A DNA stretch of 64,000 nucleotides, taken from assembly GCA_964620445.1 (NCBI GenBank), contig CAZUHB010000004.1, positions 45,461 to 109,460 on the forward strand, given 5' to 3'. How positions within the stretch are numbered: position 1 is the stretch's first letter; each line of letters starts with the position of its first letter. The translations under genes were made by a program, and so were the position numbers. The stretch comes from an uncultured Phycisphaerales bacterium. Its GTDB lineage: Bacteria > Planctomycetota > B15-G4 > CAYZWU01. Under the pieces are notes generated by a model that did no database searches, was not told the origin of the DNA, and worked only from the letters and a program-made list of their open reading frames with translations. Of this stretch, positions 1-64,000 are shown one piece after another.

Positions 1-1383
1 GGCGTCTCCAACATGCCCTACTGGAAGATCGACAAGTACGTGCGGCGTCTGCTCGGGCCGAATCCCTTCCGCGCCCACGACGCGATCGGTGCCGCGGGCG
101 CCAACTTCCTCACCTGGTCATGCCTCCATCACCTGGGCGAGCACTACGGCGATCTATTCGCAATACCGTCCGAACTCGACGAGCGCAAGACGAGCGGCGA
201 GAACTGGTACCCGCAGAACCATTTCCGGCCCCTCGTCAACTGGACCCTCGACGATATCGAGGAGGACGAGTTCAACACGTGGATCCTCGGACCGATGATC
301 CAGATGGCGAGCCTGCTCATACACGAGGAGAGGTCGCACTTCGCCCAGATGAACGCCATCGGCGAGCTTTGCGCCCAGTTTCAGCGGGGGATCCTGGCCA
401 CGATCCGTGGCATGGGCTCGGAAAGCGCCCTGCGCACGGTCAAGGCCTATCACGAACGCCACCCCGAGGCGGCAAAGGACTGCTGGTATCCGGCCGCCTT
501 CGAGAGCATGGATACGCCCGCCTGGCAGCAGCTCTACGTCAATGCCGAGCACGACGGCGAGGTGGGGACGATCACGATCGGCCGCGAGAGCTACAACTCG
601 GACGTGAACGCCGAGCTGAACCGCGCCATCGGCTGGCTCAAGGCGGAGGGGATCAAGCAGGTGATCGTCACCGGCGACTTCCACCTCTCCACCCAGCTCG
701 TGGGCGCGGATACGACCGAGTTCTTCCCCGCCCTCGAGGACGAGGCGAAGGGGGTGGCCATCGCCGAGACCTGGTCGCAGACCGCGCGGCGCCTTCACGA
801 GGAGTTCGAGGTGTCGGTCGGCTTCGTGAACGGAAAGCGCTGCCTCGGCGGCATGCTCGAGCTTCTCACCCACTGCCACTATCTGGTCGCTGTGGAGGGC
901 GCCGATCTCGGCATGCCCGAGGTCACCCTGCCCGTGGTGCCCGGCATGGAGGGATGCCACTGGCCGTTCCGCAAGACGGAGCTCGAGAACTGGCCCAAGC
1001 TGCTCGGCCTCCTTCTCGGCGGGCGATCGGTGAAGGCCGAGAACTCGATCGGCTGGCTGGCCGATTACGCGGGCCCGCTCGACGAGGCGCTGAAGACCGC
1101 CTGGGCGATCGCCTCAAAGGGCGATCACAAGATCCCCTTGCGCCCTTTGAACGAGGGCGCGCTGGCCGATCTGCCGCCAGATGCGAGCGGATTCGTGGAA
1201 CCTGCCGATCCGGTCACCGAAGCGGCGCGGGCGGCGATTTTCCAGAACGTGCAAGCGAGCTGCGCGGCGCTTCTTTCCGAGGCGATCACTGTTCAGGCGC
1301 GCCACTCGGGCGGATTCATGACGACGAAGCTCTGCCGGAAGGGCGCCATCGGCGCCGCGTGCACGAAGACGATGGTGATGTGA
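1..1383 (+). CDS. 5'-truncated 3-hydroxyacyl-CoA dehydrogenase / enoyl-CoA hydratase-like protein (crotonase fold at C-terminus)
   Basis: Frame is open from base 1 (GGC GTC TCC AAC ATG). The C-terminal half has crotonase-like segments (VGFVNGKRCLGGMLELLTHCHYLVA, LGMPEVTLPVVPGMEG). Ends with TGA at 1381-1383 followed by a terminator. Confidence 0.65.
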   Translation, partial: GVSNMPYWKIDKYVRRLLGPNPFRAHDAIGAAGANFLTWSCLHHLGEHYGDLFAIPSELDERKTSGENWYPQNHFRPLVNWTLDDIEEDEFNTWILGPMIQMASLLIHEERSHFAQMNAIGELCAQFQRGILATIRGMGSESALRTVKAYHERHPEAAKDCWYPAAFESMDTPAWQQLYVNAEHDGEVGTITIGRESYNSDVNAELNRAIGWLKAEGIKQVIVTGDFHLSTQLVGADTTEFFPALEDEAKGVAIAETWSQTARRLHEEFEVSVGFVNGKRCLGGMLELLTHCHYLVAVEGADLGMPEVTLPVVPGMEGCHWPFRKTELENWPKLLGLLLGGRSVKAENSIGWLADYAGPLDEALKTAWAIASKGDHKIPLRPLNEGALADLPPDASGFVEPADPVTEAARAAIFQNVQASCAALLSEAITVQARHSGGFMTTKLCRKGAIGAACTKTMVM

Positions 1384-1423
1384 AAAAGGGGGCGGATCGC
1401 CGAGGGTGATCCGCCCCCTTTTT
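1383..1423. terminator. Bidirectional intrinsic terminator
   Basis: Perfect 16-bp inverted repeat AAAAAGGGGGCGGATC-N9-GATCCGCCCCCTTTTT between convergent genes, with a U-tract on both strands. Confidence 0.9.
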
Positions 1424-1430
1424 AAAGTTC

Positions 1431-4070
1431 TCATTGCACGACCAGCGCGTCGACGAAGGTAAACCGGGTCCAGGGTCCATTCCACGGCCCCACGAGCGCC
1501 TGAAGATAGTAGATCGCTCCCGGGCTCCACCCCGCGGGCACGGTCACGGGGAGACTGAGAATCCCACTGCCCGGAATCGTGCCGATCGGTCCGGTCCAGA
1601 GGGGCGGCCATTCGAGATAGTAGTCTCCATGCTGGGTCGGGTGGGGCGGAAAGTTCAGGGTCGCTCCCAGGTAGAGGTCGACGGGCAGACCGGGCGCGCC
1701 CACGACCCTGATATCGATCACACTTCCAGGCACCACGCCGCCCGCGTGATAGAGGTGGTAGTAGTACTCGTCGGCGCCGATGTCGGCCGTGCCGAGCGCG
1801 GGACGGGGATCGCCCTCGAAATCGGTCTCGGCAAGACCGGCAGCTCCGTTCGTGCCCGCATCGCGGCAGGGGGAACTCCATGTCAGGTGAAAGTCGTTGT
1901 CAGCCGGATCGGCCAGAAGGGGATCGTCGGGGATATTGCCGGTGCCGGGCCAGCCGCCCGTCACGGCGCAATAGGTCACCTCCACACCGGCCGCCAGGAA
2001 GGAGAGGTCCGGATCGACGACGGCGCTGTTGTTCCAGACGATCGTGTTGGTGATCGTGCAGTTATTGAAGCCTGAGGCGTAGCAGAAGATGCCGCCTCCC
2101 TCGTGGGTGGCGGTGTTCTCGGTCACCGTGTTGTTGACGATGAGAATGTCCCTGTCCGCATCGCAGTAGATCCCGCCGCCGCAGGTGGCCGAGTTGCGGG
2201 CAACGAAGTTGTTCGTCATCGGTGGGGCGCCGTACCTGCAATAGATCCCGCCTCCCAGCCCGAAGGAGCTGTTGATCCAGTTGTCGATGATGAAATTGTT
2301 CTCGATCCGGGCCGCGTGGTCCGTCATGTAGTAGCAGCAGATCGCTCCGCCGCCCACGCTGGCGGAATTGTCCAGGAAAACATTGCCGATCACCTGGGCA
2401 TCGGATCCGGCAAAGAAGATCCCTCCGCCCTCGGCCGCGCTGTTGCCGATGATGAAGTTGTGCCTGATCGTCGGCGACGCGCTTCTCTGGCACAAGATGC
2501 CGCCTCCGGCCGTGTTCGAACCGTTCGTCACGGTGAAACCGTCGAGCACCGATGTCTTCAGACAGCGTTCATCGAAGTAGACGACCGATCCGGAACCTCC
2601 GGCGTCGATGATCGTCACCTCCGGGCCGTGCGTCGACTGGAGAGTGATCGCCTTCCGTTCGAAATCGACCTGTTCGGTGTACGTTCCGGGCGCGACCAGG
2701 ACGGTATAGCCCTCCCAGGCGTGATCGACCGCTTCCCCGATGGTCGGGTAGTCTGCCGGAACGTGGATCACCAGGTCTTCGGGGATGCCGTAAACATAGG
2801 CCGAGCCGGACCAGCTTCCGAGATCGGAAGTCCCGAAAGAACCGCTCACCGACGTACCTCCATGGGTCGAAACAGAGGTACCGAAGAAATCGCTGTGGCC
2901 AACGTCCGACGCGGTGAGCTTGTCTTCGAGCGGCCACGAACCGGTGGCGCTGTTGTAACGGAAAGCGTAGGCCGATCCCCCGTTGTATGCCAGAGCGTCG
3001 TCGAAAGGACAACCGATCAGGGCGAGGTCGCCGTAGATCGAAACCGAGGTGCCGAAATAGTCGTCCTCGTTGCCATCTGGGGCGAGCAACTTGACTTCCT
3101 CGTTCCACGTATTCGAGCCTGAATCATAGCGAAAGACATAGGCTGCCCCGGCGTCGGTCCCGATCTCGCTGTTGTAGGGCACCCCGACCAGGGCCAGGTC
3201 GCCCGAATGGGACACGGCCATACCGAAGAAATCATTGAGTTCGCCGTCGGAGGCGAAGAGCTGGTGCGTATAGCCCCACTGCCCGGTGTACTCGTCGTAG
3301 TGATAGACGAGTACGGAGCCGGCATTGTAGGCAGGATAGTTGTCTTCGCCAGGAACACCGATGAGAGCTGTTTTTCCGCTGACCGAAAGGGACCAGCCGA
3401 AATTGTCCGTGTCCCACGGGAAGTAGTCGATGATTTTTTGTTCATCGTTCCACGATCCTGTCTCGCTGTCGTAACGATAGGCGTAGGCGGCGCCGGCTCC
3501 GGAGCCATTGGCGTCATGAAAAGGCGCCCCCACGAGGGCCACATCTCCCGAGATCGAGACCGAGTAACCGAATTTATCATGAGCAGCGCCGTCAGAGGGG
3601 AGCAGCTTTGCTTCCTCGATCCAGAGCCCCGTTGTTTCGTCGAAACGGAAGATGTAAGCCGATCCCGACTCGACACCGTTGTCCTGGTCCGATATGGAGC
3701 TGATGAGGGCCACGTCTCCGTCGAGCGAAAGTGTTCCGCCGAACCAATCCCCAGGGTCACCGTCGGAGGGCTCGAGCTTGCCTTCCTCGATCCACGTTTC
3801 CGATCCGAGGTCGTAACGAAAGACATAGGCCGCCCCCGGTTCGCTGCCCCCGGATCCGGGTGCGCCGATCAGGGCCTTGTTGAAGGAGATCGAAACGGCT
3901 TGACCGAAAATATCGTCCTCTTCGCCGTCGGAAGCGAGCAGCTTGGCGTCCTCGTTGACGCGGGCGTCCAATCCGGGCGCAGCGAAGAGAAAAAGGACGA
4001 GAAAGAAACCGATTCCCAGGGACCGGAAGGATCGGACTTGGCGTGACAGGTTGTCGTGATCATAGCGCAT
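1431..4070 (-). CDS. Secreted FG-GAP repeat beta-propeller + right-handed parallel beta-helix protein with C-terminal domain
   Basis: Signal peptide; repeated 'D.FG.SVSISGD.ALVGAP....GAAYVF' units; 'IHVPADYPTIGEAVD' beta-helix cap; repeated GGGI-x-C turns. Confidence 0.85.
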   Translation of the reverse strand: MRYDHDNLSRQVRSFRSLGIGFFLVLFLFAAPGLDARVNEDAKLLASDGEEDDIFGQAVSISFNKALIGAPGSGGSEPGAAYVFRYDLGSETWIEEGKLEPSDGDPGDWFGGTLSLDGDVALISSISDQDNGVESGSAYIFRFDETTGLWIEEAKLLPSDGAAHDKFGYSVSISGDVALVGAPFHDANGSGAGAAYAYRYDSETGSWNDEQKIIDYFPWDTDNFGWSLSVSGKTALIGVPGEDNYPAYNAGSVLVYHYDEYTGQWGYTHQLFASDGELNDFFGMAVSHSGDLALVGVPYNSEIGTDAGAAYVFRYDSGSNTWNEEVKLLAPDGNEDDYFGTSVSIYGDLALIGCPFDDALAYNGGSAYAFRYNSATGSWPLEDKLTASDVGHSDFFGTSVSTHGGTSVSGSFGTSDLGSWSGSAYVYGIPEDLVIHVPADYPTIGEAVDHAWEGYTVLVAPGTYTEQVDFERKAITLQSTHGPEVTIIDAGGSGSVVYFDERCLKTSVLDGFTVTNGSNTAGGGILCQRSASPTIRHNFIIGNSAAEGGGIFFAGSDAQVIGNVFLDNSASVGGGAICCYYMTDHAARIENNFIIDNWINSSFGLGGGIYCRYGAPPMTNNFVARNSATCGGGIYCDADRDILIVNNTVTENTATHEGGGIFCYASGFNNCTITNTIVWNNSAVVDPDLSFLAAGVEVTYCAVTGGWPGTGNIPDDPLLADPADNDFHLTWSSPCRDAGTNGAAGLAETDFEGDPRPALGTADIGADEYYYHLYHAGGVVPGSVIDIRVVGAPGLPVDLYLGATLNFPPHPTQHGDYYLEWPPLWTGPIGTIPGSGILSLPVTVPAGWSPGAIYYLQALVGPWNGPWTRFTFVDALVVQ

Positions 4071-4311
4071 CGTTTTTCATCCTCCGTAAGAAAACGCGGG
4101 TGAGTTGGCGAGAGGAGTATTCCTGCAATCCATAGCGAAATCGGGGAGAGATTCTCGCAACGTGATCGCCAATTTCTCTCGAAAAAGATGGATCTTTCGA
4201 CTTAGATCGGGGGAAACAGCTGCAAATTGGCCGGATAGTTTGACTGATTGATCACAGTTGATGATATAATGAGCAATATTAATAAGTCGACGAATTAGGG
4301 AGTTTCCCCCA

Positions 4312-4833
4312 GTGCAACCCAAAGGCGATCATGGCCAGGACGAAGCGATCTTTCCCTTGGTTTACGAGGAGCTTCGCGCCCTGGCCAAGCGCCAGATGAT
4401 CAAGGAAAACCCGGGCCACACCCTGCAGACCACGGCGCTCGTTCACGAGGCCTACATCCGCCTCAAGGAGTTTTCGGGCGCGAACTGGAACGACAAATCC
4501 CACTACCTCCGCGTGGCGGCCCGCGCCATGCGCCATGTGCTCGTCGACCATGCGCGCCGCAAGCGATCACTGAAGAAGGGCGGCAACTGGCGCAAGGTGC
4601 CCTTCGAGGTGGCGGGCGCTTTTCTGGTGGAAACGACGGTCGATCTCATCGCCCTCGACGAGTCGCTCACCAAGCTCTTCGCAGAGGACGAACAGCTCGG
4701 CCGCCTCGTGGAGCTGCGTTTCTTCGGCGGCCTCACCGTGGACGAGACCGCCCGGGTCCTGGGCGTCTCGCCCCGCACGGTGAGCAACGACTGGCGCATG
4801 GCCAAGGCCTGGCTCCGCGACGAGATGGAATAG
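4312..4833 (+). CDS. ECF-type RNA polymerase sigma factor (TIGR02999 / planctomycete-type)
   Basis: Motifs LVYEELRALA, TLQTTALVHEAYIRL and VELRFFGGLTVDETARVLGVSPRTVSNDWRMAKAWL. Confidence 0.92.
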   Translation: MQPKGDHGQDEAIFPLVYEELRALAKRQMIKENPGHTLQTTALVHEAYIRLKEFSGANWNDKSHYLRVAARAMRHVLVDHARRKRSLKKGGNWRKVPFEVAGAFLVETTVDLIALDESLTKLFAEDEQLGRLVELRFFGGLTVDETARVLGVSPRTVSNDWRMAKAWLRDEME

Positions 4834-4842
4834 TCGATCCTG

Positions 4843-7449
4843 TCATGGTGTGGGAGGCAGGGACGCGGCCGGCCGCACCCCGTAATCGAAGAATCGGTTG
4901 CTCGAACTGGTACTGGACTGGAAAGAGGATCGGCTGTTTTCAGCCCAGCAGGCCCAGCTCCCGCCCCGGAAGACACGGTTCAATGATCCGCCGAAAGTTC
5001 CGTCATCGTCGAGAAGACTCTTGTCCGGCAGAACACCGTCCTGACACCACTCCATCACATTTCCCATGACGTCGTGAAGGCCGAAGGGATTGGGATCGAG
5101 ACGACCGACTGGTTGGTGCACGGCATAACCGTCCTCCCAATCCTCGCAGGGATTCTTGTAGGCATCATATGATCGGCAGGTTTTGTCGCGAACATTGGCG
5201 GCCCGCTTGATGCTTTTCTCGACATCGCCCGTCCACCAGGTCGTGGTTGTACCAGCCCGGATCGCGTACTCCCACTCCGCCGCGGTCGGAAGGCGCAGAT
5301 CGACGCGGGGTAGAAGGGCCGCGCAATCATCCCAGCTCACCATCTCCACCGGATTGAGGAGGGAGATTATCTGATCGGCCCGATTCTGACCGGCCTTCAT
5401 CTGGCTCGGATTCTGGCCCGCGATCCGGAGCCACTGCCCCTGGGTCATCTCGTACTTCGAGAGAAAGAAGGGCTCGAGCACGTGTTCGCGTTCCGACTCG
5501 GCGGTCTTCAATTTCCCCCCCGGAATCAGCACGAACACCAGCCCGCACAGGTCGGAAAGCTGGAGTCTACCGTCTATGTCGCGTGCGGGAATCGTTCCGG
5601 TCCGCAGGTGGGCGAACTCGAAGAGCCCCGAGTTCGGATCCGCGCCGAGGGGCACGAGACCGATCGTCGGTTCGATCGTGAGGCCTCCGTAACAGGGAAA
5701 CCGCGTCTCGTCGGCGATAGAGGCGATGGCGCTGTCCCACGCGTCGCGATGGTCATCGATGCTTTTCTTTGTCACTGTCCGTGCGAAGATCCAGCGCTCC
5801 CGAACCTTGCCGGCCAAGCCCTTGTCCGGGTCGACGAAGGCTTCCAGCTTTTCGACCAGCGCTGTGAGAATGTCGTGCTGCCACTTGATCTTGGGATCGT
5901 CGAAAACCCACAGGCGGCGCTTGAAGATGTCCGCCTCGAGTTCGTCGATCATCGTCACCATCGGGTCGAAATCGTACTTCATTTCCTTCATGCTCTGGAG
6001 CTGCGCCTTTGACCCGCCCTTGCCTTCGGCCTCGATTCGGGTCTGGAGGTCCGACATACGCTTTTCGATGTCGACGCGCTGTTTCTTCAAGTGAACGTAG
6101 GTGGCCCACATCGGGTGGGATTCCCTGTCCCTCTGCTTTATCGACTCGTCGTAGGTCAGAGCCTTTTTACGCAGCCTATCCAGGGTGCGGCGGTGCACGA
6201 CGAGCCGGCCGGCGAGTTCCTCGGCGCTGTCGATCCAGGATTCGAATCCGGCCAACTTTCGAGGATGGGCCGGATAAAGGATCTTCTCCGATTTTTCGAG
6301 ACGCGCGAGGAGCGTCACGTCGGAGAGGCGAGTGATCTCGGCATAGGCTCTCAATATCCTTTCCCTTTCGGTCTTGAGCTGGGGATAGGCAAAGAAGAGC
6401 ATATAGCTTAAAAACCCTGTCAATGCGGCAAGCACGAGAGTGGCCGCTGCGCTCACCACGGGGTTTCGGCGCGCCCATTTCCAGATCCGCTCGAGCGCGC
6501 CGGCGGGCCTTGCGAGAATCGGCTTTCCGTCCAGATAGCGCCGGACGTCGTCCGCAAATGCGGCCACCGAACCGTAGCGGTTCGATCGTTCTTTCTCCAG
6601 AGCTTTTAGTACGATCGTCTCCAGATCACCGTGCAGGCCGGCATCGATTGCCGAGGGCTTTCGGGGAGGGCGGTCTATGATGATGCCGGCCGCTTCGAAA
6701 ATCGCCGCTCCCTGCAAGTCGTAGGGGAGGCGTCCACAAAGGAGTTCGAAGAGGAGCACCCCGAGGCTGTAGACATCGCTGGTGAAATCGATCTTTTCCG
6801 GATCAGCCTCGCACTGCTCGGGCGACATGTACTGCACCGTGCCCACGAGCTGTCCCACGGCCGTATGCATGGTGGTGAGAGCGATGTCCGCGTCGAGGGC
6901 TCGCGCGACGCCGAAATCGATGACCTTCACCTTCGCATGGGGATCAACGAGGATGTTGTTCGGTTTCAGATCGCGGTGGAGGATGCTCTTCTGATGGCCA
7001 TGCTCCACACCGCTACAGGCTTTCAAGAACAGCTCGAGCCGTTCCCGGCGGGAGAGGCCCTCGTCGCGGGCGAAATCAGTGATCGATCGCGCGTCGGGAA
7101 CGTACTCCATCACCAGATAGGGAATGCCGGCGTCACTTTCATCGGTCACGACTCCATCGGGGCAGTGGGTTCCGGCCTCGATCACCTGGGCGATGTTGGG
7201 ATGGGAGAGCTCGGCCAGGATCTGCGCCTCGTAGGCGAAACGCCGCTTCTGGGCAGCGCTGGCCGCCAGTTCCGGTCGCATCAGCTTGACAGCCACACGG
7301 CGTTCCGTGCTCTCCTGGACAGCCTCGTAAACAAGACCCATCCCGCCTGAGTGCAGAGGCCGGACGATCCTGTACTGGCCGATCCGCGCGAGAGGCGGCA
7401 TGGCCGGTCTCGGATCCAAAGTCGGATTATCTTCGCCTGAGTCTATCAT
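4843..7449 (-). CDS. Membrane Ser/Thr protein kinase with C-terminal FGE-sulfatase (SUMF1/EgtB/PvdO-like) domain
   Basis: SGGMGLVY, VAVK, HRDLKPNN, DFGVA, GTVQYMSPEQ; one TM segment; FFLSKYEMTQGQW, LPTAAEWEYAIRAG, NPFGLHDVMGNVMEWC, RGGSW. Confidence 0.92.
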   Translation of the reverse strand: MIDSGEDNPTLDPRPAMPPLARIGQYRIVRPLHSGGMGLVYEAVQESTERRVAVKLMRPELAASAAQKRRFAYEAQILAELSHPNIAQVIEAGTHCPDGVVTDESDAGIPYLVMEYVPDARSITDFARDEGLSRRERLELFLKACSGVEHGHQKSILHRDLKPNNILVDPHAKVKVIDFGVARALDADIALTTMHTAVGQLVGTVQYMSPEQCEADPEKIDFTSDVYSLGVLLFELLCGRLPYDLQGAAIFEAAGIIIDRPPRKPSAIDAGLHGDLETIVLKALEKERSNRYGSVAAFADDVRRYLDGKPILARPAGALERIWKWARRNPVVSAAATLVLAALTGFLSYMLFFAYPQLKTERERILRAYAEITRLSDVTLLARLEKSEKILYPAHPRKLAGFESWIDSAEELAGRLVVHRRTLDRLRKKALTYDESIKQRDRESHPMWATYVHLKKQRVDIEKRMSDLQTRIEAEGKGGSKAQLQSMKEMKYDFDPMVTMIDELEADIFKRRLWVFDDPKIKWQHDILTALVEKLEAFVDPDKGLAGKVRERWIFARTVTKKSIDDHRDAWDSAIASIADETRFPCYGGLTIEPTIGLVPLGADPNSGLFEFAHLRTGTIPARDIDGRLQLSDLCGLVFVLIPGGKLKTAESEREHVLEPFFLSKYEMTQGQWLRIAGQNPSQMKAGQNRADQIISLLNPVEMVSWDDCAALLPRVDLRLPTAAEWEYAIRAGTTTTWWTGDVEKSIKRAANVRDKTCRSYDAYKNPCEDWEDGYAVHQPVGRLDPNPFGLHDVMGNVMEWCQDGVLPDKSLLDDDGTFGGSLNRVFRGGSWACWAENSRSSFQSSTSSSNRFFDYGVRPAASLPPTP

Positions 7450-7450
7450 G

Positions 7451-10249
7451 TCACTCCAGAGACGCGGCAGGCCGGCAACCGAGCAGAGGCGAATTGTTCA
7501 CGGGACGCTCAAAACTGCGACCGGCGGAGGTACAGCCCAGGGCGGACTGTTGCCAATTGCCTCCCCGGTTCATTCGCTTTATCGTTTGTGCCGACAGATA
7601 GACGGAGCCATCTGCCGGTTTGGTGTTATAGGTGGAAACGTAATTGTCCTGACACCATTCCGACAGGTTGCCGCAAACATCGTGGAGGCCGAACGGATTG
7701 GGAAGATAGGCGCCCACCGGTGCGTGCACCGCGTGCCCATCATCCCAAGCCTCGACACCGCTCGCGTCCGGATCGAAATGCGTCCTGAATCGCTCGTCCC
7801 TGAGATTGACCTTGCCGGCAAGGCTCGAGGCGTCGTTTCCCATCCACCAGATAGAGGAAGTTCCGGCCCGCGCCGCATATTCCCACTCCGACTCCGTCGG
7901 CAACCTGAGGCCCAGACGGCCGAGAACGTCGGCGCAGTCGTTCCAGCTGACCATTTCCACCGGATTGAGAAGGCTGAGCCGCTCGCTTTCGAAATCGGCC
8001 GCGGGTCCGAACCGGCTAGGATTTTCACCTGTAAAACGAAACCATTGAGCCTGGGTCATTTCGTACTTGGAAAGAAGAAAGGGCTGAATCGCGACCGCAA
8101 GGAGCGGTTGGGTGGTGAAGCTCGCTCCGGGATCGACGTGGGCCGAACCGAGGGGGTGCTCCTCCGACGGGGGAATGGCTCCCATCTTGAATGAACCGCC
8201 GGGAATCAGGACGAAGACGAGACCGGTCTCCTCCGTGATGGCGAGGCTGCCGTCAGGGCCGCGCTCTGGAATCTCCCCCGTCTGAAGATGGGCGAACTCC
8301 CACAGCCCCGTGCGCGGATCTTGTCCGAGGGGAAAGAACCCGGCCTTCTGTTTCACGGTCAAACCGCCATACTGCGGGCAGAGAGCTTCGTCGGCAATGG
8401 ATGCGGTCGTCTCTTCCCAGGCGGCCCGATGCTTCGCGAAATCCTTTTCGAGCCTTCTCGCAGATTCGCGTCTCTTCAAGATGTCCCGGAGCAAGCCCTG
8501 GGCGGGATCTTTCAGCGCATCGAGCCCTTGCGTCAGGTCGGCGAGGACATCGTGCTGCCACCGGCGTTCCACCTTCTCGAATTCCCAGGTGCGGTACCGG
8601 GCGATCTCTTTCTCCAGCGCGCGGATCCGGTCTCTTGTCCGTGCAAGGTGCCCTTTCAATCCGGCAGTAGGATCCGAAAGGAAACCTTCTTCCTCGAGCT
8701 CCGCGATTCTTTTGGAAAGCTTTTTTTCCGTTGTACGCAGCGCCACGAGTTCGGGCCAGTCGCGGTGGCTTTCGCGGTCCCGCTTCCTGGCGGCCTCGTC
8801 GTAGGACTGGGCGTCCGACCGAAGAGCGTCAAGGGTGCGGCGATGGACGGGGCCGCGGTCGAGGAGCTGCTCGGCCTGATCGATCCAGGTGTTCAGGTCT
8901 CCGATCCGGACGGGCAGAGCGGGCCAGAGTGTTTCGGCTTGTGCCACGAGATTGGCGAGCTGCTTCATGTCGGCGAGGCGCAGGATCTGGTCGTAGGCTT
9001 CGGTGGTCTTGTTTTTCTCCGAAAGGATTTTTGGATAGGACCAGAGCAGCACGTAGCCGATGATTCCCACGACAACGATCATGGCCGCACAGATCGCCGG
9101 GTTCTTGAGCGCCCATTTGCGGAGTTTTCTCGATAATCCCGCGGGCCTGGCCTTGATCACCTTTCCGTCCAGGAAGCGGCCGATGTCGGCCGCGAGCTCG
9201 TCCGCGTTCTGGTAGCGGTGCTGGCGGTCTTTTTCAAGAGCCTTCAGAATGATCGTTTCCAGGTCCCCTCTCAGGGATTTCTTGACGAACGATGGTTTCT
9301 CGGGGGCGACTTCGCAGATCCGCCGCGCCGCTTCGAATACCGTCGTGTTTCGAACCTTGTAGGGGAGTTTGCCGCAGAGCAGCTCGTAAAGGACGACGCC
9401 GAGCGAATAGACATCGCTGCGGATATCGAGGCTGTCCGGATCAGCCTTGCACTGCTCGGGCGACATGTACTGGACCGTGCCGATGAGCTGGCCCGCTTCG
9501 GTGTGGGCCGCGGTGAGGGCGATGTCCGCATCGGCGGCCCGCGCCACGCCGAAGTCGATGACCTTGACCTGCCCGTGAGCGTCCACCAGGATGTTGCTCG
9601 GTTTCAGATCCCGGTGGATGATGCCCGCGTTGTGCCCGTGGTGCACCGCGTCGCAGACCTGGAGAAAGAGTCCGAGCCTCTGCTTCAGGCTCAGTCCGTT
9701 TTCGAGCACATGGTCGGTGATGAGAACCGCGTCGGGAATGTACTCCATCACGAAGTAGGGGATACCTGTTTCATCTGCTCCCGATCGGGAGATCGTATCG
9801 TGGAAGCCGGCATCTATGACCCGGGCAATGTTCGGATGTCTGAGCTTGGCCAGGATATAGGCCTCGTACTCGAAACGGCGCTGGATCGATCCGAAGAGGA
9901 GTCCTTTCTTCAGCATCTTGACCGCCACCGTGCGCCGCGGATCTTCTTGCTCGGCCTCGTAGACCGTGCCCATTCCGCCGGAAGCGATGGTGCGCTTCAG
10001 GATGTATTTTCCGATCCGCGATCCGCGATCGAGCCGCTCCGGCTCTTCGGGCCGCAGCGCGGAGACGACGGGGGCGTCCTCGAGGAAACAGTTTTTTTCC
10101 ACCCCGAAGGCGAGCATCCTCTCCACCTTGCGTCGCAGCCGGGTGTCGCCGCCGCAGGCACCGTCGATAAAGGCGGCGCGCTCACCGGGCGGGCGTTCCA
10201 TGGCCGCATTGAAAATCTCCTTGAGGCGTTGAAAGAAATCGCTGGCCAT
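7451..10249 (-). CDS. Membrane Ser/Thr protein kinase with C-terminal FGE-sulfatase domain (tandem paralog)
   Basis: SGGMGTVY, HRDLKPSN, DFGVA, GTVQYMSPEQ; TM segment; LPTESEWEYAARAG, NPFGLHDVCGNLSEWC. Its stop is separated by 1 nt from the downstream kinase start. Confidence 0.92.
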   Translation of the reverse strand: MASDFFQRLKEIFNAAMERPPGERAAFIDGACGGDTRLRRKVERMLAFGVEKNCFLEDAPVVSALRPEEPERLDRGSRIGKYILKRTIASGGMGTVYEAEQEDPRRTVAVKMLKKGLLFGSIQRRFEYEAYILAKLRHPNIARVIDAGFHDTISRSGADETGIPYFVMEYIPDAVLITDHVLENGLSLKQRLGLFLQVCDAVHHGHNAGIIHRDLKPSNILVDAHGQVKVIDFGVARAADADIALTAAHTEAGQLIGTVQYMSPEQCKADPDSLDIRSDVYSLGVVLYELLCGKLPYKVRNTTVFEAARRICEVAPEKPSFVKKSLRGDLETIILKALEKDRQHRYQNADELAADIGRFLDGKVIKARPAGLSRKLRKWALKNPAICAAMIVVVGIIGYVLLWSYPKILSEKNKTTEAYDQILRLADMKQLANLVAQAETLWPALPVRIGDLNTWIDQAEQLLDRGPVHRRTLDALRSDAQSYDEAARKRDRESHRDWPELVALRTTEKKLSKRIAELEEEGFLSDPTAGLKGHLARTRDRIRALEKEIARYRTWEFEKVERRWQHDVLADLTQGLDALKDPAQGLLRDILKRRESARRLEKDFAKHRAAWEETTASIADEALCPQYGGLTVKQKAGFFPLGQDPRTGLWEFAHLQTGEIPERGPDGSLAITEETGLVFVLIPGGSFKMGAIPPSEEHPLGSAHVDPGASFTTQPLLAVAIQPFLLSKYEMTQAQWFRFTGENPSRFGPAADFESERLSLLNPVEMVSWNDCADVLGRLGLRLPTESEWEYAARAGTSSIWWMGNDASSLAGKVNLRDERFRTHFDPDASGVEAWDDGHAVHAPVGAYLPNPFGLHDVCGNLSEWCQDNYVSTYNTKPADGSVYLSAQTIKRMNRGGNWQQSALGCTSAGRSFERPVNNSPLLGCRPAASLE

Positions 10250-10842
10250 GAATCGGTCTCTTACCGGTTTGGACCGCGTACGGTCCCGATATGATCTACT
10301 TCACCTCGGCCTATTCTACTCGATCTGTTGCACGGCCGTACGACCGAATCATTCATCGGACAGCCGAACCGCTGCGACCATATATTAAGCGAAGAGCGGG
10401 CTCGGCCGTGGCAAGACAAAATATGCCGGAAGCCGTCACGACAAACCGGGCGCCCTTTGGAGAACGCGGTTTCGATCGATCACCGCGTTGCCGAGGCGCG
10501 AAATAATCGGGCGACAGGTTCGGTCACCCAACGATCCAAAAACATATAAAAAACTTAATCCAAGTGCGACCGATAGGTTCTAATTCAAGCACAGAGGTAC
10601 ACCGATTCAGGAGTATTAACACTGCTGTCGTTGATTTGATCGGTATCCATCGCCGCAGGTGATTTTTCCGGCGACCGCCGATTCGTCCCACACCGTGAAT
10701 TTCGCAGCAGAAGACAGCCCACCATACAGAAGAGACGCTCTAAGGATTGCGTGGAAACAGATACGTATTGGGACCGGATCGGAAGAAGGGAGGTTTACTG
10801 ATCAATCCGTGAAGGCTATTCGGTGGCACCCGATTTCATGGC

Positions 10843-11009
10843 TTAACAGGCCGTTGAATAAGTCAATTCGGCTGCGGCCGGCCCTTTTCTCCGATCTCTG
10901 CGTTACGAAATCCTCGACGAATCGACCGATTCGCCTCCGGTTTCGCGCCTTGATCTCGAACAAAATGACTCGGCCTCGCTTTCGAAGCACTTTTTCAACG
11001 GCCTGTTAA
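10843..11009. mobile_element. MITE-like non-coding element: long terminal inverted repeats with TTAA at both ends
   Basis: TTAACAGGCCGTTGAAtAAGT (10843-10863) is the reverse complement of ACTTtTTCAACGGCCTGTTAA (10989-11009) at 20/21 positions. The interior is non-coding with small hairpins. Confidence 0.55.
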
Positions 11010-11021
11010 AGGAGAACAGTT

Positions 11022-12533
11022 ATGAGGAAAGCACTCGTCGTTTTTATGGCTCTTTTCTGTTTGTGCACCGTGGGATTCGCGCAAGTCGCCGATGACGGCT
11101 TGCCCGTCGATCCGTCCGACGTGAGCGCGGTAACGGTCAACACGCGCGCCCAGGGTTCGATTACCACCATTTTCGCTTCCAACAACGGTTATGCCGGCAA
11201 CACTTTCGACATCATGCCCGCCATGGATATGTTCTGTGACGGTCTCGACGTCAACGCGGGATCCGGTGGCGAGACCACCGTGATCGATGTCTACTACATG
11301 CACGGCTCGTGCGTCGGTTTCGAGAACGATCCGTCCGCGTGGACCTTCCTCGGAACCAACACGGCGGTCTCGGCCGGTTTCGACTTGCCGACCTGGATCG
11401 ATTTGACAGGCAATGGTGTCCAGTTCATCGGCGGCGAAACATATGGTATCTACGTGGACGTGGCAAACGACTCCACGTCGCGCATGAACTACACCAATGG
11501 TCAGCACACCTACTCGAACGCCGACATCACCCTGACCACCAACACCGGACAGACCTCGCCCGCGTTCTCGGGCTCCTTTTTCCCGCGTGAGTGGAATGGT
11601 ACCTTCTACTACAACACCTCCGGTGCCGCGACTCCTCTCATCGATGTGGCCTGCAATGGCGAAGATGGCGGCGTGGTGGTCTTCGACGGTGCGAACTGCT
11701 CCCTGACCCTCGATGTCCAGGCTCGCGACTTCGCCGGTTTCCCGGCTGAAGTTTGGGCTCTCGGCCTCGACACGACCACGGGCGGTATCTTCACCTATGG
11801 TGAGTATCCTTCCGCGATCTGGCTGCCTGGTGTGTGCAACTTCTTCTATGCCGGCGGTCTCATGGACTTCGCCGAAGTCTGCCTCGACCAGCCTCTGCCG
11901 GTCGGCGCCTACGAGTTCTATGGCGCGCTCGAGTTCCTGTGCAACGGCCAGCTCAACATGCCTTTCATCTACAAGTACGATGTGGTTGACTTCGAGGTCA
12001 TCGTTCCTCCCACGGAATACAAGTGGGACAGCGGCACGACCGACAACCTCCTCTGCTGGGTGAGCGGTGGCGACATGGTCGGTATGCACTGCTTCGACAC
12101 CATTCCTGGCGGCGAGGCTCTCGTCAACGTGGGAACGATCTTCGGTTCGGTCATGTATTCGGGCTATGCTCCGGGTAACGGTACCGCCACCGACTTCTAC
12201 GTCTGGGAAGCCACCAACTTTGGTGATCCCACCAAGGCTACCCTGCTTACTCAGGGCGTCGGCGTCGTGGGCAATGTCGACACCGACATCCACTACTGGG
12301 ATGCGTGCCCCTGCACCATCACCACGCCGAACTTCTACGTGGCCTACAACCTGCACCACGCTGCTTACCAGTACTGCCTGGCGATCGACAGCACCAACCC
12401 GTACGTGTATGGCGCCGCGTTCTACACCGGTACCACCACCATGTACGGCTTCGATCCCGCGAACCTGTACGGCAACATGTATCCGCCGGCAGAGTCGCCC
12501 TACGGCTTCTGGACCGTGCGTGCCGAGTACTAA
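11022..12533 (+). CDS. Secreted three-module beta-rich protein of unknown function (paralog 1)
   Basis: AAAGGAG RBS; signal peptide MRKALVVFMALFCLCTVGFA; co-linear with 12800-14314; followed by a strong terminator. Confidence 0.85.
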   Translation: MRKALVVFMALFCLCTVGFAQVADDGLPVDPSDVSAVTVNTRAQGSITTIFASNNGYAGNTFDIMPAMDMFCDGLDVNAGSGGETTVIDVYYMHGSCVGFENDPSAWTFLGTNTAVSAGFDLPTWIDLTGNGVQFIGGETYGIYVDVANDSTSRMNYTNGQHTYSNADITLTTNTGQTSPAFSGSFFPREWNGTFYYNTSGAATPLIDVACNGEDGGVVVFDGANCSLTLDVQARDFAGFPAEVWALGLDTTTGGIFTYGEYPSAIWLPGVCNFFYAGGLMDFAEVCLDQPLPVGAYEFYGALEFLCNGQLNMPFIYKYDVVDFEVIVPPTEYKWDSGTTDNLLCWVSGGDMVGMHCFDTIPGGEALVNVGTIFGSVMYSGYAPGNGTATDFYVWEATNFGDPTKATLLTQGVGVVGNVDTDIHYWDACPCTITTPNFYVAYNLHHAAYQYCLAIDSTNPYVYGAAFYTGTTTMYGFDPANLYGNMYPPAESPYGFWTVRAEY

Positions 12534-12587
12534 TCGGATGAGTTGATTGCGCCGCTCCGCGGTGTGATCAGCAGAGTCTAACAAACA

Positions 12588-12619
12588 AAAAGCCCTCTTC
12601 CTTCGGGAAGGGGGCTTTT
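12588..12619 (+). terminator. Intrinsic terminator with cUUCGg tetraloop
   Basis: AAAAGCCCTCTTCC-TTCG-GGAAGGGGGCTTTT downstream of 11022-12533. Confidence 0.85.
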
Positions 12620-12658
12620 AAATCACTGTTCGGCGCAAGACACATAAAGTAAAATAGA

Positions 12659-12688
12659 TTGACAAAGACTCCATTGACGCGGTTTAAT
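12659..12688 (+). promoter_or_regulatory. Candidate sigma70 promoter for paralog 2
   Basis: TTGACA-N18-TTTAAT in an AT-rich patch upstream of 12800. Confidence 0.45.
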
Positions 12689-12799
12689 TAGGATCGGAGA
12701 GATCCTCAGAGAGGTACGCAAAATCAGGAACGATTTCATTTCTTAAAAGAACCGACCGATCGGGACGGGCCTTGTTGCCGAAATCAGGAGGAGACGGAA

Positions 12800-14314
12800 A
12801 TGAAGAAATCACTCATCATTTGCATGGCGTTCTTCTTTGTATGCACACTCGGATCAGCCCAGGACTGCGACAGGGTTTTCGAAAAAACACACGCAACCCC
12901 CGGCGTTCGGGGCGGAGACGTTCAGGGCTCGATCACGACCATGTTCGCCTGGAACGGCGGTTACGCGGGCAACACCTTCGACATCACCGCCAACGTGGAT
13001 ATCTATTGTGACGGGATCGATGTCAACTGGATCTCGGCCGGCGAGACGATCACCGTCGAGATGTACTACAAGACAGGAACGGCTTACGGTTACGAAACCG
13101 ATCCGGGCGCGTGGACCCTGCTCGGCACCAACAGCGCCGCTGCTGCCGGCCCCGACCTGCCGACGTGGATCGACCTGAGCGGCAACGGCATCTTGTTCGC
13201 GGAAAATCACGAGATGGGCTGCGCGGTTCATGTCAACAACTACCCAGATCTGTATGGATTTCTCGGCTACACGAACGGGACCTGGATCTTCAGCAACGAC
13301 GACATCACGGAGCTGGAAGTCCACCACGGGCTCGCCGACCCGGTCTTCAGCTACGGCTTCTATCCCCGCTGCTGGAACGGCACCTTCCACTACAACATGA
13401 CCGGAATCGCCACGCCTCTCATCGATGTGAAGTGCAATGGCGAGGATGACAGGGTCGAGATCTACGACGGCGCGAACTGCACCCTCACCCTCGATGTCAC
13501 GCCCCGCGACTTCGCCGGCTACCCGGCCGAGATCTGGGTCCTCGGAATGAACAAGACCACGGGCGGCATCTTCACCTATGGCGAATACCCTTCGGCGATC
13601 TGGCTGCCCGGCGCCAACAACGCCTTCTTCGGCGGCGGCCTCATCGACATTTCTGAAACATGCCTCGACCAGCCTCTGCCGATCGGCTCCTACGAGGTCT
13701 ACGGCGCGTACGAGTTTCTCGTGAACGGCCAGCTCAATCTGCCCTTCGTCTACAAGTACGATCTGGTCGACTTCGAGGTCATCGAGCCTCCCACGGATTA
13801 CAAGTGGGACACTGGCACGACCAACAACCTGCTCTGCTGGGTGAGTGGAGGCGACATCGTCGGCATGCATTGCTTCGACACGATCCCGGGCGGCGAGGTC
13901 CTGAAGAAGGTGGGTACGATCTTCGGATCGGCGATGTACCACGGTTACGCGCCCGGCAACGGCACGCGCACCGCCTTTTACGTTTGGGAAGCCACCAACT
14001 TCGGCGATCCCACCACCGCCACCCTGCTCGCCCAGGGCACCAGTATCGTGCAGAATGTCGACACCGACATACACTGGTGGGACTCCTGTCCCTGCATCGT
14101 CCTCGAGCCGAACTTCTGGATTGCCTACAACCTGCGTCACGACCCTTACGAGTACTGCCTGTCGATCGACGATACCAACCTGTACGTGCAGGGTGCCGCG
14201 TTCTACGCCGGCACCAACACCAAGTACGGCTTCGACCCGACGAACCTCTACATCAACCAGTATCCGCCGGACGAGTCGCCCTACGGCTTCTGGACCGTTC
14301 GCGCCGAATATTGA
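12800..14314 (+). CDS. Secreted three-module beta-rich protein of unknown function (paralog 2)
   Basis: AGGAGG RBS; signal peptide; shares long identical stretches with paralog 1 (GGIFTYGEYPSAIWLPG, LLCWVSGGD, ESPYGFWTVRAEY). Confidence 0.85.
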   Translation: MKKSLIICMAFFFVCTLGSAQDCDRVFEKTHATPGVRGGDVQGSITTMFAWNGGYAGNTFDITANVDIYCDGIDVNWISAGETITVEMYYKTGTAYGYETDPGAWTLLGTNSAAAAGPDLPTWIDLSGNGILFAENHEMGCAVHVNNYPDLYGFLGYTNGTWIFSNDDITELEVHHGLADPVFSYGFYPRCWNGTFHYNMTGIATPLIDVKCNGEDDRVEIYDGANCTLTLDVTPRDFAGYPAEIWVLGMNKTTGGIFTYGEYPSAIWLPGANNAFFGGGLIDISETCLDQPLPIGSYEVYGAYEFLVNGQLNLPFVYKYDLVDFEVIEPPTDYKWDTGTTNNLLCWVSGGDIVGMHCFDTIPGGEVLKKVGTIFGSAMYHGYAPGNGTRTAFYVWEATNFGDPTTATLLAQGTSIVQNVDTDIHWWDSCPCIVLEPNFWIAYNLRHDPYEYCLSIDDTNLYVQGAAFYAGTNTKYGFDPTNLYINQYPPDESPYGFWTVRAEY

Positions 14315-14323
14315 CCGGCCCGC

Positions 14324-16087
14324 TCAAATCATGATCGGGCTGTCCGGTCCCACGGCGAACCCGAACAGGTACCAGACGATGAGCAACAAGATCCACCCGA
14401 TGAGCAGGAAGTTGGCGAAGGGGATCAGGTAGGAGAGCACGGTGCCCACCCTGCCCTTCTCCTTGTCGTGTTCGGCGATCCAGCCGAGCAGCACGGGAAA
14501 GAAGGGATAGAGCGGGCTCACGCAATTCGTGATCGAGTCGCCGATCCGATAGAGGAGCTGGGTGAAGGCCGGGTGATAGTCGAGGGACAGGAACATGGGA
14601 ACAAAGATCGGCGCGAAGATCGCCCACTTGGCCGAAGCGCTCCCCATGAAGAGATTGGCCACGGCGATGATCGCCACGAAGGCGATGAAGAAGGGGACGG
14701 GATAACTCTCCATGCCGGCCGAACGCAGCAGGTCGGCGCCCTTGATCGCGATGAGCGAATCGATGTTGGCGAACTGGAACATCTCGGTGAACTGGGCGAT
14801 CACGAGGATGAGCACGATGTAGGTGCCCATGCGCTTCATCGCGTTGACCATGAAGCCGATGATGTCGTCGGCCTTCTTGATCGAGCCGGTCACCTTGCCG
14901 TAAACGATCCCGCCCGCGGCAAAGATCGTGAAGAGGATCGGGATCAACCCCCTGAAGAAATTCGACCGCCAGATCAGATCGGGATTGGGATCGGGATTCC
15001 GGAGCCACCCCTTCTCCGGAAGGATGGTGATCAGCCACACGCCGATGACGAGAGCCACGCCGATGGCGGCGAAGAGGAGCCCTTTCTTCTCCGCCGGAGT
15101 GAGCGGCTCCACCTTCTTGATCCCCGCCGCGGCGGTCTTCTCGAAACGGGGCTCGATGTACCACTTTGTCACGAAGGTGCCCACGACGGCGAGAAAGATC
15201 ACCGACACGCTCATGAAGTACCAGTTGGAAAAGACGTTGATCTCCGGGTTGTTCCCCGTGGCCGCGTTGGTGAGCGACATGGCCATCACGTCAGTGCCGG
15301 CCGGAAAAAAATTAGCCGTGAATCCGGCCGTGGCGCCCACGTAACCCACGAGCAGACCGATGATCGGATTCTTGCCGAGCTGCTTGAAAATGGCCGCGGC
15401 CAGCGGCGGGATCACCACGACCCCCGCGTCCGAACCGACATTGCCGCATGCGGCGAGAACGAAGAGCGCCGGAGTGATGAGCAGGGCGGGCACCACATTG
15501 GCCACGCCCCGCATGAGGGCCGGGATCAGTCCCGCGCCCTCGGCAATGGCCACGCCCATGAGCATGACGAGCACCATGCCGAGCGGCTCGAAGTGGGCGA
15601 AGTTGCTCACCATGTTGAGCACGAACCAGTTGAGCCCCTCCTTGGAGAGCAGGTTGCGCACCGGCACCTCGCGCGCGCGGTTCACGATGTGGATCCGGTA
15701 GGTTCCACCCTCGCGCAGGCAGGCGAATCGATCCCGCGAAACGGTCAAGCTCTTGAGCGCCGATCTGTGGATCGACTCCTCGTGGATCTTTCCCGAGTCG
15801 TCGTGGATCTCCACGAAGAGGTTGTTCAGGCGGGCGTTGTGCGACGCCTTCTCCATGTCGACCACGAACGGTTCGAATCGGGAGTTCACCTCGAACCGCC
15901 GGCCGTCGAACTGGCGGCCCTGCTCGACCGATTTGAGGAGCTGTGTTTCGGGAGCCACGGCCGTGACGCCCAGCCCGGCGAGGAGCGCGGAGAGGGCCAG
16001 GATCAATCCGATCAGGATGCAGAAGAGCCAGACGGGGTGGGGGAGCTTGTTGCCATACTTTTCCACACCGTCGAGGAAACGCATCAT
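14324..16087 (-). CDS. abgT: AbgT family (p-aminobenzoyl-glutamate-type) transporter with an extra loop domain
   Basis: FLDGVEKYGNKLPHP, RNLLSKEGL, FMGSASAKWAIFAPIFVPMF, YRIGDSITNCVSP. Start placed at M14 of the track ORF. Confidence 0.88.
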   Translation of the reverse strand: MMRFLDGVEKYGNKLPHPVWLFCILIGLILALSALLAGLGVTAVAPETQLLKSVEQGRQFDGRRFEVNSRFEPFVVDMEKASHNARLNNLFVEIHDDSGKIHEESIHRSALKSLTVSRDRFACLREGGTYRIHIVNRAREVPVRNLLSKEGLNWFVLNMVSNFAHFEPLGMVLVMLMGVAIAEGAGLIPALMRGVANVVPALLITPALFVLAACGNVGSDAGVVVIPPLAAAIFKQLGKNPIIGLLVGYVGATAGFTANFFPAGTDVMAMSLTNAATGNNPEINVFSNWYFMSVSVIFLAVVGTFVTKWYIEPRFEKTAAAGIKKVEPLTPAEKKGLLFAAIGVALVIGVWLITILPEKGWLRNPDPNPDLIWRSNFFRGLIPILFTIFAAGGIVYGKVTGSIKKADDIIGFMVNAMKRMGTYIVLILVIAQFTEMFQFANIDSLIAIKGADLLRSAGMESYPVPFFIAFVAIIAVANLFMGSASAKWAIFAPIFVPMFLSLDYHPAFTQLLYRIGDSITNCVSPLYPFFPVLLGWIAEHDKEKGRVGTVLSYLIPFANFLLIGWILLLIVWYLFGFAVGPDSPIMI

Positions 16088-16284
16088 CACTGTTCTTCGG
16101 TGTGGGTCGTTTGCTGTTCGGCTCATCGCTTTCCACGATCAGGGTGGATTTTGCATCAACGTCAGCGCACCACTATACAGATCTCACCCGGGGTCCGGAA
16201 GCCCGCACACGATTCTTCCTGCCTGTTACATGGACGGTGTCCACCGATATAAGGAGTGTCTATTTCATCCGGGACAGAGCAAAG

Positions 16285-17985
16285 ATGAACAGATTTCTTC
16301 CTCTCCTGCTGGCAGCGCTCGTCGTTATCGCTGTCGTCCTGTTCGTCTCCGCCAAGCGGAAGGATGACAGGGCAACCGTCCTGGCCTCGTCGAAAACCTT
16401 CGCTCCCCAGGAGGAGATCTCCCACACGATCGACGCCAAGGATGATCTCGAAGAGCCGAGAACACCCCTTTTCGCCGAGCCGGCTGAAGCCGTTCCCGAC
16501 GACGTCGATCCGCCGCCTTTCGAGGCGCCCGCCGATCGGGGCTGGAACGTCTGGGGTGTGGTCAGAAGCCTGGACGGCAAACCCGTGGCTGGTGCGCGCG
16601 TTCTTCTCTGGTACGTCGGCGTCGAACAGGCCTGGACAAAGAGAGCCGGCCAACCGCTCCATTGCCCCGCGATGGTCGAGGCATCGACAGGCTCGATCGG
16701 CGTCTACCAGGCCTTCGTGCCCCTTCCCGAGCGATTCGCGAAGCTTGCCGACCTCGCCTGCTTTCCCGGTGAGATCGGCGGAACCGCCGCCGCCCCGCGG
16801 CAGGGATTCGCCGGGGAACCCGACTCGTGCCGACCCTTCCGCCTCCCTTCGCCCGCGGGAAAGGAACGCGTCGTGAGGATCGACTTCGTTCTCGTTCCGG
16901 GCGCGCTCCTCGCGGGACGCGTTCTGACCGCCGAAGGGGCTCCGGTTTACGGAGCGGATGTGACGGCGCACCGTGCCGATCTCTCCAGCAGCCGGCAGGA
17001 GCAGGACCTTCCAATCCATTCCGAGGCGACTACCGATCCCGAGGGCGTCTACGTCATCGCATTCAGGGAGGAATTCCTTTGCGGCTTGAGCGCCCGGAAG
17101 AACGGTGTCGGTGCGGGTTCGGTCGATCCGATCCCCTTGGTTCCGTCCGCCGATCTGGAGGCGCCCGATCTCGTCCTCGGCGATGCGGGCAGGATTTCGG
17201 GTTTGGCGATCTATCCCGACGGCAGCCCGATCGGCGAACTCCCGATCATGGCCCGCGCCGAGAGGATCTTCGATCCCGGGGCCCCGGGGTTGGAACGATC
17301 AACCGTCTTGACCGATCGCGAGGGGAGCTTTGAGTTCCGGGGACTCAAGCCGGGAACATACGACCTCATGACCGACCGGACCAGAGGCCTCTGGGAACTC
17401 CACGACACGGGCGAGCGCGATGTGTGCATCGTTGTCGACGCCCACAGGATCGAGATCGTGCTGCGAGACGAGAAGGGTCTCCTCCTGCCCCGCGTCTTCG
17501 TGAGTTGCCTGGGAGGGTGGAGCGAGCGGAACCGACTCGTGCCTTTCGGCCGGACGATGGAATGGATCGACACCAATCCGGTTCTCGTTGCGGCGGCCGC
17601 GGCCGATCGGATGCCGGCGCGGCAATGGGTGTTCTTCGGCGAGGCGCAACGGGAGGCAACGGTCGAGCTGGTCCTGCCGAAAGCCCTGCCCCCCGGACAG
17701 TTGGACCTGGCCGTCGTCGGTCCCGATGGCAAGCCCGCCCCGTATATCAACGCCCATTTCACCATGATGTCCGATGGCGAAGAATGGTTCGGACACGTGG
17801 ACTGCAACTACTTTTCGAGGAGCGAGAACGGCCGGTTCATGATACCGCTCCTGCCGGGAAAATATTCTTTCTGGATCAGCATGCGGTACTATTCGTCGGC
17901 GCTCATCACCGGTGTGGAGGTCCGTTCAGGAGAGACGACATCCGCCGAGGTCGGTGCTCAAATCGAATGGAATCTGAACAGGTAG
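16285..17985 (+). CDS. Membrane-anchored carboxypeptidase-regulatory-like (Cna-B/transthyretin-like) repeat protein
   Basis: N-terminal hydrophobic anchor MNRFLPLLLAALVVIAVVLF; repeated 'G.V...G.PV.GA.V' and 'TD.EG.F.F.GL.PG.Y' modules. Confidence 0.7.
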   Translation: MNRFLPLLLAALVVIAVVLFVSAKRKDDRATVLASSKTFAPQEEISHTIDAKDDLEEPRTPLFAEPAEAVPDDVDPPPFEAPADRGWNVWGVVRSLDGKPVAGARVLLWYVGVEQAWTKRAGQPLHCPAMVEASTGSIGVYQAFVPLPERFAKLADLACFPGEIGGTAAAPRQGFAGEPDSCRPFRLPSPAGKERVVRIDFVLVPGALLAGRVLTAEGAPVYGADVTAHRADLSSSRQEQDLPIHSEATTDPEGVYVIAFREEFLCGLSARKNGVGAGSVDPIPLVPSADLEAPDLVLGDAGRISGLAIYPDGSPIGELPIMARAERIFDPGAPGLERSTVLTDREGSFEFRGLKPGTYDLMTDRTRGLWELHDTGERDVCIVVDAHRIEIVLRDEKGLLLPRVFVSCLGGWSERNRLVPFGRTMEWIDTNPVLVAAAAADRMPARQWVFFGEAQREATVELVLPKALPPGQLDLAVVGPDGKPAPYINAHFTMMSDGEEWFGHVDCNYFSRSENGRFMIPLLPGKYSFWISMRYYSSALITGVEVRSGETTSAEVGAQIEWNLNR

Positions 17986-18133
17986 CTTTCGCCGCCTATC
18001 CCGGGGACCGATCTGCCAGGGTGGAAAATGTATCAAAATTGACATATCTGTACGGCCATGGTATAAGAAAACCGTCTCCATCGGGATCCTTAACCTGCAT
18101 CACCTGTCGATCACTGTCTCGAACGGGAGAGGG

Positions 18134-19732
18134 ATGATGAACATGAAGAGCTTCCCAACGATCGTGTGCGCGCTCCTTCTGATGGCTCAGGTTTCGTTTG
18201 CCCAGGGGTGGCAGACGATCGGCGCGAACTCGCGGCACAACGGCCGGGGCGATGTGACCGGGCCTCTCGCGCCGGACGTCCTCTGGCAGGGCACGACCGA
18301 GTCGACCTGGTTCGGGTGCCAGTGCTACATCAGCGGCTCGCGCATGGTGACCATGCGGTTCCAGGGCGTGGATGTGTCTCCCATCGTGTGCTACGACGTG
18401 GACACGGGGCAGGAGCTCTGGTCTCTCGACTTCCCCGGGCAGAAGAGCCGTTCCATGCCGCTCGGCTGTCGCGATGGCCGGATCTACGCCGTCAACTACC
18501 AGGAGAACGCGGGCGGCGACGACCTCTATGCCCTCGATCCCCTGGACGGATCCACGATCTGGGTGGCGCCCGCCATGGTGCGTTTCAGCATCGTCCACGC
18601 CCTGACCTACGCGGACAACGGCGATCTCATCGTTCCCACCATGTCTTACATTGCGCGCATCGATTGCGCCGACGGTTCGGTGGTGTGGCAAACGAACCGG
18701 AACATCCCCAACACCATGGCCGAGAGCCTCTGCGTGTACGGCGATCGAATCTACGGTTTCGAAGGATTCATCAACACGGGAAAGAAGCTGGTCGCCTACG
18801 ACCTGACCTCGGGCGTCAAGCTCTACGAGTCGGCCGATCTCCCCGGGGACGGCGATCAGGAGTGCCCTCTCATGGTCGATTCCTACGGCCGCATCTACGT
18901 GATCCGCGACGGATCGGGCCTGATCCGCGCTTTCGACGATACGGGGAGCGGGTTCAGCGAGGTCTGGACCACGCCGACCGCCACGGGCGCGTCCGGTATG
19001 GGCACGTGGTCGCAGTTCGGGACCGGCATCGACGGCACGCTCTACTTCGTCGATGCCGCGGGGGATTCGCTTCAGCGCCTCGATCCTGAAACCGGCGGGG
19101 TTCTCGACCTTTCGCCGACGCTCGCCACGGAGATCCACCCCCGTGTGACCGTGGCGTCGAACGGGCTCCTCTATGTGAGCACCGGAACGGTGGGCGGCAG
19201 CCTCTACTGCCTCACCCCCGATCTCGCGGTGCTCTGGAGCGAAACCTTCAATTACAACTACTACAGCGGCCCGGCCCTGGGAGATCACGGCACGCTCGCC
19301 ATGGCGGGCGACGGCACGAACATCAAGGTCTATCGCACGGACAACACGCTCGTGGCCGACGCGTTCGAGATCTCGATGGCTGCCGGCGGAACGGTTCACT
19401 TCACGCTGCGCGCGGGACAGGCCCATGCCGGCCGGAACTATCTCCTCTGCGGCAGCCTGAGCGGCACCGATCCGGGGACGCTCCTGCCGGGCGGCCTGGT
19501 CACCATTCCGCTGAACCGCGACTGGTTCACCACCTTTATCCTCGAACACCTCTACTGGCCGGTCTTCTCCGAGTTCTGGGGCGTGCTCGACGCGCAGGGG
19601 GAGGCAGTGGTCACGATGGAGGTTCCACCGCTCGGTCCGCAGTGGTACCAGTGGACCCTCTACTTTGCGTTCGCCACGACGAATCCGTGGGATTTCGCGT
19701 CGATACCGGTGGAGGTGTTCATCACCGACTGA
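18134..19732 (+). CDS. Secreted PQQ-like beta-propeller protein with shared C-terminal domain
   Basis: Signal peptide; WQTIGANSRHNG start and repeated 'YALDP.DGS.IW' blades; C-terminus homologous to that of 29063-30382. Confidence 0.8.
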   Translation: MMNMKSFPTIVCALLLMAQVSFAQGWQTIGANSRHNGRGDVTGPLAPDVLWQGTTESTWFGCQCYISGSRMVTMRFQGVDVSPIVCYDVDTGQELWSLDFPGQKSRSMPLGCRDGRIYAVNYQENAGGDDLYALDPLDGSTIWVAPAMVRFSIVHALTYADNGDLIVPTMSYIARIDCADGSVVWQTNRNIPNTMAESLCVYGDRIYGFEGFINTGKKLVAYDLTSGVKLYESADLPGDGDQECPLMVDSYGRIYVIRDGSGLIRAFDDTGSGFSEVWTTPTATGASGMGTWSQFGTGIDGTLYFVDAAGDSLQRLDPETGGVLDLSPTLATEIHPRVTVASNGLLYVSTGTVGGSLYCLTPDLAVLWSETFNYNYYSGPALGDHGTLAMAGDGTNIKVYRTDNTLVADAFEISMAAGGTVHFTLRAGQAHAGRNYLLCGSLSGTDPGTLLPGGLVTIPLNRDWFTTFILEHLYWPVFSEFWGVLDAQGEAVVTMEVPPLGPQWYQWTLYFAFATTNPWDFASIPVEVFITD

Positions 19733-19796
19733 GCCGATGGGAGAGCGACGCTCCCCGCGGGACTGGCCGGTGCATCGTGAGGATAGCCCGGGCCGG

Positions 19797-22133
19797 TCAC
19801 TTCCCGCCGAAGCCCTGTCGCCACTCGAGCAGACTGAACCGGGGCGGCTCTCTGCCCATGAGATGGCGCACGAAGAAATCCCAGCACCGTTCCGCGGGAT
19901 AGCCGCTTCCCAGGTTGTGCCCGAACCCCGGCAGGATCAGCATTTCGAACTCCCTGTCAGCCTGTATCAGGGCATTGACGAATCGCATGGCCGACGCCGA
20001 CATGTTCACGTTCTGGTCGGTCTCCCCGTGAACGACGAGCAGTTTGCCCTGGAGACGGCCGGCGTTTTCCACGGCCGACTGGGACGCGTAGTGTTCGCCC
20101 AGCGGGTATCCCATCCAGAGCTCGTTCCACCACGCCTTGTCCGCGCGGTGATCGAAATTGCCGGCCAGAGCGATCGCCGTCTTGTAGAAATCGTGGTGAT
20201 CGATGAGCGCCCAGGCGGCATTGTAACCGCCTGCCGAGAACCCGTAGATGCCCACGCGCTCGAGGTCGATGAAGGGATACTCCTTCGCGGCCGAGTGGAT
20301 CCACGAGATGCGGTCGGCGAAACCTCCGTCGGCCAGGTTTTTGTGACAGAGATCGTGAAACGCCTTGGATCGGTGCGATGTGCCCATGCCGTCCGCCTGA
20401 ACGACCACGAAACCGAGTTCGGCCAGAGCCTGCTGCCGCCGTTTCACACCGAACGACGTGGGGGCGAAAGATCCCTGCGGCCCGGCATAGACCTCCTCGA
20501 TGAGGGGGTACTTCTTTTCTCGATCGAGATGGGACGGGGCGAAGATTACGCCATGAATGTCGGTCTCGCCGTCCCGCCCCTTGGCGCTGAACGGAATGGG
20601 CACTGTCCAGCCTGCATCGAGAAGGGCGCTCACATCGGCTTGTTCGAGCGCACAGACCAGGGAGCCGTCTTTTGCGCGGCGCAGGTTGACCGCCGGCGCG
20701 CGGTCGACGCGCGAAAAGGTATCGATCACGTACGCGCCATCGGGTGACCAGGCGATCTCGTGCGTGCCGTCGCCCTCGGTGAGGCGCACGAGATTCCGTC
20801 CATCGAAATCGACCGTGTAATGGTGCAGGTAATAGGGACTCTGGCCGGGCTCGCGGCCGCCCGCGCTGAACCAGATCTCCTGCCGCGCCTCGTCCACCCG
20901 TTCCACCGTGCGCACGGCCCACGCACCCCGGGTCACCTGCTGCCGGACCGCACCCGAGGCGCTGTCGACCAGGTAGAGGTGATTCCACCCATCCCGCTCC
21001 GACGCCCAGAGGATGGCACCGGTCTCCTCGAGAATATGAAAGACCCGCTTGTGCGGATCGATGAAGGTGTCGCTCTTCTCGTCGATGATCGTGCGCGCCT
21101 TGCCCGTTGCGGCATCGACCTCGAAAACGCGCACCCGTTGATAGCCCCGGTCGGTCTTCACGAAAGTGAACCGGGTCAGGTCGGCAGACCAGTGCAACTC
21201 GGGTGCGCCGCCCCAATCGATCGGATCGACATCGACCTTCACCGCGGCGCACTTTGGAAAACGCCGCTTGCCATCCCTGAGCTCGTCGGGCCGGGCCGGC
21301 TCGGGCTTCCGGGAGAGGTCGAAGATCCAGACCTCGCTCCGATCGACCCTGTCGCCGGGCAGGGGGTAGACCTGGCTCTCGGCAACAGGCCTCTCTTTCG
21401 GCAGGCCATATTCCACGGAACGGATCGTGTGCATTTTCTTGTTGGCGCCCCACTCGGTGAGGCAGGCCACGATCCGCTCCGAGTCGGGCGACCAGACCGG
21501 CCAGAGATAGCTGTGGCCCGCCTTGCCGTCGGTGGTGAGCTGGTATTCGTTCTCCGAGCGCAGTCGGCGGACGTGGAGGTTGTGATCCTTGTCGAACACC
21601 TGCCAGAGACCGTCCGGCGAAAGCCCTTTCTCAGGGGCTTCGCCGGGCTTTTTGCGCTGCCCGTCGGTTTTCCCTTTCCTCTCCGCCGCTTCGCCCACGG
21701 GGAAGCAGTGGTAGTCCTCCAGGGTGCAGCACCATCTCTTTCCGGCCGCGTCGAAATCGATCGAATCCCCTTTGAGCGAAAAGACGATCCTGTCGAAGGG
21801 CAGATCGTCGCTGGAAAAAACAGATTCCGCGGCCTTCGAAAGCGCCGCGGCCAGCCTGGAGTGATCGAAAGCCTCGGTGCGCGTCCCCCTGGCCGCGTCG
21901 ACGAGAAAGAATCTCTTGCCGCCGGGCGTGCCCGCGACGTACCAGAAGCGGTCAACCTCCGGCAGCCACCGGGCGTCGACCTTTCCGCCGACGACGAGCA
22001 TTTCGTAATCGCCGTGGAAAACCTTGGCAGCCCGCTCGTAATCGGAAAGCGTCCCCTGTGCCTCGAGGGAAGAACAGAGAAGAACGAACAGAGAACAGAA
22101 AAGAGCCGCTGTGCGGTAGCGAGAGGGTATCAT
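19797..22133 (-). CDS. S9 family (DPP IV-like) serine peptidase, secreted
   Basis: GIYGFSAGGY nucleophile elbow, HGETDQNV (Asp), GFGHNLG (His); DPP IV N-terminal propeller; ATG at 22133 has a GAGG RBS. Confidence 0.9.
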   Translation of the reverse strand: MIPSRYRTAALFCSLFVLLCSSLEAQGTLSDYERAAKVFHGDYEMLVVGGKVDARWLPEVDRFWYVAGTPGGKRFFLVDAARGTRTEAFDHSRLAAALSKAAESVFSSDDLPFDRIVFSLKGDSIDFDAAGKRWCCTLEDYHCFPVGEAAERKGKTDGQRKKPGEAPEKGLSPDGLWQVFDKDHNLHVRRLRSENEYQLTTDGKAGHSYLWPVWSPDSERIVACLTEWGANKKMHTIRSVEYGLPKERPVAESQVYPLPGDRVDRSEVWIFDLSRKPEPARPDELRDGKRRFPKCAAVKVDVDPIDWGGAPELHWSADLTRFTFVKTDRGYQRVRVFEVDAATGKARTIIDEKSDTFIDPHKRVFHILEETGAILWASERDGWNHLYLVDSASGAVRQQVTRGAWAVRTVERVDEARQEIWFSAGGREPGQSPYYLHHYTVDFDGRNLVRLTEGDGTHEIAWSPDGAYVIDTFSRVDRAPAVNLRRAKDGSLVCALEQADVSALLDAGWTVPIPFSAKGRDGETDIHGVIFAPSHLDREKKYPLIEEVYAGPQGSFAPTSFGVKRRQQALAELGFVVVQADGMGTSHRSKAFHDLCHKNLADGGFADRISWIHSAAKEYPFIDLERVGIYGFSAGGYNAAWALIDHHDFYKTAIALAGNFDHRADKAWWNELWMGYPLGEHYASQSAVENAGRLQGKLLVVHGETDQNVNMSASAMRFVNALIQADREFEMLILPGFGHNLGSGYPAERCWDFFVRHLMGREPPRFSLLEWRQGFGGK

Positions 22134-22299
22134 CGGCAACCTCGATCTGAGCGAGAGTCCCCGAGCTGGAGGACTCCCTTTTTCCGTGCCCGGTCAACCG
22201 GAACAGGATCCGTTTGTTACGTCTTCAACGATAATGATTATTAATGTAAGTTTAATCCAGTCCGATCATTGAGTTCTTGCTTTTTGGATACCCTCCGCC

Positions 22300-25221
22300 A
22301 TGCTCCCGATCTTGATCGCCATCCTGCTGATGATCGTACCCGCGGCGCAGTCGGACGAGACCGACCGCCTCGCGGACGCCCAGGTTCTTTTCGAGAATGG
22401 AGAGACCGGCGCGGCCCTGCGTCTTCTCGAGGAACAGGTCGCCCTGAATCCCAACGACGAGGAGGCGTGGACCCTTCTCGGTCTGATGAATCGCCAGGCG
22501 GCGGATGAGCTGATCGACTCTGGTGGGGACCCGACCGGCTATCTGGAGAGTTGCAGGGCGGCTCTCGAACAGTCCCTCGATCAGCAGCCTCTCGATCTGG
22601 ATGTTCTGGCCGTCTACATCGACACCTGCGATCTCCTCGGCGCCTTCGGGCCGATCGTCGCGCGCGCGGAGAACGCCTCGGGCCGCCTCTACCTGCGCGA
22701 CCGCACGGCGCCCCCCTGGCTGATCGAAGCGGCCGCGAGCGCGCGGGCGCGGCTGCTCATGGAGCAGAATCCGGGCGCCACACCGGAGTTCGTCGTCGAT
22801 TTTGCCCACGCCCTGGACGCGCTGAATCACGCGGCCGACAGCGCCGGGCCGAGCGCCCATCTGGTGGGACTGCGCGCCGATCTCCTTCACTGGGCGGGCC
22901 TCTATCCCCTCGCCGTCGATTTGCTCGGTGCCTCTCTCCACGCCATGCCAGGCCAGGTAGACCTTCACCGCCGTTTCATCGACCTGCACTTTTATCCTCA
23001 GATCGTCTACCGCCTTCCGGCCTTCTACGCGGAATTGAGCGCGGTGTACCCGGCCGATCCTACGGTGACGTGGTTCCGCGGCTACGCCGAACTGCTCGCC
23101 GGGGACCTGGCCCGGAAGGAACTGCGCCTCCAGGATGCCCGGGACCGCTACGAGTCGTGCTGCCGCTCGATGGACGAAGCGATTCTGCTCAGCCCCGGTT
23201 GGGCGGCGAGCGCCCGCGTCTACCGCTTCCGAGCGAAACTGGGGAAGGGGTGGTGCGCCCTGCGCGAGAGCGATCTCGAACGGGCCGGCGCTCTCTTTCT
23301 GGAGGCTCTCGAGTTCGCTCCCGACCTGCTCGATGAGAAGGACGGATTGGGCCGCTCCCTGCTCGATGCGGTAGGAAGGTTCGAGGCGGAAGTGGTGGCC
23401 GCCCAGCAGCTCGACCTCGGGCTGGAACTGGCGCGCAGGATCGCGGAAGTTGTGGGAACGGACGCTCAGCTCTACAACAACCTCGGACTTCTGCTGCGCG
23501 ACCATGGAAGCCAGGTTCAGCAAGACGCCCTCGCCGGGGAGAGCGGGATTCCGGCTGACGGCGATGATCCTGCCCGGGAGATTTTCGAGGAATCATGGAG
23601 CGCCTATGTCGAGGCGGCCGCACTCGATCCGAACAACGTGCGCATCGTGAACGATGCGGCGCTCATCCAGGTCTACCATCTGCGTGACGAACTCGACAGG
23701 GCGCGCCGTATGCTTCATGACGCGATCCGGATGGGAGAGGACCAGATCGCCGCTCTCGGCGATCAGCCGGACGAAGCCGCACGCTACAGCCTGGCCCTGG
23801 CAGTCGGCGACGCCTGGCAAAACCTCGGCTATCTCGCCCAGTACGTGGACGAGGATTTCGAGAAGGCTGCCGAATGCTACAGGGCGTCGATCGGCACGAA
23901 CAGCGGACCGCGACCGGCGGTGCGCGCCGCGCTCGACGAGGTGACGGGCAAGGCCGAACCGGGTCCCGATCCCTACAGCCGCGAAACCATCGCCGCCCGG
24001 ATCGCGCGATCAGGCCGCCAATCGGAAGATGAGGCGAGCGGTGACGCGGCCGACAGGAGCGATCGTTCGAGGCGCCGTTCCTACTTTCGCAGGCTCTCGG
24101 CCATGAGAACCAGCCTGACCTGGGAACCGTCCTTCGATGCGGCCCGGGAGCGGGCGCGGCGCGAGAATCGTCCCCTCTTGGTCTACTACCGGCCCGACGG
24201 GCTCGCCGACATCGTGGTCTGGGCCGATCGCATCATCGCGATGCCGGCTTTCGGCGAGCTGGCTGACGGCGTGGTCTGCGCGATCGCCGACAAGCAGCGT
24301 TACACCTACGTCGATCGCCGCGGCGACGGCCGGCCTGTCTGGTCGATCCGCTACGGCAACCTGACCTGTTCGGACCACATCCGGACGGCGGAAGAGTTTC
24401 TCGCGCTCTGGCCCGAGATGCGCCGTGAAGGAGAGCCGGTCGTTCCCGAGGAAGGCCTCTATTTCTTCACCGCCGGCGGAGAGCGGTTCGTGCCGGAGGG
24501 GGAACTCGATTACGACTTCAGAACGCTCTTCGAGTCTCTCCGCGAAAAATCGGGCGAACCGGAACCGGACAGGATTCTCGCCCTGCTCGAGGGTCAACTC
24601 GCCGGCGTCAACAAACCGAACAGGGCCGAGGCCGCCTCACTTCTTCTCGATACCCCGGGCCGGCCGGCGCGACAGCGGCTGGAAGAGCTCTTGTTCGATC
24701 GAGCCACACCGGACGCGGGCCGCGCCGCCCTGGTGAACGCCCTTTCGGGCCGTGGCGACGAGTATTCGACATCACTCTACGAGGCTCTGATCCGCCAGTA
24801 TGTCGACGCCGACCTGGCCGTGCTCGCCCTCGAGGCATGGTCGAGCGGCCGCAGCCACGAGCCGGTCCTCTACGCGCTTCACTGGTCGCCCCACGAGGAG
24901 GTACGCGCCGCGGCCGCCACCGCCCTGGCGCGCACGGGCACGACGGCCGAGGTACGCCGCATCCTCCTCGCCCGACTCATCGCCTGCCCCGAGGAGGAAC
25001 GGATCGCCGCGGCGCGCGCCCTCTTCCACGTGCGCGACCTGGTTCTGGGCGCGCTCGTTGCGCGTCTCGATCGCGAACCCGCCGGCAGAGTGCGCGCCGC
25101 TGTGTGCAACGTGCTCGCCGGCGTGGACGATCGTGATGCCCGCACCGCGCTGAAAGCGATCTGCGAGACCGATTCCGATCCGCGCGCGGCAGCCGCGGCC
25201 GCGCGTGCGCTCGGCGAGTGA
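22300..25221 (+). CDS. Secreted TPR + thioredoxin-like + HEAT-repeat protein
   Basis: Signal peptide; TPR helices; 'LTWEPSFDAARERARRENRPLLVYY' thioredoxin-like start; C-terminal HEAT repeats (EEVRAAAATALA, GRVRAAVCNVLA). Confidence 0.7.
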   Translation: MLPILIAILLMIVPAAQSDETDRLADAQVLFENGETGAALRLLEEQVALNPNDEEAWTLLGLMNRQAADELIDSGGDPTGYLESCRAALEQSLDQQPLDLDVLAVYIDTCDLLGAFGPIVARAENASGRLYLRDRTAPPWLIEAAASARARLLMEQNPGATPEFVVDFAHALDALNHAADSAGPSAHLVGLRADLLHWAGLYPLAVDLLGASLHAMPGQVDLHRRFIDLHFYPQIVYRLPAFYAELSAVYPADPTVTWFRGYAELLAGDLARKELRLQDARDRYESCCRSMDEAILLSPGWAASARVYRFRAKLGKGWCALRESDLERAGALFLEALEFAPDLLDEKDGLGRSLLDAVGRFEAEVVAAQQLDLGLELARRIAEVVGTDAQLYNNLGLLLRDHGSQVQQDALAGESGIPADGDDPAREIFEESWSAYVEAAALDPNNVRIVNDAALIQVYHLRDELDRARRMLHDAIRMGEDQIAALGDQPDEAARYSLALAVGDAWQNLGYLAQYVDEDFEKAAECYRASIGTNSGPRPAVRAALDEVTGKAEPGPDPYSRETIAARIARSGRQSEDEASGDAADRSDRSRRRSYFRRLSAMRTSLTWEPSFDAARERARRENRPLLVYYRPDGLADIVVWADRIIAMPAFGELADGVVCAIADKQRYTYVDRRGDGRPVWSIRYGNLTCSDHIRTAEEFLALWPEMRREGEPVVPEEGLYFFTAGGERFVPEGELDYDFRTLFESLREKSGEPEPDRILALLEGQLAGVNKPNRAEAASLLLDTPGRPARQRLEELLFDRATPDAGRAALVNALSGRGDEYSTSLYEALIRQYVDADLAVLALEAWSSGRSHEPVLYALHWSPHEEVRAAAATALARTGTTAEVRRILLARLIACPEEERIAAARALFHVRDLVLGALVARLDREPAGRVRAAVCNVLAGVDDRDARTALKAICETDSDPRAAAAAARALGE

Positions 25222-25261
25222 TCCGGCTGCGCCGTCTCATTCGGCGAGTGAGCCGGCTGCG
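25211..25261. repeat. 21-bp direct repeat, two copies, period 30 bp
   Basis: TCGGCGAGTGATCCGGCTGCG and TCGGCGAGTGAGCCGGCTGCG; the first copy contains the stop codon of 22300-25221. Confidence 0.8.
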
Positions 25262-25418
25262 GTGTTACCCACTTTTACTTTCATTCCCGAAATTCCTGCG
25301 GTTACAGTTTTCGAAGAGCCGCATAATTAACCCGGCACCCAAAGGCACCCGATCGAGACCGGCGAATCATCGGTCCCGCCCTGCTGCGCGCGGATCTGAT
25401 CAGAACTGGATCGTTGTC

Positions 25419-25595
25419 GTGAACCGCGATGATGAGCGAAATCTCCCGAATGCTTCCCGTGACGATCAGCGTCCGCCTGTTGCCGGTTCCGGTATCGAGC
25501 GATATGCCGAACTCTGCCGCCGCATCCTGGCCGATCCCGATCTCCTCGACGCGATTCTCGAGATCCTCGAAGAGCCCGACACCGAACCCGAATGA
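25419..25595 (+). CDS. Possible small acidic protein (58 aa)
   Basis: GTG start; C/G-ending codons in ERYAELCRRILADPDLLDAILEILEEPDTEPE; fills an otherwise empty intergenic gap; no clear RBS. Confidence 0.35.
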   Translation: MNRDDERNLPNASRDDQRPPVAGSGIERYAELCRRILADPDLLDAILEILEEPDTEPE

Positions 25596-25713
25596 AGCTC
25601 CCACGCCGATCGGGGAGGCAGCGCTTCAGCCGCTGGGATATGGAGCGCTGATCGGGTATCATGACCCTCGATAGCCGTTCCCATGATGGTGATGGCACGC
25701 AGGAGACCATTCG

Positions 25714-28700
25714 TTGAAATCGGCATATCGAGACGCACCGCTGCCTGGCGCAAGAGCCGGTATTTTCCTGATCGTGGCGAGCCTCTTTCTCGTCTCCGGC
25801 GCGACGGGGCTGATCTACCAGGTCGCGTGGACCCGCCTGTTCACCACTGTTTTCGGCAACACCACCCATGCGGTGAGCGCGGTGCTCACCTCTTTCATGG
25901 CCGGGCTCGGCCTGGGCAGCTACTACTTCGGCAAGATCGCCGACAGGCAGAGACGCGTTCTGCTGACCTACGCGCTGCTCGAGGTGGGGATAGGCGTCGC
26001 GGCGCTGCTTCTGCCGGCGGGGGTGGAGTCGGTCGAGAGCATCTATGCCGGCCTGTACAGGACCTTTCCCTCGTCGCTCTGGATTCTCACCCTGGCGAAG
26101 GCCGGCATCTCGTTCCTCTTTCTCCTCGTTCCCACCTTCCTCATGGGCGCGACCCTGCCCGTGCTCGGCCGGTTCGTGGTCAGCCGTGTCGGCCAGGTGG
26201 GTTCGCGCGTCGGACTGCTCTACGCGGTCAACACGCTCGGCGCCACCCTCGGCTGCCTGATCACCGGTTTCTGGCTGATCGAGCACTTCGGCGTGAAGGG
26301 AACGATCCGCGTGGCGGCGGCGGCCAACTTCGGCCTGGCGCTCTGTTTCTTTCTGCTCCACCGTCTCGGCGGACGGGCCGGCGCGCCGATCGATTCCGGC
26401 GGGACCGAAGAGGCGGACAAGAGCACCATCGAAGAGTCTCTCTCCACCGACCGCCGGCGGATCGTGCTGCTCGCATTCGGTCTGGGCGGTTTCTGTTCTC
26501 TCGCCTACGAGGTGCTCTGGTTCCGCGTTCTGGTCTTTCAGCTCAAGACCACGGTCTACTCCTTCTCGCTCATGCTCGCCGCCATGCTTACGGGCATCGC
26601 TCTCGGGAGCGCGCTCTTCTCCGCGATCGAGGCGCTCTTCGGCCGCTCGGACCGAGCCGCGCCGCGCGATGGCGGGCGGTACTGGCCCCTCTTCGGTTAC
26701 GTCGAGGCAGCGATCGGTCTGCTCGGCATCGTGTCGATCCCGCTCTTCGGCCGGCTCGAAACCTGGTCCGACACATTGAGCCAGAGCTCCTTCACGGGAC
26801 GGATGTTCTGGACCTATGTGATGGCCGGATGCGTCATGTTCGCGCCCGCCCTTCTCATGGGGGCGGCCTTTCCGGTCGTGTGCCGCATCTGGTCGCGGAG
26901 CGCGTCAACGATCGGCGCGTCGGTGGGAACGGTTTATGCCGCCAACACGGTGGGTTGCATCTTCGGCCCGATCGTGACCGGTTTCTTCCTCGTTCGCGCC
27001 CTGGGCACGCAGTGGTCGATCATGGTTATCGCCCTGGTCAACATCGCGGTGGCGGCCCTGGTTCTCCTGAAGGAGCGGTCGCTGAAGCACACGATCGCTC
27101 TCGGCTGTATCGTCGGCGCGGCTCTGGCCGGGGTCGTTTCCATTCCCGGAAACCTACTTTTCGAGTATTTCAACGTGGGGGAAAAACTCCTCAACAGCCA
27201 CGTGAAGATCCTCTATGCCCACGAGGGAGTGGAGTGCATCACGACGGTGCACCTCTATCCCGATCAGAACCGGGTGATCTCCACCGGATCGATCAACGTG
27301 GCCGGGACACCGCTCACGCTGCGAACGACGCAGAAGCTGCAAGCCCACATCCCGCTCCTTCTCCACCCCGCGCCGAAGGAGGTGTGTCAGATCGGCTTCG
27401 GCAGCGGCGAGACCTCGCACATCGTCACCTCTTACGACGTGGATCGGCTCGATCTGGTCGACATCAGCGCCGGCGTTCTCGAAACGTCGGCGCGGTTCTT
27501 CGACGATATCAACGGCGGCGTGGTCGACCATCCCCGATTCAACGCGATCATCATGGATGGCGCCAACTACCTGCGCGTCACGGACAAGACCTACGATATC
27601 ATTCTGAACGACGCCACCTGGCCCTACCTGTCCGGCTGCAACGCGCTCTACACGGTCGATCATTTCGCCGCGGGCAGGGCGCGGCTCAAGCCGGGCGGCA
27701 TCATGACGAGCTGGTTCCCCCTCGACCTGGCGATCGAGGATTTCCAGATCCTTCTCAAATCGTTCCATCACGTCTTTCCCCATGTGCAGCTCTGGGTCGG
27801 GATGACCCATCGCAACATGCACTCCCTCGTGGCCGGATCGATGGAGCCCTTCTCGATCGACGCGAGCCGTTTTCTTCGGAGGTTCGGCCGATATGCGTGC
27901 TCTGATCTGCGCAGCGTCGATCTCGACGATCCCGCCCTCTTTCTGAGCAGCCTCGTGATGGATCAGGACGCGCTCGGTCCGGAACTGGACAACCTCGGCC
28001 TGAACACCAACGACACACCCATCCTGGAGTTCGCCGAATCGAGAATGAGCCGCAGGGGGACCTCTGCCAACGTGCTCCCGTCGTTTCAGTACATGAACCG
28101 GAAGCGGGCGTCGATCCTGCCCTGTCTGCGCCACGTGGAGAAGCTCGGCGGGGCCGCGCGGGACTTCGTGAACGATATCGACGCGGCCCAGCGCGCGGCG
28201 GGCCACATGCTCTCGGGGCTCATCATGCGCGAGGTCGAGGACAGGCGTTTCGTCGCCGAGATCGAGCAGGCGCTTGCCGTCTACCCGAACCATCCGGGCG
28301 CGCTCCGAATCCTGAAAAAGATGCACCGCCTCGCCACCCTCGACACGAGCAAGTACCGGCGGATGAGCCCCCTCGATCTGCTCAAGACGGCAGAGGACCT
28401 CTTCCGGTCGGGCGCCTTTGCCAAGGCCGAGGAAGTTCTCGCCATCGGGATCGAAAAGGACCCGAACGATCACCATCTCCTCTACCTGCTCGGCGTGGTC
28501 CTCGTCAGGCAGGAGCGCCATGCCGAGGGCGTGGCCGTTCTTCGCAAGGCGGTGCGCATCGAACCCGACCTCGCGCCGCCCTGGAACAATCTGGGTGCGG
28601 CGCTCGTTTCGATGGGCGAGATCGACGCCGGAATCGGCGCCTATCGAAAGGCGCTCGCCATCGATCCCGAGTTTTTCGGCGCCCTCAACAATCTGGGCAC

Positions 28701-28941
28701 GGCGCTCGTGGACAAGGGCCGCATCGAGGAGGGGATCGTGTGCTACAGGAAAGTTCTCGGCCGCAAACCGAACATGGCCGAGACCCATTATCTCCTCGGC
28801 CTTGCCAACGAGAAGAAGGGCCGGATCGACGACGCGATCCGCTGCTGCCGGAAAGCCCTTGCCATAGAACCGGCGCCGCGCCTCGATCGGGCCGCCGTGC
28901 GCGCCGCGCTCGATCGCATGCGTGAGGCAAAGAATCGTTAG
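25714..28941 (+). CDS. Fused MFS-like membrane domain / spermidine synthase-like SAM-binding domain / TPR protein
   Basis: LFLVSGATGLIYQVAWTR N-terminus, many TM helices, IGFGSGET SAM-binding motif, DGANYL, C-terminal TPRs. Confidence 0.88.
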   Translation: MKSAYRDAPLPGARAGIFLIVASLFLVSGATGLIYQVAWTRLFTTVFGNTTHAVSAVLTSFMAGLGLGSYYFGKIADRQRRVLLTYALLEVGIGVAALLLPAGVESVESIYAGLYRTFPSSLWILTLAKAGISFLFLLVPTFLMGATLPVLGRFVVSRVGQVGSRVGLLYAVNTLGATLGCLITGFWLIEHFGVKGTIRVAAAANFGLALCFFLLHRLGGRAGAPIDSGGTEEADKSTIEESLSTDRRRIVLLAFGLGGFCSLAYEVLWFRVLVFQLKTTVYSFSLMLAAMLTGIALGSALFSAIEALFGRSDRAAPRDGGRYWPLFGYVEAAIGLLGIVSIPLFGRLETWSDTLSQSSFTGRMFWTYVMAGCVMFAPALLMGAAFPVVCRIWSRSASTIGASVGTVYAANTVGCIFGPIVTGFFLVRALGTQWSIMVIALVNIAVAALVLLKERSLKHTIALGCIVGAALAGVVSIPGNLLFEYFNVGEKLLNSHVKILYAHEGVECITTVHLYPDQNRVISTGSINVAGTPLTLRTTQKLQAHIPLLLHPAPKEVCQIGFGSGETSHIVTSYDVDRLDLVDISAGVLETSARFFDDINGGVVDHPRFNAIIMDGANYLRVTDKTYDIILNDATWPYLSGCNALYTVDHFAAGRARLKPGGIMTSWFPLDLAIEDFQILLKSFHHVFPHVQLWVGMTHRNMHSLVAGSMEPFSIDASRFLRRFGRYACSDLRSVDLDDPALFLSSLVMDQDALGPELDNLGLNTNDTPILEFAESRMSRRGTSANVLPSFQYMNRKRASILPCLRHVEKLGGAARDFVNDIDAAQRAAGHMLSGLIMREVEDRRFVAEIEQALAVYPNHPGALRILKKMHRLATLDTSKYRRMSPLDLLKTAEDLFRSGAFAKAEEVLAIGIEKDPNDHHLLYLLGVVLVRQERHAEGVAVLRKAVRIEPDLAPPWNNLGAALVSMGEIDAGIGAYRKALAIDPEFFGALNNLGTALVDKGRIEEGIVCYRKVLGRKPNMAETHYLLGLANEKKGRIDDAIRCCRKALAIEPAPRLDRAAVRAALDRMREAKNR

Positions 28942-29062
28942 CGCGACAGGGAAGCGGAAAAAAAGTACCCATCAGATTCGATATTTTTGATAAAATAAAA
29001 ACGGAAGCCTTCAGATTATTTTCGGTTCTGCTTCGCGGCAACGATTCGGAAAGAGGTGTGTC

Positions 29063-30382
29063 ATGAAAGCGATCGCGACAGCTGTTGTGGGCGTACTGAT
29101 CTTCATCTGCACCGGGCCGGTCTCGGCCGACACGCCCGATATCGAGGAAGCGGTCTACATATACGACGGCTCCGATCCGATGGAAGCGTACAAGACCCTC
29201 GTGCCTGTTGCCGTCGACTGGAACAACGACGGATTGAAGGACCTCGTGGTCGGCCAGTACACGGACGGTTACATCTGGCTCTATCTGAATCAGGGGACCG
29301 ATATCAATCCCGTTTTCGACGGGGGCACGCTCATCGAATCGAACGGCGCACCCATCACGACGTCCTACTACTGATGTCTCGGATCGAGTCCGCGAGTAGT
29401 GGACTGGAACGGCGACGACAAGAAGGATCTCATCACGGGCGAGCGCGACGGTTATATCCGGATCTACCTGAACACCGGAAGCGACGAGGCCCCTGTCTTC
29501 AGCGGCTACACATTTCTACTGGTTGACGGCCTCATCTTCGACTGCGGCCTCTCGTCGATACCTGACGTGGTCGACTGGAACAACGACGGCCTCTTCGACC
29601 TGCTGTGCGGCGAAGACGACGGAAAGGTCTATCTTCTTCTCAACAGCGGCAAGTCGAAGGATCCTCTCTTCGAATCCGCCGCGTTCATCCGGAAGGGAGG
29701 AGGAGACCTGGATGTGGGTTCCCTCGCCAGTCCCACGGCGGTCGACTGGAACAGGGACGGCAAAAAGGACCTGATCGTCGGAGAGCTGAGCGGCTACCTG
29801 AATTATCTCGAAAACGTGGGAACCGACGAGGAACCCCTGTTCGTCAGCTCATCGCTCCTTCGCATCGACGGGGTCACCATAGACGTGAGCTACGACGCGC
29901 ACCCCGATGCCGTCGACTGGGACAACGACGGCGTGATCGATCTCGTCTGCGGATGCCGCGAGATCATTGACGGCAAGGTGCTCTATTTTCACTCCCGCGG
30001 CCCCTTGTGGGTGAACGGGAACACTCTCTCCAAGAGCAGCGGCGGCGATATCGACTTCGCGTTGAACGGCGGGGGGGGCAATGCCGGCCGCTACTACTTT
30101 CTCATGGGTACGAACGAGGGAACCGAGCCGGGCTACACCCTGCCCGGGGGCGCCATCCTGCCGCTGAACTGGAGCTGGGTGTCCACCTATATTTTCAACA
30201 ACTACAACACCTACCCGCTGACCCGTTTCCGCGGTTCGTTCGACATTCTAGGCAAGGCCACGGCGTCGCTGCACGTTTCGTCGCCGCCGCTCGCGGTGGG
30301 CACGATCCTTCACTTCGCCTTCACCACCGAGATGCCCTACGACTACCAGTCCAATCCCGTTTCGATCGAGATGTTGCCCTGA
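29063..30382 (+). CDS. Secreted FG-GAP/VCBS repeat protein with in-frame UGA (predicted Sec104-Cys105), 439 aa
   Basis: Track ORFs 29063-29374 and 29399-30382 are in the same frame. TGA at 29372-29374 lies inside repeat 2 (ITTSYY*CLGSSPRVVDWNGD). Five 'P..VDW(N/D).DG..DL..G' repeats span the TGA, and only the first part carries a signal peptide. Confidence 0.8.
29375..29405 (+). promoter_or_regulatory. Bacterial SECIS-like hairpin
   Basis: Stem AGTCCGC (29387-29393) / GTGGACT (29399-29405), 7 bp with one G-U; loop GAGTA starts with G after a 19-nt spacer from the UGA. Confidence 0.7.
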
Positions 30383-30539
30383 CCCGCCCCCTTTGTGCTT
30401 GCAGCGCGAACGCCTCGAGAGTAAAAAGAGAACAGGGGATCGGAAGATCTCTGGGGATTTAAAACAGGCGAATTCAGAGTCGCGAATGCCAGGTCGGCGT
30501 TCGGTCACAGGGAAATCTGTTCTCGAGCGGGAGGAAACC

Positions 30540-32231
30540 ATGGCGATTCAACGTGTGATCTTTTCGAGGTCTCGGTGTGTTTTGGCAGCGGCCGTTCTGA
30601 TGCTGTGTGCGCAAGGCTTTGGCGCGCCGGCAGATCTTCCCGTTCCGAAGGTATCGGAGTTTTCATCGGAGAAGATCCTGACCGCTCTCAACGGGACGAG
30701 CAGCGACTACTTCGGATATTCCGTCGCCATGACGGAGGAACTCCTGGCCGTCGGGGCCCCGGTATGCGATAGCATCAACACCCAGAGCGGCGGGGTCTAC
30801 ATATTTCGTCTCGACCCCGCGTCCAAGGACTGGATCGAGGAGGTCAAGGTCAATGCGTCGGACGGCATGAGCTTCGATTTCTTTGGCGGTGCTGTCGCGC
30901 TCTCGGGCGAACTGCTGCTCGTGGGCGCTCCCGGAGACGATGAGCTGTCGAGGGGCAGTAGCTACCAGGACCTCACGGGAGCGGTCTACGTCTATCGGTA
31001 CGATTCCGGATTGAAAAGCTGGGTGGAGGAGGCGAGGCTCGTGCCCAAGGCGAGGGTGGCTCAGGGCAGATTCGGTTTCTCGGTCGCCCTCGAAAACGAC
31101 CTGGCATTGATCGGCGCTCCGGGCGAAAGCTCCGATGGACTGGCAAGCGCCGGCGCGGCTTATATCTTCCGCCACGACCCTGCCACCAAGACATGGAGTG
31201 AAGAAGGACGGCTGCAAGCCGCTGCGCCGGGGGAGGAGGCCGAGTTGGGTCACTCCGTTGCGGTCTCCCAGGGGGACGTCATCGCCGGCGCGCCGGGCGA
31301 CAGTGAAAAGGCTCTCTCCGCGGGATCGGCCCACCTGTTCGGCAGATCTCTTTCCGGAACCTGGTCGGAACAGCTCAAGCTGACCGCTTCCGATGCGGCT
31401 GAGGGGGATGAGTTCGGTTCCTCCATCGCCATCTTCAACAAGGTTGCGGTCGTGGGCGCCTGGAATGACGACGACCGCGGTTTCGATTCGGGGTCGGCCT
31501 ACGTTTTCCGCCAGGCCGGTTTCAGCGGCTGGGCAGAGGAAGCCAAGTTGACCGCCGACGACGGGGGAGCCGAGGACGAGTTCGGTTGTTCCGTGGCGGT
31601 CGCGAAGAACGTCGTCCTCGTCGGCGCGCGGAACGACGATGACCGCGGCGATTATTCAGGTTCCGTCTACCAGTTCGCCTACGACCCAAAGGCGTCCAAG
31701 TGGACGAGGGGAATGAGAATACTCGCCCGGGACGGAAGCCAGGACGCACGTTTCGGCCACGCCGTCTCGACGACGGAGAAGATAGGCCTGGCGGGAGCCT
31801 GGGGTGACAGCAACGGTCGAGGCGCCGCATTCATGTACGACTACGAGCTGGCCACGGCTCCCCATATCGACCTGAAGATCAACGGCCTTCGCCAGAAGGT
31901 GGTCGTCAAGCGGGGAGAACCGGTGATCGTCGATTTCGAGATCGACCCGCGGCGATCCCTCGTGTCTCCGACCGAGGTCTGGGTCTGGTTCGACAATCCC
32001 ACACCGGAACGGTTCGCGTACGCCGGAGGTGAATGGCACTGGGACGACTGGAAAGAGAGCCCATACAATTCGGGACGAGGGCTCTATTTCTGCGCGGAGA
32101 GGTTGAATCTCTCCTCACGGCTGCTCGGCGACTACCAGGTGTGGGTCGGTATCGAACCGCTCGCGGACAAGTCTTTCACCGCGCCGTTCTTTTTCGCCGC
32201 CACCAGAGTCGACTACCAGGTCATACCCTAG
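30540..32231 (+). CDS. Secreted FG-GAP repeat beta-propeller protein with shared C-terminal domain
   Basis: GAGG RBS; about seven 'FG.SVA....L.VGAP..D....GAAY.F' repeats; C-terminal 'PHIDLKING' module. Confidence 0.87.
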   Translation: MAIQRVIFSRSRCVLAAAVLMLCAQGFGAPADLPVPKVSEFSSEKILTALNGTSSDYFGYSVAMTEELLAVGAPVCDSINTQSGGVYIFRLDPASKDWIEEVKVNASDGMSFDFFGGAVALSGELLLVGAPGDDELSRGSSYQDLTGAVYVYRYDSGLKSWVEEARLVPKARVAQGRFGFSVALENDLALIGAPGESSDGLASAGAAYIFRHDPATKTWSEEGRLQAAAPGEEAELGHSVAVSQGDVIAGAPGDSEKALSAGSAHLFGRSLSGTWSEQLKLTASDAAEGDEFGSSIAIFNKVAVVGAWNDDDRGFDSGSAYVFRQAGFSGWAEEAKLTADDGGAEDEFGCSVAVAKNVVLVGARNDDDRGDYSGSVYQFAYDPKASKWTRGMRILARDGSQDARFGHAVSTTEKIGLAGAWGDSNGRGAAFMYDYELATAPHIDLKINGLRQKVVVKRGEPVIVDFEIDPRRSLVSPTEVWVWFDNPTPERFAYAGGEWHWDDWKESPYNSGRGLYFCAERLNLSSRLLGDYQVWVGIEPLADKSFTAPFFFAATRVDYQVIP

Positions 32232-32361
32232 GAGCCGGCGGTTGCCGACGTGGCTTCAGTGCGGCCCGGGACCGCCCGTTCGTCCGTGCTTCTTGTGATA
32301 TCATGTGAGTCTCGCGGAACGATTCAGAAGACCGCCCATCAGCAGGTAGCAGAGGGACGCC

Positions 32362-35300
32362 ATGGAAGTCGAGAGGTGGAAGCGGATCGAAGAGCTGTTC
32401 AATCTGGCTGACGGTCGCTCTCCCGAAGAACAGCTGGACATCCTGACACGGGCCTGCGGAGACGATACCGCGATGCTCGACGAGGTCGTCGAGCTGCTCC
32501 GCTCCAGCGAAGCGGCCGGGAGCCGGTTCGAAGACGTTGTCCGCAAGGCCGGCGTGGAGGCCCTCGCCGAAACGCCCGTCCAGGAGGAAGCCCGACCGGA
32601 CGGCGCGGGACGGAGGGTCGGTGCATACCGTCTGGGCAAACAGATCGGTTCGGGCGGAATGGGAGCGGTTTTCGAGGCCGAACGAGCCGATGACGAGTTC
32701 AGGAAGCGTGTCGCCGTCAAGCTGATCAAGGGTGGAATGGTTTCCGGGGCGAACCTGGAGCGGTTCCTGCGCGAGCGGCAGGTTCTGGCTGATATCGATC
32801 ATCCCAATGTCGCCCGCCTGATCGACGGAGGGACCGACGAAGAGGGCCAGCCCTATCTCGTCATGGAGCAGATCGAGGGCCGGCCCTTCGATCGCTTCTG
32901 CGACGAGGAGCGGCTTCCCGTTTCCGAGCGGCTCCTTCTTTTCCGGCAGGTTTGCGCCGCCGTCTGCGAGGCCCATAAATCCCTGATCGTTCATCGCGAC
33001 ATCAAGCCGGCCAACATCCTCGTGACTCCCGACGGCACGCCGAAACTCCTCGACTTCGGGATCGCCAAGATCCTCGAGCCCGGCGGGGACCAGACGGCCA
33101 CGCAGGAGCAGCTTCTCACTCCCGAGTTCGCCAGTCCCGAGCAGCTTCAGCGAAAGCCGATCACCACGTCTACCGATATCTACTCGCTCGGGGTTCTGCT
33201 CTACCATGCGCTCACAGGGCGCAAGCCTTTCGAGAGCGGTACGAAACCGATACACGAGGTGGTGCGCTCGATCTGCGAGGAAGATCCGCCGCCGCCCAGC
33301 TCGGCGATCCTCCAGCCGGCCGACCGCGAAGGAGCGCCGGGGCCCGTCGAAATCGCCCGGAACCGCGGCTGCAGCGTCGACAAGCTGCGGCGCCGGCTCG
33401 CGGGCGACCTGGACAACATCGCGCTCACTGCCTTGCACAAGACGCCGGAACGGCGGTACGCGTCGGTGGAACAGCTCTCCGCCGACGTCAAGCGCCATCT
33501 CGACGGCCTTCCCGTCATGGCGCACCGGGACACCTTTCGGTACCGGGCGGCCAAGTTCATCAGGCGGCACCGTACGGCGGTCATGGCGGCGGCCCTGATT
33601 CTCCTCGCACTCGTCGCGGGATTGGGTTTCGCCGGATATGGCCTGTTCAAGGCGGAGAGCGCGTTATCGAGAGAGACCCAGGCCCTGTCGCGGGAGAAGA
33701 AGGCCAGGATCAACGCCAGCGCCGAAGCCGAGAGAGCGCGCATCGAGGCCGCCGCCCAGCGGCGTGTGGTCGACTTTCTCATCGAAATCTTCCGGTCCCC
33801 CGAGCCGTCGAGGACCCGCGGGAAAACGGTGACGGCCAGGGACATTCTGAAGAAGGGGGCGCTTTCGATCAAGACGTCCCTGGAAGAGGACGCCGGCGTC
33901 CGTGTCCGCCTGATGGATGTGATCGGCGATGCGTTCGTCTCCCTCGGTCTCTATTCCGACGCGGAACCGCTTTTTGAGCAGGAGCTGGAGCTCTGCCTGG
34001 AGCAGTACGGGAGCGATCATCGAAGAACGGCCGAAGCCTATCTCAATCTTTCCGACCTTCGCAAGCAACAGTTGCAGCTGGACGAGGCTTTCTCCCTGGG
34101 TGAACGCGGTCTCGAGATCGCCCGCCTGGTGAGCAAGGACGAGTTCCTCTTCTTCAGCTGCTTGCACAATCTCGCCGACGTGCAGAAGGTAAAAGGGAAC
34201 TTCGACGAAGCGGAGCGGCTTCTCGAAGAGGCTATTGCGGGATACACACGGCTCCTGGGTGAAGATCACCGCCACACCCTCGATCTGCTTTGCAGCAAGG
34301 CCGATTTTTTCAAGGCCCTCGGTCTCTACTCGAAAGCCGAGAAAATTGTCGAAAGGGTCCTGAAGACCCACCGCTCTTCGCTCGGCTCGGATCATCCACT
34401 CGCCTTGACGGCCATGAACCGCCTGGCCAGTCTCTACATGTCCCAGGATCGCAATACGGAAGCGGAAGAGCTCCTGCTCGAGGCGGTGGACAGGTGCAGG
34501 ACCGTGCTGGGAGTCGATCATCCCGATACCCTGTCCACACTGTCATCCCTGGCGATTCTCTACGTCCGCCTCGGCCGGTTCTCCGAAGCCGAGACCCTGT
34601 TCGAAACGCTGCATGGCAACTACAGCCACCAGTATGATTCCTTTCTCAACGACATGGGGGGATTCCACCACTACCAGGGGAATCTGTCGGAAGCGGAGCG
34701 CTACTACAGGCAGTCCCTCGAAATGCGCCGGGGGGAGCTGGACGAGGATCATCCCAAGATCATCGTCTCTACCCAGAACCTCGCGAGCGTCCTGAACGAT
34801 CTCGGCGACCATGAGGAATCGTTCCGGCTTTTCGAGCAGGCTCTCGAAATGTCCCGCAAGAAGTTCGACAAGAACCATCCCACGACCTTGAAGATCCTCT
34901 TCAACATGTCCGACTGGTACAGGTCGAACAAGCGCCTGGACGAGGCCGCGGCCGTGCTCGAGGAGACCCTCGACGGGTGCATGGCGTCGCTGGGCGAGAA
35001 GCACTACCTGACGAACAACTGCCGGAAGAGGCTGGGAATCGTTCGGCAGGATCAGGGACTCTTCGAGGAGGCGGAGTCGATTCTGAAGGAAGCTGTCGAC
35101 GGTGCTTCCAAGGGGGAGGATCACGGCTTGACGCTCACGTGCTTCTACAGGCTGGGCGCCTGCTACCATGCCCAACGACGGTTTATGGATGGAGCGCGAA
35201 CCTTCGAGCAGGGGTTCGAACTGGGTCTCCGCCTTGTCGGGAGCGGCGATCATGATGTCATCAGCCTGCTGTTCAACGCCGTTTTGTTCTACCAGCTGGC

Positions 35301-36003
35301 CGAAGACCACGAGAATGTGCGCCGGCTGTCCGACCGTTTCTGGGAGATTCTGAAGGGAACGGCGCCGTCCGATCCTGAATTCGCCTGGCTCTACTGCATC
35401 TACAATTCGTTGAACCGGAGTCTCCTGAGTGATCTCGACCCGCAAAGCGAGATCAAGGTGATCCGTGCGGTCCGTGACGCGGAATCCGACCGATCGCCTG
35501 AATGCGCCCTTGCCTTCCGCGACGACGACGGGTCTGCCGAGGATTCGGCCTGCATCGATTACGGCGAAGACTACCTCTTCAAGACGATCGATGTCGACGC
35601 CGCCCCGCAGTCTGCCGCGTACTACCGCTTGTGGATTTACGGACAGCCGTACAGCAGCGAAGGGAAAAGTTTCGTTCCCCGCGCGGATTACGGCATCATC
35701 GTCAACGGCGACCAGGAGCGGGTGCTGGAAATCGACGTGAGCGAAGTGTTCGGACCGGACAGGGATGCCTTCAAATGGGTCGCGGTCCCGATCGCCGCGG
35801 AGAGTGTGACGCAAGGCGACAACAGGATAGTGATCTTCTATACCGGCCCGCCCAACTCACGGGCGCCCAACAAACTCCGCGTCGGGATCGATCAGGATTC
35901 GGATCGCGACGGCAGCGCATGGTTCGCAAACCGTTCCTTTGGCGTCAATCCCGATATTTGCAGCGGCGAGCTCATGATCTTCCTCGAAGCCCGCCCGCGG
36001 TGA
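32362..36003 (+). CDS. Membrane Ser/Thr protein kinase with TPR repeats and a C-terminal beta-sandwich-like domain
   Basis: GSGGMGAVF, VAVK, HRDIKPAN, DFGIAK, TPEFASPEQ; TM helix; kinesin-light-chain-like TPRs (LGSDHPLALTAMNRLA). Confidence 0.92.
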   Translation: MEVERWKRIEELFNLADGRSPEEQLDILTRACGDDTAMLDEVVELLRSSEAAGSRFEDVVRKAGVEALAETPVQEEARPDGAGRRVGAYRLGKQIGSGGMGAVFEAERADDEFRKRVAVKLIKGGMVSGANLERFLRERQVLADIDHPNVARLIDGGTDEEGQPYLVMEQIEGRPFDRFCDEERLPVSERLLLFRQVCAAVCEAHKSLIVHRDIKPANILVTPDGTPKLLDFGIAKILEPGGDQTATQEQLLTPEFASPEQLQRKPITTSTDIYSLGVLLYHALTGRKPFESGTKPIHEVVRSICEEDPPPPSSAILQPADREGAPGPVEIARNRGCSVDKLRRRLAGDLDNIALTALHKTPERRYASVEQLSADVKRHLDGLPVMAHRDTFRYRAAKFIRRHRTAVMAAALILLALVAGLGFAGYGLFKAESALSRETQALSREKKARINASAEAERARIEAAAQRRVVDFLIEIFRSPEPSRTRGKTVTARDILKKGALSIKTSLEEDAGVRVRLMDVIGDAFVSLGLYSDAEPLFEQELELCLEQYGSDHRRTAEAYLNLSDLRKQQLQLDEAFSLGERGLEIARLVSKDEFLFFSCLHNLADVQKVKGNFDEAERLLEEAIAGYTRLLGEDHRHTLDLLCSKADFFKALGLYSKAEKIVERVLKTHRSSLGSDHPLALTAMNRLASLYMSQDRNTEAEELLLEAVDRCRTVLGVDHPDTLSTLSSLAILYVRLGRFSEAETLFETLHGNYSHQYDSFLNDMGGFHHYQGNLSEAERYYRQSLEMRRGELDEDHPKIIVSTQNLASVLNDLGDHEESFRLFEQALEMSRKKFDKNHPTTLKILFNMSDWYRSNKRLDEAAAVLEETLDGCMASLGEKHYLTNNCRKRLGIVRQDQGLFEEAESILKEAVDGASKGEDHGLTLTCFYRLGACYHAQRRFMDGARTFEQGFELGLRLVGSGDHDVISLLFNAVLFYQLAEDHENVRRLSDRFWEILKGTAPSDPEFAWLYCIYNSLNRSLLSDLDPQSEIKVIRAVRDAESDRSPECALAFRDDDGSAEDSACIDYGEDYLFKTIDVDAAPQSAAYYRLWIYGQPYSSEGKSFVPRADYGIIVNGDQERVLEIDVSEVFGPDRDAFKWVAVPIAAESVTQGDNRIVIFYTGPPNSRAPNKLRVGIDQDSDRDGSAWFANRSFGVNPDICSGELMIFLEARPR

Positions 36004-36173
36004 TGCCCGGCCAGTATCGCTCCCTCTCTTCGGCGTGCAGGAGCAAGTTGAATCCGCGCGGAGAGAAGATTGCACCCAAAAAAAGAAAGGGGCAGAACCG
36101 GATCGATCCTGCCTCTTGATTGATTGGATGGCAAACGGCTCGGAGAAAAGTTCTTCCTTCGAGTCTTATCAGC

Positions 36174-36455
36174 CTAGTCGACGACGCACGCTTTGCAGGG
36201 CGGGCCGCCCGGATTGGCCTTGCACTCGCCCTTGCAGGCGACCTTCTTGCCCTTGTAGAGTCCGGTACCGGTATTGGGGCACCAGCCGGTGTCGCCGTCG
36301 GCTGCACTGCACTTGCCGCATCCGGCGTCGCCCACCTTGCATTCGGTGCACTTGCCGCCGTCCTTGCACGAACCGCAGCATGACTTGTCGCACACGCAAC
36401 CGACGAGTGCCAGAAGAATGGCCGTGAACGCGATCAGGATCAAAATCCGTTTCAT
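36174..36455 (-). CDS. Small cysteine-rich lipoprotein (14 Cys in 74-aa mature part)
   Basis: AAGGAG RBS; lipoprotein signal ending LALVG|C20; multiple CxxC and CC motifs. Confidence 0.8.
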   Translation of the reverse strand: MKRILILIAFTAILLALVGCVCDKSCCGSCKDGGKCTECKVGDAGCGKCSAADGDTGWCPNTGTGLYKGKKVACKGECKANPGGPPCKACVVD

Positions 36456-36547
36456 GTCGAGACTCCTTAAATTTCCAACATGTTCATCGATAAGCCTATA
36501 GCATCTTTTCGAGATTTTTCATCACGAATAATCTCTACCGGCGCCCC

Positions 36548-37681
36548 TCACCGGTCTGATCGTGTCTTTTTTTTTCGGCGCGCCTCGAGAGACGCGGCTG
36601 CCAGGGCGCCAGCCAGGCAGATCGCAACCAGCCCGAATGCCACACCCAGTCCCTGGGCCAGGGTGAGCGCGCGCGGAGCCCTCCACGCCACACCCGCGAA
36701 TCCGGGCCCCCCGTAGAGGATGAGAATGTGGGCAACAAAAATATGCAGCGCCTTCTTGCCCACCATGGCATAGAGCCTCTCTATCTTCCGGGTGACGCGG
36801 TAGACAATACCCACGGCGGTCATGATCAGCAGGCACAATCCCGTGCGCAGGACAATGACGCAAGGGTGGGATTGCCAGAAGGTCTCCGAGTCGAAGAGCA
36901 CCCACCCGAGCCGCCCCGCGCCGGCGAGTACGAGCCCCGCAAAGAGGGTGACCGCGCAGAAGGCGACACCCCGCTTCTCGGGCGCGGTGCGTTTGAGAAA
37001 CCACCCGAGCCCCGCTCCGAGGAACATGTACGCGCTGTAAGGAAAGACGGGGAAGAGCGCGCCCTTGCCGAGATGGGCAGGCGCGCCGAGGTAGTTGGCG
37101 GCCCATGAGGGCAGGACCTGGTACGCATCGAGAGCGAAAACGAGCGGCGTGACCGCAGACACCGCAATGCCGACTCCGAGCGCCCAGAGAGCGAAGACAC
37201 CGTTCGATCGCGTCAGTGCCATGATGAACAGATAGCCGAGACCGGTCACGCCGATGAGCTGCAGGATGTGCACGCGGGCGAAGTTGTCCCACTGTTGGCC
37301 CGTCACGATGTCCGGCCTGTAGAGCAGTTCCACCGGAAAGGACATGGCGTAGCCGACGGCGACGAGGAGCAGAAACCATCGCACCCGCCGGCCGATCACA
37401 ACCTTGAGAAGCCGTCCCGACGCGCCCCGCTCGTTGGCAAAGATCTGGACCGCGCCCGACACGATGAGAAAGAGCGGCGCCGTGAGGCCGCGCCCGAAGT
37501 TCCACACGTTCCATGGATAGACGCGGATGTCGAGCTCCTCGGGCGTGACGAGCGCATCGAGGGAGTGCCCCACGATCATGACGAGGATTGCCACGAGCCG
37601 GACGAGATCGAGGATGTAGAAGCGGGTTGTCGCAGAAGGAGAGGCGGGAGATTCCGGCGGAGTGGGATCGACTGGTTCCAT
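36548..37681 (-). CDS. Heparan-alpha-glucosaminide N-acetyltransferase-like (DUF1624) membrane protein
   Basis: RFYILDLVRLVAILVMIVGHS, APLFLIVSG, HILQLIG, FPVFPYSAY; start at MEPVD (37681). Confidence 0.75.
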   Translation of the reverse strand: MEPVDPTPPESPASPSATTRFYILDLVRLVAILVMIVGHSLDALVTPEELDIRVYPWNVWNFGRGLTAPLFLIVSGAVQIFANERGASGRLLKVVIGRRVRWFLLLVAVGYAMSFPVELLYRPDIVTGQQWDNFARVHILQLIGVTGLGYLFIMALTRSNGVFALWALGVGIAVSAVTPLVFALDAYQVLPSWAANYLGAPAHLGKGALFPVFPYSAYMFLGAGLGWFLKRTAPEKRGVAFCAVTLFAGLVLAGAGRLGWVLFDSETFWQSHPCVIVLRTGLCLLIMTAVGIVYRVTRKIERLYAMVGKKALHIFVAHILILYGGPGFAGVAWRAPRALTLAQGLGVAFGLVAICLAGALAAASLEARRKKKTRSDR

Positions 37682-37702
37682 GACGCTCTCAAAAAAAAAA
37701 GA

Positions 37703-37781
37703 CTCTTCCCTTCCGACGGAAGGGGCTCTTCCCTTCCAACGGAAGGGGCTCTTCCCTTCCAACGGAAGGGGCTCTTCCCTT
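37703..37781. repeat. Tandem 23-bp hairpin repeat (three full copies plus a partial)
   Basis: Unit CTCTTCCCTTCC(G/A)ACGGAAGGGG at 37703, 37726 and 37749, partial at 37772. Each unit folds CCCTTCC/GGAAGGG. An A10 run lies at 37691-37700. Confidence 0.9.
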
Positions 37782-37814
37782 TTTACGCTTGTGCCTCGCG
37801 GCCATCAAGCCGGA

Positions 37815-40274
37815 TTATTCCCGCGATGTGAAGGAAGCGAGGCGCTTCCCGGTGCGGTCGGCGATTCTGGCATGCACGCGCGGTGTGCTGTCGGGCCCTT
37901 TGGTTGAGCCGAGATGGATCACGGCTTCTGCCCCCTCGGCGGTGGTGGCGCGGAGGGCGAAGCCGCTGTCCGTCCTTTCGAAATGCACCTTCTTCGCAGG
38001 GGGCGATCCCTTCCGGAACGGCTCGATCACGGTGACGAACTCGGCCCGCCTACAGGGCGCATCGTACGATGCGCTGAGATGCCACTGGGTCAGCTCGATC
38101 CTCGGCCGCGGTGGGGGATCGAATCGATCGGTCACCGCGATGGCCAGATCGCCGGGTGCGAAGAAGGTCACCCGGGCGGCGCTCTTCGCGCCTTCGACCG
38201 TGGCTTCGTTGCCGGTCACATCCATGGCGAAAGCCGAGTGAAGCCACCAGTCGAAGCGCGTGGTCGCAATCGGCGTCCCGGTCAGCGTCTGTGCCGCCGC
38301 GGGGCATTCCGCCGAGTCGAAGATCACGATCAGGGTCGGTTTGACGAAGAGGATCCGCCGCCTGAATGTGTCGAGCTTTCCCCCGTACGCTTCGGCCGCT
38401 TCCCCGGCCACGTAGTCGATCCGTTCGCTCGTGTGGAACTCGGTGATCCGTCCCCGCGCCGCGGCGCTGTGGGCTCTCTGCCCCTTGCCGTTCACGGTGA
38501 TCGCGTTGACCGACTTGGTCTGCCACATCCAGTTCTTGTGGTGGGCGCTGCCGTAGATGTCGCGGTGCCCCGAACGGATGAAGAGGCGCTCGCCGAAGGC
38601 GTTGACCAGGAAGGCGTTCTGCGACTCGTACCCGTGGCTCTGCGTGCCGAAGGGGCTCGACTTGAACAGAACCTGCACATTGTCGCCGGCATCGACCAGA
38701 GTCGTGTTGAGCGCGGCCACGCCCGTTCCGCCGAAGAGCCGCGACGTGGGCAGGTCCACGGGCGGGGTCGGCGCCACCGGGGGATGCGCGCCGCGCACGA
38801 AGTCGATGTAGGTCCGCGGCTCGGGCGGGCCGCCGTGGGCGTCGACATACCACTGCCAGTGGGGATTGCGCGCCTGGGCAGCCACGATCGCGCAGAGGGG
38901 TACGTTGCTCTTCGACTGGCGCCGGCCGCAGAGGTCGCCGAATCCGCCGCCTCTCTGGCCGGGCGGCATGAGATAGAGTGGAAAATCGCCGATCCGCGCG
39001 AAGTAGGGTTTCGCGTACGCGTCGAGGCCGAGCGCCGCCTGCATCACATCGGCCCACCAGGTGAAGCGCCCCATGTAGCTCAGCCAGTACGACATGCCCT
39101 CGTGCCACCCGCCGTCACTGTCGCTCCAGACCGGATAAACATTGCGGAAAACATTGGCCGCAAACCAGACCCAGTCGCCCGCCTCGGGAATCTCCCCGTG
39201 GAACGCGATGCCCACCTCGCCCAGAAAGTGCCAGGCGCGGTTCGAGTGGCTCGAATAGGGAAAGCCGAGATGGCGCGGGCAGAGATGGCGATACATCTCT
39301 CTGCCGCGCGCCGTCATGACCTCGCGGCAGAGAGCCCTTTCCTCCTCGGTGAGAGCAGGGTGAAGAAAGGTGTAGGTCCTGGCAAAGTGATAGGCGTAGG
39401 GCATGCCGGCCTCGTCGTTGTACCGGTACCCGGTGGCGCCGTGCGGATTCCACCGCGCAGAATCGAGAAGGAGTCTCCTGGCCAGGTCCTGGAATTCGGT
39501 CCGCTCCGCGATCAGTCCGGTGAAGGCCAGCGTGGCGGCCCCATCGAGGACCTTGATCGTGCGCGTCCGGTTTCCCCACCAGATCGCGCGCCACTCCTCG
39601 CTCTTGCGCACCGTGCCCCTGGGATAGGTGGGCGGTTCCTCGGTGGAGGGCGGATTCGCGAGAAGCGTCTCGCAGACGCGCACCAGCCGGTCGAACTCGA
39701 CCTTTCTCTCCTGTGCGGCAGCTCTTTTCAGCGCGGCGATCTCGCCGGGACGGACGAAGAGCCGCGGGTGCCTCTCGGGGATGCGCGCCAGCAACGTATC
39801 GCGGTCGGGGAGCGGAAACTCGACCGCGTCCTCCTCGATGGTGAACGCCCTCGCCCGGCTCCAGGCGGAGCGGTGCGCTTTCCTGGTGCGGAACCTGTAT
39901 TGCCAGGTGTAGTCCCCCGCGGCCAGAGGTGCGTCAGGGCAGAAGACATTGAAGCCGATCGCTTCAAAAACACGGACGCCCCCCGCGCCGGTGATCCTGA
40001 TCTCGTAGGAAGCCGCATCGGCCTGGCTCCTCCACGCGAAGCCGGGGGGCGTGATCGCGAGCGCTTCTCCGTGGGTGGGATGAAATCCCCACTCGCCAGG
40101 CCTGGCTGGACCGTCGTCGACAGGAAGATCCCGGGCCAGTCCCGGCACGCAGAAAGCGACCAAGACAAAGAGTGCCCGGAACGCGGACGGGCCGCAAAAA
40201 AAGAATTTCCCGTCCCATCGCGGCAGAAAATTCCCTTTTTGCGACCCGCCCCTGTTCCCGGCACTCTCTGTCAT
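37815..40274 (-). CDS. DUF4962 + heparinase II/III family polysaccharide lyase-like protein
   Basis: HPRLF, SHSNRAWHFLGE, DGGWHEGMSYW, FKSSPFGTQSHGYESQNAF; start placed after the upstream stop codon. Confidence 0.8.
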   Translation of the reverse strand: MTESAGNRGGSQKGNFLPRWDGKFFFCGPSAFRALFVLVAFCVPGLARDLPVDDGPARPGEWGFHPTHGEALAITPPGFAWRSQADAASYEIRITGAGGVRVFEAIGFNVFCPDAPLAAGDYTWQYRFRTRKAHRSAWSRARAFTIEEDAVEFPLPDRDTLLARIPERHPRLFVRPGEIAALKRAAAQERKVEFDRLVRVCETLLANPPSTEEPPTYPRGTVRKSEEWRAIWWGNRTRTIKVLDGAATLAFTGLIAERTEFQDLARRLLLDSARWNPHGATGYRYNDEAGMPYAYHFARTYTFLHPALTEEERALCREVMTARGREMYRHLCPRHLGFPYSSHSNRAWHFLGEVGIAFHGEIPEAGDWVWFAANVFRNVYPVWSDSDGGWHEGMSYWLSYMGRFTWWADVMQAALGLDAYAKPYFARIGDFPLYLMPPGQRGGGFGDLCGRRQSKSNVPLCAIVAAQARNPHWQWYVDAHGGPPEPRTYIDFVRGAHPPVAPTPPVDLPTSRLFGGTGVAALNTTLVDAGDNVQVLFKSSPFGTQSHGYESQNAFLVNAFGERLFIRSGHRDIYGSAHHKNWMWQTKSVNAITVNGKGQRAHSAAARGRITEFHTSERIDYVAGEAAEAYGGKLDTFRRRILFVKPTLIVIFDSAECPAAAQTLTGTPIATTRFDWWLHSAFAMDVTGNEATVEGAKSAARVTFFAPGDLAIAVTDRFDPPPRPRIELTQWHLSASYDAPCRRAEFVTVIEPFRKGSPPAKKVHFERTDSGFALRATTAEGAEAVIHLGSTKGPDSTPRVHARIADRTGKRLASFTSRE

Positions 40275-40287
40275 CTCTTCGACCGGT

Positions 40288-41841
40288 CTACTCGTAGGAC
40301 GACACGTAGATCTCGTCCTGGAAGGTTCCCTGGTAGACATTGTCGAGCGTATCGACGGCGAACTTTATGGTCCACATTCCCTGCGGGATCGGGCCGTAGT
40401 GGATCGTGTAGCTCGAGATCGATGTCAGAGGGAAGGCGATGGCACGTTTCACCCCGGGTTTCCAGTTGCCCGGCCAGACCCAGGAGTAGGTGCTTCCGCC
40501 CAGTTTTTCGGCCATGATCCACCAGTCCATGGTCGTGCCCTGGTAATCGCCCGGATCGAGGTGGATCGTCATGGTGACCGGCTGCGTGTCGGGAATGTTG
40601 AGGGGGCCGTCCTGGCCGTCGATCTTGATGTCCGGCACAGGATCGTTCCCCGAGTAGACAGCCACCTCGAAATCGCCGACCACCGGCTTGTGGTCGGAGG
40701 CGTAGCTGCTCGCCTGGGACGGATTCGGGAAGTTGTTCAGCTCGGGCGGACGCTGGCCCGAGCTCAGGGAAGCCGAGTTGAAAACGAATCCGAGCCTCTG
40801 CGTCGCAATGCTGTCCTGGTGTCCCAGGTAGTCGAGCTTGCTCGATCCGGAGGTGTTGCGCGAACCGCTTATCGGATCGGTGGCCGTGTCGTAAATGCTG
40901 TCGGTGCGGTCGCGATCGGTGCCGTCGTTCTGCGTCGACTGGGCGCGCACCATCCAGAGCCCCGGGCCGTCGCGGCCGTTGGTGGCCTCGTCCTCGTTCC
41001 AGTCCCCGCCCCAGATGACGGGCGTGTTGCTGCCGAGGATCTGCGTTGCGGGCGGGGAATCGTTGATCTTGCCGTTCGGATCGGGCGATCCGGTGCCGGC
41101 GCCGTTGAACCAGTAATCGATCAGGTAGGCGATGTTCTTGCCCGCCTCGAGGCGCTGCGCCTTGTCCGACGATCCGCCGCCCGCCTTGAGATGGCTGTTG
41201 CCCACCACGAGATCGCCGGGGTAATCGGTATCGGGCAGGTCGAGTTCGGCGAGCTGAAACCCGCGGATGCCTCCGTCGCCGCCGGGTGCGTACTGATCGG
41301 CATTCACGTGAGGCATGTCGCTGAGCTGGCTCTTTCCGTCGCCGTTGAGATCGGTGAAGGGGTACCGGCTCAGGATCACGTCGCGGTTGTAACCGTCGGT
41401 CTCGCTGCTCACGAAGACGTAGGGGAGCGTGTAGCCGGAGGCGTACTTTTCCACGTAGGCGGTGACCGGAACGTAGCCGTTGAATGGATCGTTTCCGCCG
41501 TTGAGGAACAGGTCGACCGTGGTGAGCAGGTTGCTGACCGAGTCGCCGTAGCTTCCCGTGCCATTGCCGTCATTGTCGCCTGCTTCCTGGAGAATGAGCA
41601 CGTCCGGTTGCAGCGACGCCACGATCACGGCCAGCGCGGTCCAGTTGTTCGTGCCCTCCTGCTTGTCGTTCGTCGAGCAGATCCCGTCGCTCACGTTCCA
41701 GGTCATGACGCGGATGTAGGCCGAGTCGTTCTTGCCCCACTCTCCCTGCGCCGGATCCCATCCCGCCAGGGCCGTGGGCATCGTGAGGGCGGCGATCAGG
41801 CAAAGGGACGCAAAGAGGTTAAAGCCTCGAATCATGCACAT
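40288..41841 (-). CDS. Secreted endonuclease/exonuclease/phosphatase (EEP) family protein with shared C-terminal domain
   Basis: IRVMTWNV, DVLILQE, NSHLKA, GGDWNE, LDYL, SDHKPV; C-terminal 'PDIKIDGQDGP' module. Confidence 0.87.
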   Translation of the reverse strand: MCMIRGFNLFASLCLIAALTMPTALAGWDPAQGEWGKNDSAYIRVMTWNVSDGICSTNDKQEGTNNWTALAVIVASLQPDVLILQEAGDNDGNGTGSYGDSVSNLLTTVDLFLNGGNDPFNGYVPVTAYVEKYASGYTLPYVFVSSETDGYNRDVILSRYPFTDLNGDGKSQLSDMPHVNADQYAPGGDGGIRGFQLAELDLPDTDYPGDLVVGNSHLKAGGGSSDKAQRLEAGKNIAYLIDYWFNGAGTGSPDPNGKINDSPPATQILGSNTPVIWGGDWNEDEATNGRDGPGLWMVRAQSTQNDGTDRDRTDSIYDTATDPISGSRNTSGSSKLDYLGHQDSIATQRLGFVFNSASLSSGQRPPELNNFPNPSQASSYASDHKPVVGDFEVAVYSGNDPVPDIKIDGQDGPLNIPDTQPVTMTIHLDPGDYQGTTMDWWIMAEKLGGSTYSWVWPGNWKPGVKRAIAFPLTSISSYTIHYGPIPQGMWTIKFAVDTLDNVYQGTFQDEIYVSSYE

Positions 41842-41964
41842 GTTTTTGCTCCTGTCGGGATTAGGCTCGATTTCTGCTGACCCTTTAAAATACAGGAATT
41901 AGGCAAAATGATCCATATGAAGCACTATTTTTCTCATCTGCCGCGCGCCGGGAAGCGACGAGAG

Positions 41965-42003
41965 TAGGTTTATTTACCTAGCTGCGGGCGAATCTGGTAT
42001 AAT
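41965..42003 (+). promoter_or_regulatory. Candidate operator palindrome plus -10 box
   Basis: TAGGT-N6-ACCTA (41965-41980) lies 17 nt upstream of TATAAT (41998-42003), between divergent genes. Confidence 0.4.
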
Positions 42004-42133
42004 TCCGCCGATTCGGGACAGGAAGTTACATCATTGTACGGTTCTTTGAAATCTATGGCGGGAGGCCGTTGAAAGAGCGCTCCGCGAGCGGGGTACTTCC
42101 TTTTTCATCAGCCTCCCATGAGGAGGTGCACCC

Positions 42134-44161
42134 ATGCCCAGGATCATTGTTGTGCTGATCGTGGCCAGCCTTCTTCTGGTTTTTCACGGCCTCGGCGCCG
42201 CGTACGAGCCCATGCCGGCCGAGGCGACCACAAATCCCGAGGGCGGTTCCGAACCCCGCTCGGAGATCGAAAACGTTTTTATCGTGATCATCGACGGAAT
42301 ACGAAACAGCGAAGCCTTCGAGCATCCAATGCACGTCTTCATTCCTCGCATCTGGAACGACCTGAGACCGCTCGGTACGATCTACAGCTCATTCGTCAAC
42401 GCGGGCCATACGGCCACTTCGGCCGGTCATGGCGCGATCACCTCGGGCGTGACACAGTTCATACCCAACACGCTCTGGTTCACCCATGAAGACATCGTGC
42501 GGATCCAGGAGGAGCCGAGCCTCTTTCAGTACTATCGCAAGCAGCGCGGAATCCCCGAGGACAAGACGTGGATCATCAACGGGAAGGGAGGGATGATCGA
42601 GTACGTGGGGATCTCCCAGCATCCTTCCTTTCGAGGGGATTTCGCCCCGTCCCTTTCGTTCCACGACCTGGTGAGCGACGATACGACGTGGGCCGAGGCA
42701 GAGCGGGTGATCGACACCTACCACCCGTCGCTCGCCATGATCAACCTGGCCGACGTGGACGAGTATGGCCACACCGGGAACTGGAAGCTCTACACGCAGG
42801 CGATCCGCCGCGCGGACCAGATCGTGTACGACCTCTGCCAGAAGATCTGGAGCGATCCTTTTTACGACGGCAACACGGCCATCTTCATCACGAGCGACCA
42901 CGGCCGCCATCTCGACGGGGTGTTCGACGGATTCAAGGAACACGGCTGTTCGTGCATGGGGTGCCGTGCCGTCCCCTTTCTGGCCATAGGGCCGGGCATC
43001 AAGCAGGACGCGGTCGTCAGCAAGCGGGGATTTCTCCGCGACATCGCGCCCACGGTGGCCTGCATGCTCGATTTCGACGTGCACCTGGCGCGGGGCAGAA
43101 TCTTGAGGGATCTGTTCGAAACGCCTCCGGCCGGAGAACCGATGGCGCTCGTCGATCCTGTCGTGGCCGCGGCCGCCGACAAAACCCACGTGGCCGCCTG
43201 CCTGCTGGGGGACATGTCCGGCTCCATAGCCTATTCCTACGCGGCGAACCGGGGCTCCCGGCGGGAAGGCTTTGCGATCCTCAGCGGGGGCACGACCAAC
43301 TTCTCACCATCCATCGCGGCATTGGATGACCGCGTGGCCGTGGCCTGGACCTGCGGCTTCGCCGATGGATCGTACCGGATCGCGGCGCGCGAAAGCACGG
43401 ACAACGGGTCCAGCTGGAACGAGGGGATCGTGCTCGACGGCCAGTATCCCTACTGGGAGGACCTCTTCCCCTGCGCCTTCTACAGCGGCAACGAGCTGCG
43501 CGTGGTCTGGACGGAGGCGCGCATATCGAGGTGCGCCGTGAACATGGCTGTCATCAGGGACGGGGAGGTGGTCAGAACAGACACCTTTTACGATGTCTTC
43601 ACGGAACGGCCGCGCTGCTCGGCCGGCCCGGGCGGGACACACGCGGTTTTCCAGCGGCTCGACGGGACGGAAAAGAACTTCGATATCCGGTACTGCTTCC
43701 ACGATGACAACGGCTGGCTCCCTTCGGTGAACACGGGTGCCACGATCGGCGAATCGCTGCGTCCCGACGTGGTTGCCGACTCGAACGGAATACACCTGGT
43801 CTGGGGTGAAAACGACAACAGCCTCTTCCGCCTGATGTCGCGGCGATCCGCGGAGGGAACGGTCTGGTCCGATTCGGTCGAGATCGGCAGTTCGGGTTTC
43901 GGCGCCTGGCGGCCGCGCCTCGCGGCGGCGAACGGCAAACTCCTCACCGTCTGGGAGGGTTACGACAACGACGTTCCCGGGATCTTCGCCTCGTCGAGCG
44001 CTGACAGCGGCGCCACCTGGTCGACGGCGGTCCGCCTCACCCCTCCCGAAGAGGTGGCGACCAATCCGGCCATGGTGATCGACGAGGCCAACGTGCTGCA
44101 CCTGGTCTGGATGAAGGGCTCCCAGCCGACAAGGCTCGGGTGGATGCACCTTCAGCTCTAG
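42134..44161 (+). CDS. Secreted alkaline-phosphatase-superfamily enzyme fused to a BNR/sialidase-like propeller
   Basis: VFIVIIDGIR, TATSAGHGAITSG, DEYGH, ITSDHGR; Asp-box-like STDNGSSW and SADSGATWS. Confidence 0.8.
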   Translation: MPRIIVVLIVASLLLVFHGLGAAYEPMPAEATTNPEGGSEPRSEIENVFIVIIDGIRNSEAFEHPMHVFIPRIWNDLRPLGTIYSSFVNAGHTATSAGHGAITSGVTQFIPNTLWFTHEDIVRIQEEPSLFQYYRKQRGIPEDKTWIINGKGGMIEYVGISQHPSFRGDFAPSLSFHDLVSDDTTWAEAERVIDTYHPSLAMINLADVDEYGHTGNWKLYTQAIRRADQIVYDLCQKIWSDPFYDGNTAIFITSDHGRHLDGVFDGFKEHGCSCMGCRAVPFLAIGPGIKQDAVVSKRGFLRDIAPTVACMLDFDVHLARGRILRDLFETPPAGEPMALVDPVVAAAADKTHVAACLLGDMSGSIAYSYAANRGSRREGFAILSGGTTNFSPSIAALDDRVAVAWTCGFADGSYRIAARESTDNGSSWNEGIVLDGQYPYWEDLFPCAFYSGNELRVVWTEARISRCAVNMAVIRDGEVVRTDTFYDVFTERPRCSAGPGGTHAVFQRLDGTEKNFDIRYCFHDDNGWLPSVNTGATIGESLRPDVVADSNGIHLVWGENDNSLFRLMSRRSAEGTVWSDSVEIGSSGFGAWRPRLAAANGKLLTVWEGYDNDVPGIFASSSADSGATWSTAVRLTPPEEVATNPAMVIDEANVLHLVWMKGSQPTRLGWMHLQL

Positions 44162-44185
44162 ATCAGCCGCCGCCCGGCCCGGCTC

Positions 44186-45661
44186 TCACCTGTAATAGAC
44201 AACCCTGACGATAGCCAGCGTCTTGCACACGAGGCAGGGATCCCTCGTCTTCGTGTCCTCTCCGCGGGGGAAGTAGTAGAACCATCCCTTGCCCTCGCAG
44301 GAGGCGCACTTTCTGAGCCGGACCCTGCGGACGTGCACGTCGCCCGATTGCTCGGCGTAGAAGGCGCAGACGAGCTGCTTCTTCCACTCGACCTTCGAAT
44401 TGCGCCACCACTGTTCGGGGGATTGACCGATCGCGTCCGGCGGTTGCGCCGTCGACACGCGGCGCTTGGCGTGCTCGTCCCTCTTTTTCTTGATCGCCTC
44501 GATTTTCTGCTTGAGCTTCTCGTCCACGGTGAGCGGGTCGTTCTTCTTCTCCTTCCGCTCCGGTTCCCTGGCCTCGGCAGGGAGAAGATGGGCCTGCTCG
44601 CCGAGGATGAACGTGGCCGTGCCGTACGTGGCGGTTCGGAGGCCCCCGCCTTTGCGGTTCTTCCAGAGTTCCTCGATCTCCTCGATTTTCATCCCGTACT
44701 GCCGGGCCAGCATCTCCTTGATGTCGAAGCACATCTCGTCGCGCGCGTAGGCGAGGGCGTCGCCGAGGGAAAGGCCGTCCTCTCTCGCCACCTCGGCCGC
44801 CACGCGGTCGATCATCGTGAAGTAGTCGGTCAGGATGAGCTGCTGGTAGTGGGCGCGCCTCTTGACCAGGATCTTCGCCCGCAGGGCTTCGAGCTCCCCC
44901 TTCTGCCTGCTGAAGGGAAAGGTGCGCACGAAGGTTTCGCACATCTCGAGGGCGCGGGAGAACTTCTTTCTGTAAAGCCGGTTCCGGATTTCGGCCAGGT
45001 ACCGGGTGGCCTCCTGCTCGATTTGCTTGATTTCGATCTGCTCGATCTTGTGCGCCGTTGCCTTCGGTTTGAACATGGGATCGAGTGCGGCCGCCATGCG
45101 AAAATGCTCGAGCGCCCTCGAGTAGAAGGCGATCGCTTCGCAATAAACGCCGGCCTTGAAGTGCTCGAGGGCGGTTTCGGGAGGAGCGGCGCCGACCTTC
45201 CGATCGTACAGTTCCTGACCGGTGTAGATCTCCTGCGCCTCGACCTCGACCGTTTCCACGTTCCTGATGCGGTCGTGCAGGTAGTCGTAGTCTTTGCCCA
45301 TACGGTGCAGGGTGACGATCCCGGGACGGGACGGCTCCACGCGCACACCGGTCACGTATGTGCCGTTGTCGAGAAGCATCCGCGTGGCGCGGATCGAAAT
45401 CGTCTCGACTTCCATGTTTCCGTAGCCGTGGGCGGTCTTGATCTCCTCCGCGTCGGTGTCGACGATGTGCTCCCATCGGAGCGCCACGATTCCCCCGTTG
45501 TCGCAGCGCTCGACCACGATGCCCACCTCGGCATCGAAGGAGACGAGCGTTCCGTGCAGCTCGATCCCGTTCTTCAGGCGGATGACATCGGCCGAGCCGA
45601 TCTGGCCCGCCAGAACGAGCCCGGTCATGGCAAGGAGGACGATTTTTACGGGCGATCTCAT
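44186..45661 (-). CDS. Secreted hypothetical protein with C-terminal CxxCxGxG/CxxC zinc-finger-like motif
   Basis: Signal peptide MRSPVKIVLLAMTGLVLAG; 'ADVIRLKNGIELHG' start; C-terminal CASCEGKG...CLVCKTLA. Confidence 0.7.
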   Translation of the reverse strand: MRSPVKIVLLAMTGLVLAGQIGSADVIRLKNGIELHGTLVSFDAEVGIVVERCDNGGIVALRWEHIVDTDAEEIKTAHGYGNMEVETISIRATRMLLDNGTYVTGVRVEPSRPGIVTLHRMGKDYDYLHDRIRNVETVEVEAQEIYTGQELYDRKVGAAPPETALEHFKAGVYCEAIAFYSRALEHFRMAAALDPMFKPKATAHKIEQIEIKQIEQEATRYLAEIRNRLYRKKFSRALEMCETFVRTFPFSRQKGELEALRAKILVKRRAHYQQLILTDYFTMIDRVAAEVAREDGLSLGDALAYARDEMCFDIKEMLARQYGMKIEEIEELWKNRKGGGLRTATYGTATFILGEQAHLLPAEAREPERKEKKNDPLTVDEKLKQKIEAIKKKRDEHAKRRVSTAQPPDAIGQSPEQWWRNSKVEWKKQLVCAFYAEQSGDVHVRRVRLRKCASCEGKGWFYYFPRGEDTKTRDPCLVCKTLAIVRVVYYR

Positions 45662-45947
45662 CAGCCGATCCCTGATGGCGCCACGACGGCGCGATCCGAT
45701 TCTGCCCAGATTCCTTGGTCGATCGCGGCCGGGTTGTCGTTCGGGGTGCGGTTTCGGATTCCGGCCATTCAATGTATCGGGCGATTCGATCCCGGACACG
45801 GACTTTTTGGAAAAACCGGGCCGATCGAGACCGATCGCACGGGGCGGGCGGGCAGGATTGATGATCGATCGAGGTGAGGATACTTTTCGTGGCCGCTGAA
45901 TGGTAAGATTGCAGCAAACCGTAATCCGCGTACTGATACATGGCAGG

Positions 45948-48029
45948 ATGATCAGAAACCCGAAAAACCGGCTTCGGCCAGTGAGTGCACTTCGCTGGAT
46001 CGTTTCGATCTGGGCGCTGGGATTGGTCTTCCGCCTGCTCTATTTTTTTCAGTGCCGCGACTGTCCCATCGCTGATTTCCACTACCTGCTCATCGACTCC
46101 AATTTCTACGATCTCTGGGCCAAGAGCCTCGCGGGCGGCGACTGGGTGGGCGGCGAAGCGTTTTTCATGGGGCCCCTCTATCCCTACTGTCTCGGCCTGG
46201 TCTACAAATTCTTCGGAACCGAATTCGTTCTTGTGCGCCTCATCCAGACCTTGGTGGGATCGGTCTCGTGCGTGGGAGTCTTCTGGCTCGGCAAGCGGCT
46301 CTTCGGCGAGAGGATCGGTCTTCTGGCCGCGCTGCTCTTCAATCTCTACGGACTGTTCTATTTTTACGAGAACCTTCTTCTGGGAACGAGTCTGATCGTA
46401 TCGGTCACACTCCTGTGCGCGATCGTTCTCGTGGAAGCGAGCCTGCGCAACAGGTGGTGGTGGTGGCTGGCCGCGGGGATCTGCGTCGGTGTGTGCGCCG
46501 TGGGCAAGGCGAACATGCTCATGGCCGCGCTCTTCGTGATCCCCTGGATCGTGGTGATCAACCGGGGCCGCCCCCGGTGGGCGGGCCTTTCGAGGTGCTC
46601 TGTCTTCGCGGCGGGCCTGATCTTGACGGTTGCGCCGGTGACGGTGAGAAACTACGTGGTGCAGAAGGATTTCGTTCTACTCACGGCCAACGGGGGGTTC
46701 AATTTTTACCTGGGCAATAATCCCGACTCGGACGGCGTGTGGATGAGGAGCGAGCTCCCCTATCCGGGCGCCAACATCGATGGCCACGTCGAGGCCCTGA
46801 TGACCGGGCGGAAGGCGTACCGGACCCTTCAACCCTCCGAGATCGGATCGACTCTGGTCAAGGAGTCATGGGCCTTCATGACCGGCTCGCCGGGCGACTA
46901 CCTCGTCCTGCTGGGGAAGAAGTTCATGGCCTCCGTCAATGCCGTCGAGGTGTGCAACAGGGACGACTACCGGTTTGCGAGCCGTTTCTGCTGGTTTCTG
47001 AGGCTTCCGCTTCTGAGCTTCGGTCTGCTCGCTCCCCTCGGTTTGCTCGGTTTCCTTCTCTGTGCGCGGCATGTGCGCCGCTACTTCGTGCCTCTTCTCT
47101 TCGTCCTGATTCCCTTCGCCACCATGCTGATGATTTTCGTCCTCTCCCGGTACCGGCTACCGGCAGTGCCCTTTCTGTGTCTCTTTGCCGCGCAGGCCCT
47201 TGCGGGCGCGTGGGGCCTTCTCGAACGGAAAGCATGGAAAGGGCTGGGCGTGTGGATCATCGCTCTGGCCGGGATCGCCGTGCTGGTTCACTGGCCCTTC
47301 GAAAGCCTTCGCGTGAATTACTGGCGCGGCGCGTCCAACGCGGCCTACGCCAGCTACCTGGCGGGCAAGGGTCTCAAGGACCAGGCGATGGACGAGGCGG
47401 AGCGGATCCTGTCCATGAATCCGAACGAACCGATCGCGCTCGACCTTCACGCACAGCTCTTGATCGAGAAGGGTCAGCTGTCTCGGGCGGCCAACGATCT
47501 CCGCCGCGGCGTGGCCCACCACCCCGATGACCTGCTCTGGGTCTTGCAGCTCGCGATCGTCCTGGAGCACATGGGTCGGTTCGAGGAGCTGAGCGCCCTC
47601 TATGAAGAGACGATCGCGCGCGAGGAACCCAAGGCGCTCGAGAGGGGAGCCGCGCCTCCGCTGCTCGGAAGGATCTTTCTGGGGCAGGGCCAGCTTCGCG
47701 ACGGGACCGGGGACCGCGGGGGGGCGGAGCGGGCTTTCCGGAAGGCCGTGCACTACGCACCGAACGATCCCGATCTGTTCGATACGCTCGTTCTCTATCT
47801 GGCCGAGGATCGGGAAACACGCGGCGAGGCTCTGGCCATGGCCGAGCGGAGCGCCGGTGCGGCCCCCACGGCCCGCCAGCTCTGCTTGCTCGGCTGGGTC
47901 CATTTCAAGGCGGGCCGCCTGGAGGAGGCGCGATCCCTGCTGGAACGGGCACAGGCCAGCGGGCCGCAGAATCCCACGGTTCGAAATCGTCTGAAAGAGC
48001 TCGAGCAGAAGCTGGACGCCCGGCGGTAG
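45948..48029 (+). CDS. GT39/ArnT-like membrane glycosyltransferase with TPR repeats
   Basis: DSNFYDLWA, FFMGPLYPY, NGGFNFYLGNN, RYRLP; multiple TM helices; C-terminal TPRs. Confidence 0.82.
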   Translation: MIRNPKNRLRPVSALRWIVSIWALGLVFRLLYFFQCRDCPIADFHYLLIDSNFYDLWAKSLAGGDWVGGEAFFMGPLYPYCLGLVYKFFGTEFVLVRLIQTLVGSVSCVGVFWLGKRLFGERIGLLAALLFNLYGLFYFYENLLLGTSLIVSVTLLCAIVLVEASLRNRWWWWLAAGICVGVCAVGKANMLMAALFVIPWIVVINRGRPRWAGLSRCSVFAAGLILTVAPVTVRNYVVQKDFVLLTANGGFNFYLGNNPDSDGVWMRSELPYPGANIDGHVEALMTGRKAYRTLQPSEIGSTLVKESWAFMTGSPGDYLVLLGKKFMASVNAVEVCNRDDYRFASRFCWFLRLPLLSFGLLAPLGLLGFLLCARHVRRYFVPLLFVLIPFATMLMIFVLSRYRLPAVPFLCLFAAQALAGAWGLLERKAWKGLGVWIIALAGIAVLVHWPFESLRVNYWRGASNAAYASYLAGKGLKDQAMDEAERILSMNPNEPIALDLHAQLLIEKGQLSRAANDLRRGVAHHPDDLLWVLQLAIVLEHMGRFEELSALYEETIAREEPKALERGAAPPLLGRIFLGQGQLRDGTGDRGGAERAFRKAVHYAPNDPDLFDTLVLYLAEDRETRGEALAMAERSAGAAPTARQLCLLGWVHFKAGRLEEARSLLERAQASGPQNPTVRNRLKELEQKLDARR

Positions 48030-48184
48030 AACCTGAACTCTCGGGCCGCCCGCCGTGCCCCGCCCGCCTCCGCGCGAGGGCACTATTTTTTTGGTTAATC
48101 CGCCGCGGAAGCAAAAGGCGCGGCCGGTCATTGTCGATCTTCTCGAAGAGGGCCCGATCCCGTATTGGAGGATCCGACCGGAAA

Positions 48185-48700
48185 ATGGCTGGAACGGAAC
48201 GAACAGACAGGACCGTTACCCTGGAGCGGCTCGCCCGCGCCGACACCTTCGGTGTCGTACTGGAGGGGGAGTCTTTCCCGGCGCCCTTCTCCCGGAGAGA
48301 CTGCGTCTGGTCCGAATGGATCTACAACAGCGCCGATCTACCGGCCGAAAGTGGTTTTCATTCCGGTGAGAGCGAGGGCGGCGACTTTCGGGCGAAGACC
48401 GAGTTCGGCAGCCTCATGATCGATTCCCGCACGATCCGGCCCTACATCGCACCCTCCTTCGAGGGCGGGATGATGCGAAAAAGCGAGGAGGACCTGGTGA
48501 CCGAGTACTGCCTCGAGACGTCGCGAACCTATTTTGCCAGGGTGGAGGCGGCCACCTATTCCCTCCCCGGCTTCAGGTTCTTGCCCTTTGTTCCCCGGCG
48601 CAGGACGGTTTTGCTGCTGGTTCTCTCCGATCGCGCTTTCTCCGGCCGCAGGCCTGTCCCGCCCCTGGTGCCGACCTTCCGGGGAATGGCCTGGGGCTGA
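48185..48700 (+). CDS. Hypothetical protein
   Basis: GGAGG upstream; protein-like composition; fills the gap between same-strand genes. Confidence 0.55.
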   Translation: MAGTERTDRTVTLERLARADTFGVVLEGESFPAPFSRRDCVWSEWIYNSADLPAESGFHSGESEGGDFRAKTEFGSLMIDSRTIRPYIAPSFEGGMMRKSEEDLVTEYCLETSRTYFARVEAATYSLPGFRFLPFVPRRRTVLLLVLSDRAFSGRRPVPPLVPTFRGMAWG

Positions 48701-48851
48701 TAATAAATCACTCCTTCATTCAGCGAAGAAATCCTTTAATCTATAGGGTGCGCGGTGCCGCATTGCGTTGCGGCGGCACCCGGTCCCAGGGGGAGTACCC
48801 TGCCCGGGCGAATGCCCGATCGGCAACGCGAAGCAGAACCAGAGGGTGATC

Positions 48852-50423
48852 GTGAACAGAGACGAGAGAATTTCCCGCCGGCATTTCGTTCGCACGTCGG
48901 CTGCCCTCGGCGCGGGTATGGCCCTCGGCGCCGGCACGGCGCCCGGGGTGCCGCTCGCCAGGCCGCTGAACGCCCGGCATCCTGCCCAGGCCCCCGGCGC
49001 GCGGCCCCACATCGTTCTCATCATGACCGACCAGCACCGCGCCGACTGCGTGGGGTGCAGCGGCAACGAGGTCATCCAAACACCCCATCTCGACGCGATC
49101 GCGGCCGAAGGGGTCCGGTTCGCGAACGCGTTCAGCTCCACGCCGAGCTGCACGCCGGCGCGGGCCGCGCTCCTCACGGGGCTTTCGCCCTGGAATCACG
49201 GCATGCTCGGTTACGGACGGGTGGCCCGAAAATACCGGCACGAACTTCCCGGCTTGCTGCGCGGCGCCGGCTACTACACTTTCGGCATCGGCAAGATGCA
49301 CTGGTATCCGCAGAGATCGCTCCACGGCTTTCACGGGACCCTGATCGACGAGAGCGGCCGGGTCGAGACAGAGGGATTCGTGAGCGACTATCGCAAGTGG
49401 TTCCAGGAGCAGGCGCCCGGTCTCGATCCCGACGCAACCGGAATCGGCTGGAACGAACACCGCGCCGGCACCTATCTGCTCGCCGAGGATCTCCATCCCA
49501 CCTACTGGACCGGGCAGACGGCGGCCGATCTGATCGACAACCACGACCGGGACAAACCGCTCTTTCTCAAGGTTTCCTTTGCGAGACCGCACAGCCCCTA
49601 CGATCCGCCGCGGCGCTTTCGCGACCTCTACGGAACCGAAGAGATCCCGGCGCCCAGCGTGGGCGGCTGGGCAAAGAAGTATGCCTCCTTCCCCAGGACC
49701 AAGAGCGCGGCCTTCGGCGATTACGGCGCGGACCACGCGCGCGCGTCGCGTCGGGCCTACTATGGAAACGTCACCTTCATCGACGAGCAGATCGGCCGCA
49801 TCGTGGGGGCGTTGAAGAGGCGGGGCATGTACGATGATGCCCTGATCCTGTTCACCGCCGACCATGGCGACATGCTGGGCGACCATCACCACTGGCGCAA
49901 GACCTACGCCTACCAGGGTTCGGCCAATATCCCGATGGCGATGAAATGGCCGGGCGGCATCGACGCGGTTCCGCCGCCGGGCAGTACGCTGCACCAACCG
50001 GCCGAACTCCGCGACTGCCTGCCCACCTTTCTCGACGCTGCCGGCGCGCGCACGCCGCGCGGGCTCGACGGCCTCAGCCTTCTCGACCTGGTGCGCCGGC
50101 GGGAGGCTTCCTGGCGGGAATGCATCGACATGGAGCATGCCACGTGCTATCGCGAAGAGAATTACTGGTGCGCGCTGACCGACGGTAAAAGAAAATACAT
50201 TTATTTCTTTCCAAAGGGAGAGGAGCGGCTTTTTGATCTAGTCAATGATCCGCACGAGAAACACGATCTCGCCGCGGACAGACGCCGCGCCGAAGATGTG
50301 GAGCAGTGGCGGGACAAAATGATCCGGCACCTCTCCGAGAGGGGGGACCGGTTCGTCAAGAAAGGCAAGCTCCAGACCAGAAAGAAATCGATTCTCTACT
50401 CTCCTCATTATCCCGGAGACTGA
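48852..50423 (+). CDS. Tat-exported arylsulfatase (Cys-type)
   Basis: SRRHF twin-arginine signal; IMTDQHR; CTPAR sulfatase signature; GKMHW; ADHGDMLG. Confidence 0.92.
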   Translation: MNRDERISRRHFVRTSAALGAGMALGAGTAPGVPLARPLNARHPAQAPGARPHIVLIMTDQHRADCVGCSGNEVIQTPHLDAIAAEGVRFANAFSSTPSCTPARAALLTGLSPWNHGMLGYGRVARKYRHELPGLLRGAGYYTFGIGKMHWYPQRSLHGFHGTLIDESGRVETEGFVSDYRKWFQEQAPGLDPDATGIGWNEHRAGTYLLAEDLHPTYWTGQTAADLIDNHDRDKPLFLKVSFARPHSPYDPPRRFRDLYGTEEIPAPSVGGWAKKYASFPRTKSAAFGDYGADHARASRRAYYGNVTFIDEQIGRIVGALKRRGMYDDALILFTADHGDMLGDHHHWRKTYAYQGSANIPMAMKWPGGIDAVPPPGSTLHQPAELRDCLPTFLDAAGARTPRGLDGLSLLDLVRRREASWRECIDMEHATCYREENYWCALTDGKRKYIYFFPKGEERLFDLVNDPHEKHDLAADRRRAEDVEQWRDKMIRHLSERGDRFVKKGKLQTRKKSILYSPHYPGD

Positions 50424-50440
50424 CGTAAAGGAGTCACTGA

Positions 50441-50671
50441 ATGAAAGTCACCATTACCTACTGCGGTGAATGAAACTACGAACCGAGGGCCGCCGGTCTG
50501 GCAGGCTCGATCCAGAAAGAACTGAACCTCTCCGTCGATCTGATCCGCGGAAGCGGCGGTATTTTCGACGTTGTCGCCGATGGACGCGTCCTCTTTTCCA
50601 AGTTCGCCGTCGGCCGTTTTCCCGAAGAAGCGGAGGTCATCGAACCTCTGCGGAAGCTCATCACCCAGTAG
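50441..50671 (+). CDS. Rdx family (SelW/SelT/SelH-like) selenoprotein, CxxU, 76 aa
   Basis: AAGGAG RBS; translates MKVTITYCGE-U-NYEPRAAGLA...GSGGIFDV...LFSK...GRFPEEAEV; TGA at 50471-50473. Absent from the ORF track. Confidence 0.92.
50474..50508 (+). promoter_or_regulatory. Bacterial SECIS hairpin of the Rdx gene
   Basis: GGGCCGCC-GGTCT-GGCAGGCTC with a one-A bulge. The loop follows a 21-nt spacer and its GGUCU resembles the apical sequence of the E. coli fdhF SECIS. Confidence 0.8.
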
Positions 50672-50678
50672 CGGAACA

Positions 50679-51227
50679 ATGGTCGAGAAGCGAATCGTCA
50701 TCGAGACGCACGCCATCCTGTGCAAGTCAAAGAGAGTGAAGAAGAAGCTCCTGGCGGCGCTCCGCCTGGTGGAGAAGGTCGTCAACGGCCGCGCCTTCGA
50801 GAGGCAGGTCATCGGCCACACCTATCACGACGGCAAGCGCCGGATCCGGGGCTACCACATGTGCGACCTCGCGCCCGATGAGGTCTACGAGAAGATCATG
50901 TCGGGCGCCGATCTCTACACGCCCGCTGACGGCGATTTCGACATCAGGTGGAAGGTCAAGAAGCGTTCCCTTTTCTGGAGGATCACCTCGAACACGATCG
51001 GGTATACCTATCCGTTTTCGCGGACGATCAACACGTACGAGTGGTTCATCAAGAAGCGTCGCCCCCCGACGGTCGCCGGACACCTCATGCACGAGTATCT
51101 GCACAACTGCGGTTTCGTGCACGGCGCCGGGCGGAGCAAGCTGCGCAACCGGTCGGTACCCTATGCGGTCGGCTACATGGTCAAGAATATCGCCTGGTCG
51201 ATTTACAGGGGTGGAAACGACGAGTGA
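50679..51227 (+). CDS. Small basic zinc metalloprotease-like protein (HExxHxxGxxH)
   Basis: HEYLHNCGFVH followed by SVPYAVG. Confidence 0.75.
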   Translation: MVEKRIVIETHAILCKSKRVKKKLLAALRLVEKVVNGRAFERQVIGHTYHDGKRRIRGYHMCDLAPDEVYEKIMSGADLYTPADGDFDIRWKVKKRSLFWRITSNTIGYTYPFSRTINTYEWFIKKRRPPTVAGHLMHEYLHNCGFVHGAGRSKLRNRSVPYAVGYMVKNIAWSIYRGGNDE

Positions 51228-51266
51228 CGGAGCCCGGCGGTCGGGCTGATTCAAGGAGAAAGACGA

Positions 51267-52079
51267 GTGGTACGGATCGGTTACTATCAGTTTGCGCCCT
51301 CCTTCGGCGAGAAGGATCAAAACCTGGCAAAGGTGGTTCACGCGCTGTCCGGTGTCGAGGCCGACATCGTGGTCCTGCCGGAGCTTCCCTTCACGGGGTA
51401 TCTTTTCCGAGACCGAGCCGAACTCGAAAGCATGGTCGAGGATCCGTTGCGGTCGCCCATCGTTGAAAGCCTGGCCGGACTCTGCAAGGAGAGGGACTTC
51501 TATCTCGTCACCGGCTTTGCCGAACGCGCCGGGGAGAAGTGTTTCAACAGTGCCCTTCTCATCGGGCCCGAGGGGCATCTTCACACGTACCGGAAGCTCC
51601 ACCTCTTCTGCGAGGAAAAAAAGATCTTCGACGCGGGGGATACTCCTCTCGCCGTGCACACCGTTCGCGGCACCAGGATCGGCATGATGATCTGCTTCGA
51701 CTGGGCCCTGCCGGAGGTGGCCCGCACCCTGGCGCTCGAGGGCGCGGACGTGATCTGCCACCCCTCCGATCTGGTCCTCGACTACTGCCAGCAGACCATG
51801 GTGTCCCGCTGTATCGAGAATTCCCTTTTCGCCGTGACCGCGAATCGTCACGGCACGGAGAAGCGACCCCACGGTACGGTCACTTTTACCGGGCGGAGCC
51901 AGGTGGTCGAGCCCCGGGGCGAACTCCTGCACCGGAGCGCCGAGAACTCGGACGAACTCTTTCTGGCCGACGTCGATCCCCGGCGCGCGCGGGACAAGCA
52001 GATTACTCCCTGGAACGATCTGCTCGCCGACCGGAGGCCTGAATTCTACGAGGCCCTCGGCCGAAAGGGGCCGTCATGA
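51267..52079 (+). CDS. Carbon-nitrogen hydrolase (nitrilase superfamily)
   Basis: Glu-Lys-Cys triad context: VLPEL, YRKLHLF, MICFDW. Confidence 0.92.
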   Translation: MVRIGYYQFAPSFGEKDQNLAKVVHALSGVEADIVVLPELPFTGYLFRDRAELESMVEDPLRSPIVESLAGLCKERDFYLVTGFAERAGEKCFNSALLIGPEGHLHTYRKLHLFCEEKKIFDAGDTPLAVHTVRGTRIGMMICFDWALPEVARTLALEGADVICHPSDLVLDYCQQTMVSRCIENSLFAVTANRHGTEKRPHGTVTFTGRSQVVEPRGELLHRSAENSDELFLADVDPRRARDKQITPWNDLLADRRPEFYEALGRKGPS

Positions 52080-53488
52080 AACAACACACGAGAAGGGAAT
52101 TCATCGCGATCGCGGGGTTGGGCGCCGCAACCCTCGGGTTGACAGGGTGTGCGACGGGCGCCCTCGGCCGCGGGGAGCGTGCGCAAAAACCGAACATCAT
52201 TCTTTGCATGAGCGATGACCAGGGATGGGGCGACACCGGCTACAACGGCCACCCCGTTCTGCAGACGCCGCATCTCGATGCCATGAGCCGCGAGGGGATC
52301 CGATTCGGACGGTTCTATGCCGGCGCGCCCGTCTGCTCGCCCACGCGGGGGAGCTGCCTCACCGGACGGCATCCTTACCGCTACGGCATCAAGGGCGCCA
52401 ACAGCGGCCACATGCCCGAGCGGGAGGTCACCCTCGCCGAGGTTCTCAAGGCCGAGGGATACACGACGGGCCATTTCGGCAAGTGGCACCTCGGCACCCT
52501 GACCACGTCGATCAAGGATTCCAGGCGCGGCAGGCCGGGCGATCGGACCCACTACGCGCCGCCCTGGGAGCACGGATTCGATGTCTGCTTCTCGACCGAG
52601 GCCAAGGTGCCCACGTGGAATCCCATGATCGAGCCGGGCACGGTCGACGAACCGTACGGCACCCACTACTGGACCGGTCCAGAGGAACGGGCAACGGAGA
52701 ACCTCGAGGGCGATGACTCGCGAGTGATCATGGACCGCGTCGTTCCCTTCATACGCGGCGCGGCGCGCGAGGGGAGACCGTTCTTCGCGGTGATCTGGTT
52801 CCACGCGCCCCATCTGCCATGCGTGGCCGGTCCGCGGCATCTCGACATGTACGGCCAGAACGCGTACTTCGCCTGCATCACCGCCATGGACGAGCAGGTG
52901 GGGCGGCTCAGAAGAGAACTGGCCGATCTCGGCGCGGCCGGAAACACGATGTTCTGGTTCTGCGCCGACAACGGTCCGGAGGGGAAGAAGTCCACCGGCC
53001 AAAACGGCTCGGCCCGATTGCTCCGGGGGCGCAAGCGCAGCCTTCGCGAAGGGGGGGTGCGCGTGCCCGGTCTGCTCGTCTGGCCGGACAGGATCGGCAG
53101 GCCGCGCTCTTTGCACCTCCCCTGCTCGACGAGCGATTACTTTCCCACCGTGCTCGATGCGCTCGGACTCGATGGAGCGGACCGGACCGAGCCGCTCGAC
53201 GGGATCAGCCTCCTTCCCTTCGTGGACGGAAGCGAGGTCGAGCGCCCCTGTCCGATCGCTTTCGAATCGGGCAGGCAGCTCGCCCTCATCGGCAATCGCT
53301 ACAAGATCTATTCCGGCGACGGAGGCAAGACGTTCGAGCTCCACGATCTCGTCGAAGACCCGGCGGAGAGCATCGATCTGTCCGACAAGAAGCCGGAGGT
53401 GGTGAGCGCCATGCGCCGCTGCCTCGACGAATGGCGGGAGTCGTGCCGGGCGAGCCACGGTCAGCGGAGGCGCTCGGAGGAGCGATGA
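52076..53488 (+). CDS. Tat-exported sulfatase (Cys-type)
   Basis: TRREF twin-arginine signal; MSDDQG; CSPTR; GKWHLG; ADNG. Confidence 0.92.
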   Translation: MKQHTRREFIAIAGLGAATLGLTGCATGALGRGERAQKPNIILCMSDDQGWGDTGYNGHPVLQTPHLDAMSREGIRFGRFYAGAPVCSPTRGSCLTGRHPYRYGIKGANSGHMPEREVTLAEVLKAEGYTTGHFGKWHLGTLTTSIKDSRRGRPGDRTHYAPPWEHGFDVCFSTEAKVPTWNPMIEPGTVDEPYGTHYWTGPEERATENLEGDDSRVIMDRVVPFIRGAAREGRPFFAVIWFHAPHLPCVAGPRHLDMYGQNAYFACITAMDEQVGRLRRELADLGAAGNTMFWFCADNGPEGKKSTGQNGSARLLRGRKRSLREGGVRVPGLLVWPDRIGRPRSLHLPCSTSDYFPTVLDALGLDGADRTEPLDGISLLPFVDGSEVERPCPIAFESGRQLALIGNRYKIYSGDGGKTFELHDLVEDPAESIDLSDKKPEVVSAMRRCLDEWRESCRASHGQRRRSEER

Positions 53489-53492
53489 AACC

Positions 53493-54503
53493 TTGAAAAC
53501 ACTTCTTGCCAGGCTGGTCGTTTTGATTGGAATCCTCTTTCTCCTCGCTGCCGCGGGGAGCGAGGCGGATCCTCCTCTTGCCGGACCCCCCGGCCAGGAG
53601 GCTCCCGACGAAACGGACCCCGGGGACGGACTCGCCCCGAAACGGAAAGTCAGCTTCCAGCTCGAATTCGCCTTCCTCATTCATGGTGTGACGCGGACGA
53701 TCTACTTCTGCTCCCTCGTTCCCCAGACCATCCCTTCCAGGCAGACAGTGGACGTGGAGTACTCGATCGCTCCCGACAACGTCTTTTCCGACGGGATGAC
53801 GCGTTATGCCGTCTGGTTCTTCCAGGAGCCCGCCGACACCTTTCAGCTCACGATCGAGGTGAACGCCGAGATCTACCGATCGGATCTGACCACGATCCGC
53901 TCCAACGGGGGAACCGGTCTCGTGGACGCGGAAACACTGAAGGAGTTCGTCGCCTCCGAAAAGTGGATCGAGAGCAGCGCCAAATCGATCGTGGCGGCGG
54001 CAAAGGACATTCCCGACGGGGAGGACGCGGTATCCACCGCCCGGAACGTTTTCGATTTCGTTCGGGCGAACGTGAAGTACGGCGGATACAACGCGGAGAA
54101 CTGCGGAGCGAAAAGGACACTCTCCCTGGGCACGGGCGATTGCACCGAGTACAGCGATCTTTTCGTCGCCCTCATGCGAGCCAAGAAGATCCCGGCCCGT
54201 GTGGTGACCGGCTGGATGAGCGAGTGGTCGGCGGAAGGATCGGGTAAACACAACTGGGTGGAGTTCTATTCCGGCCGATACGGCTGGATCCCCGCCGACG
54301 TGCTGCTCGCCGATCAGGGGAGAGCATCCTTCGACAGGCTGCCGAACGGTTACCTCTATTTCACGCAAAAGCGGAACGACAAGCAGAATCCGGATTTCTG
54401 TCTGTGGCGAACCAAGTCCCTCGGCGACCCTGTCACGGTGGAGGCGGAATGCCGCGTTTTGGAGACCGAGGGCGAAACCCTTCCCGAACCGTCGAGATGG
54501 TAG
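53493..54503 (+). CDS. Transglutaminase-like domain protein
   Basis: GDCTEYSDLF, HNWVE, WIPAD (Cys-His-Asp triad); signal peptide. Confidence 0.85.
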   Translation: MKTLLARLVVLIGILFLLAAAGSEADPPLAGPPGQEAPDETDPGDGLAPKRKVSFQLEFAFLIHGVTRTIYFCSLVPQTIPSRQTVDVEYSIAPDNVFSDGMTRYAVWFFQEPADTFQLTIEVNAEIYRSDLTTIRSNGGTGLVDAETLKEFVASEKWIESSAKSIVAAAKDIPDGEDAVSTARNVFDFVRANVKYGGYNAENCGAKRTLSLGTGDCTEYSDLFVALMRAKKIPARVVTGWMSEWSAEGSGKHNWVEFYSGRYGWIPADVLLADQGRASFDRLPNGYLYFTQKRNDKQNPDFCLWRTKSLGDPVTVEAECRVLETEGETLPEPSRW

Positions 54504-54680
54504 CGTACCGGGCGCCGCAGGCCGCCGAAAGGGTCGGGCCGAATGTCCGGTGGACGTTCGGAAGGTGTTCAGGCTTTATAAAAGATCTTGGATTTGTCGA
54601 TTGAATCCGGATGAAATGACGTACAAGGCAACTGCGCGATCTGTCGCGCCCCGTGTTACATATATGAGGTACGAACATCG

Positions 54681-56222
54681 ATGGAGAAGAGCATGGCACT
54701 CAATAGATCAGCCGTGATAGTCGTCTTTCTGGCCGGCATTTTGTCGATCGCCTGGGCCTTGCCGGAAGAAACCGAAAAGAACACCTTTTTCCCCGCCTGC
54801 ACAACACCCGAGGAAGAGGGCATCGATTCGGCGATTCTCGTCGAGATGATCAACGAGATCACGAGGCTGAACGCCGACCTTCACAGCATCATCGTGATCA
54901 GGAACGGCCGCTGCGTTCTGGAGAGTTACGTCTTTCCTTACGGTCCGGACGAGACTCACAACCTCAAGTCGATCTGCAAGAGCATCATTTCGGCCCTCAC
55001 CGGAATCGCCCTGCGCGACGAGGTTCTGAAGAGCCTCGACCGGACCGTGGCGAGCTATTTTCCCGGCCTTCTCGAGGGGGAGAAGGATGCCCGCAAGAAG
55101 GCGATCACCTTGCGCCATCTGCTCACGATGACCTCCGGGATCCGGCTCGACGAGGAAGGGCCGGCCATGACACGCATCATCAACAGCGACGACTGGATCA
55201 AGAACACTTTCGACATTCCCCTGGTGGCCGATCCCGGCACGACGTTCACTTACAGTTCGGCGCTGGCCCACACCATGTCGGTGATCCTCTCCAAATCGAG
55301 CGGCAAGAGCCTGCTCGCCTACGCGAAAGCCGTTCTCCTGGAGCCGCTCGGCATCGAGACCGAGAAGGTTCTGTGGACCACCGACCCGAAGGGTTATCAC
55401 TACGGGGGGAGCGAGCTCTGGCTCACGCCGCGCGACCTGGCCAGGTTCGGCTGGCTCTACCTGAACAAGGGAGATTGGTACGGAAAGCAGATCGTCCCCG
55501 CCAAGTGGATCGAAGAATCGACCACCAACCACCTGAAGGAGGGCACTCCGATCCAGTACGGTTACTGGTGGTGGCTCGTGCCTGGCGGCAGCTACGCGGC
55601 CAAGGGGTGGGGCGGCCAGGTCATCGCCGTGATTCCGGACCAGGAAATGGTCGTGGTCATCACCGGCGCCGATCATGGACTGCCCTCGAGGCTCATCCCG
55701 CCCTACGTGATTCGCGCCGTTCTGTCGGACGATCCCCTGCCGCCCAATCCGGAGGCGTGCCAAGCTCTCGATGAAGCCGTCAAGAAGCTCGCCGCTCCGG
55801 ATTCGAAACCCCCGGCGGAACTCCCCGAAATCTGCATGAAGATTTCCGGAAAATCGTGGGAGCTCGAGCAGAACCCGATGCAGTACGAGAGCGTCGGACT
55901 CGAGTTCGACGAGAAATCGAAAACGGAGTGCACCCTGGTCGTGGGGACCCCGAACGGACCGGTTCGGTTCAAGGTGGGACTCGACGATGTCTACAGGATC
56001 ACCACGACAGGAAACCTGGGAAGCAAACCGGCACGCAATGCGTGGGCCATGAAAGGCGGATGGAGGGACCCGGAGGCATTCAGTCTCGACGCTCACGAAA
56101 TGGGGAGTCCCTTGCACATCAAGCTCGATCTTCGATTCAAGGACGACCAGCTCGAGATCGTCGGTTCGTCCAGGCCTCAGGGGCGGCTCTTTTCCCTGAA
56201 GGTGAAGGAATCAGGGGGTTAA
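54681..56222 (+). CDS. Serine hydrolase (beta-lactamase class C / NylB-like), secreted
   Basis: SxxK motif (KSICKS), FTYSS, YGYWWW, AKGWGGQ. Confidence 0.88.
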   Translation: MEKSMALNRSAVIVVFLAGILSIAWALPEETEKNTFFPACTTPEEEGIDSAILVEMINEITRLNADLHSIIVIRNGRCVLESYVFPYGPDETHNLKSICKSIISALTGIALRDEVLKSLDRTVASYFPGLLEGEKDARKKAITLRHLLTMTSGIRLDEEGPAMTRIINSDDWIKNTFDIPLVADPGTTFTYSSALAHTMSVILSKSSGKSLLAYAKAVLLEPLGIETEKVLWTTDPKGYHYGGSELWLTPRDLARFGWLYLNKGDWYGKQIVPAKWIEESTTNHLKEGTPIQYGYWWWLVPGGSYAAKGWGGQVIAVIPDQEMVVVITGADHGLPSRLIPPYVIRAVLSDDPLPPNPEACQALDEAVKKLAAPDSKPPAELPEICMKISGKSWELEQNPMQYESVGLEFDEKSKTECTLVVGTPNGPVRFKVGLDDVYRITTTGNLGSKPARNAWAMKGGWRDPEAFSLDAHEMGSPLHIKLDLRFKDDQLEIVGSSRPQGRLFSLKVKESGG

Positions 56223-56227
56223 CCGGA

Positions 56228-57568
56228 GTGTCGTCGAAGAAGTTCGATTCCCGGAAGCAGACCGAAGCGATTCTGGAAAGTGTTGCCGACGGAGTCTTCA
56301 CCGTGGACCGCGACTGGCGGATCACCCTCTTCAACCGGGCCGCGGAGGAGATCACCGGTATTCGCAGCAACGAGGCTGTCGGCCGTTACTGCTGGGAGGT
56401 GCTGCGCGCCAGCGTGTGCGAGAACGACTGCGTCCTGCGCCGCACCATGGAGACGGGCCGGCCGCTCGTGAATCTTCCGATCTTCATCGTGCGGGCCGAT
56501 GGCAAGCGGATTCCGATCAGCGTCAGCACCGCTCTGCTGAAGGACGCCTCGGGAGAGATCCTCGGCGGGGTGGAGACCTTTCGCGACCTTTCGCTCGTGG
56601 AGGAGCTCCGCCGCGAACTGAAGGAGAGCCGCTCCCTGGGCGACATCGTGAGCAAGAATCCCAAGATGATCCAGCTCATGGAAATCTTGCCGCGCATCGC
56701 GGAGAGCGAGAGCACCTTCCTCATCGAGGGCAAGAGTGGCACGGGAAAGGAGATCTTCGCACGCGTGGCCCACGAGCTGAGTCCTCGAGCGCGCAAACCG
56801 TTCGTGGCGCTCAACTGCGGCGCCCTGCCCGACGAACTTCTCGAGAGCGAGCTCTTCGGTTACAAGGCGGGCGCTTTCACCGACGCGCGCACCGACCGAC
56901 CGGGCCGCTTCGCTGCCGCCCAGGGGGGGACGCTTTTTCTGGACGAGATCGGCGATGTGTCGCACGCCATGCAAGCCAAGCTCTTGCGCGTCTTGCAGGA
57001 GCGGCAGTACGAGCCCCTCGGATCGACCGAATCGGTCGACGTGGACGTTCGCATCATCGCGGCCACGAACAAGAACCTGAAGAGCCTGGTGAAAAAAGAG
57101 AAGTTCCGCGAAGACCTTTTTTACCGGATCAATGTGGTGCGCATGGTGCTTCCGCCTCTGTCAGAGAGGAGGGAAGATATTTCGCTCCTGGTGGAGCACT
57201 TCGTGGAGCGCTTCAACAGGCTCCAGTCCCGCCACATCCACGGCGCCACCCTCGAAACCTTGTCCGTCCTTACGCGCCACGACTGGCCCGGCAATGTGCG
57301 CGAGTTGGAGAACGCGATCGAGCACGCCTTCATCCTCTGCCGGGGAGACTGGATCGAGGCCAAGCACCTGCCCGAGCAACTCGTCCCGGAAGAGACGACC
57401 CAGTCGGTGGGTGGCGGATTGACTCTCGCAGACCTCGAGGCCCGCGCAATCAGCGAGAGTCTGGAACGGAACGAATACAGGCGCATGGCCACGGCCCGCG
57501 AACTGGGTATCGACAAGAACACGCTGCGGCGGAAGATTCTCAAGTACAACATTCCTCTACCACACTAG
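56228..57568 (+). CDS. PAS-domain sigma54-dependent transcriptional activator (bEBP)
   Basis: PAS (ADGVFTVD), [44 protein letters not shown], Fis-type HTH. Confidence 0.92.
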   Translation: MSSKKFDSRKQTEAILESVADGVFTVDRDWRITLFNRAAEEITGIRSNEAVGRYCWEVLRASVCENDCVLRRTMETGRPLVNLPIFIVRADGKRIPISVSTALLKDASGEILGGVETFRDLSLVEELRRELKESRSLGDIVSKNPKMIQLMEILPRIAESESTFLIEGKSGTGKEIFARVAHELSPRARKPFVALNCGALPDELLESELFGYKAGAFTDARTDRPGRFAAAQGGTLFLDEIGDVSHAMQAKLLRVLQERQYEPLGSTESVDVDVRIIAATNKNLKSLVKKEKFREDLFYRINVVRMVLPPLSERREDISLLVEHFVERFNRLQSRHIHGATLETLSVLTRHDWPGNVRELENAIEHAFILCRGDWIEAKHLPEQLVPEETTQSVGGGLTLADLEARAISESLERNEYRRMATARELGIDKNTLRRKILKYNIPLPH

Positions 57569-57622
57569 GCGGTGTGGCCCTCCGACTGACCAATGGTTGT
57601 TCGATTTCCCCCTGTTGAGTGT

Positions 57623-57673
57623 GGTGCAAAATTCACCTATCGCGAATTCATGTGGGTGCAAAATGAACCTATC
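57623..57673. promoter_or_regulatory. Tandem candidate activator-binding sites
   Basis: GGTGCAAAATTCACCTATCG (from 57623) and GGTGCAAAATGAACCTATCG (from 57655), 32 bp apart, each quasi-palindromic. Confidence 0.6.
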
Positions 57674-57765
57674 GGGTGGTGAGCAACGACCCACATGAAA
57701 TTGGTGTGTATTTGATAACTTGTTAAATATTAATAGGTAAAGGATATTATTTGTTTTTTGTCTCT

Positions 57766-57782
57766 TGGGAATAGCAGTTGCG
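57766..57782 (+). promoter_or_regulatory. Candidate sigma54 -24/-12 promoter of the NifX/Mrp operon
   Basis: GG(57768-57769)-N10-GC(57780-57781): GGAATAGCAGTTGC, with TTGC at -12. Confidence 0.55.
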
Positions 57783-57805
57783 TTCCTTTTGTGCGGAGAA
57801 ACAAA

Positions 57806-58189
57806 ATGTTGATTGCCGCACCTGTTTTCAGATCCAGGATTTCGCCGGTCTTTGACGTGGCCCAAACCATTCTCATCGCGACGATCGTTGATGGATGCGA
57901 AACAGCGAGAAAAGAGATCTCTCTGAACGGATTGGGACCCCGGCGCCGTGTCGCGCTCCTCGCGCGCGAGGGAACGGACGCGCTGATTTGCGGGGCGATC
58001 ACCAGCCATTCGCAGCAACTCGTCGAGACCGTTGGAATCAGGATCCATCCAGGCATCGCGGGAGACGTGGAGCAGGTCCTGTTTGCCTTTTGCCGGAATC
58101 GGCTCGATCGAGCCGACTTTCGCATGCCGGGCTGCTGCAGGAAACCCCATTTTCGAGGGCGGGGCCGGAGATTCATCGACCGTCGATAG
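57806..58189 (+). CDS. NifB/NifX family Fe-Mo cofactor-binding domain protein
   Basis: RISPVFDVA, LICGAI, MPGCC. Confidence 0.8.
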   Translation: MLIAAPVFRSRISPVFDVAQTILIATIVDGCETARKEISLNGLGPRRRVALLAREGTDALICGAITSHSQQLVETVGIRIHPGIAGDVEQVLFAFCRNRLDRADFRMPGCCRKPHFRGRGRRFIDRR

Positions 58190-58205
58190 ATACGAAAGGG
58201 AAGTC

Positions 58206-58571
58206 ATGAAGATCGCTGTTTCGAGCCAGGGTAAAGATCTGGAAAGTCTCGTCGATCCACGCTTCGGCAGGGCCCGGTTTTTTCTGATCGTCGATATCGA
58301 AACGGACCACCTTGCGGCGTGTGAGAACTCACAGAGCGTCAATGCTCTTCAGGGCGCGGGCATACAGGCGGCCGATACGGTGGCGCGGCAAGGAGCGAGT
58401 GCTCTCTTGACCGGACACTGCGGCCCGAAAGCTTTCAGGGCGCTCACGGCAGCCGGTATCGAGGTGTACGCCAATGTTTCCGGCTCCGTGCGCGACGCCG
58501 TGGAGAAGTTCAAGCAGGGCAAGTACGAGCGGGCGGCGGGCCCCGACGTGCAAGGCCACTGGAACGGATAG
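58206..58571 (+). CDS. NifB/NifX family Fe-Mo cofactor-binding domain protein
   Basis: MKIAVSS...VDPRFGRA...GAGIQAA...TGHCGPKAF...GHW. Confidence 0.9.
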   Translation: MKIAVSSQGKDLESLVDPRFGRARFFLIVDIETDHLAACENSQSVNALQGAGIQAADTVARQGASALLTGHCGPKAFRALTAAGIEVYANVSGSVRDAVEKFKQGKYERAAGPDVQGHWNG

Positions 58572-58585
58572 GAAAGGAGTTTGCC

Positions 58586-58972
58586 ATGCCTCGAGGAGAC
58601 AGAACTGGACCGGCCGGGCAGGGACCGAAGACGGGCCGAGGAGCGGGATACTGTTCGGGCAGCGACATGCCGGGATTCGAGAGTGGGCGCACGCGATTCG
58701 GTCCTGGCCGCGGACCGGGCTTTGGCCGTGGCTTCGGGCCTCCCTTTGCGTCCGAGATGGATCCCGGCCGGAGGGCGGGCTGGAGCTGGGGCAGACCTTT
58801 CACAAGCTGGTGCCGGTGCCTCTGGGACAGGTTTTCGGGATCAGCCTCACCATCGCGGCGCGATGAGCTGGAGGGGCTGAAACAGGAAGCCGCCAACATG
58901 GAGGAAACGCTCGACCGGATCAAAGAGCGCATCGACGAACTCGAGTCGGAAAAACAGACACAAGAGAACTGA
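58586..58972 (+). CDS. DUF5320-like Gly/Arg-rich coiled-coil protein
   Basis: MPRGDRTGPAGQGPKTGRGAGYC start; C-terminal coiled coil. Confidence 0.85.
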   Translation: MPRGDRTGPAGQGPKTGRGAGYCSGSDMPGFESGRTRFGPGRGPGFGRGFGPPFASEMDPGRRAGWSWGRPFTSWCRCLWDRFSGSASPSRRDELEGLKQEAANMEETLDRIKERIDELESEKQTQEN

Positions 58973-58986
58973 TTGGATCGGGGACC

Positions 58987-59835
58987 ATGAAGATAGCGGT
59001 GGCGAGCGGCAAGGGTGGAACGGGCAAGACCACGATCGCCTCGAGTCTTGCTCTTTGCCTCGCCGACAACCGGCACGGCGTGACCTTTGTCGACTGCGAC
59101 GTCGAGGAACCGAACGGATTCATCTTTCTGAAGCCGACGGTCGAGAGTTCCGAGACCGCCTCCGTGCCCGTGCCGGTCGTGAACGAAGCCCTGTGCACGG
59201 CGTGCGCCGAATGTGGCCGGATCTGCCGGTTCAGCGCGATCGTCTGCCTCGGCGGCGCGGCCGTGACCTTCCCCGAGCTTTGCAAGGGATGCGGCGGTTG
59301 CTCGCTGGTGTGTGATGACGGAGCGATAACCGAGACCGGACGGGTCGTGGGAAAGATCGAATCGGGTTCGTCAGGGCGGCTCGGATTTCTTCACGGAAAG
59401 CTCCGGGTCGGAGAGGCCATGTCCCCGCCCTTGATCCGGCGGCTCAAGAGCAAGATTCCGGCCGAGGGGATCTTCATCCTCGATGCGCCCCCGGGCACGT
59501 CTTGCCCCGTGGTCGAAACGATCCGTGGGTGCGATTTCGTTCTCCTCGTGACCGAACCCACTCCCTTCGGCCTCAACGACCTCGAGCTGGCCGTGGAGAT
59601 GGTTCGCCTCCTTTGCGTCCCCTTTGCGGTCGGCGTCAACCGGATCGGGTCGGGCGACGACCGGGTCGAGCGGTTTTGCCGGAGGGAGGACATTCCGATC
59701 CTCTTCGAGCTGGAAGACGACCGCCGGATCGCCGCGGCCTACTCGCGCGGCGAACCCCTGATCAGAGCGCTTCCCGAGTACGGCAGGCTTTTCGAGAAAC
59801 TGGGAACCGGTCTTCTGATGGAGAAATCGGCGTGA
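58987..59835 (+). CDS. MinD-superfamily P-loop ATPase with 4Fe-4S ferredoxin insert
   Basis: SGKGGTGKTT, DCDVEEPN, CTACAECGRIC, CKGCGGCSLVC, DAPPGTSCP. Confidence 0.9.
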   Translation: MKIAVASGKGGTGKTTIASSLALCLADNRHGVTFVDCDVEEPNGFIFLKPTVESSETASVPVPVVNEALCTACAECGRICRFSAIVCLGGAAVTFPELCKGCGGCSLVCDDGAITETGRVVGKIESGSSGRLGFLHGKLRVGEAMSPPLIRRLKSKIPAEGIFILDAPPGTSCPVVETIRGCDFVLLVTEPTPFGLNDLELAVEMVRLLCVPFAVGVNRIGSGDDRVERFCRREDIPILFELEDDRRIAAAYSRGEPLIRALPEYGRLFEKLGTGLLMEKSA

Positions 59836-60758
59836 AGGAACTGACGGTCATCAGCGGCAAAGGCGGCACGGGCAAGACGAGCCTGGTGGCGTCCTTTGCC
59901 GCCCTGGCGCAGAGCAAGGTGATCGCCGATTGCGACGTGGATGCCGCCGACCTCCATCTGGTGACCGCTCCCCGCACGGTGGAGCGCCGTTCGTTCACGG
60001 GCGGCAAAGAAGCCGTTATCGACCCGGACCTCTGCAACGGATGCGGCTTCTGCCTGGACCTCTGCCGGTTCGGGGCGATATCGGCCGGCGGTTCGGCAAG
60101 TTCCATCGCCGGGGAAGCTTGCACCATCGACCCGTTCCTCTGCGAGGGCTGCGGTGTGTGCGCCCGCTTTTGCGAGGCAGGGGCGATCGAGCTCGACGAA
60201 CGCACGCAGGGCGAGTGGTACATTTCCGACACGAGGCTCGGGCCGATGGTACACGCCAGGCTCGGTATCGCGGCGGAAAACTCGGGCAAGCTGGTCTCGA
60301 TCATCCGGAACCGCGCCAGGGAGATCGCACGGGAAAAGAGCCTCGAATTCGTCATGGTCGACGGTTCCCCCGGCATCGGATGTCCGGTGATCGCATCGAT
60401 CACGGGCTGCGATCTCGTGATGGCCGTGACCGAGCCCACACTTTCGGGCCGGCACGATCTGGAGCGCGTGGCCGACCTGACCGCTCATTTCGGCATTCCG
60501 CTGATCGTGGCCGTCAACAAGTTCGATCTGAACGAAGCCGTCGCCCGCGAGATCGAAGAGTGGTGTGCTGAAAAGAAAATCGCGGTGGCGGGACGGATCC
60601 CTTACTGCGCCGATTTCACCGCCGCGATGATCGCTTGCCGGAGCGTGGTGGAGTACTGCGACCGCGCCGCGTCATCGGCGATAAGGGAACTGTGGACCGT
60701 CACGGTCGAGATGCTCCGCAATGGAGAGGATCGATCCGGTCGTTTTGTTCATTCTTGA
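59832..60758 (+). CDS. MinD-superfamily P-loop ATPase with 4Fe-4S ferredoxin insert (partner)
   Basis: GTG start overlapping the upstream stop; SGKGGTGKTS, DCDVDAAD, CNGCGFCLDLC, CEGCGVCARFC, DGSPGIGCP. Confidence 0.9.
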   Translation: MKELTVISGKGGTGKTSLVASFAALAQSKVIADCDVDAADLHLVTAPRTVERRSFTGGKEAVIDPDLCNGCGFCLDLCRFGAISAGGSASSIAGEACTIDPFLCEGCGVCARFCEAGAIELDERTQGEWYISDTRLGPMVHARLGIAAENSGKLVSIIRNRAREIAREKSLEFVMVDGSPGIGCPVIASITGCDLVMAVTEPTLSGRHDLERVADLTAHFGIPLIVAVNKFDLNEAVAREIEEWCAEKKIAVAGRIPYCADFTAAMIACRSVVEYCDRAASSAIRELWTVTVEMLRNGEDRSGRFVHS

Positions 60759-60772
60759 GTCAGGAACAGTAA

Positions 60773-61690
60773 ATGGAGAATCCGGAAAACGGGCCTGCAC
60801 AGGCCGAAACATGCACGAGTTGCCAGCAGTCCGACTGCTCGGCCAAGGTGCGGCAATTCAACGAATCGGAAGAGGATCATGCCGTGCGGCAAGCGATCGC
60901 CGGGCGCATGTGCCACATCAAAAAAAAGATACTGATCCTCTCCGGGAAGGGCGGAGTGGGCAAGAGCACGGTGGCGGCGAACACGGCCGTGGCGCTCCTT
61001 CTCGAGGGCAAGAAGGTGGGGCTCATGGACATCGACATCCACGGGCCGAGCATTCCCAAGCTCCTGAACATCAACGGAGTGCCCATGGCGAGCGCGGCCA
61101 ACTCGATCGAACCGGTCACCGCCGTCGGCGGGCTCAGGGTGATGTCGATCGGCTTCTTTCTGCAGAACAGGGACGATGCGGTGATCTGGCGCGGGCCGAT
61201 GAAGTTCGGAATGATCAGGCAGTTCCTCTCCGACGTGGAGTGGGGCGATCTCGATTATCTGATCGTCGATTCCCCGCCCGGTACGGGCGACGAGCCCCTT
61301 TCCGCAGCGCAGCTGATCCACGACGTGGACGGCGCCATCATCGTCACCACACCGCAGGACATCGCCGTGGACGACGTGCGGCGCTCGATCAATTTCTGCC
61401 GCCAGCTGAAGATTCCCGTGGCCGGAGTGGTGGAGAATATGTGCGGATTCGTCTGTCCGCACTGCGGGGTGGAAACGGACATCTTCAAGCGGGGGGGCGG
61501 CGTGGCCATGGCCGACCAGATGAAGGTCCCCTATCTCGGCGCGATCCCCATCGATCCCGACATCGTCGAGGCGAGCGACAACGGCACGCCCTATGTCCGG
61601 CAGTTCGCCCGGAGCCGGGCTGCCGAGGCGTTTCGGCAGTCGATCGTTCAACCTCTTTTCGATCTGGAAAAAGAAGGAAAAGTGAAATGA
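60773..61690 (+). CDS. mrp: Mrp/NBP35 (ApbC) Fe-S cluster carrier ATPase
   Basis: N-terminal CTSC...C; SGKGGVGKST, DIDIHGPS, WRGP, DSPPGTGD, ENM, CPHC. Confidence 0.92.
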   Translation: MENPENGPAQAETCTSCQQSDCSAKVRQFNESEEDHAVRQAIAGRMCHIKKKILILSGKGGVGKSTVAANTAVALLLEGKKVGLMDIDIHGPSIPKLLNINGVPMASAANSIEPVTAVGGLRVMSIGFFLQNRDDAVIWRGPMKFGMIRQFLSDVEWGDLDYLIVDSPPGTGDEPLSAAQLIHDVDGAIIVTTPQDIAVDDVRRSINFCRQLKIPVAGVVENMCGFVCPHCGVETDIFKRGGGVAMADQMKVPYLGAIPIDPDIVEASDNGTPYVRQFARSRAAEAFRQSIVQPLFDLEKEGKVK

Positions 61691-62025
61691 AAATAGCCAT
61701 CCCCACGGCCGGTGAAAGACTATGTCCCCATTTCGGCCATTGCGAAATATTCGCCTTCCTCGAAGTGGACCGGCAGGCAAGGACTATCTTGAAAAGGAAC
61801 GATGTCGTTCCTCCCCCGCATCAGCCCGGCCTGCTGCCCGGATGGCTACGGGAGCATGGTGTGAAACTGGTCATCGCCGGCGGAATGGGGCATCGCGCCC
61901 AGGAGTTTTTCAACCAGATGGGTATCGAGGTTGTCGTGGGCGCCCCGGCCGAAGATCCCGAGGATCTGGCCAGGTCATGGATGGACGGCACTCTCGTACT
62001 CGGAGGAAATGTTTGCGATCACTGA
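61687..62025 (+). CDS. NifB/NifX family protein (C-terminal CDH)
   Basis: MKIAIPT...CPHFGHC...PPHQPG...AGGMG...NVCDH. Confidence 0.9.
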   Translation: MKIAIPTAGERLCPHFGHCEIFAFLEVDRQARTILKRNDVVPPPHQPGLLPGWLREHGVKLVIAGGMGHRAQEFFNQMGIEVVVGAPAEDPEDLARSWMDGTLVLGGNVCDH

Positions 62026-62111
62026 CAGCATCGATTCGGATGGTTTTTCTTCATTATGGCCTCCTCTCAAAGTGCTCTGGAAGATCTGCTAGGATCGTCC
62101 GAATCGTAGAA

Positions 62112-62162
62112 GCGGGCCCGGCCAAGGACCTAACCAACCTTGATCCGGGCCCGCGCTTTTTT
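62112..62162 (+). terminator. Intrinsic terminator of the NifX/Mrp operon
   Basis: GCGGGCCCGG(62112-62121)/CCGGGCCCGC(62145-62154) plus inner CAAGG/CCTTG, followed by T6. Confidence 0.7.
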
Positions 62163-62194
62163 CCCGCGTCATCGAGACGGATGCCCGCCGGGGT

Positions 62195-63547
62195 TCAAAG
62201 ATCGGTGATGCCGTAGCGTTTCATCTTTCGCCAGAGAGTGTTGCGTGAAATACCCAGTTCCTTGGCGGACAGGGTCCGGTTGCGGTTGTTCCTTTCGAGC
62301 ACGGAGCGGATCGTTTCCGCCTCGGCGTTCTGCAAGGGCGTGGTGGCCCCGATTTCCGTTTCGAGGTCGGCGGTCACGCTCAGGAGCTGGGGAGGCAGGT
62401 CTTCGCGCTGGATCGTGTTGCCGGCGCACACGACGAAGGCGTGCTCGATCGCGTTTTCCAGCTCGCGCACGTTGCCCGGGTAGGAGTGGGCCATCAGGAT
62501 TGCCATGACCCGTTCGGAACAGCGCTGGATGCGCCGTCCCTGAATGGCGTTGAATCGATCGATGAAATGTTGGATGAGAAGCGGAATGTCCTCTCTTCTC
62601 TCGCGCAGCGGCGGGATGGTCAGCCGCACCACGTTGAGCCTGAAGAAGAGGTCCTGCCTGAATTTTTTCCGCTGGACCTCGTGGGAGAGGTCGGTGTTTG
62701 TCGCGGCGATGATGCGCACATCGGTTTTCTCCGGTTCCGTCGCTCCCAGGGGCTCATATTCCTTTTCCTGGAGCACGCGCAGGAGCTTGACCTGCAGCAC
62801 CTGGCTGAGCTCGCCGATCTCGTCGAAGAAAATCGATCCCCCTTCCGCGCGTGCGAATCGGCCCGGCTTGTCCTTCTTCGCGTCGGTGAACGCCCCTTTC
62901 TTGTAGCCGAAGAGCTCGCTCTCCAGAAGGGTGTCGGGCAGGGCGCCGCAGTTGACGGCCACGAAGGGTTTGTTTTTTCGCGGGCTCAGGTTGTGGACCG
63001 CGCGGGCGATCAGTTCCTTGCCCGTGCCGCTCTCACCCTCGACGAGAACATTGCTCTTGCTGTTGGCCACGAGGGGGAGCATCTCGAAGATGTTCTGCAT
63101 CAGCTTGCTCTTGGACACGATGTCCTCCAGGACATAGGACCCAAAAAGCCGCTTGCGCAGTTCCTTGATCGCGCTCAGGTCGCGGAACATCTCGACGCCG
63201 CCCAGAACGAGTCCGTGATCGTTGATGAGGGCAGCCGTGCTGATGGCGATCGGCAGCCGGCGGCCGTCCTTGGTGACGATCGTCACCTCGCGGTCCTCGA
63301 TCTGCTGCCTTGTCCGGATGCTGTGCTTCAGGGTGCAGTCTTCGTGGCATATGTCGGCCTGGAAGATGTCGCAGCAGGGCATGCCGATCACCTCTTCTCC
63401 CTTGTAGCCGGTGATCTCCTCGGCCTTGCGGTTGAAGCTGGTGATCAATCCGTCCGAGTTGATCGTGAAAATTCCCTGTGAGATCGCGTCGAAGATGAGC
63501 GGGAAATAGCGGGAATCGAGTTCGGATTCCTTCGGATCGAGAATCAT
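62195..63547 (-). CDS. PAS-domain sigma54-dependent transcriptional activator (paralog)
   Basis: PAS (SQGIFTIN), [35 protein letters not shown]; start at MILDP. Confidence 0.92.
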
Positions 63548-63575
63548 TTTGGTACCTGCCGTTATGTAATAACCA

Positions 63576-63625
63576 TGTCTCAAATGTGTGACACAATAAT
63601 TGTGACACGTGTCATATTTGAAACA
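63576..63625. promoter_or_regulatory. Cluster of candidate enhancer (UAS) sites
   Basis: TGTGACAC at 63587 and 63601; palindrome TGACACGTGTCA (63603-63614); TGT-N12-ACA (63576-63593) and TGT-N10-ACA (63610-63625). Confidence 0.55.
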
Positions 63626-63775
63626 AATGTTTTATCCACATAAACGAAATTAATACCAGATAAAGAAACTTAATATCAACAATTGTCACTTTGATAACTT
63701 TAACAGAATAAATTTCAACAATTAATGAAAACTACATCTTATCTTCCACAATCGAACTTTCCCAAAAATCCTGAT

Positions 63776-63792
63776 TCGGCGCACCCCTTGCT
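63776..63792 (+). promoter_or_regulatory. Candidate sigma54 -24/-12 promoter
   Basis: CGGCGCACCCCTTGCT: GG(63778-63779)-N10-GC(63790-63791), upstream of an RBS and ATG. Confidence 0.65.
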
Positions 63793-63854
63793 CTCAGTCT
63801 TCCCATGTGACACTTTGCTGCATTTTCTTGGAACACCTGCGTGAGGAACATCTC

Positions 63855-64000
63855 ATGGCCGTGAAGTACAGCTTCTACGTGGAACCTTTTGAAGAGACGG
63901 GCCGCCCCAGGCGATTTCTGGAAGCAATGGCGGCGATCTTGAAGCATTCCAACTACGGCTTTCTGCTCGACATCTACTCGAAGATCCGCACCCGCTGCAC
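63855..64000 (+). CDS. 3'-truncated CDS, unknown (possibly an Fe-S protein)
   Basis: GAGGA RBS; MAVKYSFYVEPFEETGRPRRFLEAMAAILKHSNYGFLLDIYSKIRTRC, open to the window end. Product is a guess from context. Confidence 0.6.
   Translation, partial: MAVKYSFYVEPFEETGRPRRFLEAMAAILKHSNYGFLLDIYSKIRTRC

Follow-up and report, generated by a model that had tools for sequence, protein, structure and literature searches.

A candidate exported FG-GAP beta-propeller selenoprotein family with a selenocysteine-cysteine pair, absent from current selenoprotein catalogues

In the 64-kb stretch of DNA analyzed here (the window), two neighboring open reading frames on the forward strand, at 29063-29374 (103 aa) and 29399-30382 (327 aa), share a single frame, and the question raised by this locus is whether the TGA that parts them ends a protein or is read as selenocysteine (Sec). 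A preliminary description had treated the two as one gene interrupted by a single TGA followed by TGT, and translation of 29063-30382 bears this out: the region comprises 439 codons and a terminal TGA stop, and its sole internal stop is the TGA at 29372-29374, codon 104, which is followed by the TGT of Cys105 (29375-29377) in the context ...APITTSYY-TGA-C-LGSSPRVVDWNGDD. GC3 is 0.73 upstream of this codon and 0.81 downstream, a Shine-Dalgarno-like AAAGAGG (29050-29056) precedes the ATG by 6 nt, and the joined protein matches Pfam FG-GAP_3 (PF13517) with 63.6 bits (gathering threshold, 26.9); the single frame, the GC3 values and the domain match all mark 29063-30382 as one complete gene. A search of 28800-30700 for sigma-70 promoter and intrinsic terminator consensus sequences found none. 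The answer proposed here is that the gene very probably encodes an exported, 439-residue selenoprotein of an uncatalogued family, most of whose members use Sec, and, as judged from comparative sequence analysis, the apparent stop codon almost certainly encodes selenocysteine (U104).

Conservation of the TGA in homologs, which had been proposed as a check on this reading, is complete: in the window and 80 species-representative genome loci, all 50 in-frame stops at the homologous loop are TGA, while in 80 further, independent metagenome loci the same holds for 24 of 24 motif matches. TAA or TAG occupies the loop position at none of about 72 sites in the two sets, to which the metagenome loci contribute about 22. 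The Sec type accounts for 47 of the 80 genome loci, and the family extends over about 10 phyla, including Planctomycetota/Phycisphaerae, Verrucomicrobiota/Victivallales, Nitrospirota and Fermentibacterota-type lineages, as well as Stahlbacteria, WOR-3, Sumerlaeota, Eisenbacteria and Desulfobacterota; its members often lie in tandem multi-copy arrays.

The region directly downstream of the UGA carries a SECIS-like hairpin (29384-29408, + strand), which has a spacing of 19 nt from the UGA and coincides with the S-P-R-V-V-D-W codons. Its core is a 7-bp stem (29387-29393 / 29399-29405, AGUCCGC / GUGGACU), with a G.U pair at 29392/29400, closed by the apical loop GAGUA (29394-29398). The 25-nt hairpin has a minimum free energy (MFE) of -13.8 kcal/mol (z = -4.58), and 0 of 200 shuffles fold as well; the fold of the 81 nt around the UGA is indistinguishable from that of shuffles (z = -0.86). 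The published bSECIS model calls for a loop of 3-9 nt with a G in its first two positions, a stem of at least 4 bp, a spacing of 16-37 nt and an MFE of -7.5 kcal/mol or lower (PMC13188914), and the window hairpin passes all four bSECIS rules (5-nt GAGUA loop, 7-bp stem, 19-nt spacing, -10.0 kcal/mol). Within the family, the strict ungapped -7.5 kcal/mol rule is passed by only 22 of 50 sites, versus 4% of control TGAs, and 47 of the 49 sites that were scored have a small, G-containing apical loop at a distance of 17-26 nt downstream of the UGA.

Evidence for selection on this element comes from both base pairing and codon choice. In 42 aligned sequences, 86.9% of cells pair, compared with 27-42% when the partners are slid, and the pair 15-23 is AU in 31, GC in 6 and GU in 5, and is never unpaired. 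An 8-bp model gives a mean of 6.5 pairs at 48 TGA-linked repeats versus 3.7 at 294 other PxxxDW repeats of the same loci (p = 9e-21, inflated, as are all p-values for the hairpin, because the sequences are related); repeats that share the peptide class average 3.9 pairs, and 18 loops of the Cys form average 2.7. Synonymous positions follow the TGA closely: the Val codon is GTG in 41 of 42 TGA-linked repeats versus 42 of 112 others, the Pro codon is CCA or CCG in 43 of 48 versus 142 of 294, and the preceding codon ends in U in 43 of 48 versus 82 of 294. A covariance model built from the genome loci assigns the window hairpin 41.2 bits, and its 15 top metagenome hits all lie directly after an in-frame TGA-TGY; an Rfam scan of the window returned no family at gathering score. 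The SECIS-like hairpin of the preliminary description is thus present, with compensatory changes and a strong synonymous-codon bias that are specific to TGA-linked repeats. It very probably serves as a bacterial SECIS, recruiting SelB and Sec-tRNA(Sec) for the insertion of selenocysteine at residue 104.

The earlier claim of export is upheld by a predicted signal peptide at residues 1-22 (MKAIATAVVGVLIFICTGPVSA / DTPD; 29063-29128, read from the sequence) and by equivalent hydrophobic N-termini, some with lipoboxes, in all reconstructed homologs whose 5' end is intact. In many relatives the C-terminus is a sorting domain of type IX secretion (T9SS), type A. Downstream of the signal peptide, a motif scan detects one Ca-binding-type loop in each of five FG-GAP repeats: DWNNDGLKD (29216-29242), DWNGDDKKD (29402-29428, the loop of repeat 2, which the Sec loop immediately precedes), DWNNDGLFD (29573-29599), DWNRDGKKD (29744-29770) and DWDNDGVID (29915-29941). 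In alignments A1 and A8, the Asp/Asn positions of these loops vary little or not at all. Structure models were made for the Cys-form relative P0068 and for the downstream ORF of the window rather than for the joined U-form; that of the 327-aa fragment has a pLDDT of 94.4 and shows abundant beta structure beyond the propeller. AlphaFold2 and Foldseek delimit a subfamily-specific, all-beta C-terminal domain of about 127 aa (residues 313-439; 29999-30379), which has no Pfam match. In the model that includes the Cys/Sec loop, the propeller reaches a pLDDT of about 95 and the loop block 67. The top Foldseek matches are FG-GAP propellers, and the 327-aa model resembles integrin alpha propeller-plus-thigh architectures; Foldseek and a sequence search of the PDB returned only generic FG-GAP propellers (TM 0.3-0.39) and no enzyme or close structural analogue. 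Sequence, domains and models are together consistent with a protein that would be exported through the Sec pathway by its signal peptide and would fold as an FG-GAP propeller of five Ca-motif repeats with a beta-sandwich domain behind it; the T9SS sorting domain of many relatives probably leads to their display on the cell surface.

The U-C pair was earlier placed in an expanded loop of repeat 2, and here the loop preceding the P-x-V-V-D-W strand indeed exceeds its counterparts elsewhere in the propeller by 4 residues, and gaps of this size are required at this point when the repeats are aligned by tblastn. Most members keep the dipeptide, as G-U-C-x-G-[AS]-x-P, and some carry a lone Sec with no adjacent Cys. 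Relatives that lack Sec, which were expected to bear Cys in the same loop, do so, and 24 loci read G-C-x-G-[CA]-F-P. In most Cys-only relatives the conserved Cys, the first of a CxxC motif, aligns with Cys105, so that the Sec of the main U-C type aligns with the Gly, not the Cys, of CxxC relatives. Direct U-to-C replacement is found in Nitrospirota/Eisenbacteria-type members and in P0068, which has Cys at the U position of the window protein. One example is G-U-L-G-A-F-P in L039 versus G-C-L-G-A-F-P in L019 and L032; in all, L039 and L104 contrast in this way with L019, L032, L021 and L029, and, in Nitrospirota, L015 with L017.

What such a pair would do on a propeller can be approached through comparison with known systems. 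By analogy with integrin FG-GAP domains, U104-C105 would occupy the 4-1 loop that leads into strand 1 of blade 2, here enlarged and flexible, and, as in integrin-type propellers, this loop would probably be on the ligand-binding face; the neighboring 4-1 loop carries Cys161. It is about an even chance that the Sec-Cys pair forms a reversible selenenylsulfide and acts as a reactive center toward a bound ligand. In mammalian thioredoxin reductase (TrxR), a C-terminal Gly-Cys-Sec-Gly cycles between selenenylsulfide and selenolthiol; the family shares with it a vicinal Cys/Sec pair that is flanked by Gly (G-U-C-x-G in most members) and placed in a flexible segment. Unlike that enzyme, the window protein has the order U-C in an internal propeller loop instead of a C-terminal flavoenzyme tail, a bacterial, coding-region SECIS instead of a 3'-UTR element, and a predicted extracytoplasmic location with no partner redox center identified. 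With residue 104 of 439 internal, the order reversed and no flavoprotein domain, the pair falls outside the TrxR-type GCUG centers; likewise, the absence of a Trx-family Pfam match, an all-beta model and a motif that is U-C, lone U or C-U place the family outside the Trx-fold UxxC/CxxU class. PQQ methanol dehydrogenase, a periplasmic, Ca-containing 8-blade propeller with Trp-docking motifs, carries a vicinal Cys103-Cys104 disulfide. As a lead only, its Ca beta-propeller would share with the window protein an eight-membered ring of adjacent chalcogen residues on an active face; it differs in belonging to another propeller superfamily and in having Cys-Cys in place of Sec-Cys, and no PQQ-related genes or motifs were seen here.

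The Sec-Cys pair may, with a clearly lower probability than that given to a reactive center, serve chiefly to bind soft metals or chalcogen species (Hg, Cu(I), Cd, As, polysulfide, selenide) in an extracellular binding protein and not as a catalytic redox couple. Catalogued CU/UC selenoproteins linked to metals or organometals (MerB-like SaoL, HgcA, CopZ-family GxUC and MbdU; PMC13188914; bioRxiv 10.1101/2022.07.06.499078) lend weight to this possibility, as do the up to three loop Cys residues of Cys-type relatives (C-x4-C-x2-C), the location of T9SS-displayed members outside the cell, where no supply of reductase is evident, and a scaffold of the binding type, like those of integrins and lectins. 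Against it stand the members with a lone Sec and the neighborhoods of the 47 TGA loci, in which metal-resistance or transport genes are not conserved nearby; clustering of these neighborhoods yielded no conserved neighbor family and synteny only among close Fermentibacteria relatives, so that context gives no clue to function. More speculative again is a composite reading in which a surface, integrin-like, Ca-dependent propeller would use an exposed selenol/thiol pair for covalent ligand capture or for extracellular chalcogen or metal handling, and in which this one loop would have taken up Sec in no fewer than three arrangements (G-U-C-x-G, G-U-x-G and C-U-G). Repeated recruitment in one loop would likely be due to the P-x-V-V-D-W codons (CCN NNN GUN GUG GAY UGG), which are likely pre-adapted to fold as a SECIS hairpin at the right distance. 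If true, an extracellular 'seleno-adhesin/lectin' would be a role not known for any selenoprotein.

The assignment of Sec itself has to be weighed against the possibility that UGA is decoded in another manner, for example through near-cognate read-through that inserts Trp or Cys or through local reassignment of the codon, with a hairpin that merely slows the ribosome. In keeping with this, selA, selB, selC and selD are all absent from the 64-kb window, where a tRNA scan also detected no tRNA-Sec. However, the second, canonical selenoprotein that the preliminary description reported in the window is real: a SelW-like gene of the Rdx family (50441-50671, + strand; Pfam PF10262, E = 1.1e-16, 61.2 bits versus a cut-off of 22.6) reads MKVTITYCGE-U-NYEPRAAG, with its TGA at 50471-50473 forming a CxxU motif, and the genome therefore probably decodes UGA as Sec; in the window, which has no sel gene, this is the only gene from which Sec competence of the genome can be read. 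In the homolog locus L062, selD (TIGR00476, E = 1e-103) and tRNA-SeC directly precede two family members in tandem; a tblastn search with SelD and SelW against L001-L080 and the window found no further copies. In addition, the bSECIS geometry at nearly all scored sites and the Cys, rather than Trp, in the loop of non-TGA relatives speak against decoding without Sec, and since UGA still terminates the window gene and several orthologs, a reassigned genetic code is excluded. Decoding of this UGA by any means other than Sec insertion is very improbable.

Slightly less credible still is a TGA that acts as a true stop, either between two genes, one for a secreted peptide of 103 aa and one for a 327-aa protein with its own start, or as programmed termination. 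Gene callers do annotate two ORFs in every database entry, and under selenium limitation any selenoprotein would be expected to give a truncated product. That database homologs break off precisely at this codon nevertheless counts for the Sec reading. Among the best homologs, 102 of 120 are 278-340 aa long and align solely with what follows the TGA; the 103-aa N-terminal ORF has 82 homologs, every one of 59-142 aa; and in a search of the 327-aa fragment against 1.84 billion representatives, about 20 of the top 150 matches have as their first residue the one that comes right after the TGA (giant VCBS repeat proteins dominate this search, which gave no functional information). Alignments (MAFFT) that mixed N- and C-terminal fragments placed fragments on wrong blades and were left out. 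A true stop, however, would cut through FG-GAP repeat 2, and the 'start' of the downstream ORF, GTG 29399, simply encodes the conserved Val in PRVVDW, lies inside the hairpin and has no Shine-Dalgarno sequence, in agreement with the earlier remark that the downstream half shows neither a clear ribosome-binding site nor a signal peptide. The lack of a signal peptide would be at odds with an extracellular-type, Ca-motif propeller with a T9SS tail in relatives; full-length Cys versions exist (P0068, P0115); and the exclusive use of TGA at the loop is a further argument against termination. A sequencing or assembly error, a check for which had also been suggested, or a recent nonsense mutation in a pseudogene has nothing in its favor beyond the bare presence of a stop and is refuted by an exact 48-mer across the TGA in three independent assemblies and by a TGA that genome and metagenome loci from about 10 phyla retain, the sequence to either side of it being under purifying selection.

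The reading of 29063-30382 as a selenoprotein gene brings the family close to others that are already known, while its fold sets it apart. The suggestion that FG-GAP/VCBS proteins are not a characterized selenoprotein family holds: the 2026 catalogue of 119 prokaryotic selenoprotein families/subfamilies has no FG-GAP, VCBS or propeller entry (PMC13188914, Table 1), six diverse family members match no NCBIfam selenoprotein model, and full-text searches found no paper linking FG-GAP/VCBS proteins with selenocysteine. The propeller selenoprotein family is not in current selenoprotein catalogues. Like the catalogued vicinal Sec/Cys selenoproteins, namely the CopZ-family (2Fe-2S)-binding 'GxUC', SaoL 'CU', HgcA 'CU', MbdU 'CU' and KCU-star (PMC13188914), it combines an in-frame UGA, a coding-region hairpin closely behind that codon, a Sec that adjoins Cys, database genes truncated at the UGA and Cys homologs; unlike them, the window protein is an FG-GAP beta-propeller of unrelated fold, predicted to be exported or surface-displayed, and lacks a metal/organometal neighborhood and an NCBIfam model match. 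The catalogue also lists Sec proteins of the envelope or outer membrane (TonB-dependent receptor FCYXU type, GSU2204/MtrB-type outer-membrane barrel and DsbA/DsbG-like; PMC13188914), which show that export of a Sec protein is possible, but these have other folds and motifs, and none is a T9SS- or signal-peptide-exported propeller. Among FG-GAP/VCBS propellers, the best Foldseek matches are the integrin alpha head, the fungal GlcNAc lectins PVL/AAL2, CRTAC1, ITFG2, the Tc-toxin TcB and UmbA4, with which the window protein shares an above-threshold FG-GAP_3 match and a D-x-N-x-D-G-x-x-D Ca-type loop per repeat and, in the integrin case, a propeller followed by a beta-sandwich as in propeller plus thigh; it departs from them in its five repeats versus seven, its low TM-scores and its additional 4-residue Sec/Cys loop.

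Most known selenoproteins have a thioredoxin-like fold. An integrin-type beta-propeller, secreted or T9SS-displayed, would be a new context for selenocysteine and, with about 10 phyla, a large addition to the selenoproteome. It would also call for correction of hundreds of database entries that are split into pieces of ~103 aa and ~330 aa or longer and are now named 'hypothetical' or 'VCBS repeat' proteins. For the evolution of SECIS elements, the family offers a case in which the codons of a conserved repeat motif themselves supply the element, a possible reason for more than one gain of Sec in a single loop, and it provides a defined target for experiments on the extracellular role of selenium in anoxic sediments. 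Elsewhere in the window, another same-frame TGA junction with coding-like composition, at 51225, looks like two adjacent genes, an unknown ORF and a CN-hydrolase, rather than a further selenoprotein gene.

The gene at window 29063-30382 (+) forms one reading frame of 439 codons whose sole internal stop is the TGA at 29372-29374, which bears out the preliminary description, where two listed ORFs, of 103 aa (29063-29374, +) and 327 aa (29399-30382, +), had been read as a single frame broken by that codon. A TGT lies immediately 3' of the TGA (window translation ...GAPITTSYY-TGA-C-LGSSPRVVDWNGDD...), placing a Cys (C105) directly after the putative Sec (U104). Codon-position GC is coding-like on either side (GC3 0.73 and 0.81), and the GTG 'start' of the 327-aa ORF is a conserved Val codon within a PRVVDW strand. 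Coding-like GC on both flanks of a same-frame TGA occurs at one other junction in the window, 51225, where a 227-aa ORF without assigned function is followed by a CN-hydrolase ORF; recoding at this codon (51225-51227) was also considered, and the site looks instead like two adjacent genes. A sequencing or assembly error as the source of TGA 29372 is ruled out by the recurrence of the exact 48-mer across it in three independent assemblies (ENA ERZ23498668, Logan SRR8062346 and ENA ERZ23498639), all with identical gene calls of 103 aa plus 327 aa.

The joined protein, with X at residue 104, was queried against 5.8 billion proteins; among the best 120 matches, 102 are 278-340 aa long and span just the 74-76% lying 3' of the TGA, and the 103-aa ORF as query gave 82 matches, every one of 59-142 aa, indicating that gene callers split essentially every close homolog at this point. 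Homolog DNA was read at 80 loci from species-representative genomes, where tblastn aligns a stop to residue 104 in many lineages. The codon at this position, which the initial proposal had suggested tabulating by tBLASTn with U masked, speaks for Sec: a motif scan of these loci and the window found 50 distinct in-frame stops within the Sec loop, the window's included, and all are TGA (TAA 0, TAG 0), while best alignments assign 47 of the 80 loci to the Sec type, 14 to loops with at least two Cys, 10 to loops with one Cys and nine to short Cys-free loops. A separate scan of metagenome contigs added 24 motif matches, again all TGA, about 22 of them clearly in the loop. The carriers are MAGs of Phycisphaerales, Sedimentisphaerales and other Planctomycetota, Victivallales and Verrucomicrobiota, Nitrospirota and Thermodesulfovibrionia, Fermentibacteria, Aegiribacteria and Sabulitectum, Stahlbacteria and WOR-3, Sumerlaeota and Eisenbacteria, and Desulfuromonas and Desulfobacteraceae. 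A reassigned genetic code fails to explain this pattern, since the window gene and several orthologs also terminate in TGA, and UGA is thus still an ordinary stop in the carriers. Several genomes hold tandem arrays of paralogs, with five copies at locus L013 (TGA at 143, 1538, 2917, 4233 and 5632) and two each at L023, L049, L060, L062 and L065; in the arrays of L013, L023, L049, L060 and L065 paralogs carry their own TGA and hairpin per copy. This family alone can contribute several genes to the selenoproteome of one genome.

The downstream SECIS that had been postulated has a counterpart in a small hairpin common to nearly all sites, 5'-(A/G)UCC(A/G)C(A/G) - GGU or GAGUA - (U)G(U/C)GGA(U/C)-3', located 3' of the UGA within the codons of [S/N/Y]-P-[Q/R]-[V/I]-[V/A]-D-W. 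In the window it reads AGUCCGC-GAGUA-GUGGACU (29387-29405, +), with a 7-bp stem and a 5-nt loop beginning with G, 19 nt after the UGA (-10.0 kcal/mol), and it satisfies all four constraints that make up the published bacterial SECIS model (PMC13188914). The extended 25-nt hairpin reaches -13.8 kcal/mol (z = -4.58); a longer 81-nt fold around the UGA is not exceptional, and an Rfam scan of the window gave no match. Across 42 aligned sequences 86.9% of stem cells are paired, falling to 27-42% once the partner columns are offset by 1-3 positions, and three stem pairs are altered on both sides. Pair 15-23 (AU 31, GC 6, GU 5) is never unpaired, so that wherever Val GUG has become Ala GCG, the Pro codon is CCG.

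The hairpin is not a mere by-product of the peptide motif. With an 8-bp model, the mean number of pairs is 6.5 at 48 TGA-linked repeats versus 3.7 at 294 other P-x-x-x-D-W repeats of the same loci (Mann-Whitney p = 9e-21, a value inflated, like the other hairpin p-values, by relatedness, the sequences nonetheless coming from many phyla at 33-56% protein identity), 3.9 at repeats of the same peptide class and 2.7 at 18 Cys-type loops. Synonymous choices are biased likewise: the Val codon is GTG in 41/42 TGA-linked versus 42/112 other repeats, the Pro codon is CCA or CCG in 43/48 versus 142/294, and the codon before it ends in U in 43/48 versus 82/294. A covariance model trained on the genome loci and scored over 571 kb gives at least 29.5 bits to all standard-register TGA-linked sites and at most 22.6 to other FG-GAP repeats, bar one recent paralog; on metagenome loci outside the training set, all 15 best matches lie immediately 3' of an in-frame TGA-TGY. 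Nitrospirota-type members use the same codons with the register shifted by one base (CCAC-GGUC-GUGG). A tandem paralog at L065 (4659-4712) has E-T in place of U-C (GGT GAA ACC for GGT TGA TGT) and keeps the full hairpin at 41.8 bits, as if the pair had been lost recently.

The majority loop, G-U-C-x-G-[AS]-x-P, includes that of the window (with Y for the first G), and places Sec one residue N-terminal to a conserved Cys; it has lost the second Cys of CxxC. The loop G-U-x-G-[AS]-[YF]-P of Nitrospirota, Eisenbacteria and homolog locus L104 is a direct Sec-for-Cys replacement (G-U-L-G-A-F-P versus G-C-L-G-A-F-P), and two loci (L009, L010) have C-U-G. Cys-only relatives carry G-C-x-G-[CA]-F-P, often with an additional Cys ahead of it, and in the full-length Cys-form homolog P0068 a Cys occupies the U position. 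These versions indicate that the conserved feature is a reactive chalcogen pair, and Sec appears, from the loop sequences, to have entered by more than one route. Since ordinary repeats already make about 3.7 of the 8 pairs, the FG-GAP signature P-x-V-V-D-W, whose codons form the stem, may have been pre-adapted for SECIS evolution, which could account for Sec in three arrangements within one loop.

As regards decoding capacity, the 64-kb window holds no tRNA and no sel genes. It does contain the second, canonical selenoprotein already recognized in the preliminary description, a SelW-like protein of the Rdx family (50441-50671, +; MKVTITYCGE-U-NYEPRAAG; in-frame TGA 50471-50473; Pfam Rdx E = 1.1e-16), whose TGA is followed after 13 nt by a small RNAfold hairpin (GGGCCGCC / GGC.GGCUC). 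Locus L062 (1-4491, contig CAZUTK010000012.1) is a Sec-machinery/selenoprotein cluster, in which selD (TIGR00476, E = 1e-103, with its own in-frame TGA at 7-9 within A-G-U-A-S-K) and tRNA-SeC (1034-1128) precede two tandem family members (TGA at 1482 and 3175), an order that ties the family directly to the Sec machinery.

Residues 1-22 look like a signal peptide, and every reconstructed homolog whose 5' end is intact has a comparable N-terminus (Sec at residue 96-142), in agreement with the export proposed earlier. The joined protein matches Pfam FG-GAP_3 and has five Ca-type loops D-W-N-x-D-G-x-x-D. In AlphaFold2 models of P0068 and of the window's 327-aa part, repeats reach pLDDT of about 95, and the drop to 67 in the 10-residue block with the Cys/Sec loop suggests flexibility; the last 127 residues form a confidently predicted beta-rich domain. 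Among solved structures, those that come nearest are FG-GAP propellers (BBSome subunits, ITFG2, integrin alpha propeller plus thigh, the GlcNAc lectins PVL and AAL2, CRTAC1, Tc toxin and UmbA4), with TM-scores of only 0.3-0.39. In other subfamilies a T9SS type A sorting domain, CARDB or TSP3 repeats stand where the window protein has its C-terminal domain, which supports an extracellular or surface location.

At the level of comparative evidence, the UGA is shown to be recoded, the hairpin to be the recoding signal and the site to be selected as Sec or Cys; the window gene is very probably a selenoprotein. Standard bacterial Sec insertion employs SelB with Sec-tRNA(Sec) reading a hairpin, and the same complex would read this one, the product then being exported. 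Strand 1, with its Ca loop, follows directly on the Sec loop; the loop in that place in integrin-type FG-GAP propellers is the 4-1 loop of the ligand-binding face, and by analogy with that topology the Sec loop may correspond to it. If the gene encodes a selenoprotein, a putative soft-metal or chalcogen binding site is a possible but rather doubtful role for the pair, and a different role altogether is unlikely; a putative redox or nucleophilic centre has roughly an even chance, and here the neighbouring Sec and Cys would form a reversible selenenylsulfide reacting with bound ligand.

The recoding mechanism itself is ordinary. Against the catalogues searched, among which BSepDB's own family table does not figure, the family is new, as are its fold, its location and its U-C loop: no FG-GAP/VCBS family is included in the May 2026 review of 119 prokaryotic selenoprotein families and subfamilies (PMC13188914), the deep-Sep and BSepDB papers or a preprint on eight new families, no selenoprotein model of NCBIfam release 20 matches six diverse members, and full-text searches for work connecting selenoproteins or selenocysteine to FG-GAP, VCBS, propellers, integrin-like proteins or the carrier lineages yielded no relevant paper, consistent with the unfamiliarity of such a family remarked on earlier. 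Sources that name the fragments call them 'VCBS repeat-containing', 'FG-GAP repeat domain-containing' or 'hypothetical'.

No conserved neighbour family was found around the homolog loci. Immediately 3' of the gene lies a large FG-GAP_2 (PF14312) repeat protein without in-frame stops (30393-32231, +), a pairing not conserved at other loci; a second large FG-GAP_2 repeat protein, likewise free of in-frame stops, is encoded at 1431-4076 (-). Directly 5' is a gene for a 1075-aa protein with an MFS-like membrane region, a spermidine-synthase-like domain and C-terminal TPR repeats (25714-28941, +), also found upstream in other assemblies of the organism (L081, L082). Elsewhere, two adjacent Ser/Thr protein kinase genes with C-terminal FGE-sulfatase (formylglycine-generating enzyme-like) fusions (4843-7497 and 7451-10300, -) adjoin an ECF sigma factor gene (4273-4833, +). 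A cluster at 57758-62025, flanked by sigma-54 activators (55856-57568, +; 62195-63583, -), comprises NifX/NifB-like small proteins (by eye), a DUF5320-like ORF, two MinD/ParA-type ATPases with 4Fe-4S motifs (58987-59835 and about 59800-60758) and an Mrp/NBP35-type ATPase (60773-61690).

Follow-up and report, generated by a model that had tools for sequence, protein, structure and literature searches.

A candidate bacterial SECIS hairpin in an FG-GAP repeat gene and the putative Sec-Cys protein family to which it belongs

Does the in-frame UGA in an FG-GAP gene of an uncultured Phycisphaerales bacterium end translation, or is it decoded as selenocysteine (Sec) under the direction of the hairpin that follows it? 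The gene lies in a stretch of 64,000 nucleotides (64 kb), here called the window, by which the whole stretch at its full length is meant. In the established bacterial pathway, SelB with GTP and Sec-tRNA(Sec) recognises a hairpin and inserts Sec at the UGA. We consider it highly probable, at roughly 0.9, that the hairpin at 29387-29405 is such a bacterial SECIS (bSECIS) embedded in coding sequence and that the UGA at 29372 is read as Sec. The structure of the hairpin, its conservation, its covariation, its specificity for TGA-bearing repeats and the linkage of the family to Sec machinery genes are all observed, although there is no experimental evidence for Sec incorporation in any member of the family.

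The encoded protein has a signal-like N-terminus followed by five FG-GAP/VCBS repeats and, at the C-terminus, a domain of ~140 aa (Table 1). The protein matches Pfam FG-GAP_3 (PF13517) at 66.2 bits, against a gathering cutoff of 26.9, with three matched stretches. The predicted signal peptide is confined to the fragment upstream of the TGA, and the orthologues have equivalent N-termini. For structural analysis, AlphaFold was applied to the Cys orthologue P0061 in place of the window protein, and the model displays a propeller with pLDDT >90 except for a five-residue loop bearing the Cys/Sec site. The Foldseek neighbours of the modelled protein consist only of generic FG-GAP propellers with low TM-scores and give no functional lead. 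The other gene content of the window includes sulfatases and FGE-domain Ser/Thr kinases and, together with the nearest orthologues, points to an organism of the Planctomycetota/Phycisphaerae.

Table 1 Features of the FG-GAP gene and its hairpin (positions refer to the window)
Feature	Position	Strand	Description
Full gene of the inferred selenoprotein	29063..30382	+	439 codons and stop; single frame with one internal TGA
Predicted signal peptide MKAIATAVVGVLIFICTGPVSA	29063..29128	+	hydrophobic N-terminus, read by eye without a signal-peptide predictor
In-frame UGA, inferred selenocysteine codon	29372..29374	+	residue/codon 104; TGA conserved in homologues
Cys codon TGT directly after the inferred Sec	29375..29377	+	vicinal Sec-Cys dyad, motif [G/Y]-U-C-x-G
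Covariance-model match	29372..29419	+	54.4 bits, E = 2.7e-12; sole strong match in 64 kb, both strands
Optional lower stem	29375..29420	+	TGTC 29375-29378 with GACA 29417-29420; paired in the MFE fold, not conserved
Upper stem of the putative SECIS, 5' arm AGUCCGC	29387..29393	+	Ser AGT, Pro CCG and first base of Arg CGA
Apical loop GAGUA	29394..29398	+	G first; loop starts 19 nt (29375-29393) after the UGA
Upper stem of the putative SECIS, 3' arm GUGGACU	29399..29405	+	Val GTG, Asp GAC and first base of Trp

Of the 29 ORFs in the window, 21 end in TGA, more than in any other stop codon, and genome-wide reassignment of TGA (code 4 or 25) was therefore ruled out. When the window was scanned for in-frame TGA codons with coding signal on both sides, none qualified besides the one at 29372; a second candidate, at 23595 on the minus strand, was an antisense artefact.

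The same codon recurs in relatives of the gene. A scan of 185,579 species, each represented by one genome, used a pattern that fixed only the G at +3 and a downstream D-W-[ND]-x-D-x-x-K-D, with any of TGA, TGC and TGT accepted as the Sec codon and no constraint on the next codon. Every one of the 49 genuine FG-GAP matches carried TGA, never TGC or TGT, and the codon right after it encoded Cys (TGY) in 48 of them. A similar pattern scan of metagenome contigs found TGA in 100/100 distinct segments. Cys forms are hence very rare (0/149 in the pattern scans). The peptide is kept on both sides of the site, as ..[ST]-Y-G before it and U-C-x-G-[AS]-x-P-[QRH]-[VI]-[VA]-D-W-N-x-D-G-x-K-D-L from it onwards, and the family motif of the TGA repeats can be written G-U-C-x-G-x-x-P-[QRH]-x-[VA]-D-W. 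One comparative criterion for a selenoprotein gene asks that the in-frame TGA recur in orthologues and that the coding sequence be conserved before and after it; 149 TGA-bearing repeats satisfy it. A further criterion, homologues with Cys aligned to Sec, is met by P0061, which reads ..SYS-C-NLGSSP... In addition, the window protein and the majority consensus of its orthologues have a Cys at the equivalent position (F-D-C-G) of the next repeat.

Protein searches reveal how the family is represented in databases. The read-through query retrieved ~100 relatives with 45-57% identity, nearly all of them C-terminal fragments of 320-340 residues that begin exactly at (M/V)DW(N) or MGSSPRVVDW, just past the TGA site. 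The N-terminal query retrieved ~80 fragments, 100-108 aa long, whose last residues are exactly ..SYG. These fragments are named "VCBS repeat-containing protein" or "hypothetical protein" in GenBank. The DNA of two orthologues reads TGA TGY followed by AGTCCAC-GAGTN-GTGGACT. A locus search with full-protein alignment, based on generic FG-GAP peptide patterns, returned mostly unrelated FG-GAP proteins and one true orthologue (L001).

The hairpin itself had been described in an earlier note, made from the letters alone, as a 7-bp stem AGTCCGC/GTGGACT with a G-first loop and a 19-nt spacer, and the sequence bears this out, one of the seven pairs being G-U. RNAfold, suggested there as a check, gives a stable fold for 29372-29430 of -21.5 kcal/mol, with z = -2.66 against dinucleotide shuffles, 3 of 200 of which were as good, and an MFE of -14.6 kcal/mol for the 27-nt hairpin alone. 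As had also been pointed out, V-D-W is written GTG GAC TGG only in this repeat, and GTC GAC TGG in the four others (regions 29212, 29573, 29744 and 29915). The suspicion that the stem and loop are spelled in rare codons was largely justified by the codon usage of 20 Pfam-supported window genes: AGT (4.7% of Ser codons) and GTA (2.1% of Val codons) are each the rarest of their kind, and CGA (8.8% of Arg codons) is uncommon but not the rarest. These choices are accounted for if the hairpin is built from the S-P-R-V-V-D-W codons, as this locks the codons concerned and leads to the rare AGT and GTA and to GTG in place of GTC. When the same peptide was resampled synonymously with the codon usage of the window, a 7-bp stem in this register arose in 0.8% of the resamplings, and an MFE of the 27 nt at or below -14.6 kcal/mol in 0.4%. 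Judged from the window alone, the hairpin is moderately unlikely to be due to chance. It is the comparative evidence, and not the window-only statistics, that makes the case decisive.

Across the family, the TGA elements align without gaps, and the 19-nt spacing between UGA and loop is invariant in all members. The four core pairs are kept in all 51 genome-derived and all 100 metagenome-derived elements, so that absence of the hairpin from TGA-bearing homologues, an outcome named beforehand as refuting it, was not observed. The pair at element positions 33 and 41 joins base 3 of the Pro codon to base 2 of the Val/Ala codon; it is AU in 39 elements, GC in 6, GU in 6 and never unpaired (Fisher 5e-5), and the change from Val to Ala (GTG to GCG) is found only together with the change from CCA to CCG. 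Pair 29-45, which joins base 3 of the Asp codon to base 2 of the codon five upstream, covaries likewise, with A-T in 18/19 and G-C in 15/15 (Fisher 8.6e-9), and one metagenomic element displays a double compensatory change from C-G to U-A. The Fisher tests on these pairs were made without phylogeny correction.

The conservation extends to bases that the peptide leaves free. The Val/Ala codon is GTG or GCG in 51/51 genome and 99/100 metagenome elements, the lone exception being a compensated ATG, and the third base of the codon at the Ser position is T in 46 of 51. The Pro codon of TGA elements is CCA or CCG only. The first base after it is always C, and as the stem needs this C, the residue at the Arg position is restricted to Q, R or H, whose codons start with C; in non-Sec repeats the residue after Pro is mostly C, V, T, F or Y. 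A control set of 95 non-Sec repeats from the same loci allowed a comparison that is independent of phylogeny correction. Here, CCA makes up 76% of the Pro codons in Sec repeats vs 10% in the controls, CCC and CCT together 0% vs 65%, GTG 100% vs 45% of the Val codons, and T at the preceding third base 90% vs 22%, with hairpin energies of -10.1 vs -5.2 kcal/mol. The compensatory changes, the invariant four-fold sites and this codon skew support the inference of the earlier note that synonymous sites are under selection for RNA structure.

The hairpin is also specific to the TGA-bearing repeats. Stems of 5 bp or more in register are present in 95% of 148 TGA repeats, in ~1% of 747 other FG-GAP repeats and in 0/26 repeats with Cys at the Sec position; equal presence in Cys repeats would have counted against the element. 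The family mean MFE of the 27-nt hairpin lies between -10.1 and -10.8 kcal/mol. A G occupies position 1 or 2 of the loop in 46/51 genome and ~77/100 metagenome elements and is missing from both positions in 5/51 and ~23/100, respectively, and the commonest loop in the family, AGGUU, fits N1-G-G-N-N2 with N1 and N2 pairing. A covariance model was built from 45 metagenomic elements of other organisms, all with at least 9 differences in 48 nt from the window; after the match listed in Table 1, the next matches, at no more than 15.7 bits, fall on the gene's four remaining repeats. The lower stem that had been suggested beneath the hairpin fared less well: TGTC and GACA are complementary and pair in the MFE fold of the window, but in the alignment of 51 homologues the paired cells amount to just 63%, with two of the four pairs mostly broken, and RNAalifold does not predict this stem in the homologue alignment.

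A caveat to this specificity is found in two orthologues without Sec. The Sumerlaeota orthologue L132, in which Leu-Ser replaces U-C, retains the hairpin fully, and the Cys orthologue L130 retains it in part. The hairpin is thus not strictly tied to the UGA and can persist for a time. On our reading of these sequences, both may be recent losses of Sec in which a relic SECIS remains.

Some members of the family adjoin the genes for Sec decoding. ARAGORN located a tRNA-SeC (selC) gene beside the FG-GAP gene in 13 of the fetched family loci, accounting for 13 of the 17 tRNAs detected in 1.44 Mb of family loci. In 11 of the 13, selC shares the strand of the first FG-GAP selenoprotein gene and precedes it by 25-770 nt, and in eight of the 13 it adjoins selD. 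The ORF before selC is SelD (TIGR00476, 347-368 bits vs a cutoff of 125) and itself carries an in-frame TGA at the canonical UxxK position. In the Caldithrix locus L105, selA-selB-selD-selC lie beside the gene, with 576 bits for selA and 291 bits for selB. The linkage to selC and selD is found only in a subfamily with a T9SS type A sorting tail (TIGR04183), present in Calditrichota, LCP-89 and unclassified bacteria, and being confined to one subfamily, it may reflect a single ancestral arrangement. The source of one family locus (L116), LCP-89 bacterium B3_LCP, has been listed independently as Sec-utilising, with four known and no new selenoproteins according to the authors of deep-Sep, a method that may miss selenoproteins without Cys homologues (PMC12013277). 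In the 64-kb window, no tRNA or sel genes were found. Sec decoding in the source organism is consequently assumed from its relatives and from some Planctomycetes, in which complete Sec machinery is known (PMC4807772).

The absence of sel genes from the window leaves room for readthrough that does not depend on a SECIS, either by near-cognate decoding as Trp, Cys or Arg or through a pausing or readthrough-stimulating hairpin unrelated to SelB. Stop-codon readthrough can be stimulated by downstream hairpins in general, and the retention of the hairpin in the non-Sec homologue L132 is compatible with such a role. Against it stand the family genes that directly adjoin selC, a Sec-containing selD, selA and selB, and a hairpin geometry that the SelD SECIS of these genomes shares. 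Furthermore, TGA is used exclusively, with no TAG or TAA at the Sec site in ~150 members, and an invariant Cys next to the Sec site is a usual feature of Sec motifs with a redox or metal role. We regard SECIS-independent readthrough as very unlikely, even though it is the best surviving of the alternatives.

Slightly less plausible still is that the locus comprises two genes, one for a 103-aa secreted peptide and another for a 327-aa protein that starts at GTG 29399, with the hairpin as a by-product of P-R-V-V-D-W or as a translational-coupling element. Gene callers cut the gene at the TGA into ORFs of exactly these lengths, they split the orthologues at the same site and annotate so everywhere, and the GTG is a legal start codon. 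However, it is present because the stem requires GTG, and non-Sec repeats that share the P-x-x-V-D-W peptide lack the hairpin. Between the TGA and the GTG lie eight codons that are always in frame and vary synonymously while their peptide (C-x-G-[AS]-x-P-[QRH]-[VI]) is conserved. A split would moreover cut the beta-propeller between blades 1 and 2 and leave the C-terminal piece without the signal peptide needed by the T9SS-sorted relatives. Finally, one internal stop, taken from this window by itself, might be no more than a nonsense mutation or a sequencing error, and the locus a pseudogene with a recent nonsense TGA and a chance hairpin. Conservation effectively refutes this reading: the same TGA occurs in ~150 homologues from at least eight phyla with frames intact on both sides, and the identical gene is present in several independent assemblies. 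For this peptide, such a hairpin would arise by chance in only ~0.4-0.8% of cases, and the linkage to selC, selD, selA and selB in some lineages agrees with the earlier rejection of a dead nonsense mutation.

If the hairpin is a bSECIS, a ribosome arriving at UGA 29372 would encounter, ~13 nt downstream, a structure that offers its G-containing loop to SelB-GTP-Sec-tRNA(Sec). SelB would then deliver selenocysteine, termination would be avoided, and translation would proceed in the same frame to yield a 439-residue secreted FG-GAP beta-propeller protein. In the predicted fold, blades 1 and 2 would be separated by an exposed loop that holds the vicinal Sec-Cys pair. Adjacent Sec and Cys residues flanked by Gly are known to form selenenylsulfide rings or metal-binding sites. 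It could therefore be speculated that the dyad serves as a redox-active selenenylsulfide or binds metals or metalloids at the cell surface. Binding of SelB, actual incorporation of Sec and the chemistry of the dyad are all inferred.

In kind, the hairpin is an ordinary bacterial SECIS, as far as it can be classified with SelB binding and Sec insertion inferred. The bSECIS model demands a loop of 3-9 nt, an upper stem of 4-16 bp, a spacing of 16-37 nt and an MFE of at most -7.5 kcal/mol, together with a G at loop position 1, 2 or both, after which G or U is usual (PMC13188914 Fig. 2). All four constraints are met by the window hairpin (5-nt loop, 7-bp stem, G first, 19 nt, -21.5/-14.6 kcal/mol), and the earlier placement of its G-containing loop within the bSECIS spacing (PMC13188914) holds. 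As its G is followed by A, the loop departs from the usual G[G/U]. Like the bSECIS elements described by the model of Zhang and Gladyshev, with E. coli fdhF/fdnG as prototype, it is a stem-loop within coding sequence directly 3' of an in-frame UGA, and its action is inferred to depend on SelB. Unlike the E. coli elements, it has an unrelated sequence and no evident bulged U, and its stem is unusually short and almost fully dictated by the peptide S/Y-P-Q/R/H-x-V-D-W. Rfam gave no match at the gathering threshold for the whole window and none at E <= 10 for 29300-29500.

A resemblance is also found with the SelD SECIS of FCB-group genomes (L087, L097, L105, L107 and L134), which likewise has a stem of 5-7 bp starting ~13-16 nt after the UGA and a small G-first loop, with a G at nt 24 counted from the U of UGA. 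In these genomes, the SelD and FG-GAP genes are neighbours with only selC between them. The two elements differ in sequence, as the SelD SECIS has the stem GCCUGGC/GCUGGGC and the loop GGA, compared with GAU, GGU or GAGUA in the FG-GAP elements.

On the protein side, the adjoining, Gly-flanked Sec and Cys recall other vicinal Cys/Sec selenoproteins, such as thioredoxin reductase (GCUG) and the bacterial CU or GxUC families, which include a CopZ-like 2Fe-2S protein, HgcA, SaoL and MbdU (PMC13188914 Table 1). Unlike in those families, the order is U-C and not C-U, there is no sequence homology, and the dyad is placed in an exposed FG-GAP propeller loop, not in a thioredoxin-like or ferredoxin-like context or a C-terminal redox tail. 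The repeats, the D-x-[ND]-x-D-G Ca-binding-like loops and the predicted fold are shared with FG-GAP/VCBS propellers (PF13517), including integrin alpha, ITFG2, CRTAC1 and fungal PVL lectins; the solved FG-GAP relatives, however, are without Sec, and only this bacterial family has the G-U-C-x-G loop. NCBIfam selenoprotein models had no relevant match to the window protein or to three relatives, and FG-GAP, VCBS and PF13517 are all missing from the 2026 table of 119 prokaryotic selenoprotein families (PMC13188914). Full-text searches of the literature for selenoprotein with FG-GAP, or for selenocysteine with VCBS, yielded nothing relevant.

On balance, we lean towards the view that these proteins constitute an uncatalogued and widespread family of secreted or cell-surface FG-GAP selenoproteins with a Sec-Cys motif (G-U-C-x-G), almost obligately Sec (Cys forms < ~1%), with several paralogues per genome in Phycisphaerae, Verrucomicrobiota, Lentisphaerota, Calditrichota, KSB1, LCP-89 and Sumerlaeota and with one subfamily wired to selD-selC. 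The family may be a principal reason why these lineages keep their Sec machinery. It has probably been overlooked because current pipelines depend on Cys homologues: it breaks the usual rule that such homologues are abundant, on which predictors such as deep-Sep explicitly rely. If the view is correct, hundreds of short "hypothetical" or truncated "VCBS repeat-containing" entries are halves of one selenoprotein, and the selenoproteomes of the PVC and FCB groups are underestimated, as three to five paralogues would be involved in some MAGs. Sec would further be placed in an extracytoplasmic propeller and not in a thioredoxin-like fold, and the locus would provide a very clean natural case of an RNA signal that sets the choice of codons and amino acids inside a protein repeat. 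The tight linkage of selD, selC and the gene offers a handle for finding the function of the protein.

The carriers identified comprise Phycisphaerales, Pirellulales, Verrucomicrobiota, Victivallales, Kiritimatiellia, Calditrichota, KSB1, LCP-89, Sumerlaeota and one Desulfobacteraceae MAG. The copy number reaches three to five in several MAGs, and at some loci three or four paralogues, with one inferred Sec each, stand in tandem. The closest orthologues of the window gene are carried by Phycisphaerales MAGs.

In related loci from other genomes, the order selD, tRNA-Sec gene (selC) and at least one FG-GAP selenoprotein gene is conserved on the same strand (L087, L097, L107, L116, L134, L138 and L202; Table). 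The selD genes of these loci have an in-frame TGA of their own (CAG-U-ASK), and the distance from the end of selC to the start of the FG-GAP selenoprotein gene ranges from 25 to 770 nt. In Caldithrix sp. (L105), a selA-selB-selD-selC cluster abuts an FG-GAP selenoprotein gene in convergent orientation. The selenoprotein genes also form tandem arrays (L086 and L114), in which every gene copy has one Sec and its own hairpin. Two of the L114 copies read U-C-T-T-A-A-P-Q and thus lack the Gly at +3 from Sec fixed in our search pattern, so the family is larger than the pattern could catch.

Among orthologues without Sec, the Sumerlaeota locus L132 keeps the complete 7-bp hairpin (GGTCCGC-GAGTC-GTGGACT) despite encoding Leu-Ser at the U-C site, while the hairpin of L130 is partly remodelled. 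Both are possibly relic SECIS elements remaining after Sec loss.

The C-terminal sorting signals differ between subfamilies, as seen in the database proteins P0137, P0154 and P0161 and the C-termini of L116, L086 and L101. The Calditrichota/LCP-89 type carries a T9SS type A tail, another subfamily a PEP-CTERM-like tail (PEPxSxxLF..GG..RR.KK), and the Phycisphaerae type, including the window protein, ends in a distinct ..SNPVxIExxP domain. All of these C-terminal types point to an extracytoplasmic location.

Within the window, a propeller gene of a different type, FG-GAP_2, lies directly downstream of the selenoprotein gene. Neither this gene nor the second FG-GAP_2 gene contains an in-frame TGA or the hairpin. 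Apart from the TGA at 29372, the window has a single in-frame TGA that is flanked in both directions by open, GC3-rich frames. It is located at 23595 (minus strand), antisense to the gene at 22300-25221 (+), and appears to be an antisense-frame artefact.

Near the selenoprotein gene, the window encodes a Ser/Thr protein kinase (32362-36003, +) that includes an extended TPR region. In L081 (1-775), the neighbours of the 57%-identical orthologue are an ECF sigma factor and a gene of the kinase-TPR type; this may represent a conserved neighbourhood. The window is also rich in sulfatases (48768-50423, 52076-53488) and includes two fusion genes with an N-terminal Ser/Thr kinase domain and a C-terminal FGE-sulfatase (formylglycine-generating-enzyme-like) domain.

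Table. Features in the window and in related loci.
Feature	Location	Strand	Remark
selD-selC-FG-GAP selenoprotein gene	L087 5347-6800
selD-selC-FG-GAP selenoprotein gene	L097 4078-6800
selD-selC-FG-GAP selenoprotein gene	L107 3700-5866
selD-selC-FG-GAP selenoprotein gene	L116 5496-7986		LCP-89 bacterium B3_LCP
selD-selC-FG-GAP selenoprotein gene	L134
selD-selC-FG-GAP selenoprotein gene	L138
selD-selC-FG-GAP selenoprotein gene	L202
Tandem FG-GAP selenoprotein genes	L086 1245-7620	-	4 paralogues
Tandem FG-GAP selenoprotein genes	L114 2522-7530	-	3 paralogues
Non-Sec orthologue	L132 1501-2547		JAFGFN010000087.1; CTG TCG in place of TGA TGC
Non-Sec orthologue	L130 86-1390		Cys (TGT)
Secreted FG-GAP_2 (PF14312) propeller	Window 30393-32231	+	Seven repeats
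Secreted FG-GAP_2 (PF14312) propeller	Window 1431-4070	-	Seven repeats
Ser/Thr kinase-FGE-sulfatase fusion	Window 4843-7449	-	Adjacent paralogue of next
Ser/Thr kinase-FGE-sulfatase fusion	Window 7451-10249	-	Adjacent paralogue of preceding
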